From Candidatus Asgardarchaeum abyssi (lineage in GTDB: Archaea > Asgardarchaeota > Asgardarchaeia > Asgardarchaeales > Asgardarchaeaceae), in the NCBI GenBank assembly GCA_040225955.1, contig JBECUL010000027.1, positions 1-31,232 on the forward strand: a stretch of 31,232 nucleotides of DNA. The letters run 5' to 3'. The position numbers and the translations under genes were made by a program. Each line of letters starts with the position of its first letter. Within the stretch, counting starts at the first letter, position 1. Shown here one piece after another: positions 1 to 31,232 of the stretch. Under the pieces are notes generated by a model. It was not told where the DNA came from, did not search any database, and was given only the letters and a program-made list of their open reading frames with translations.

Positions 1-1064
1 TCTTATATTCACATCCAGAGATTGCAGAGCGAATAAAATTTGGAATAAACCTAGACATGGTTGGCGAAGATCAAGAAAAAACCAAGTCTATATTAACAAT
101 AGTAGATCCACCATTATCAAATTACTCCTTTATATCCTCAGCAATGGAGTACTTTATCTCAACAGTATCCGAAATGGGATTTGAACAGTTTGGCGGTTTA
201 GACTTTTTGCCTAAAATTAAATATAAGCGCACAAAATACATAGGGGGTAGTGATCATGCGGTCTTTGTTGATTCAACTTATGGCATTCCATTCACAGCCC
301 TAATCCAATGGCCAGACATCTTTTACCACTCAAGTAGTGATGATATTTCAAAAGTATCTCCAAATGTCCTTAAAATTATAGGGACTGCTGCACTATCCCT
401 AGCGTTATCTCTTGCAAATCCTTCAGTCATAGACGCTTATCTATTTGCAAATAGATTATATGTGGATATAATCCTAAAAATCGCTGAATACGAAAGACGA
501 TGTATCTCTGCAATTGAAAAATTTGATAATAAAAACGCTAAAGCTACGCTTAAAGCACTTTTGTATATTTTTCAAGAGCTGACTCAACTATATAACCAAG
601 CGTTTAATACAATCAGAGAATACACTAAAAATAATAGCGTAATTGATAGTATAATAAAAGCATACCTTGATCAGATTGAAAGAACTATCAAAGCTACTGA
701 AAATAAAATACACGAATTTGCAAAGCAGAAAAACATTGATTTAAGTTCTCTGACAATGACCGAAATTGAAAAAGATGCAAATAAAATTATTATTAAACGG
801 AACTTTAAATCTCTCTTCCCCTATAGAGATTTTATCAAGAAATTATCGGAAGAGAGACGCGAGTGGTATACAAAAAAGATGGAGGAGTCTCCATATCTTC
901 GTTCATTACTTGAAGAGCTATTTAATTTTGCAAATGGAAAATGGAGTTTATACCAGATATATAGCTTGCTAGTTGCAGAATATAGATCCTTTGAGTTAAA
1001 AGATTTATTAGAGATTACAAAAGACTTGGAGAAAACAGGCTATGTATCCTTCCTTTCTGCTTAG
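1..1064 (+). CDS. M28-family (DUF4910-like) Zn aminopeptidase with C-terminal winged-helix-like domain; 5' end truncated by the window
   Basis: The frame is open from base 3 (LYSHPEIAERIKFGINLDMVG), so the ATG at 57 is internal. Motifs INLDMVG, GGSDHAVF and WPDIFYHSSSDD are typical of M28/DUF4910 peptidases. Confidence 0.75.
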   Translation, partial: LYSHPEIAERIKFGINLDMVGEDQEKTKSILTIVDPPLSNYSFISSAMEYFISTVSEMGFEQFGGLDFLPKIKYKRTKYIGGSDHAVFVDSTYGIPFTALIQWPDIFYHSSSDDISKVSPNVLKIIGTAALSLALSLANPSVIDAYLFANRLYVDIILKIAEYERRCISAIEKFDNKNAKATLKALLYIFQELTQLYNQAFNTIREYTKNNSVIDSIIKAYLDQIERTIKATENKIHEFAKQKNIDLSSLTMTEIEKDANKIIIKRNFKSLFPYRDFIKKLSEERREWYTKKMEESPYLRSLLEELFNFANGKWSLYQIYSLLVAEYRSFELKDLLEITKDLEKTGYVSFLSA

Positions 1065-1080
1065 AAAGCATATCTATTAT

Positions 1081-2727
1081 CTATTTATTTTCTCTATTAT
1101 CCAGCACGGCCTTAATAAAAGCTACGTAAATAGGACTAGGTCTTAAAGGTCTTGATTTGTACTCTGGATGGAACTGTACGCCAACGGCCCAGAAATCTTT
1201 CAATTCAATAGCGTTAATAATTCTATTCCTCTCGTCTACCGCTGAAACAATTAATCCCTTTTCTTCAGCCATTTTAGCATACTCTGGAATAATATGATAT
1301 CTATGCCTAAATCTTTCCACTATAACTTTCTCCTTATATGCGTCAAACAGTTTCGTATTAGGCTTAATATAAATTTTATGACCTCCTAATCGCATAGTTC
1401 CTCCTTTCTCTACAATCTTTTTCTGTTCTGGAAGTAAATCTACAACGGGATAAGGGGTTTCTGGATCTATCTCCGTGCTATTTGCGTTTCTTAAATTTAA
1501 ATAGTTTCGACAGAATGCTATGAACATAATTTGAGCGCCAAAACATATTCCGAGAATTGGCTTTTTAATTTTCATAGCATAAGTGGCTGCCTTTATCATT
1601 CCCTCAACTCCACGTTTTCCAAAACCTGGTGTGAGTAAAACACCATCAATGTTATCTATTTCACTAAGCATTTTGTCATCGTCTTCTATTTTTTCAGAAT
1701 CTATAAATCTTAATTCAATACCAACATTATTTGCATAACCTGCATGCTTCAGCGCCTCATTTATACTGATGTAACTATCTTTGATTGTAACGTATTTCCC
1801 TACCAATCCAATGACGGCTTTGACTTTTAATTGCTTTATTCTATCAATGAACGCTTTCCATTCCTTGTAATTGCTTTGCCTCCTCTCCAGTTTTAAATAT
1901 TCAACTATTATATCTCCAAGACCCTGTTTTTCAAAAATTAGCGGCATCTCATATATGATATTAACATCAGGATTTGAGATTACTGCTCTTTTTTCAACGT
2001 TAGAGAATAAGCTTATTTTTGCTCTGGACTCGCTATCTATATATCGTTCTGCTCTACAAATGATTATATCTGGCTGCAACCCAGCACCCTGTAAGAATCT
2101 CACACTGTGCTGAGTGGGTTTTGTTTTAAACTGCCCAACTGTCTTCAAAAATGGAACATAAGTTACATGTATAAGAATAGCATTTTCTTTTCCAATTTCT
2201 AAAATAAACTGCCTTATGGCTTCTAAAAATGGCATCGACTCGATATCGCCTACTGTACCCCCAACTTCTACAATAAGTATATCTGGATTATTATAAGTAG
2301 CAACGTTCTTAATTCTTCTTTTTATCTCCCCAACTATATGTGGTATAATCTGTATAGTTTTTCCAAGATACTCACCAACTCTCTCCTTTAATATCACACT
2401 TAAGTATATCTGTCCACTTGTGACATTGTTCATTGGATGTAAATTTTGATCCAAGAATCTTTCATATGTGCCAAAATCTTGGTCTATTTCACAAATTCTA
2501 AATGTGAAGTTCCCTGCAGGAGTGAAGTTCCAGACTTGCTCAGTCACAAAAACTTCGCCATGTTCAATCGGATTCATAGTTCCAGCGTCAACGTTAAAAT
2601 ATGGATCTATTTTCATCATATCTATTTTATATCCTCTAAATTGTAACAACTTAGCGATAGAAGCCGCAGTAATACCCTTACCTAATCCGCTCATAACTCC
2701 TCCAGTAATAAAAATAAACTTAACCAT
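1081..2727 (-). CDS. pyrG: CTP synthase
   Basis: N-terminal FITGGVMSGLGKG, KIDPYFNVDAGTMNP, GGTVGDIES and KTKPTQHSV; glutaminase triad GICFG ... FHPE. Confidence 0.97.
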   Translation of the reverse strand: MVKFIFITGGVMSGLGKGITAASIAKLLQFRGYKIDMMKIDPYFNVDAGTMNPIEHGEVFVTEQVWNFTPAGNFTFRICEIDQDFGTYERFLDQNLHPMNNVTSGQIYLSVILKERVGEYLGKTIQIIPHIVGEIKRRIKNVATYNNPDILIVEVGGTVGDIESMPFLEAIRQFILEIGKENAILIHVTYVPFLKTVGQFKTKPTQHSVRFLQGAGLQPDIIICRAERYIDSESRAKISLFSNVEKRAVISNPDVNIIYEMPLIFEKQGLGDIIVEYLKLERRQSNYKEWKAFIDRIKQLKVKAVIGLVGKYVTIKDSYISINEALKHAGYANNVGIELRFIDSEKIEDDDKMLSEIDNIDGVLLTPGFGKRGVEGMIKAATYAMKIKKPILGICFGAQIMFIAFCRNYLNLRNANSTEIDPETPYPVVDLLPEQKKIVEKGGTMRLGGHKIYIKPNTKLFDAYKEKVIVERFRHRYHIIPEYAKMAEEKGLIVSAVDERNRIINAIELKDFWAVGVQFHPEYKSRPLRPSPIYVAFIKAVLDNRENK

Positions 2728-2919
2728 AGTAATCCACTTGTTTTTTAAAAATTTGGATTCATATAATTTAAACTTTTCACATCATTTTATATTATGACAT
2801 GACTAATAATTTAAAGTATATATGCGTCCTCTAATGTGGGATTTATGTTATTATAACAAAGTTTTGGGGCGCACTTTATTAAAGTATGAGATGGTGTCCA
2901 ATCATTGGAGATGGGGGTA

Positions 2920-4652
2920 ATGGGTAGAAAATGGCTATTACTTAGCACGTCTTTCCTATTATTTTGCCTTATAGTGTGTCATTAAGTAGCCAAAGCTTTG
3001 TTGAAGTCCCCTTAAATGATAAAATAATAGAAACTTCTAAAGAAACAGAGAATAATAATCCACAATTGTCAAATCGAAATACTGAAGCTACATCGTAGTG
3101 GAATAAGTCATTTGAATATAGAGTAAAAATCTCTATAACTGAAAGAGCAAATCTGAGCATTACACTATTCCCAATAAATGTATATCTTGAATTCAAGGAT
3201 ATGATCAATGTTACTTATGAAAAAGGAGGAATTCTTGAATTTTCAGCACTCTATAATCAATCAGAATCCAGCTATGGTATAGAAAATGGTTACCTTTATC
3301 TCTCAATACGTGAAACTGGTTATTCAACAGTCTTCAGTGAAAAAGGCGGTGGTATATATAATGCTATCATTAATTTCTCTGAACTTTATGTCACAAGATT
3401 TTCCGTAACGATATATGCGTCGCATCAAAACTTTTCTGATGTAAGCTTTCAATTTACATTAAATGTTACGCCGCAGCAAAGCTTTTTAACTGTTAATAAG
3501 CTTGAGTTTTCCGTAATTTGGGGTGAGAAGCCTACATTAATCGTAGAATTTACTGACAATTATGGAGATCCAATAACAGACGCTATTGTCACTGTTAATT
3601 GGACCGAAGCTGGATTGGTATTTTCTAGACAGGAGAATATATACGTTGCTACGATTAATACATCATTTGAAGAACCAGGAAACTATACACTTGTAATTTC
3701 AGCGTCTGCATTAAACTACAGATATCAACAAGTAATAATAAAACTACAACTCCTTATACCCTTAGAAATTGATATTCCGAAAATTGTTGAGAAATACTGG
3801 CTTGAGACAATCAACATAACAATGTATATACATGACCTATATAATAATAGGAGCCTAGATAATGCTGATGTGAAATATTTATGGGCCTTTGGCTCTGGTA
3901 ATTTCACTTTTATTGGCAGAGGCTTGTATATTTTGACATTAAACTTAACCCAATATCCAACTGGTGATTATAATGTCAATGTTACTATAATGAAGGAAGG
4001 TTATCCCACCGTACATGATAACTTCACTTTAAGAATACTTCCTGCTCCTATGAAATTTATTTACGTAGACATTCAATCTGGGAATGAACTTGAAATAGGT
4101 CAGAACTTAACGGTTAAAATACTCCTAGAGGAAACAGTTTTCGATAATCCACTAGATGATGCGAATGTAACAATGATAATATATTCCGAGGAAGAAGTTG
4201 TTGCTGTAGCTCAGTTTGACAACACCGGTAATGGCACTTACTTCTTATCATTTAATACGGAAAACTTATCCTTAGGTAGCTACTTAGTAGAAATTTATGC
4301 ATCAAAAGAGAATTATGCATCACCAAAAGCATATGTCTTTACGCTTCTAATAAAAGAGCAAACAGTGAACCTTGTTGTGGCGAGGATACCCGTGCCTACA
4401 CTCTATTTCTCATCAAGTGTCGCAATCTCCGCAATAGGCATATTCGGTGGTGGCCTATATGGATATAAATTATACAAAATACCATGGATTATCCGTGCAT
4501 TAGACAAAGTAATAAGAAATATCGCAAGGGGTAAGAAAACTATTGACTTCTCAAAATCCCCACAAATCGAAGATGTATTAAGAAATATCTTAGGTCCGGA
4601 ATTCTCAAAAATAGGACGAGAGCCACCGAGAAAGATAACTGAGGAAGTCTAA
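2920..4652 (+). pseudogene. Disrupted secreted, membrane-anchored surface protein (signal peptide, WWN..YR..I start, Ig-like beta repeats, C-terminal TM helix). The 483-aa ORF 3201..4652 is its intact 3' part.
   Basis: ATG 2920 gives a signal-peptide-like MGRKWLLLSTSFLLFCLIV, followed by a frameshift between 2946 and 2983. The downstream frame, in frame with 3201, reads ...EATS*WNKSFEYRVKISITE with TAG at 3096. The 3' ORF has G.Y-type beta repeats, many NxS/T sequons, a hydrophobic helix and a basic tail (KIPWIIRALDK). Confidence 0.7.
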
Positions 4653-5581
4653 TTATCTTTCATAATCATGCAAAAGTAATCTGTAATATTTTTTTTCTCT
4701 TTTTCAAGATATCTTGTAAGATTCCTTAAAATTCGTCTAATTATTTTTGTACCATATTTTCCTATGGCTGAACCTATCTGAACCGCATTGGCTCCCGTTG
4801 CAATAAATTCCAGAACATCTCTATAGTTGGTGATTCCCCCAACACCAATTATTGGTAAATCAGTTACTTTTCTCAACTCGTAAACTAATCGTAATGCAAC
4901 GTGTTTTATTGCAGGTCCAGAAAGACCTCCGACTTTAAACCCCAAAATAGGCTTTCCTATCTCTATGTCTATTGCTATTGCAGGGAGTGTGTTTATAGCC
5001 ACAAAACCGTCAATTCCCGAATCAATAGCACTTTTTGCCACATCAAGAAAGGACGGTATGTTAGTGTTTCCTGGTAATTTAATAAAAATAGGAATTCTTT
5101 TTACATTCTTTTTTACTTCCTCTATAACCTCTGCTGTAAGCCTTGCATCTAGACCTATATTAAGTATTTTTTCCTTCGAGTGCGGGCATGAAACATTCAC
5201 TTCGATGACATCAGCTCCAGAATTTTCTGCAACCTTAGCAACTCTTCCGTATCCTTCCGTATCATTTGCATAGATGCTCACAATAAGGGGCTTCTTGCAT
5301 ATCTTCTTAAATTTCTTTATTTCTTCTGAAAAAACATCTATTCCTGGATTACGTAAGCCTATCGCATTTATAAAACCACAAGGGACTTCTATAACATTTG
5401 GTCCGGGATGTCCTTCATTAGGATAAGGCCCAATGGATTTTGTAGTTACCGCTGCAAACCCCGCCTTTGCTAATCGGCAAAGAATTTCAGCATTTGTCCC
5501 TAAAATTCCCGAAGCTAAAATTAAAGGATTCTCTAATTGTATTCTACCTATTCTAACCTCAAGTAGACCTTCTTGTTTCAA
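4649..5581 (-). CDS. pyrD: Dihydroorotate dehydrogenase family 1B, catalytic subunit
   Basis: NPLILASG, VTTKS, NAIGLRNPG, NVSCPH, INT, GGLSG and IGVGGI motifs; operon context with pyrK nearby. Confidence 0.96.
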   Translation of the reverse strand: MKQEGLLEVRIGRIQLENPLILASGILGTNAEILCRLAKAGFAAVTTKSIGPYPNEGHPGPNVIEVPCGFINAIGLRNPGIDVFSEEIKKFKKICKKPLIVSIYANDTEGYGRVAKVAENSGADVIEVNVSCPHSKEKILNIGLDARLTAEVIEEVKKNVKRIPIFIKLPGNTNIPSFLDVAKSAIDSGIDGFVAINTLPAIAIDIEIGKPILGFKVGGLSGPAIKHVALRLVYELRKVTDLPIIGVGGITNYRDVLEFIATGANAVQIGSAIGKYGTKIIRRILRNLTRYLEKEKKNITDYFCMIMKDN

Positions 5582-5585
5582 TGTT

Positions 5586-6194
5586 TCAATCTCCTTTTAA
5601 GTAGTTAATGACCTCATCATATTTCTCTTTATTAATACACTTGCTATCATATAGAATATTAATAATATCGGTGATCTTAGCATAATAATGAAGTGTTATG
5701 CCCTCTTTCTTAAGTCTCTCAACAGCTCCCTGCTCTCTATCTATGAGAACAAATGCATGCTCTACTTTAAGTTTCTCTTGACGCAATTTTTCTGCACTTT
5801 CCAGCACACTCTTCCCAGTAGTTGCTATATCATCGACTATTATTACCTTATCACCAATCTCATAGACACCCTCGATCAATTTTCTTAGACCGTGCCCCTT
5901 TGTTTCCTTCCTTAGGTATATCAGAGGCTTTTTCATTTTATATGCTATTAAGGCTGAAATAGGAATTCCTGCTGTTGGAACACCTGCTATCCTATGAAAC
6001 TCAGTTTTCGAGTCGGCAATACTCTCTATATACAAATCAGTAATGAAATCAAAAACATCTGGGTATGAAGGAATTATTCTTAAGTCTACATAGAATGGAG
6101 ATTCCAAGCCACTAGTAAGAATAAAATGCCCAAACTTAATAGCTCCTATGTCGAATAACACTTTACTAAGTTTACGGACTTGCTCTTCTCTCAC
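5586..6194 (-). CDS. pyrE: Orotate phosphoribosyltransferase
   Basis: FGHFILTSGLESPFYVDLR, RKETKGHG and the PRPP-binding motif VDDIATTGKS. Confidence 0.96.
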   Translation of the reverse strand: MREEQVRKLSKVLFDIGAIKFGHFILTSGLESPFYVDLRIIPSYPDVFDFITDLYIESIADSKTEFHRIAGVPTAGIPISALIAYKMKKPLIYLRKETKGHGLRKLIEGVYEIGDKVIIVDDIATTGKSVLESAEKLRQEKLKVEHAFVLIDREQGAVERLKKEGITLHYYAKITDIINILYDSKCINKEKYDEVINYLKGD

Positions 6195-6923
6195 TATAAG
6201 CCCTCCAATTCTCTTGGGCTATAATTTTCGCAGATAACTCAATGTCATCGGAACTATATATTCTTCGACCAACTATTTCAAAGTCTGCCCCATTTCTAAT
6301 TGCAATTCCCGCCTTTGCACCTTGGGCGCCGATTCCTGGAGAGAGTATGAGCATTTCATCACTTAACATCTCTCTCACCAGTTTAATTTCTTCTGGTCTT
6401 GTTGCTGGTGCAATAACTCCTGTGGCTCCTACATTCACTGCAAGTTCCGTAAGTTCTTTAATATGGGGCTTGATAAATTTAATTGCACCCGGGTGCGACA
6501 TACTTACTAATAGAAAGACTGCCCTATTGTACTCCTCAGCTACTTTTATTACGTCCTTTACAGCATCCTCTCCTATTATAGCATGAACTATCAATGCATC
6601 AATTCCTGCATTATATGCATGTCTTGCTATCCATTTGTTTGTATTTCCAATGTCTGCGATTTTAAAATCGCCTATGATAGGTAGTTTTGTTCTTTGCTTC
6701 AATTCACCCACAATATCCAACCCAGTTGCTAAAATTAAAGGATATCCGACTTTAATAGCTGCTAAGTATTTTGATGCCAGTATAGCTATATTTAATGCCC
6801 TATTCCAAAGAATTCTTTTGTCTTCGTGTGTTTTTACATCTTGAGTTACATCTAATGCCAGTATTGTTCTAGATTTATTTTGGTGAGCCTTTTGCTCTAT
6901 TATGTCGATAAAGTTTTTACCTA

Positions 6924-6927
<4 letters not shown>
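6172..6927 (-). CDS. pyrF: Orotidine 5'-phosphate decarboxylase
   Basis: ILALD, KVG, DFKIADIGNT, MSHPG, PGIGAQG and IVGR motifs. Confidence 0.96.
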
Positions 6928-8483
<1,556 letters not shown>

Positions 8484-9851
8484 TTGGTGATTTGCTTGGG
8501 AGTTATCGATTTGATCATCGAAAACACCACGATTCCTACAGATGCTGGATTGGTGATAGGGAGCATTCTTATTGATGAGGGGAAGATACTGAAGGTCAAA
8601 AGGACCCCACTATTGGTTGATGCCGATGTGAGAATCGATGGCAATGGGCTAATAGCTCTTCCCGGGGCAGTGGATGTTCACGTTCATTTTAGAGACTTTG
8701 ACTTAGCTTACAAAGAAGATTTTTATTCGGGTAGTTGTGCAGCTGTAGCTGGAGGAGTTACTACAGTTTTTGATATGCCTAATACAAAACCTCCTGTTAA
8801 TAACTCATACTACTTGGAGCAAAGGATTTCTCTCGGGAAAATGAAATCTCTTACGAATTTTGCTTTTCACGTGGGTTATCCAGATAATGATAAAAATTTA
8901 GAAAAGGAACTTGTTGATATGTACGAACTGGGTGCAAGATCAATAAAACTCTATGCGTATGAGCATGACAACTTTAGCAATGTCCTTGAAAAAATAATCG
9001 AAGTTGTAAAGAAAAAAGGATTACGAGATTTCAGATTTTGCATACATGCTGAGGATAAGGCAATGATAGAGAAAAATGAAAAAACTCATGAGAGTCACAT
9101 AAAAGATCTGGAATATCACAATCTTGTAAGAAGCGAGTATGCAGAGGCAAAAGTTGTATCAGAAGTATTAAATATGGTTAGGAAACATAAAATTCCAGTT
9201 CACATATGCCATATATCCTCTCAACTGAGTATAAACCTACTTAAAGAAGCCAAAAAAGAGAAGCTACCTATAAGTACAGAAGTTACCCCTCATCATGTTT
9301 TCCTATATTTAGAAAAAGTAAAACCTATGGGACCTTTCGCAAAAACCAACCCACCTATTAGACCAAGAGAAACATCATTAAAACTGCTTGACGCTTTAAT
9401 AAATGGGCCAATCGACTTTATCTCAAGCGACCATGCACCTCATACATATAGAGAAAAAGAACGAGGAATTGACGATATCCGTGAAGCCCCGTCAGGAGTT
9501 GTTGGTGTTGAGACTTTACTCCCATTAATGTTTGATTTACTCTCTCGTGATATGATTACATTCTCACGTTTTCTTGAAGTGGTTTCCTATAAGCAGATTG
9601 AAACATTTAAAATCAAGAATAAAGGAGGCTTGACTTCTGGATATGATGCAGACCTCGTATTAATAGATCCAAAAACCGAGTGGACAATTAAAGGTGAAAA
9701 CCTACATGGAAGAACGAAGTTTACACCATTTGAGGGCCAAAAAGTTAAAGGATTAGTCAAATATACAATTGTTCAGGGGCTCCTAGTTTACGATAATGGA
9801 GATATACTTATTAAAAATGGCGTTGGCGAGTATATCGGAGAAGAGTGGTAA
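8484..9851 (+). CDS. pyrC: Dihydroorotase (true start possibly TTG 8511)
   Basis: DVHVHFRD, AGGVTTVFDMPNT, HICHIS, EVTPHH, NPPIR and SDHAPH; pyr cluster context. Confidence 0.92.
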   Translation: MVICLGVIDLIIENTTIPTDAGLVIGSILIDEGKILKVKRTPLLVDADVRIDGNGLIALPGAVDVHVHFRDFDLAYKEDFYSGSCAAVAGGVTTVFDMPNTKPPVNNSYYLEQRISLGKMKSLTNFAFHVGYPDNDKNLEKELVDMYELGARSIKLYAYEHDNFSNVLEKIIEVVKKKGLRDFRFCIHAEDKAMIEKNEKTHESHIKDLEYHNLVRSEYAEAKVVSEVLNMVRKHKIPVHICHISSQLSINLLKEAKKEKLPISTEVTPHHVFLYLEKVKPMGPFAKTNPPIRPRETSLKLLDALINGPIDFISSDHAPHTYREKERGIDDIREAPSGVVGVETLLPLMFDLLSRDMITFSRFLEVVSYKQIETFKIKNKGGLTSGYDADLVLIDPKTEWTIKGENLHGRTKFTPFEGQKVKGLVKYTIVQGLLVYDNGDILIKNGVGEYIGEEW

Positions 9852-9852
9852 C

Positions 9853-10620
9853 ATGAAGCTTTCTCATACACCCAAGATTGTTAAACTTGAGAGTATTAAA
9901 CAAGTGACACCCAGAGTAAAAATATTCTCATTTTACCAAGAGGAAATAGCTAAAAGGGCTAAACCGGGCCAATTTTTAATGATTTGGATACCCGGAATTG
10001 ATGAGATTCCAATGAGTGTGGCCAATGTAGAGAAGAATGGCCTAGTAACAATTGCTGTTGCAGCAGTAGGCGACGCAACAAGAGCTCTTCATAAAAAACA
10101 AGAGGGTGATGTAATTGGTGTCCGCGGTCCCTATGGTAATCACTTCGATATTAAAAAGTATTCAAGAATACTTATCGTTGCCGGGGGATATGGTGTAGCT
10201 CCTTTATCGTTTGCTGCAAAAGTTGCCTATGAAAATCATAAAAAGATAACATTTATTTACGGTGCCAAATGTAAAGAAGAACTCTTTTTCAGAGAAAAAA
10301 TTGAAAAATACTCCGAAAAAGTGGTTTATACAACAGAAGATGGCAGCCTTGGAATTAAGGGACTTGTCACAGATGCTTTTGATTATATAGACGATATTTC
10401 ATCTTTCGATACATGCTTAATTTGCGGTCCTGAGAATATGATAAAAGCCGTGTGGGATATTTGTAAAAAAGAGAAAATTAAAGTTCAAGCAAGTCTCGAG
10501 CGTTATATGATGTGCGGATTTGGAATATGTGGAAGCTGTGCTCTGGGACCATATCTCGTATGTAAAGACGGTCCTGTTTTTTCAACAAGACGGTTAAGAA
10601 TAATTGAGAAATTCTGGTAA
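9853..10620 (+). CDS. pyrK: Dihydroorotate dehydrogenase electron transfer subunit (ORF track starts at 9796; ATG 9853 just after the pyrC stop is more likely)
   Basis: PGQFLMIW, RGPYG, AGGYGVAP, CGPENM and the [2Fe-2S] motif MCGFGICGSC...VCKDGPVF. Confidence 0.93.
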   Translation: MKLSHTPKIVKLESIKQVTPRVKIFSFYQEEIAKRAKPGQFLMIWIPGIDEIPMSVANVEKNGLVTIAVAAVGDATRALHKKQEGDVIGVRGPYGNHFDIKKYSRILIVAGGYGVAPLSFAAKVAYENHKKITFIYGAKCKEELFFREKIEKYSEKVVYTTEDGSLGIKGLVTDAFDYIDDISSFDTCLICGPENMIKAVWDICKKEKIKVQASLERYMMCGFGICGSCALGPYLVCKDGPVFSTRRLRIIEKFW

Positions 10621-10688
10621 CACATACCTATTTATATGCATCCTACTTAAAAATAAGTATAAAAATCTGAAAGAATGATATTGCAAAG

Positions 10689-11109
10689 GTGTATTTGACT
10701 CGTATCGTCTTATTTTCTGTAATAATATACACAACAATAAACCTATCGCTTAGCAATCTTTTAGGGACTATGCATGATCTCTTAACAAGCTCCATTCTAT
10801 ACTGACCCTAAATATGGATTAGAACTAATAGTGCCTCCCCTTGAAATTATTGTTGCATTGGAAATAATACGAGGAATTCTCTACGTTATTATACTGTTGC
10901 CAGTGATCGCTACTACAAATCTAAGAGGAATGAAACTGGTAACTTATTTAACATTAATTCTAGCAGAAGTAGGCGCATATCCCGGCCTTATTATGAATCA
11001 AAGTTGGCCAGCATTTATGCGCTTTGTCCACGGAGTTGAAATTACCGCTGACTCCTTTTTCCAAAGTCTAGTTATTGTAAGGGTATTCTCAAAAAGGAAA
11101 TCTAAATAA
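10689..11109 (+). pseudogene. Fragment of a hypothetical membrane protein, probably frameshifted
   Basis: The hydrophobic 92-aa ORF (10831) extends upstream in frame (QAPFYTDPKYGLELIV) to a stop at 10783. A hydrophobic stretch in another frame (GTG 10689, YLTRIVLFSVIIYTTINLS) precedes it. Confidence 0.4.
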
Positions 11110-11408
11110 ACGTGACAATCACCATATTTTTCAAAGGCTCGTCCATTAAAGTATATATAAATCATTTAGATACTAATACCATTTCCAGATTTATACGCTC
11201 AAACAAATATCTAATGAAATTTAGTAAAAATTTTTGCTTTTTTATTTCTTTTTTCAAAAAAGATTACTGCTATTTGATGCTCTACCATGGCAAAACTCCA
11301 TAAGTAAGTTATTTTTGCTTTTAGCCTTCTTAAAAGCCTGTATTTCTGAGGGATAAAATTAAAAATATAATGTAGCATGAAAACTATTTACAACTACTAA
11401 TACATTAG

Positions 11409-11861
11409 GTGAGCTTATTGACAATTCTGAGAGTATCAAATCTTGATGTAGACAAAGTATGTGAGCTGCTTAGTACATCAGAATGCAAATTGATGAAGCA
11501 TTTTATTAGGAAGCTGAATCATTTAGCCGAAATGAAAACAACATCAGATGATGATAAAATTATACAACAACAATGTGAGGTAATTTCATTAATCATGAAA
11601 TACTTTGGTGCAGTCTTTTTATCAGAATTGAATCTTGTGGATAAAAATGCTAGCGAAAATAAATACCTACTAATTCCTGAGAATTCAGATGAGCCAAAAT
11701 TTGAATTTTACCTCCTTAAACTTAAAAATGGATATTTCGCATTTTCCGCCTACAGCACAAATACAGATAATAATAATTTTGAAATATATTTCATCTCAAA
11801 AGACTATGAGAAAGTAAAAAGAGTATTTAACGAATCACTCTCCCTAATTAAAGTAATTTGA
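11409..11861 (+). CDS. Hypothetical protein (150 aa), 10 bp upstream of cas6
   Basis: Protein-like ORF; GGTGA at 11408 suggests the true start is TTG 11418. No recognisable motif. Confidence 0.65.
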   Translation: MSLLTILRVSNLDVDKVCELLSTSECKLMKHFIRKLNHLAEMKTTSDDDKIIQQQCEVISLIMKYFGAVFLSELNLVDKNASENKYLLIPENSDEPKFEFYLLKLKNGYFAFSAYSTNTDNNNFEIYFISKDYEKVKRVFNESLSLIKVI

Positions 11862-11871
11862 AATAAAGGGA

Positions 11872-12624
11872 ATGATGGGAATGCGATTAAAAATAACTGC
11901 CACCGTCACGAAGAAGGGAATTCTTGAGTTCAATCATCAGCACTTTCTTTCTGGTATAATATACAATAAACTACTATACGTAAACCCAGTATATGCAACG
12001 CTTCTTCATAATAGGAAAGGATTCAAATTCTTTACTTTCTCCTGGGTTATGTTCTCTAGAGAAAATGTTAAAAGAACAGAGCAAGGTTTCCTACTACCTC
12101 TTGGCCACGAAATTTGGTTTTATGTTTCATCACCAGATAAACAATTCATAAAATATCTACTACAAGGATTCTTAGGTCAGACATCTCTTGCTATTGGAAA
12201 ACTAGAGTGTATCGTCGAAAATGTAAAAATCTTCGATAGAAAAATCTCAAAAAGAAAAGTCCTCTTCGAAACAATGTCCCCCATTATCACTACAACACTT
12301 AGAGAAGAAAATGGAAAACTGAAAATTTTTGATTTACCCCCTACTGAGGAAAAGTTCTACGAAAATATTTCTAAAAACCTTCTGAAAAAGTATAACGAAT
12401 TCTATAAAACGAACATCGAAAATCCAACCTTCAAAATAGAAAAAATCATCTGGGTAAAGTCAAAGAAAATAAAATACAAAAATCTCTTCTTTACTGGATA
12501 CCTTATGAAATTTATTGCGTCTGGATCACCAGAACTACTTCAAATGGCTTATGATGCCGGGCTAGGTGAAAAAAATAGCTCTGGTTTTGGAATGCTAAAA
12601 ATTGTATCAAGAAAAAGAAAATAA
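11872..12624 (+). CDS. cas6: CRISPR-associated endoribonuclease Cas6
   Basis: LHNRKGFKFFTFS, SPI and the C-terminal Gly-rich loop GLGEKNSSGFG. Confidence 0.95.
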   Translation: MMGMRLKITATVTKKGILEFNHQHFLSGIIYNKLLYVNPVYATLLHNRKGFKFFTFSWVMFSRENVKRTEQGFLLPLGHEIWFYVSSPDKQFIKYLLQGFLGQTSLAIGKLECIVENVKIFDRKISKRKVLFETMSPIITTTLREENGKLKIFDLPPTEEKFYENISKNLLKKYNEFYKTNIENPTFKIEKIIWVKSKKIKYKNLFFTGYLMKFIASGSPELLQMAYDAGLGEKNSSGFGMLKIVSRKRK

Positions 12625-12787
12625 TTTTGATCAATCTATTTTAAAAAAGCCTTATATCCTAAATGAAAGTTTATTATGAATTTGAGAAATCATGGAAAAT
12701 CCGCACTACCAATAAACACTTAAAGAATGTACATCTGGAATCATTTGAATAATTTCAAAATAATCAAGAAGATTCTGAGGGAGTTGC

Positions 12788-14200
12788 ATGAAGAATCTCT
12801 TGACAACATTTATCATCCTTATAATTTTGATGTCACTCATTTCCACGAATATTACCATAGTTGACTCATTGAATAATAATAGAGATTACTATGCTAAGAT
12901 CTACTTCTTTGAATTCGTGAGAAATACCACGCATATATTGGTTCAAAAGGCTTTAAAATTATGGCAAGAACATGGCAACAAATCTTACCTCATTTTCCCT
13001 GTGTATAATCAACTGAAAAACAGAGTAAAATCCCCTTTCGATACTAGAACTCTCGCGTTTTTTATATATGCATTCATGAGTACTGGTAATTATGCTTACC
13101 TAAAATACGCTCTTAGAACGGCAAACGACATCATAAAATTAAATTTAACTACAAATCCTGCATACTTCGCTTGGCTCTTTCAGTTTAATAGAAGCTACAT
13201 GGCATATGCTAAAAGGCTAATAAACAATATAATTAAAGACATAACTCCATCTGGTCTACCAGGATATAATAACAAGACGTATAGATTGCCTTGGGATGTA
13301 TGTTCTTCAACCCTTGCACCATTGATAAAAATGTATGAGTACACTCAGAACAAAACCTATCTTGATACTGCTACTAATGTGATTTTCTCAATTTTCAAAT
13401 ATCTGGCAAATAATAAAACCATGCTTTTAAACGATGGCTACAGAATCAATAATTCAAAAATAGAAATAGTTGATAACTTCCAACGAGTCTATTCCGCAGG
13501 ATTATTAATCTCAAATATGTTATATTTATATTTGCTGAGCAAAAATCAAACACTGCTAATGCTCTTAAAGAATTATGTAAAGACCATTATTAAGTACTTT
13601 TGGATGGGAAATCATTGGGCATACAGGGTATACAGCTCTGGAAAAATAATGTACAACTACCTCGAAACCAATTTCTATAAGTTGGATTATGCTTTGTTTC
13701 TTTTTTACCACTATATAGAAAGAAATTCTGCAATATTGAAAATTATAAAGCAAAGTGTCAATTATGCGCTTCAAAAAACACGGTATGGCCTATTTAAACA
13801 TGCATCCTTCACCTCAGACGGACTAATTTATGCACAACTGGGTAGTTTTGTGTATTTACTCAAATTTCTCAATTTGGAGGATGCTATAACTAATAGGACA
13901 TATTCCGTCGTGAACAGCTTTTTGAAAAGATACGGATTCGTTCAGGCAGTATACCTTGAGGACAATATATACGGCTATCCTCCCTACAAACACTTCGACA
14001 TAAGCGAATATGGACCATGTATAACATTCTATAGCACGGCATATATGTATAGCTCCCTATACTTAATTGCTAATACCACTTGGATGCCATTCCCCCTTAC
14101 CTACGACCCTAATGTTGATCTCCCACTCTATCCATACTTTGGATATCCTTCTAATAGCATTTTGATTCAAAAAGGTCAATTAATTATTATCAATTGGTGA
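12788..14200 (+). CDS. Secreted protein with putative (alpha/alpha)6 six-hairpin glycosidase-like fold
   Basis: Signal peptide MKNLLTTFIILIILMSLIS; repeated helical-hairpin motifs (AFMSTGNYAYLKYA, MYEYTQNKTYLDTA, LYLLSKNQTLL); many NxS/T sequons; Tyr/Asn-rich. Confidence 0.55.
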   Translation: MKNLLTTFIILIILMSLISTNITIVDSLNNNRDYYAKIYFFEFVRNTTHILVQKALKLWQEHGNKSYLIFPVYNQLKNRVKSPFDTRTLAFFIYAFMSTGNYAYLKYALRTANDIIKLNLTTNPAYFAWLFQFNRSYMAYAKRLINNIIKDITPSGLPGYNNKTYRLPWDVCSSTLAPLIKMYEYTQNKTYLDTATNVIFSIFKYLANNKTMLLNDGYRINNSKIEIVDNFQRVYSAGLLISNMLYLYLLSKNQTLLMLLKNYVKTIIKYFWMGNHWAYRVYSSGKIMYNYLETNFYKLDYALFLFYHYIERNSAILKIIKQSVNYALQKTRYGLFKHASFTSDGLIYAQLGSFVYLLKFLNLEDAITNRTYSVVNSFLKRYGFVQAVYLEDNIYGYPPYKHFDISEYGPCITFYSTAYMYSSLYLIANTTWMPFPLTYDPNVDLPLYPYFGYPSNSILIQKGQLIIINW

Positions 14201-14397
14201 GCTTCAGAAATTTCTGAAAATCATTTTTGTAATTAATGCTAAGTATTAGGGAGAAAAATATGAAAAATAGATTATATTCACCCTAACACTTCTGTTTTTT
14301 AAATATTATTTTTAAAACAACACTAAGATCATATTGCTTTAACAAAGTAGTACCATAAAAGTGGTAAAATGCAAAGTAAAAGTTTTAGAAAAATTCT

Positions 14398-17300
14398 CTT
14401 TCAATTCTACACTAGTCTTATTGAGACTTTCGCAAAGAATGTAAGGTATAGAATTTACATCAGTCAAATAATACCACTTACTTGATGTAGCCTCTGACCC
14501 TGACCCATCGTTTGGATCATTAAGTGTTTTGTTTTCAAACTTTCAATTCTACACTAGTCTTATTGAGACTCGCCCAATGTCTCGAACCTGTAAGCAGTAA
14601 GAAATCTCTTTCAATTCTACACTAGTCTTATTGAGACATTGACAAGGGCATCTACAAGCAGCAAGCAAGCCTGCCTTTCAATTCTACACTAGTCTTATTG
14701 AGACTAATGCGTGATTCTGACTTTACAAAGAAACAAAAAGCTCTTTCAATTCTACACTAGTCTTATTGAGACTTGTAAAAGGAAAAATATCGCGAGAAAT
14801 AGCTAACAAACTTTCAATTCTACACTAGTCTTATTGAGACTAAAACACTCGATATAGGCATTCCTATCGGCACTCTCTTTCAATTCTACACTAGTCTTAT
14901 TGAGACAATATTAACACTCCGCCCGCCACTCGGATCTTATTTCTTCTTTCAATTCTACACTAGTCTTATTGAGACCAGAATATTTTCCGAAGGAGAGCGA
15001 ATGCCATTGGATCTTTCAATTCTACACTAGTCTTATTGAGACACGATTAGGAGTATGGAGGTGTTAGGGAGCAAGATATATAATACTTTCAATTCTACAC
15101 TAGTCTTATTGAGACGATCATCTCAAGGTGAAAGCGGCTCAATTTATCGCCTTTCAATTCTACACTAGTCTTATTGAGACATGAGCCTTCTGACAGTTGG
15201 GCAGTCATCTCCAAACAGTCTTTCAATTCTACACTAGTCTTATTGAGACGGCCCGATTGCGATTTGAGAAATTCTTAAATCAATGCGCTTTCAATTCTAC
15301 ACTAGTCTTATTGAGACGACGCTTACGCTTTATTGAAAACGATAAAAGAGCTACTTTCAATTCTACACTAGTCTTATTGAGACATTGGTGTTTCCGTAAC
15401 CCCAATAGTCAACCTTAAGACTTTCAATTCTACACTAGTCTTATTGAGACACGGACGGTGGTGCTTGGAGATTGGCAGCAAGCCACTTTCAATTCTACAC
15501 TAGTCTTATTGAGACTCGTTGTTCGCTTGCACGACAGCGATGAGAACAAATCTTTCAATTCTACACTAGTCTTATTGAGACTTCGCAACTCTTGAGAGAC
15601 TATGAAGTTTTCATGCTCTTTCAATTCTACACTAGTCTTATTGAGACCGAAGGACATCAAGCAGGATGGCATGATGCGAATAGCTTTCAATTCTACACTA
15701 GTCTTATTGAGACTCCGATTTTCGAGGGGGATGCAGAAAAGTTACCCTTACTTTCAATTCTACACTAGTCTTATTGAGACACATCTGCATCTTCTCAATG
15801 TACTTGAGATTCTCGAAGCTATCTTTCAATTCTACACTAGTCTTATTGAGACAACGCAATGAAGGAAAAAGAAAGCCTCTTTTGTCAGCTTTCAATTCTA
15901 CACTAGTCTTATTGAGACTAAGAATCCACGAGGGTGACGTTATACCGTTACCCGACTTTCAATTCTACACTAGTCTTATTGAGACACTCTTTAAACCAAT
16001 TACTCCAAAATATTGCTGAAAATCGCTTTCAATTCTACACTAGTCTTATTGAGACATGCATACTGGTAAGATTGCTAAGCCATACGTTTAACTGCTTTCA
16101 ATTCTACACTAGTCTTATTGAGACATAGAGCTCACGCAATACTGCCTCTTTTTCTTGCTTCTTTCAATTCTACACTAGTCTTATTGAGACTCTTTTTATC
16201 TCCCCAAGAGTATAAGCCACCAGCTTCTTTCAATTCTACACTAGTCTTATTGAGACAATTAACTACAAAATCTTGATATGTATTGAATAATCGCTTTCAA
16301 TTCTACACTAGTCTTATTGAGACTGAATAAGCTCATCTGCTACTGCAGCAGCTTCTTTCTTTCAATTCTACACTAGTCTTATTGAGACTTATTGGACGAG
16401 GAGAGGCCTATTGATGAGCTTGTAGCCTTTCAATTCTACACTAGTCTTATTGAGACTCTATTTCGGCCGTCTCGCTCTCGCCTTCCTCCGCTCTCTTTCA
16501 ATTCTACACTAGTCTTATTGAGACAGCGTGTATTAGAAGAATCAGAAGAAAGACTACCCGCTTTCAATTCTACACTAGTCTTATTGAGACTGGGGCTGTG
16601 CTCCTTATTCATGACTTTGACGATTTCTTTCAATTCTACACTAGTCTTATTGAGACGAGCTTGCCACGGCCAGCAATTAATTCGAAATCCGCCTTTCAAT
16701 TCTACACTAGTCTTATTGAGACTTATGTCTTTGGTAACATTGCTGTAAACAGTTACGTGCTTTCAATTCTACACTAGTCTTATTGAGACTCCATAACCTT
16801 AATGTTTTTGTCGCTGGATCTTGTTTCTTTCAATTCTACACTAGTCTTATTGAGACAACAAGATCCTATCAAAACTATTAGATAGCTCCTTTGTCTTTCA
16901 ATTCTACACTAGTCTTATTGAGACAGATATCAATCACTTCTTATCACCTTTCTCAGTTTCTGCTTTCAATTCTACACTAGTCTTATTGAGACCAAGAAAT
17001 GCTTAAGTGGTTTGATACGTGGTGGAAACTTTCAATTCTACACTAGTCTTATTGAGACAAGCCATTAACGAAGTCCTCCATGTAGTTATGCTCCACTTTC
17101 AATTCTACACTAGTCTTATTGAGACGGGAGGCATAATCACATGGCGAGAAAAAGATATACTTGCTTTCAATTCTACACTAGTCTTATTGAGACCGAGACT
17201 ACTCCTAAGGAGCTTTTAACAGCATTAGCAATCTTTCAATTCTACACTAGTCTTATTGAGACAGCCTTCACGGCTGGCGATTTCATATGGGAGTTAAGGG

Positions 17301-19911
17301 CCTTTCAATTCTACACTAGTCTTATTGAGACGCTTTATCTCTTGCCGTCTGAATTAATGCTGTGTTACTTTCAATTCTACACTAGTCTTATTGAGACATA
17401 GCTATCGTAAGTTGTAGTTGTTGAATCTGCTACTCCTCTTTCAATTCTACACTAGTCTTATTGAGACAGGAAGAAGACGATGAACTCGATGAATGATACA
17501 AAAACTTTCAATTCTACACTAGTCTTATTGAGACTTTGCACTTATTCGAGTTCGACGTGAAAATCAGAACGGTTGCTTTCAATTCTACACTAGTCTTATT
17601 GAGACTATGCTGCTGTTAACTTGCACAATTAAAATGCCGTTCCTTTCAATTCTACACTAGTCTTATTGAGACCTTAAAAATACTTTTAGCAACTGCTAAA
17701 TCTGTAACTGCCTTTCAATTCTACACTAGTCTTATTGAGACTAATTCGAGTACTTCCTCCTTTATTGCACTTGAATAAAACTTTCAATTCTACACTAGTC
17801 TTATTGAGACTAGTTTTTAGTATATCAAGAGTAAAACCTCTCGTGTTGCTTTCAATTCTACACTAGTCTTATTGAGACATTCTACAACAATATCTCGTGC
17901 AATGTTTTTCAATTCCTTTCAATTCTACACTAGTCTTATTGAGACAATAAGAAAACATAAGAAGTTAGACATGAGAAAAACTTTCAATTCTACACTAGTC
18001 TTATTGAGACGGTGGGTGCAGAGATAGACATATATCACAATCGAAACTTTCAATTCTACACTAGTCTTATTGAGACCGTTTTCATAATCGAGACACTGCC
18101 ATATCTTCTTGATCTTTCAATTCTACACTAGTCTTATTGAGACATATGTGGGCATGCCAGAGCCAGTGAAACTGAAACCAGCTTTCAATTCTACACTAGT
18201 CTTATTGAGACGATATGAAGATGTCCACGTCTATGTGTGTTATGTCCTCACTTTCAATTCTACACTAGTCTTATTGAGACGATACAAGCAGGTAATGTCA
18301 CAGTCTCTGGTCAAGTTGATGCTTTCAATTCTACACTAGTCTTATTGAGACAAACCTATTACTGTAAACATGGTAATTCTAAACATTTTCTGCTTTCAAT
18401 TCTACACTAGTCTTATTGAGACAGAAGAGCTGTGCTATTTCTATAAGCACAAGAATAGCTTTCAATTCTACACTAGTCTTATTGAGACTTTCTTTTTGTT
18501 TTTTTATTGTATTGGATAATGCAATCTTTCAATTCTACACTAGTCTTATTGAGACTCGACATTTTTATATACACCTCAAACGAATCTTATTCCAGGCTTT
18601 CAATTCTACACTAGTCTTATTGAGACTCTAATGGTGTTATATCATGATCAAGAGCGATGTTGCTTTCAATTCTACACTAGTCTTATTGAGACTCTAATTT
18701 TTTCTGATATGCCCCGATATCGGGAATTTCTTTCAATTCTACACTAGTCTTATTGAGACTTTATGTACTCCCACACATCGTCATCCGTCCACAATCCAAC
18801 TTTCAATTCTACACTAGTCTTATTGAGACTTTTTATCACCTTTACCTAATGCCTAATTTCTTAGGCATTCTTTCAATTCTACACTAGTCTTATTGAGACC
18901 GAGACAAAATAAAGCCTCGCTTGGCCAAATCATAAAAACTTTCAATTCTACACTAGTCTTATTGAGACAAAAGTCTAATAAACATTCTATTTGAGACAAG
19001 TGACTTTCAATTCTACACTAGTCTTATTGAGACTTTTTCCCCGAAAAAATATAACGCACACTCTATTCATCTTGCTTTCAATTCTACACTAGTCTTATTG
19101 AGACACGCTCTGTAAACTCTGACATTTTTTGAACTATAGAACTTTCAATTCTACACTAGTCTTATTGAGACACCTACCCTACAAGAGAATCATAATATGC
19201 GATAGGGACTTTCAATTCTACACTAGTCTTATTGAGACATAAATATTTAATTAGTAGTTTTTACTACAAAAATTTCTTTCAATTCTACACTAGTCTTATT
19301 GAGACTCGTTCAACTCCATCTTCACCAACAATTCTAAGAGCTCTTTCAATTCTACACTAGTCTTATTGAGACGTGAAGTGATGTCCAACCAAATGCTCCA
19401 GTAAGTGTCTTTCAATTCTACACTAGTCTTATTGAGACGCGAAACCGTATTTCTGTTATCTAACACTCTACCAGCCTTTCAATTCTACACTAGTCTTATT
19501 GAGACTAGCTCAGGTGGGACCGGTGTTGCTGTGTTAAGAGTTTCTTTCAATTCTACACTAGTCTTATTGAGACTCCAAGCGAATTACTCCGAACTGCTCT
19601 GTCCCAGCCTCCTTTCAATTCTACACTAGTCTTATTGAGACATCATAACTTTTAAAAACAAAAACATATTTTGTATTCTTTCAATTCTACACTAGTCTTA
19701 TTGAGACAAGAAAGGAAAGTTACCTGGTTTTACCCAACCATTGTCCTTTCAATTCTACACTAGTCTTATTGAGACAACGGTGACTCTCTAAAATAATCCT
19801 TCAAGAGAGATCTTTCAATTCTACACTAGTCTTATTGAGACGTTGGTAGCATCCAAATGTAGTTTGGGTCCACATACTTAACTTTCAATTCTACACTAGT
19901 CTTATTGAGAC
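14398..19911 (-). CRISPR. CRISPR array: 81 repeats / 80 spacers; repeat GTCTCAATAAGACTAGTGTAGAATTGAAAG (crRNA sense); spacers mostly 35-43 bp
   Basis: Identical 30-bp CTTTCAATTCTACACTAGTCTTATTGAGAC on + from 14398 to 19911 (hand count). The ATTGAAAG end and the leader on the right give the - orientation. Confidence 0.98.
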
Positions 19912-20203
19912 AGGCGTGGTTTATTTCTTTTTTCGGGTAAATAAGCTTTTTCCTTCCTTTTTCTGCTTATAAGGGTTCCAAGATCCCCATAACAGTGTGA
20001 TTCCCTAAGGGATATCCGACGAATTCTTTAACCTTTATTTTGAAAACAAAGGATTTTAAAACGGCTATGATAAAAAATGTTAGTTTTCCTCGTGATAAAC
20101 TTATCTAAAGGTGTTCATATTTTTCCATTTGCGGAAATAAGCAATTTTTGATACATGATATTTTATGAGCATAAAATATATAACAGTGTGATGTTGGAAA
20201 TTT
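19912..20203 (-). promoter_or_regulatory. CRISPR leader 1 with BRE/TATA (GAAAAAGCTTATTTA on -, 19938-19952)
   Basis: AT-rich, abuts the terminal repeat and is homologous to 30940-31231 in inverted orientation. Confidence 0.9.
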
Positions 20204-20285
20204 TACGAGAGAGAATAAATATATAAAGAATTCCAAATTTGATATAGAAACATTACAAGTAACTTCTAACTTAGTATATATTTTA

Positions 20286-21848
20286 TTGACTGGTGATAAG
20301 AGGATGTTGCAAGGTTTTTTAAGGCTGGTTTTTCCATTTTTTCTTCCTCATGAGCATTCATTCAAGGTAAAGCAGAAAGTATTAGATGATGTAATGAATG
20401 CTTTATGCAATTTCTTTCAAGAAGAGGCAGATTCTACATCGGGCACTATATGTCCGACTATTTTTAAGAGAAAGATTTTGTATTTGATTTACCAGAGGAT
20501 GTTAACTCTTCATAAAAAGGCTATTTTGAATCTTTTAGACATAGCTCTATTACGGGAAGACGTAGAAGGAAGGGTGAAGGGATATTTTGATGGGAATCGA
20601 TTTAGGCTATCTGTTGATTTACTTTTCTCCCCAGCTGGTTTTATCTTTGTTGTTTTTAGTGGGGAGTTTCATGCAAGCGAAACAACTCTTTTTTCGATTC
20701 TTACTAACAAAAAAGTGCCAGAGTTTAGTTTTGGTGGTAAAAAAAGCACTTTGCAGAGTATTGCCATAAATATCACACGACATTTTCTTCAAAAGATGAC
20801 CTCCCAAGATAATCTTATTGCTAATTTGCTTACTCCTTACTTTATTGTTGGATTTAACTCAAAGAGTGTAGCGTCTTTAGGAGACGTAGGATCCTTTTTG
20901 AAAGGTGTTTGTATTAAGGACGCCAATTGGAGAACACGGGCTGTTTGGCCAACTCGTTTAAAAAGAATTGGGAATAGAAAGGGTGACATAATTATATTGT
21001 GCAGAGGTGGTATATCGTATATCGTGCCAACACTAGAGGGGAAGCAACTGATTTGGAAGAGAAAGCGTTTTAGAGAGAGGTTGTCATTCATTCAAAACAT
21101 AGTTATTCAGCAGAGCTTCTTGCTGAGTGAGATTAAAAATAATCTTTCAGAGCTTCTAATTGTGTCAGATTACAAAACAAAAATTGAAGTTCTTAATATG
21201 GTATTTCAATCGTTGAATCCATATGTATTTCTCGATAAGTCGCTGGACATATTTCAGTCCTCATTGCTTCTGAAAACTTATAAGAGCTTTGTAGAAATTT
21301 ATGAGATACAGAGTTTGTATGACAACTTGTTAAATGACATAAAACTCGCGATTTCCAGATTTCCTGCAAGTGAATTTATAGAGATTTTTGAGTATTTCTA
21401 TAAAAGGAAGATTCCAAAAGTAAACGCTATGCTTGGGCTTTTAAGGCAAGAGAAAGAGAAAGAAGATGTAATTCAAATGATTATAAAAACGTATAATGCT
21501 CGGCTTGAGGAAAATGAACTAAAGGTTATTGATGTACTTGCTGAAAAATACATTGAGGATGTAATTTCTATCATGAAATATAGAAGACCTATCATGAGTC
21601 CTGAGGATGCTGGGTGGCTCTCTACAAATAAAATTCAAATTCTTACGGGTATAAAGAAAAACATAATATTTGGTACTTCTACTACGGTCAGTCCCCTAAA
21701 GAAGTTGCTTTTATGGGATTTAATTGAAGTTAAAAAGCCAAAAAAAGCAGTGGGACGTGCTACATACTATAGAATAAAGTTCAAAAATGAACTAATCAAA
21801 GAGTACCTTAAGAAGGTGTATTTTGAGAAGTTCCAGAGTAATAGTTAA
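20286..21848 (+). CDS. Hypothetical protein with C-terminal winged helix-turn-helix (likely start ATG 20304)
   Basis: GGTGA at 20292 precedes ATG 20304. The C-terminus LEENELKVIDVL...LSTNKIQILTGIKK...LKKLLLWDLIEV...GRATYYRI has a wHTH pattern. No TM segment is apparent. Confidence 0.7.
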   Translation: MTGDKRMLQGFLRLVFPFFLPHEHSFKVKQKVLDDVMNALCNFFQEEADSTSGTICPTIFKRKILYLIYQRMLTLHKKAILNLLDIALLREDVEGRVKGYFDGNRFRLSVDLLFSPAGFIFVVFSGEFHASETTLFSILTNKKVPEFSFGGKKSTLQSIAINITRHFLQKMTSQDNLIANLLTPYFIVGFNSKSVASLGDVGSFLKGVCIKDANWRTRAVWPTRLKRIGNRKGDIIILCRGGISYIVPTLEGKQLIWKRKRFRERLSFIQNIVIQQSFLLSEIKNNLSELLIVSDYKTKIEVLNMVFQSLNPYVFLDKSLDIFQSSLLLKTYKSFVEIYEIQSLYDNLLNDIKLAISRFPASEFIEIFEYFYKRKIPKVNAMLGLLRQEKEKEDVIQMIIKTYNARLEENELKVIDVLAEKYIEDVISIMKYRRPIMSPEDAGWLSTNKIQILTGIKKNIIFGTSTTVSPLKKLLLWDLIEVKKPKKAVGRATYYRIKFKNELIKEYLKKVYFEKFQSNS

Positions 21849-23437
21849 ATCTCTATTTCTAAGTGTTTCCAAGATTGCTTTTCTATGTCAAATAGGTCTT
21901 TCCTGAATTTCCAATAAACTCCATAAGCTAAATCTCCAACATAGATTCTCTTATCAAAAAGACTTGGATAGAATAGTTTAATGGCATTTAAAAAACCTCT
22001 AGATCCTCCAGGAGGCAAGTTTATTAATGATACAATGCACTCACTACTTCTACTCCACGAAGTAGTCACTCGTGGTAATTCATTTAAAGCTGAAGCAAGA
22101 CGTAATGCTTCATCCTCATCAAAATCGCCAACTATTAGTGCACTTTCTACAAGACCCAACATTCCCGCACTGGCTCTTCTTACAATAACTTTATTTTCTC
22201 TGAAAAATTTGAGTTTCTCGCTGAGTCTATTTGCACCAATCCTAAGCTTTTTTCTTAGATCTATGAAAGATATTTCCTTCTTATTCCAAACGTATTCTAG
22301 GATTTCTAAATCCTTTTCATCGAGATTTTTTATAACTTGAGGTGAAACCTTACTTAACGTATGTAAGTTATCTATGGGCCCCTCTTCCATTATCTTTTTG
22401 AGAAAGACTCCCCAGCTGTACCATGGAATATTCCATCTTCCGTTTCTATTATCATAAAGACGAACATTAATATACCTCACATCAAAACCATCTATTCTCA
22501 TTATTCTATAAGATACTGATCCTAGCTGCTTCGACAGTTTACTAGCAAATCTATCTAATATTGAGTAGTATGTATTTGTGTGTGGGCCGAGAAAAACCAA
22601 TAGAGCGGGGTTTGGACCATAAGGTATTTCATGAGCATTACAAAAGTATGGGTGCTTCTTTAATACACTAATGATTTCACTCCAATTTCCACCTGATTCA
22701 AAGAACACCAAATATGTAGATAGCCCGATCAACCAAAAATTAATTGTATCTTTCCATATAAGGATATAGCGTCGTCTAAGAGAATTAATGTGATTAGAGA
22801 GGGTAGCTTCCTTTATCTTCAGCGCCTTGGCAATTTGCGAACTTTTACTTGGTTGAAATCTGAGAATATACTCCAGTATTAATTTATCTGTATCTGAGAA
22901 TTTAGTGGCATATGTGGTCATATATTCTTCAAGGATTAGCGCATATTTTTCGAAATCTATTTTTTCCCTATACCTGTTTAGTCTCCAAAAAAGAGGCATT
23001 ATCTCAGATAAAAATTTTCCATTGCTGACAACGTTAAAATCTATAAATCCTTTTACGGGTCTATAGACAAACTTACCACAAAATGTTTTTTCTGGAGACT
23101 TAGCTTTCCAAAGTTCAATCCAAAGTTTTCTTACTTCTTCATTATTTTCAACTCCGATGTATGCATATAGCATTGCTAAATCATCCGATTCTTCTACATC
23201 TTTAAGATTGGGTGGCATAAATAATTTGAATACAAAAAAGCGAATTGCAGCTCTTAGTAGATCATCATCTTGCAAAAATAATTCAGGAATAACTAATATA
23301 TTGTCATCTGGTTTTTCTGCAGCTCCTATAGCTATCTTAATTGTGCTAATATCCAGCTCTCGCCTAATCCCTAAATATTCTCTGCATTTCAAAATTTCTT
23401 CTTTTAAGATATCTTTTATTTGATTAACAATACTCAT
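21845..23437 (-). CDS. Large putative transcriptional regulator with an N-terminal helical domain and two Lrp/AsnC-like HTH + ligand-binding modules
   Basis: HTH1 FSDTDKLILEYI...SQIAKALKIKEATLSNHINSLRRRYIL followed by INFWLIGL; HTH2 LDEKDLEILEYV...DLRKKLRIGANRLSEKLKFFRENKVI followed by MLGL. TATA-like TTTATAAG on - at 23471-23478. Confidence 0.7.
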   Translation of the reverse strand: MSIVNQIKDILKEEILKCREYLGIRRELDISTIKIAIGAAEKPDDNILVIPELFLQDDDLLRAAIRFFVFKLFMPPNLKDVEESDDLAMLYAYIGVENNEEVRKLWIELWKAKSPEKTFCGKFVYRPVKGFIDFNVVSNGKFLSEIMPLFWRLNRYREKIDFEKYALILEEYMTTYATKFSDTDKLILEYILRFQPSKSSQIAKALKIKEATLSNHINSLRRRYILIWKDTINFWLIGLSTYLVFFESGGNWSEIISVLKKHPYFCNAHEIPYGPNPALLVFLGPHTNTYYSILDRFASKLSKQLGSVSYRIMRIDGFDVRYINVRLYDNRNGRWNIPWYSWGVFLKKIMEEGPIDNLHTLSKVSPQVIKNLDEKDLEILEYVWNKKEISFIDLRKKLRIGANRLSEKLKFFRENKVIVRRASAGMLGLVESALIVGDFDEDEALRLASALNELPRVTTSWSRSSECIVSLINLPPGGSRGFLNAIKLFYPSLFDKRIYVGDLAYGVYWKFRKDLFDIEKQSWKHLEIEI

Positions 23438-23483
23438 GATACTTCACAAAACATCATTATGAATTAATAACTTATAAATATTC

Positions 23484-23552
23484 AAAAAATAAAAATAAAA
23501 ATGGCGAGGGGTGAGGCAGCTTGAGCGTGCCTCACACGGGGCATATGCCCCG
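23484..23552 (-). terminator. Two GC-rich hairpins followed by an oligo-T tract, downstream of the 23-aa ORF
   Basis: On -: CGGGGCATATGCCCCG palindrome (23537-23552), GTGAGGCA-N9-TGCCTCAC (23511-23535), then TTTTTATTTTTATTTTTT. Confidence 0.6.
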
Positions 23553-23565
23553 ACCCGATGACCCG

Positions 23566-23637
23566 CTATCCATCAATTGGCCAAGGCCAATCGTCATCGG
23601 GTGGCCAATCTGGTTCTGGGGTTGATTTGAGCACCAT
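23566..23637 (-). CDS. Unannotated 23-aa peptide MVLKSTPEPDWPPDDDWPWPIDG
   Basis: ATG at 23637-23635 and TAG at 23568-23566; GGTGA RBS 6 nt upstream, the same RBS type as neighbouring genes; repetitive DWP motif; GC-rich island in AT-rich DNA. Confidence 0.65.
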   Translation of the reverse strand: MVLKSTPEPDWPPDDDWPWPIDG

Positions 23638-24000
23638 CTTAGCTCACCGAGAAAAATAAAGCATGAAAAAGCTTCTCATTTTTGTAACAAAAATATCAGC
23701 ACCAGAAAAGCTTAAAATTCAAATCTGACATCGTAGATTTGTTCATTTTTAGTAAAATGAGCTAGGAAATCCCTAAAGTGATTATGGAGCTTATCTGTAA
23801 AAAAATTCGAAAAATCACAACCTAAGTTAAAGAAAATTACTATCTTTATATAAAGAATCAAAGGATCCAATATGATTCGAATTTAAATATTATTTAGTAG
23901 ACTTTCCGATGCGTTATAAGACCATTTATTAGATAAAAACATTTAAATTAAAACAGAAAAATTTAGTTATTTTTAATATAATTCAAGGCTGGTATGATAA

Positions 24001-25296
24001 ATGCTCGATTATTGGATTCAAAATGGAGATGCCTTTTATCTTAAACTTCAGAAAGATTATAATGTAAAGAACGTAGAAGAAACATTGAATTACCTTAATG
24101 AGCTTTTTGATACGATCTTCAGAAGAGATGGATCATTAACTATTTTTTCACGAACATTCTTTAGTGCACTTAATATTAAAAATTTAGAGGACCTTATACT
24201 GAAGGTTCAAAAGTCATTCTCAAATTATAAGGAGAGCAAGAATAAGGCTTGTATAATTTGTGGAAGGGATGGCGCAGGTACGGGAAAGGGATGGTTCTAT
24301 CCATTTATTATCACGAAAGATAAGTTCCCGAATATTTATCCTAATGCCAAGATAGATGCTATAACTTTTTGTAGGGATTGTGCTCTCCGCAGTTTACTTG
24401 CATACCATAACGTATTCTTTAGTGCACAGAATGATTATCTTACGTTTGTATTATTTTTCTCTGATAACGCAGAGTCCCTAATGTACATACTAGAAAAGAT
24501 AAAAAGAGAGGAAGCAGCCGAATACTACTTCAATATGAAATCTCTTGATAAAGTGTACTTTCCATATGAGTACCTTGCAGTTTTGCTTGACGCAATGACC
24601 TACAGAATTGAACGTGAAGAGCTTTTTAAGAGATCCCTTGGAGGTATTGTCTTCGGCTTACCAATTGGTAAAAGTAAGAAGAAAATCTTCGATTATGCTG
24701 AAGTTGTTACAAGACTAAATGATGTCATAAGGGCTTTCTTTAATTTCAGATATAGAATGGAAAAGAAATTTGGCGCTTCTGGTACTAATTACTTTAAAAT
24801 ACTATTCCAAAGTTTAAGAAGAGATCCAGGGCAAGATAGAGGCGATTTTATCGATAGAAATCAATTCTTTAGGTATATAATTAGATATGGTGAAATAAAC
24901 TGGAAGATTGCTGAGAATATTTTATTCTATAATATTAGAGCTGAGAGGAGAGGGTATCCTCCACCATATTTTACGGATTTCATAATATCAGTTTTGGAGG
25001 TGTTTAACATGTCTGAGAAAGAACTATTTGAAAAAGTTTCTAATATGGGGTATAGTTTGGGAAAATCCTTATTGCAGACCGAGAAGGATCCTAAAAAGGC
25101 AAAGCAACTTGCATTTGAGCTCAGACGGAAGCGAAAGCTGGAAGAATTTTTGGACGAACTAAATTTGATACAGCTCCATGCGGAAACAACAATCGATGAT
25201 AGGCCATTTAGGGAGAATGAAAAACTCTTTCCAAAGCTAAAAGTATTTTTCCTTATTGGGTTTGCTAATGCGATCTTTTCTAAAGAAAAAAGCTAA
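24001..25296 (+). CDS. cas8b: Type I-B Cascade large subunit (CxxC-CxxC Cas8b/Cst1-like)
   Basis: CIICG...CRDC Zn motifs; first gene before cas7-cas5-cas3. Confidence 0.82.
   Translation: MLDYWIQNGDAFYLKLQKDYNVKNVEETLNYLNELFDTIFRRDGSLTIFSRTFFSALNIKNLEDLILKVQKSFSNYKESKNKACIICGRDGAGTGKGWFYPFIITKDKFPNIYPNAKIDAITFCRDCALRSLLAYHNVFFSAQNDYLTFVLFFSDNAESLMYILEKIKREEAAEYYFNMKSLDKVYFPYEYLAVLLDAMTYRIEREELFKRSLGGIVFGLPIGKSKKKIFDYAEVVTRLNDVIRAFFNFRYRMEKKFGASGTNYFKILFQSLRRDPGQDRGDFIDRNQFFRYIIRYGEINWKIAENILFYNIRAERRGYPPPYFTDFIISVLEVFNMSEKELFEKVSNMGYSLGKSLLQTEKDPKKAKQLAFELRRKRKLEEFLDELNLIQLHAETTIDDRPFRENEKLFPKLKVFFLIGFANAIFSKEKS
25009..25296 (+). CDS. cas11: Cas11-like small subunit (95 aa) from an internal in-frame start in cas8b
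   Basis: GGAGGTG at 24996-25002, 6 nt before the in-frame ATG 25009 (MSEKELFEKV...); helical C-terminal domain. Confidence 0.75.
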   Translation: MSEKELFEKVSNMGYSLGKSLLQTEKDPKKAKQLAFELRRKRKLEEFLDELNLIQLHAETTIDDRPFRENEKLFPKLKVFFLIGFANAIFSKEKS

Positions 25297-25313
25297 ATTA
25301 GGGGGTTGAGAAG

Positions 25314-26201
25314 ATGAGAGCAAGGTTTATGGAGTTAACATTTTTAACAAAATTAGAAAAAACAAATGTTAACGCTAGCGGCACCGAGGGCAATATAACT
25401 GTTTTAAAGAAGACCGAGGATATTGATGGTACACAGAGAGTATATATCTCTGGAGCATCAATAAAGTACGCTATAAAGACCTATTTGAGTGAGTTAGGAT
25501 GGAAACTATCTCCCATAAAACGAAAAACAAAAACAGCACAAATTACTACTCAATGTGATGAAGAAAAATATATTGATGACGATTTGTTTGGATATATGGA
25601 TACCGAAACTGATAAGAAAAGGATCGCACCCGTTAAGACAAATGGTATGATATCAATATTCCCCTATAAGGGAGATATTGATAGAGGCGTTCGCTTTGAC
25701 CCAGAAGGAAAAGAGCATAGCATGTTTGATTTAGAAATCACAACGAATGTGTTCAGATCAAATTGGGCTATTGAACTAGACAGAGTTGGAGTCATCGAGT
25801 CAGAAAATAAAGAATTACCTGCTGATGAGAAAAATAAGCGAGTGAAGGCCCTTCTAACAGCAATTCTAAATCTATGGAGTCGAGTTAAACAGACAAATTA
25901 TCTAACCAAAATGTCACCCGATATTCTTGTACTGGTGTTTAGAGACGACAAGACATTGACAGTCGGCGATAAGCTTCGAATCGATGAATCCTATAATCTA
26001 GATATTGATGCACTAAAGGAAGTCTTAGATTATCACAAAGATGGTATTAAAGAAGTTTACATTGCAGGATTCGGTTCCTTCCTGAACAATTGGGATGAAT
26101 TAGTGAAAGAACTAAATGGCTACTTAGATGGAAAAGTAAAAGTGATGAAATTAACAGAGTTCAAGAATTTAGTTCTTAGTGAAGACTTTAAGTTTTTCTA
26201 A
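25314..26201 (+). CDS. cas7: Cas7 (Cst2/DevR-like) Cascade backbone subunit
   Basis: GNITVLKK, YISGASIKYAIK, YIDDDLFGYM and IELDRVG motifs. Confidence 0.92.
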   Translation: MRARFMELTFLTKLEKTNVNASGTEGNITVLKKTEDIDGTQRVYISGASIKYAIKTYLSELGWKLSPIKRKTKTAQITTQCDEEKYIDDDLFGYMDTETDKKRIAPVKTNGMISIFPYKGDIDRGVRFDPEGKEHSMFDLEITTNVFRSNWAIELDRVGVIESENKELPADEKNKRVKALLTAILNLWSRVKQTNYLTKMSPDILVLVFRDDKTLTVGDKLRIDESYNLDIDALKEVLDYHKDGIKEVYIAGFGSFLNNWDELVKELNGYLDGKVKVMKLTEFKNLVLSEDFKFF

Positions 26202-26218
26202 CAAAAAGGTGACTCTTT

Positions 26219-26920
26219 TTGAAGGGGGTACAATTTAACATACGAGGTGAGTTTGCACATTTTAGAAATCCATACACTATTTCATTTTTTGAAACACTAT
26301 TGGCCCCTCCCAAGACAACTATCGCAGGAATTCTGGGTGCTGCAATGGGCCTTGATGAGAAAGAAACTATAGAATTTACGAAAAAAATTCGTGCTGGTAT
26401 TAAAATTAGAAAAATTGCAGGATTCATGAAGGAGTTAACTACGTTTTATAACCTAAAATCAAAAAAGGAACCTACAAAAACTCCAATTCTTCGAGAGGTA
26501 ATAGTAAAACCAGAATACACAATTTATATTGGTTCTGAGGATGACGATTTAGTTGATCAAATAATTTCTGCATTGAAAGCACCAGAGCATCCGCTCTATC
26601 TGGGTATTAGTGACTATATAGCTCAACACGACTCAATAACAGAAGTAGAGTTTTCCGAAATTGAGAATGACTCCTTTGAGTGCGTTATACCATATTCAAA
26701 AGATATAAAGTATATTCCAGAAAACATTAATTTAAAGCCAGGCGCATTTTACATCGCGCCTAAAGTTTATCGAACGGTGCTCGAATATAAATATTCACCT
26801 AAAGGAAGAATTCCTGTACGATTTATTGATCTCATTATGTTCTATGGTTACACCCTTAAGCTTAGTAAAGCGATGAAAGCTTTTAAAACTTCAAAGGGGG
26901 AGGTAGTGTATCTAATATGA
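26219..26920 (+). CDS. cas5: Cas5
   Basis: GEFAHFRNP, PPKTTIAGILGAAMG and LYLG; TTG start with GGTGA RBS. Confidence 0.93.
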   Translation: MKGVQFNIRGEFAHFRNPYTISFFETLLAPPKTTIAGILGAAMGLDEKETIEFTKKIRAGIKIRKIAGFMKELTTFYNLKSKKEPTKTPILREVIVKPEYTIYIGSEDDDLVDQIISALKAPEHPLYLGISDYIAQHDSITEVEFSEIENDSFECVIPYSKDIKYIPENINLKPGAFYIAPKVYRTVLEYKYSPKGRIPVRFIDLIMFYGYTLKLSKAMKAFKTSKGEVVYLI

Positions 26921-29091
26921 CCCTGATGGCAAAAGATGATGAAACGCTATTACAACATTCTCTTAATACTCTAGAAAAAGCAATGGAGCTAACATCACAG
27001 ATAAAAAATAATAATTTAAGGCTATCCTCTCTACTTGCAGCTGCTTTACATGATATGGGCAAGGCTGATTCTCGCTTCCAGAAATACTTAATTGGGGGAC
27101 CTAAACCTCCTTCACACCCTCTTCTTAGTTTACCTATAGCTCATTATGTTCTTGAATCAATAGATTTGCCCGTTACCTTTAAGCAATTAATTCTTCTTGC
27201 CATTGCATCACATCATTCACCGTTTAAAAAAAGCTTATATGATAAAGTTAGTCTAAATTTGGGCATTCAATTGGATGATAATGCAATCTCAGAATTGAAT
27301 GAAATGATCTCTACAATTCTAAATAAAATAGGTCTAGAGTGTAAAATTTCTCTTTCTCTAGGCGCTTTGGAAAAACCAATAGTCGTATTTGAGTATGCAA
27401 AGGAGTATGTGATCCACGAGGCTAATTTTGAAATGAGAAATTTCTTCTCGATAATTTCTGGAACCCTTATGGCCGCAGATTACTATGCAAGTTCTCATAA
27501 GGAAATACCTCGACCCAAGATTCCAACAAGTTATGTTCCTATGCCTTATGATTACCAACTCAAAGCTTCCAGAATTAAAGGCAACCTGTTCATAATGCTT
27601 CCAACTGGAAGTGGTAAAACTGAAACGGCTCTATATTGGGCCTCCTCAAACTTCAAGAACAAGCTTTTTTACGTGCTTCCAACAACAACCACAATAAATG
27701 CTATGTTTCGTCGATTGAGAGAAAAATATAGCTTCGAAAAAAGACAGATTAGCTTTTATCACAGCTACGCAGATATGTTTTTGTTTATCGAGGGAGATGA
27801 AAATGAAGAAGACTTGCTCTTCTTTAAATATTTCCTGTACCCCATTTCTGTCACGACACCCGATCAGCTAATTTTAACCCTCCTAAATCATAAGAGATAT
27901 ACCCTCAAAAATTATGGGTTCCTTCGATCCACTTTTATTTTTGATGAAATTCATACATATGATGCAGAAACATTTTTCCTGATCAAGTATCTGCTCAAGT
28001 ATTTGCAAGAATACGACGTAAAAGTATGTGTGATGAGTGCTACATTCCCAGAAAAATACAAGGAAGAGTTAGAATTTCTTAACGCGGTAGATCTCCTTAG
28101 TGCAGATGAAGTTAAATCAATCTACAAGTCTACTAAGAGAACCATCCCTATAGTCTATCAGGATAGCATTTTTAATCATGTTAATGAAATAGTGAATGAA
28201 TATGAAAAGGGAAAGAAGGTCCTAGTAGTTTTGAATACCGTTAAAAGAGCCCAAGAAATGTACTCCATACTTAAAGAAAAAGTAAATCGCATATTACTCT
28301 TTCACAGTAGATTTGCCTTTGGCCATAAAATTAAGAAGGAGGGAAAGATCACAGGTACTGGGACCGATAAAGAGTTTTGCTCACAACCACATATTCTAGT
28401 TGCTACTCAAATTGTAGAGGTATCTCTGGATGTAGATTATGATGTAATGTTTACTGAGGCTGCATATCCTGACTCTATCGTACAAAGAGCTGGACGTGTC
28501 AACAGAAGAGGTCTTAAATCAAAAGCTTTTGTAAATATATTTACTCCAGAAGCCCCTCATCCCTATAAAAAGCAGTACCTTGAAGTCTCTTTAGGCCTTT
28601 TAGAAGAAGTAAGTTCTAAATATAACTCTGAACTGGATTATGTAGAGCTCACTAATGACTTCTATAACTCCATATGGGACTATTTGAAAAAGGAGGAAGA
28701 AGATAGATATCAACGTATGTGGAAACTCTATCTTAACTACATCTTCTCCGCAGACTTAAGTGATATCAGAGTACAAGAACTTTTGAAAACTCGCAGTGGC
28801 ATTCTAACAATCCCTGCGTATCCAAATACCTTCAGATTAAAAATTGAATGCATAAATGAAAAAATTGAGAAATTAACTTCCAAAATAAGGAAACTGAAGA
28901 AATCTCGCGAGAAAGAAAGGCTTAAACGAAAAAGAATGAAGTGGGTAAGGAGAAAAAGGTTGTACCTTGTTAACGTACCAGTTTTTTATAAGGACTATCT
29001 TGAATATGACAAGTATCATAACGAGTTTTATGTCACGCTCAAATATGACACAGAATATGGCCTAAGAGATGAAATGGATAACATGATTTGA
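26917..29091 (+). CDS. cas3: Cas3 HD nuclease-helicase fusion
   Basis: HD domain (LLQHS, HDMGK, SHH, AADY); helicase motifs PTGSGKT, DEIH, SAT and QRAGRVNR. Confidence 0.96.
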   Translation: MTLMAKDDETLLQHSLNTLEKAMELTSQIKNNNLRLSSLLAAALHDMGKADSRFQKYLIGGPKPPSHPLLSLPIAHYVLESIDLPVTFKQLILLAIASHHSPFKKSLYDKVSLNLGIQLDDNAISELNEMISTILNKIGLECKISLSLGALEKPIVVFEYAKEYVIHEANFEMRNFFSIISGTLMAADYYASSHKEIPRPKIPTSYVPMPYDYQLKASRIKGNLFIMLPTGSGKTETALYWASSNFKNKLFYVLPTTTTINAMFRRLREKYSFEKRQISFYHSYADMFLFIEGDENEEDLLFFKYFLYPISVTTPDQLILTLLNHKRYTLKNYGFLRSTFIFDEIHTYDAETFFLIKYLLKYLQEYDVKVCVMSATFPEKYKEELEFLNAVDLLSADEVKSIYKSTKRTIPIVYQDSIFNHVNEIVNEYEKGKKVLVVLNTVKRAQEMYSILKEKVNRILLFHSRFAFGHKIKKEGKITGTGTDKEFCSQPHILVATQIVEVSLDVDYDVMFTEAAYPDSIVQRAGRVNRRGLKSKAFVNIFTPEAPHPYKKQYLEVSLGLLEEVSSKYNSELDYVELTNDFYNSIWDYLKKEEEDRYQRMWKLYLNYIFSADLSDIRVQELLKTRSGILTIPAYPNTFRLKIECINEKIEKLTSKIRKLKKSREKERLKRKRMKWVRRKRLYLVNVPVFYKDYLEYDKYHNEFYVTLKYDTEYGLRDEMDNMI

Positions 29092-29628
29092 GTGGTTCAT
29101 ATGGACGACGAATCTATTAACAAACTTTTGAGAAAATTACAACTAGGCGGGACGCAGATTAACTATTATTTCATCTGTAAAACGAAATTATGGCTCTTTT
29201 CCCATAAGATAACATTCGAAGACACTTCGGACTTGGTCAGGCTCGGAAAGTTGTTACATAAAATGTACTACAACAAAGAAGAAAAAGATGTAATTATTGA
29301 TTCTATTGCTATTGACTTCATTAAAAATGGCAATGTGTTGGAGGTTCATGAAATAAAGAAAAGTGACAGAGAATTCGAGGCAGATAAATTTCAAGCACTA
29401 TACTACCTCTACTTTTTAAAGAAAAAAGGGATCTCTAATGCCGTTGCTATAATAAACTATGTGAAGCTGGGAAAAGTAGTGCGTATCACCCTATCTGAAG
29501 AAAGTGAACGCGAAATCAAAGAAGTAATTGACGAAATCAAATCTATAATCTCTTTAGAAAAACCTCCAGAACCTGTTAAAATGAAGAAATGCACAAATTG
29601 CGCATATTATTACTTTTGCTGGGGATGA
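29092..29628 (+). CDS. cas4: Cas4 exonuclease (start possibly ATG 29101)
   Basis: GTQINYYFICKTKLW, IDF, EIKKS, QALYYLY and C-terminal CTNCAYYYFC Fe-S ligands. Confidence 0.95.
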   Translation: MVHMDDESINKLLRKLQLGGTQINYYFICKTKLWLFSHKITFEDTSDLVRLGKLLHKMYYNKEEKDVIIDSIAIDFIKNGNVLEVHEIKKSDREFEADKFQALYYLYFLKKKGISNAVAIINYVKLGKVVRITLSEESEREIKEVIDEIKSIISLEKPPEPVKMKKCTNCAYYYFCWG

Positions 29629-29637
29629 CAAATAACA

Positions 29638-30612
29638 ATGAAAAAGAACTTCTATATCACTCAGGATGGAATATTAAAAAGAAGAGAGAATACGATATAC
29701 TTTGTTAACAAGGATAAACGTGTGCCAATCCCTATCGAGCAAATCCACACTATCTACATAACTGGAAATGTAACTCTTTCATCTCAAGTTCTGCGACTCC
29801 TCTCTCAAAAGAAAATTGAGGTTCACATTTTTAACAAGCATGGATTTTATACTGGTTCCTTTTACCCGAGGGAAAAATACGTCTCTGGCAGTTTGATAAT
29901 AAAACAAGCTGAACATTATTTAAACCATCAAAAAAGAATTTACCTGGCAAAAAGCTTCGTTAGAGGGGCCGCATTAAACATCAAAAAGAATTTAGCATAT
30001 TTTAAAATATCTGGAGTTTCAAACGAAATAGACCTAATACTCGCAGAAATGGACTCTGCAACCTCTATATCTGAAATAATGAATATTGAAGCCAGAATCA
30101 GAATAAAATACTACGAGTCTCTCGATAGTATTCTTCCTGAAGATTTCTCTTACGTCAGAAGAACAAGACAACCACCAGAAAACAGATTCAATGCACTTCT
30201 GAGCTTCCTCAACTCTCTTCTCTATTCAACAATCTTAGCAGAACTCTATCACACACAGCTCAATCCAACCATATCCTATCTGCATGAACCATCTGAAAGA
30301 CGCTTTTCTCTTGCATATGACATTAGTGAAATCTTTAAACCATTTATCGTCGATCGACTGATATTCTATCTGATTAATAAACGAATAATAAAAACCACAC
30401 ATTTTATTGATGATCTAAACGCATGTCTCCTTAATAGCGAGGGAAAACGTATTGTTCTAAGATACTATGACGATAGGCTAAAAAGTACAATTAAACATAA
30501 AACACTAAATCGCTCTGTCTCTTATCAATTTCTTATACGTTTAGAGGCCTACAAACTCATTAAACATCTTCTAGGATTGAAAGTCTATAAACCCTTTGTA
30601 ATTTGGTGGTAA
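29638..30612 (+). CDS. cas1: Cas1 integrase (type I-B-like)
   Basis: R.RQPPENRFNALLSF, LNPTISYLHEP and LAYDISEIFKP. Confidence 0.97.
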   Translation: MKKNFYITQDGILKRRENTIYFVNKDKRVPIPIEQIHTIYITGNVTLSSQVLRLLSQKKIEVHIFNKHGFYTGSFYPREKYVSGSLIIKQAEHYLNHQKRIYLAKSFVRGAALNIKKNLAYFKISGVSNEIDLILAEMDSATSISEIMNIEARIRIKYYESLDSILPEDFSYVRRTRQPPENRFNALLSFLNSLLYSTILAELYHTQLNPTISYLHEPSERRFSLAYDISEIFKPFIVDRLIFYLINKRIIKTTHFIDDLNACLLNSEGKRIVLRYYDDRLKSTIKHKTLNRSVSYQFLIRLEAYKLIKHLLGLKVYKPFVIWW

Positions 30613-30615
30613 TAC

Positions 30616-30876
30616 ATGTACCTGATAGTAGTTTATGATGTGGCGGTAGAACGAGTAAATGCTGTCAAAAAATACCTTAGGACTCAATTAACATGGATTC
30701 AAAACTCTGTGTTCGAAGGAGAAGTCACCCCTTCTCAATTTGAGGAAATAAAAAGCGAAATTAAAAACCTTATCGATGAAAATCACGACTCGGTAATCTT
30801 CTATATCATGAAATATCCGAACTTCAAAAAAGAAGTAATGGGTGTTGAGAAGGGATCTGTGGAAAATATCTTGTGA
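30616..30876 (+). CDS. cas2: Cas2
   Basis: YLIVVYDV, WIQNSVFEG and DSV. Confidence 0.97.
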   Translation: MYLIVVYDVAVERVNAVKKYLRTQLTWIQNSVFEGEVTPSQFEEIKSEIKNLIDENHDSVIFYIMKYPNFKKEVMGVEKGSVENIL

Positions 30877-30939
30877 ATATCCCTGAAAATTTTTACTCAA
30901 TTACTTTCCAAAAATAACTTATCTGGTTTGTCAACTCAG

Positions 30940-31232
30940 AAATTTCCAACATCACAATGTTATATATTTTATGTTCATAAAATATTATATATAAAAAATG
31001 GCTTATTTCCGCAAATTGAAAAATATAAACGTCTTTAGATGAATTTATCACAAGGAAAATCAAAATTTTCCAGTTTTATGATCTAAACACGTTCTATTTC
31101 AAAAAATAAGCAAAATGAGAGTGTCGGAGATCTCTTAGGAGATCACACTGTTATAGGGATCTTGGAACCCTTATAAGCAGAAAAAGGAAGGAAAAAGCTT
31201 ATTTACCCGAAAAAAGAAATAAACCACGCCTG
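30940..31232 (+). promoter_or_regulatory. CRISPR leader 2 (inverted copy of leader 1); the final G is probably the first base of a repeat of a second array outside the window
   Basis: The reverse complement of the last 77 nt is identical to 19911-19987, and similarity continues to 30940/20203. BRE/TATA GAAAAAGCTTATTTA at 31191-31205. Confidence 0.88.

Follow-up and report, generated by a model that had tools for sequence, protein, structure and literature searches.

A peptide gene, a tandem-Lrp protein and a winged-helix protein form a candidate regulatory module at Asgard CRISPR-Cas loci

A three-gene module lies between the array leader and cas8b of a type I-B CRISPR-Cas locus in an Asgard archaeon. 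It encodes a winged-helix protein (A), a protein with two Lrp/AsnC modules (B) and a short Pro/Trp-rich peptide. B and the peptide are a widespread Asgard core that occurs mostly away from CRISPR, and CRISPR linkage is confined to modules that have another winged-helix protein besides B, either A or a CARF-wHTH protein. We propose, with a probability of about 0.55, that the module responds to its peptide by regulating transcription of cas genes or the array, and that Asgard archaea have coupled it to CRISPR-Cas.

Results

Layout of the locus

The window, i.e. the whole stretch of 31,232 nucleotides analysed, contains a CRISPR array with 81 copies of a 30-nt repeat (14398 to 19911, minus strand), its leader (19912 to about 20203, minus strand), the module, and the operon cas8b-cas7-cas5-cas3-cas4-cas1-cas2 (24001 to 30876, plus strand). 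The cas6 gene (11872 to 12624, plus strand) is located past the far end of the array. A second leader (30940 to 31232, plus strand) ends the contig, and its array was not assembled in this contig. The two leaders are 84% identical, and the array is therefore read leftwards with gene A divergent from it, as the initial annotation had stated. In the array leader, a TATA-like box stands at a distance of 62 nt from the first repeat. Both leaders contain an AT-rich palindrome (approximately 20157 to 20178 in the array leader).

Gene A (20304 to 21848, plus strand) encodes 514 aa from the likelier ATG start at 20304, or 520 aa from an alternative TTG at 20286 (open reading frame 20286 to 21848, plus strand). 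Gene B (21845 to 23437, minus strand) encodes 530 aa. The open reading frame calls confirm the two convergent genes of about 520-530 aa, with a 4-bp overlap at 21845-21848, that had been annotated. The peptide gene (23566 to 23637, minus strand) starts 363 bp from the start of cas8b, in agreement with the annotated divergence of module and cas8b, and the AT-rich intergenic region between them (23638 to 24000) would hold the divergent promoters of the peptide gene and the cas operon. An independent metagenome assembly, 99.4% identical, has the same layout (L264), and DNA contigs from sequencing runs added strain variants only.

Protein B combines a peptidase fold with a tandem Lrp fold

B consists of a gluzincin-fold domain (residues 1-177) and two Lrp/AsnC modules, each with a wHTH followed by a RAM domain, in one chain (AF2 model, pLDDT 93). 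Pfam matched HTH_24 at residues 181-222 and, weakly, HTH_34 at 377-421. The proposed Foldseek check returned a tandem Lrp fold, with matches to NirDL and to Lrp proteins (probability 1.0 to PH0061, PF0864 and ST1022); VIA comparison with Lrp structures gave Z values of 8-9, and the top structural match was the sirohaem decarboxylase NirDL (Z 15.4, rmsd 5.3, 281 residues). In the VIA comparison the N-terminal domain matched, over 168 residues, the M1 aminopeptidases tricorn factor F3 (Z 9.9, rmsd 4.4) and puromycin-sensitive aminopeptidase (Z 9.2, rmsd 4.2); thermolysin scored lower (Z 7.8). The HExxH zinc motif was absent from all B homologs (0/85); the consensus at these positions is Arg-Glu, and window B has Phe-Phe. 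Asp86, Trp106 and Trp110 are conserved in this domain across the 85 homologs, in which no His or Cys reached 60% conservation. As modelled, B joins a peptidase fold without zinc ligands to an Lrp pseudo-dimer made of a single chain, and because these ligands are missing, cleavage of a partner repressor by B is unlikely. Word-indexed homolog searches recovered only the proteins themselves, and Atlas feature searches all scored below 0.9.

Protein A carries a C-terminal winged helix

A has a poorly modelled N-terminal alpha/beta region, a helical middle with a near-invariant Asn-Pro (residues 305-306), and a C-terminal ArsR/MarR-like wHTH in the predicted fold (residues approximately 390-510). 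The annotated HTH-like domains are thus present in both proteins, in B by Pfam and fold and in A by fold. Window A had no Pfam match, and an Atlas shape search matched its wHTH part only. A comparison of the A N-terminus with 20 Asgard CorA proteins gave an hhalign probability of 1.3%, with a model too poor for fold comparison. The fold search of the N-terminal half also gave no match, but as the model there is below pLDDT 50 we do not count this as a finding. Among 20 A proteins there was no effector match in PADLOC, Pfam or PDB, and no conserved catalytic-type residues were seen beyond the Asn-Pro.

The initial annotation had set both proteins apart from Csa3, CARF and WYL regulators. By profile this holds for the two proteins of the window, where Csa3, CasR and CARF3 profiles matched only HTH residues of B (155-226, and one weak match at 364-420) and CARF/Csa3 profiles did not match A, whose N-terminal half is modelled at pLDDT <50. 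It does not hold for the A slot in many relatives, where a Csa3-like CARF-wHTH gene takes the place of A (33 of 124 B loci).

The peptide gene is conserved at the protein level

The third annotated component was recovered as a gene of 23 codons, led by a Shine-Dalgarno (SD) sequence, GGTGA, a few bases before the ATG. The 23-aa peptide is acidic and Pro/Trp-rich, with the core Pro-Asp-Trp-Pro-Pro-Asp-Asp-Asp-Trp-Pro-Trp. Peptides of 19 loci share an acidic Trp-Pro-Trp core ([Asp/Glu]-Trp-Pro-Trp). Since all four Pro codons serve the invariant Pro across these loci, sequence comparison identifies the gene as a self-contained mini-gene under protein-level selection. It is located in a GC island (62% vs. 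34% GC) that matched no tRNA and no Rfam family. The peptide lacks a signal peptide and any hydrophobic stretch (hydropathy over 12 residues is -0.68 at best), and its start codon is closely preceded by a stop in the same frame; signal-peptide precursors were found in four relatives (G041, G028, G014, G083). GC-rich hairpins and a T-tract follow the stop codon (23480 to 23565, minus strand; fold z -3.4) and form a candidate terminator. The first hairpin pairs with the peptide coding sequence, and the arrangement recurs in three paralogous peptide genes.

SD-led Pro/Trp mini-ORFs were present within 1.3 kb of 38 of 83 B genes vs. 3 of 188 control genes, a ratio that is optimistic because the rule was set after the matches were known. 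A relaxed rule added more B genes with such a neighbor. An independent genome-wide filter yielded 6 such ORFs in 2.6 Mb; 3 of them had a B-type gene no more than 330 nt away, and 1 neighbored a CARF-wHTH gene. Peptide tails were clade-specific when mapped on the B tree. In this genome a Pro/Trp-rich peptide gene is found in 3/3 array-bearing cas loci. Two paralogous peptide genes of this genome, C19 (type III locus) and C173, encode near-identical peptides and are flanked by Csa3-like CARF genes. No B adjoins C19, C173 or a peptide gene in G046, which leaves room for a receptor other than B. A complex prediction of the close B homolog of G041 with its 38-aa precursor was uninformative either way (score 0.02, mark 0.32).

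An antisense frame of 26 codons (23545 to 23625, plus strand) was taken as a shadow because it has no SD and no relatives; the minus-strand frame matches two paralogs. Matches to the peptide-core pattern in high-GC viral and soil contigs were set aside, as these loci lack B, A and CARF genes.

Promoter regions

B follows the peptide gene in the direction of transcription, both being on the minus strand. A TATA-like box (about 23471 to 23477, minus strand), approximately 35-40 nt before the B start, is by pattern only a candidate promoter of B alone. The claim that the module shares promoter regions with both arms of immunity was correct for the intergenic regions, which are shared with the leader and with cas8b; an operator common to the leader, the cas8b promoter and the paralogous locus was not found beyond shuffles. 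No repeat-like element was found in 23638 to 24000, and there was no creA-like degenerate repeat (the best repeat match, 17/30, was reached by 101 of 200 shuffles). None of the array spacers matched the promoters or was self-targeting, and the mini-ORF has no tandem rare codons. A sigma-70 scan, with a model unsuited to archaea, was below chance.

Distribution and linkage to CRISPR

B-type genes were found in 209 of 400 genomes, a count that includes shorter tandem-Lrp proteins. Gene A was patchy (24/400), not counting A-like proteins of about 400 aa without the wHTH (G017, G041, G028, G006). The neighborhood analysis suggested at the outset showed that A adjoins B in 18 of 28 loci and cas genes or arrays in 17, with both in 11; as background, 63 of the 1902 genes of this genome are beside cas genes or arrays (3.3%). 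B loci with A or a Csa3-like CARF-wHTH gene were cas-linked in 29 of 44 cases (with A, 11 linked and 6 not; with CARF-wHTH, 18 linked and 9 not), vs. 4 of 42 without a second winged-helix protein. These counts overstate independence because the genomes are related, and for the same reason a Fisher test on cas linkage (p = 5e-8) was set aside and is not relied upon. On a quick tree the cas label had to switch 10 times or more. The initial annotation named homolog pairs lying mostly off CRISPR loci as a refutation; B and peptide alone do lie mostly off them (4 cas-linked vs. 38 not), the form containing A or CARF does not, and about a third of the three-part modules had no cas gene within 6 kb.

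The three-gene form recurred in type I-B, I-D and III cas loci of several Asgard families in varied gene order. One relative repeats the window layout of array, leader, A and convergent B (G135), another has the order array, A, B, cas6 operon (G035), and in two A and B are at opposite ends of one cas cluster (G003, G046). In the f5 family the cassette is at the downstream end of a type I-D operon and not at the promoter. A occurs in cas loci without adjacent B (G110, G037), and peptide genes are found beside A or CARF-wHTH genes in cas loci even without B. The adjacency of A and B, in at least three orientations, points to joint selection. No radical-SAM, P450 or transporter family and no haem-pathway genes were among the frequent neighbors of B. 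Degenerate-pattern searches for further loci had no yield because the families are too divergent.

Discussion

The neighborhood statistics support the suggestion that this is an undescribed regulatory system tied to CRISPR. In the mechanism we propose, the Pro/Trp peptide would be the ligand of B, with the cleft of the inactive peptidase domain as its most likely site, and its binding would alter the hold of B on DNA. A would act as the partner through which this general circuit reaches the cas and leader promoters; in other lineages the Csa3-like CARF-wHTH protein would take that role. The predicted targets here are 23638-24000 (peptide/cas8b) and 19912-20303 (leader/A). Lacking an export signal, the window peptide would act intracellularly as a feedback or relay signal, and some relatives would export theirs. 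A wider version, in which archaeal peptide signaling of a new architecture controls Asgard CRISPR immunity and also relays between systems, is tentative and on balance doubtful: a cyclic-oligoadenylate alarm would reach B at the type I-B locus through the C19 and C173 peptides, which are under Csa3-like CARF regulators, and exported forms in other lineages would be quorum-like signals between cells.

Regulation of cas by A or CARF-wHTH only, with B and peptide as a general Asgard circuit that regulates itself, accompanies A and defence islands and gives no input to CRISPR, would fit the scarcity of B-peptide pairs near cas (4/42), the wide spread of B relative to A, and the cas loci where A has no adjacent B. 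It is unlikely in view of the 18/28 adjacency in at least three orientations and the peptide genes kept beside A or CARF-wHTH where B is missing. Polyproline motifs and Trp...Pro-stop leaders such as TnaC stall ribosomes, and the mini-ORF could be a leader in cis, in which translation of Pro-Pro and Trp-Pro codons would open or close the terminator hairpin that overlaps it, and with it control read-through into B. The window does have the peptide gene upstream of B on the same strand, and four paralogs have a hairpin pairing coding sequence to post-stop bases, then a T-tract. Yet the majority of peptide genes point away from or toward their neighbors and have no downstream gene to attenuate, B is preceded by a TATA-like box separate from the peptide gene, and exported precursors exist, which makes attenuation quite improbable.

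A toxin-antitoxin or abortive-infection unit, with an N-terminal effector in A curbed by the peptide or B and the cell addicted to the cas locus as in CreTA, is suggested by its place in a type I-B system, flanked by leader and cas8b, by the resemblance of a short SD-led ORF with hairpins to CreT RNAs (PMC8501985), and by an A N-terminal domain without assigned function. We consider it very improbable: there is no creA-like repeat and no spacer matching the promoters, amino acids and not codons are conserved, tandem rare codons are missing, and the 20 A proteins lack effector matches and catalytic-type residues beyond Asn-Pro. An enzymatic role of B, either NirDL/AhbAB-like or that of a non-canonical peptidase, in maturing the peptide into a modified natural product draws on its top structural match, the aromatic Trp-X-Trp core and the signal peptides of some precursors. 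NirDL itself is derived from the Lrp fold, however, and with neither conserved His/Cys nor HExxH in the homologs, and no radical-SAM, P450 or transporter family among the frequent neighbors, such a role is hard to credit. Chance insertion of an independent mobile cassette, the other option in the initial annotation, could explain variable gene order and the patchiness of A. It is already largely refuted by the 17 of 28 A loci at cas genes or arrays, the location of both A copies of this genome in cas loci, the recurrence across three cas types, and the genome-like composition of the module, for which no flanking repeats or recombinase were seen in the window sequence.

If the peptide-responsive regulator is real, it would be a receptor of new design, in which a disabled peptidase fold on a single-chain Lrp dimer senses the peptide, and would bring a new mode of CRISPR-Cas regulation. 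It would also place peptide signaling in the lineage closest to eukaryotes, as Asgard archaea are their closest microbial relatives. It is cheap to probe, with a 23-residue synthetic peptide as ligand and many cognate and non-cognate pairs as specificity controls.

Our literature search on the module and on Asgard defence found no paper describing it, and the terms Lrp, CARF and peptide are absent from a 2026 paper on the Asgard defensome (PMC13700489). The module is set apart from known systems by gene context and by defining features that it lacks; its function we infer. B shares with Lrp/AsnC regulators the order of wHTH and RAM (beta-alpha-beta) domain, which its chain, like that of NirDL, contains in duplicate. 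Lrp/AsnC regulators are single oligomerising modules of about 150 aa whose RAM domains bind an amino-acid effector, and B has 530 aa with an extra 177-aa pseudo-peptidase domain. The NirDL/AhbAB decarboxylases share the fused double Lrp-like fold and have a conserved haem-binding His; B homologs have no His at 60% conservation and no haem-pathway neighbors. Neither group is linked to a peptide gene as B is. Csa3/CasR CARF-wHTH proteins are likewise winged-helix regulators in archaeal cas loci, but no CARF match was found in window A or B, the N-terminal half of A being poorly modelled. The CapP/CapH and IrrE/DdrO pairs also place a zinc-peptidase-fold protein and an HTH protein beside, and divergent from, an immune operon. 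CapP has the HExxH motif and, as an active protease, cleaves CapH upon ssDNA sensing (10.1101/2022.04.27.489752), whereas B lacks the motif, has two wHTH-RAM modules of its own and stands alongside a peptide gene. CreTA/CreR RNAs of type I-B systems (PMC8501985; 10.1101/2023.03.10.532045) resemble the peptide gene as small structured elements with SD and mini-ORF 5' of cas8; the peptide gene differs in having neither degenerate repeat nor rare-codon pair, and in synonymous change with conserved amino acids.

To our knowledge, archaea have no described pair of a transcription factor and its ribosomally made peptide signal. A close parallel is with RRNPP pairs (Rgg/SHP, PlcR/PapR, Rap/Phr and the arbitrium pair AimR/AimP), whose receptors have TPR repeats, are switched by binding of the peptide and occur in Bacillota. 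In these, too, a DNA-binding regulator is beside a tiny cognate peptide gene, often head-to-head, with clade-specific peptide tails and, as in some lineages here, exported precursors (for the family, see 10.1101/2023.09.19.558401). The Asgard module differs in its archaeal host, in peptides that mostly, as in the window, have no signal peptide, and in a receptor candidate whose model is assigned to gluzincin and tandem Lrp folds. It differs further in a third gene, the wHTH protein, which ties the module to CRISPR.

Organization of the locus

The initial annotation had described two large overlapping reading frames and a peptide gene lying between a CRISPR leader and a Cascade operon, and both the overlap and the position were confirmed. 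Gene A (20286/20304-21848, plus strand) and gene B (21845-23437, minus strand) share 4 bp. To the left of A lie an array of 81 repeats (14398-19911) and a leader (19912-~20203), identified as such because another leader, at the end of the contig, shares 84% identity with it. To the right of B, beyond a GC island, lies the type I-B operon cas8b-7-5-3-4-1-2. The island, in which tRNA and Rfam checks detected neither tRNA nor Rfam RNA, contains a 23-codon, SD-led peptide ORF (23566-23637, minus strand) with hairpins and then a T-tract on its 3' side. An independent assembly has the same layout at 99.4% identity, and the stretch was found in sequencing runs from marine, sediment and vent metagenomes. 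A second assembly (L324, 11560-13077) differs across 19901-24400 only by the in-frame loss of 75 bp from B (residues 300-324, the end of the first RAM domain), either a variant or an assembly error.

Both leaders share a 22-bp AT-rich palindrome (20157-20178 and ~30963-30984), a candidate site for a leader-binding protein. The leader-distal spacer (14428-14539) measures 112 nt and is probably two spacers flanking a decayed repeat. Between cas6 and the array's far end lies a glycoside hydrolase family 76-like gene (12788-14200, 470 aa), and before cas6 a 150-aa gene without known family (11409-11861). Positions 1081-10620 hold an ordinary pyrimidine biosynthesis cluster (CTP synthase, dihydroorotate dehydrogenase subunits, PRTase, OMP decarboxylase, ATCase and dihydroorotase).

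Proteins A and B

A library-wide search returned 123 relatives of B, mostly of 490-590 aa; a 99%-identical copy occurs in a record labelled 'Candidatus Odinarchaeota archaeon'. With this, and with named relatives that are Asgardarchaeia, the host can be taken as an Asgard archaeon. With a profile from 85 homologs (E 1e-20), B-type genes were detected in 209 of 400 genomes of the phylum, a count that takes in shorter double-Lrp proteins. In the AlphaFold model (pLDDT 93), residues 180-530 are predicted to form two wHTH-RAM modules whose structural matches are Lrp/AsnC regulators and the fused NirDL, and residues 1-177 match M1 aminopeptidase and thermolysin catalytic domains (Z 9.9, 9.2 and 7.8; rmsd about 4.2). 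The HExxH motif was found in 0/85 homologs; at its position the homolog consensus is Arg-Glu and the window's B has Phe-Phe. Asp86, Trp106 and Trp110 are conserved in 82-94% of these homologs. A modelled peptidase fold with conserved residues and without zinc ligands is how a peptide-binding sensor would be expected to look.

Protein A is rare (24/400 genomes). Its family is held together by leave-one-out profiles, and searches of Pfam, PADLOC and PDB gave no match beyond the helix-turn-helix. Structure comparison relates the predicted C-terminal winged helix to HlyU, BigR and MarR proteins (Z about 9); a CorA identity for the N-terminal half was tried and failed. Two other Asgard families encode A-like proteins of ~400 aa without the winged helix (L145, L146, L147, L192); the genes around them are conserved and are not those of a CRISPR locus.

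The peptide

Short SD-led Pro/Trp-rich ORFs were located within 1.3 kb of 38/83 B genes versus 3/188 control genes, a ratio that is optimistic, as the ORF rule was written after hits were seen; a relaxed rule gave many more candidates, frequently without an SD. Codon use, tail-clade match and a genome-wide filter are independent of this rule. An [Asp/Glu]-Trp-Pro-Trp core is shared by 19 peptides, the window's included, and all four codons occur at its invariant Pro; the tails are clade-specific on the B tree; and the filter left only six such ORFs in the window's 2.6-Mb genome, three of them within 330 nt of B-type genes.

Two paralogs in this genome (contigs C173, 1343-1420, and C19, 11360-11434) match the window peptide in a Pro-Asp-Trp-Pro-Pro-Asp-Asp core and an Asp-Gly end, with synonymous differences, which settles the strand as minus. 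Their 16-residue C-terminal parts are identical to each other, and each is encoded head-to-head with a CARF-wHTH protein of Csa3-like type, A and B being absent. The genome's Cmr locus, which includes cas1 and an array, is on C19; the neighbour of the C173 gene resembles, by eye, a HerA-type ATPase. Near-identical short Pro/Trp-ended ORFs on C6 (31714-31773) and C134 (1880-1942) are distant from any B gene and may be shadows, the latter overlapping the end of a DNA polymerase-like gene. Many viral contigs of ~69% GC (L278-L323) carry short frames with a similar Pro-Asp-Trp-Pro-Pro-Asp-Asp end and lack neighbouring A, B or CARF genes; they were taken as unrelated. No signal sequence was found in the window peptide. 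The G041 and G028 homologs, each a precursor of 38 aa, carry a hydrophobic signal plus a conserved tail of 12 aa; hydrophobic leaders occur in two further homologs.

Association with CRISPR-Cas

The neighbourhood analysis that had been proposed for the module covered 28 loci from the A search: B lay within 1.5 kb in 18 and a weaker B in two more, cas genes or an array within ~5 kb in 17, and both B and cas or array in 11, counts inflated by kinship of the genomes; as background, 63/1902 other genes of the window's CRISPR-rich genome were equally near cas. Among 124 B genes, those with A were cas-linked in 11 cases and not in 6, those with CARF-wHTH in 18 and not in 9, and those with neither in 4 and not in 38; the remainder lay on short contigs, and a few cas labels depend on one cas6 or csa1 gene. 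A and CARF-wHTH never occurred at the same B. The suggestion of a regulatory system tied to CRISPR is supported by these counts for B accompanied by either protein, not for B alone. On a quick tree the cas label requires at least 10 changes, so the CRISPR link is not one inherited event.

A and B converge in the window and in G135 (order array, leader, A, B) and diverge in G073. They are arranged in tandem in G035, in the paralogous C24 locus of type III, and in G004, G026 and G329, where the loci are of type I-D. All three array-bearing cas loci of the window's genome have a peptide gene, partnered by A and B in the window and on C24 and by CARF-wHTH on C19. On C24 (23403-27182), tandem A and B with a divergent 26-aa peptide gene are flanked by a type III RAMP operon on one side and by cas6 and an array on the other. 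A third B paralog (C37, 548-3248), without cas genes, converges on a TRIP13/Pch2-like AAA ATPase gene; its divergent upstream 15-codon ORF is not Pro-rich. One Asgard family (L033, L084, L086, L089, L092, L093, L097, L098, L101, L111) has a fixed peptide/CARF-wHTH/B cassette after csa1, at the end of a type I-D operon; many of its peptide genes lack an SD and carry TCGAT just before the ATG. The G046 cluster has A and the gene for a 15-aa Pro-rich peptide placed between its type I-B and type III operons (L209, 9660-11473), and B is 10 kb away at the cluster's far end.

Proposed mechanism and alternatives

Most likely, B and the peptide constitute a general Asgard circuit that a second winged-helix protein couples to CRISPR-Cas. 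In the window, the peptide would dock in B's dead peptidase domain and change DNA binding by the Lrp pseudo-dimer, and B together with A would set transcription from both flanking regions; we put the probability of this reading at roughly 0.55. About a third of three-part modules lie away from cas, and one family carries the cassette at the operon's downstream end, both of which count against CRISPR control; some peptide genes have no adjacent B, which counts against B as receptor. No operator common to the leader and the cas8b promoter was found.

Control by A alone is unlikely, though it would be the first alternative to consider. Somewhat less probable is that the peptide gene acts in cis as an attenuator: this agrees with a hairpin that overlaps the coding sequence in four paralogs, but not with the usual divergent layout of the gene. 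Very slightly less credible is a toxin-antitoxin accessory, against which stands the lack of a creA-like repeat. That B is a peptide-modifying enzyme seems improbable, and a chance insertion highly so.

Comparison with known systems

Literature searches on the module and on Asgard defence found no description of it. Its placement is similar to that of CapP/CapH and of Csa3, but B lacks HExxH and neither protein gave a CARF match, in line with the initial annotation, in which neither resembled Csa3, WYL or CARF regulators by eye. Unlike CreTA-type systems, the module has no repeat-derived guide. In its working it would be like an RRNPP pair, although the modelled receptor B is built from other folds and the window peptide has no export signal. 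The features tested do not admit the module to the RRNPP, CapP/CapH or Csa3 families.
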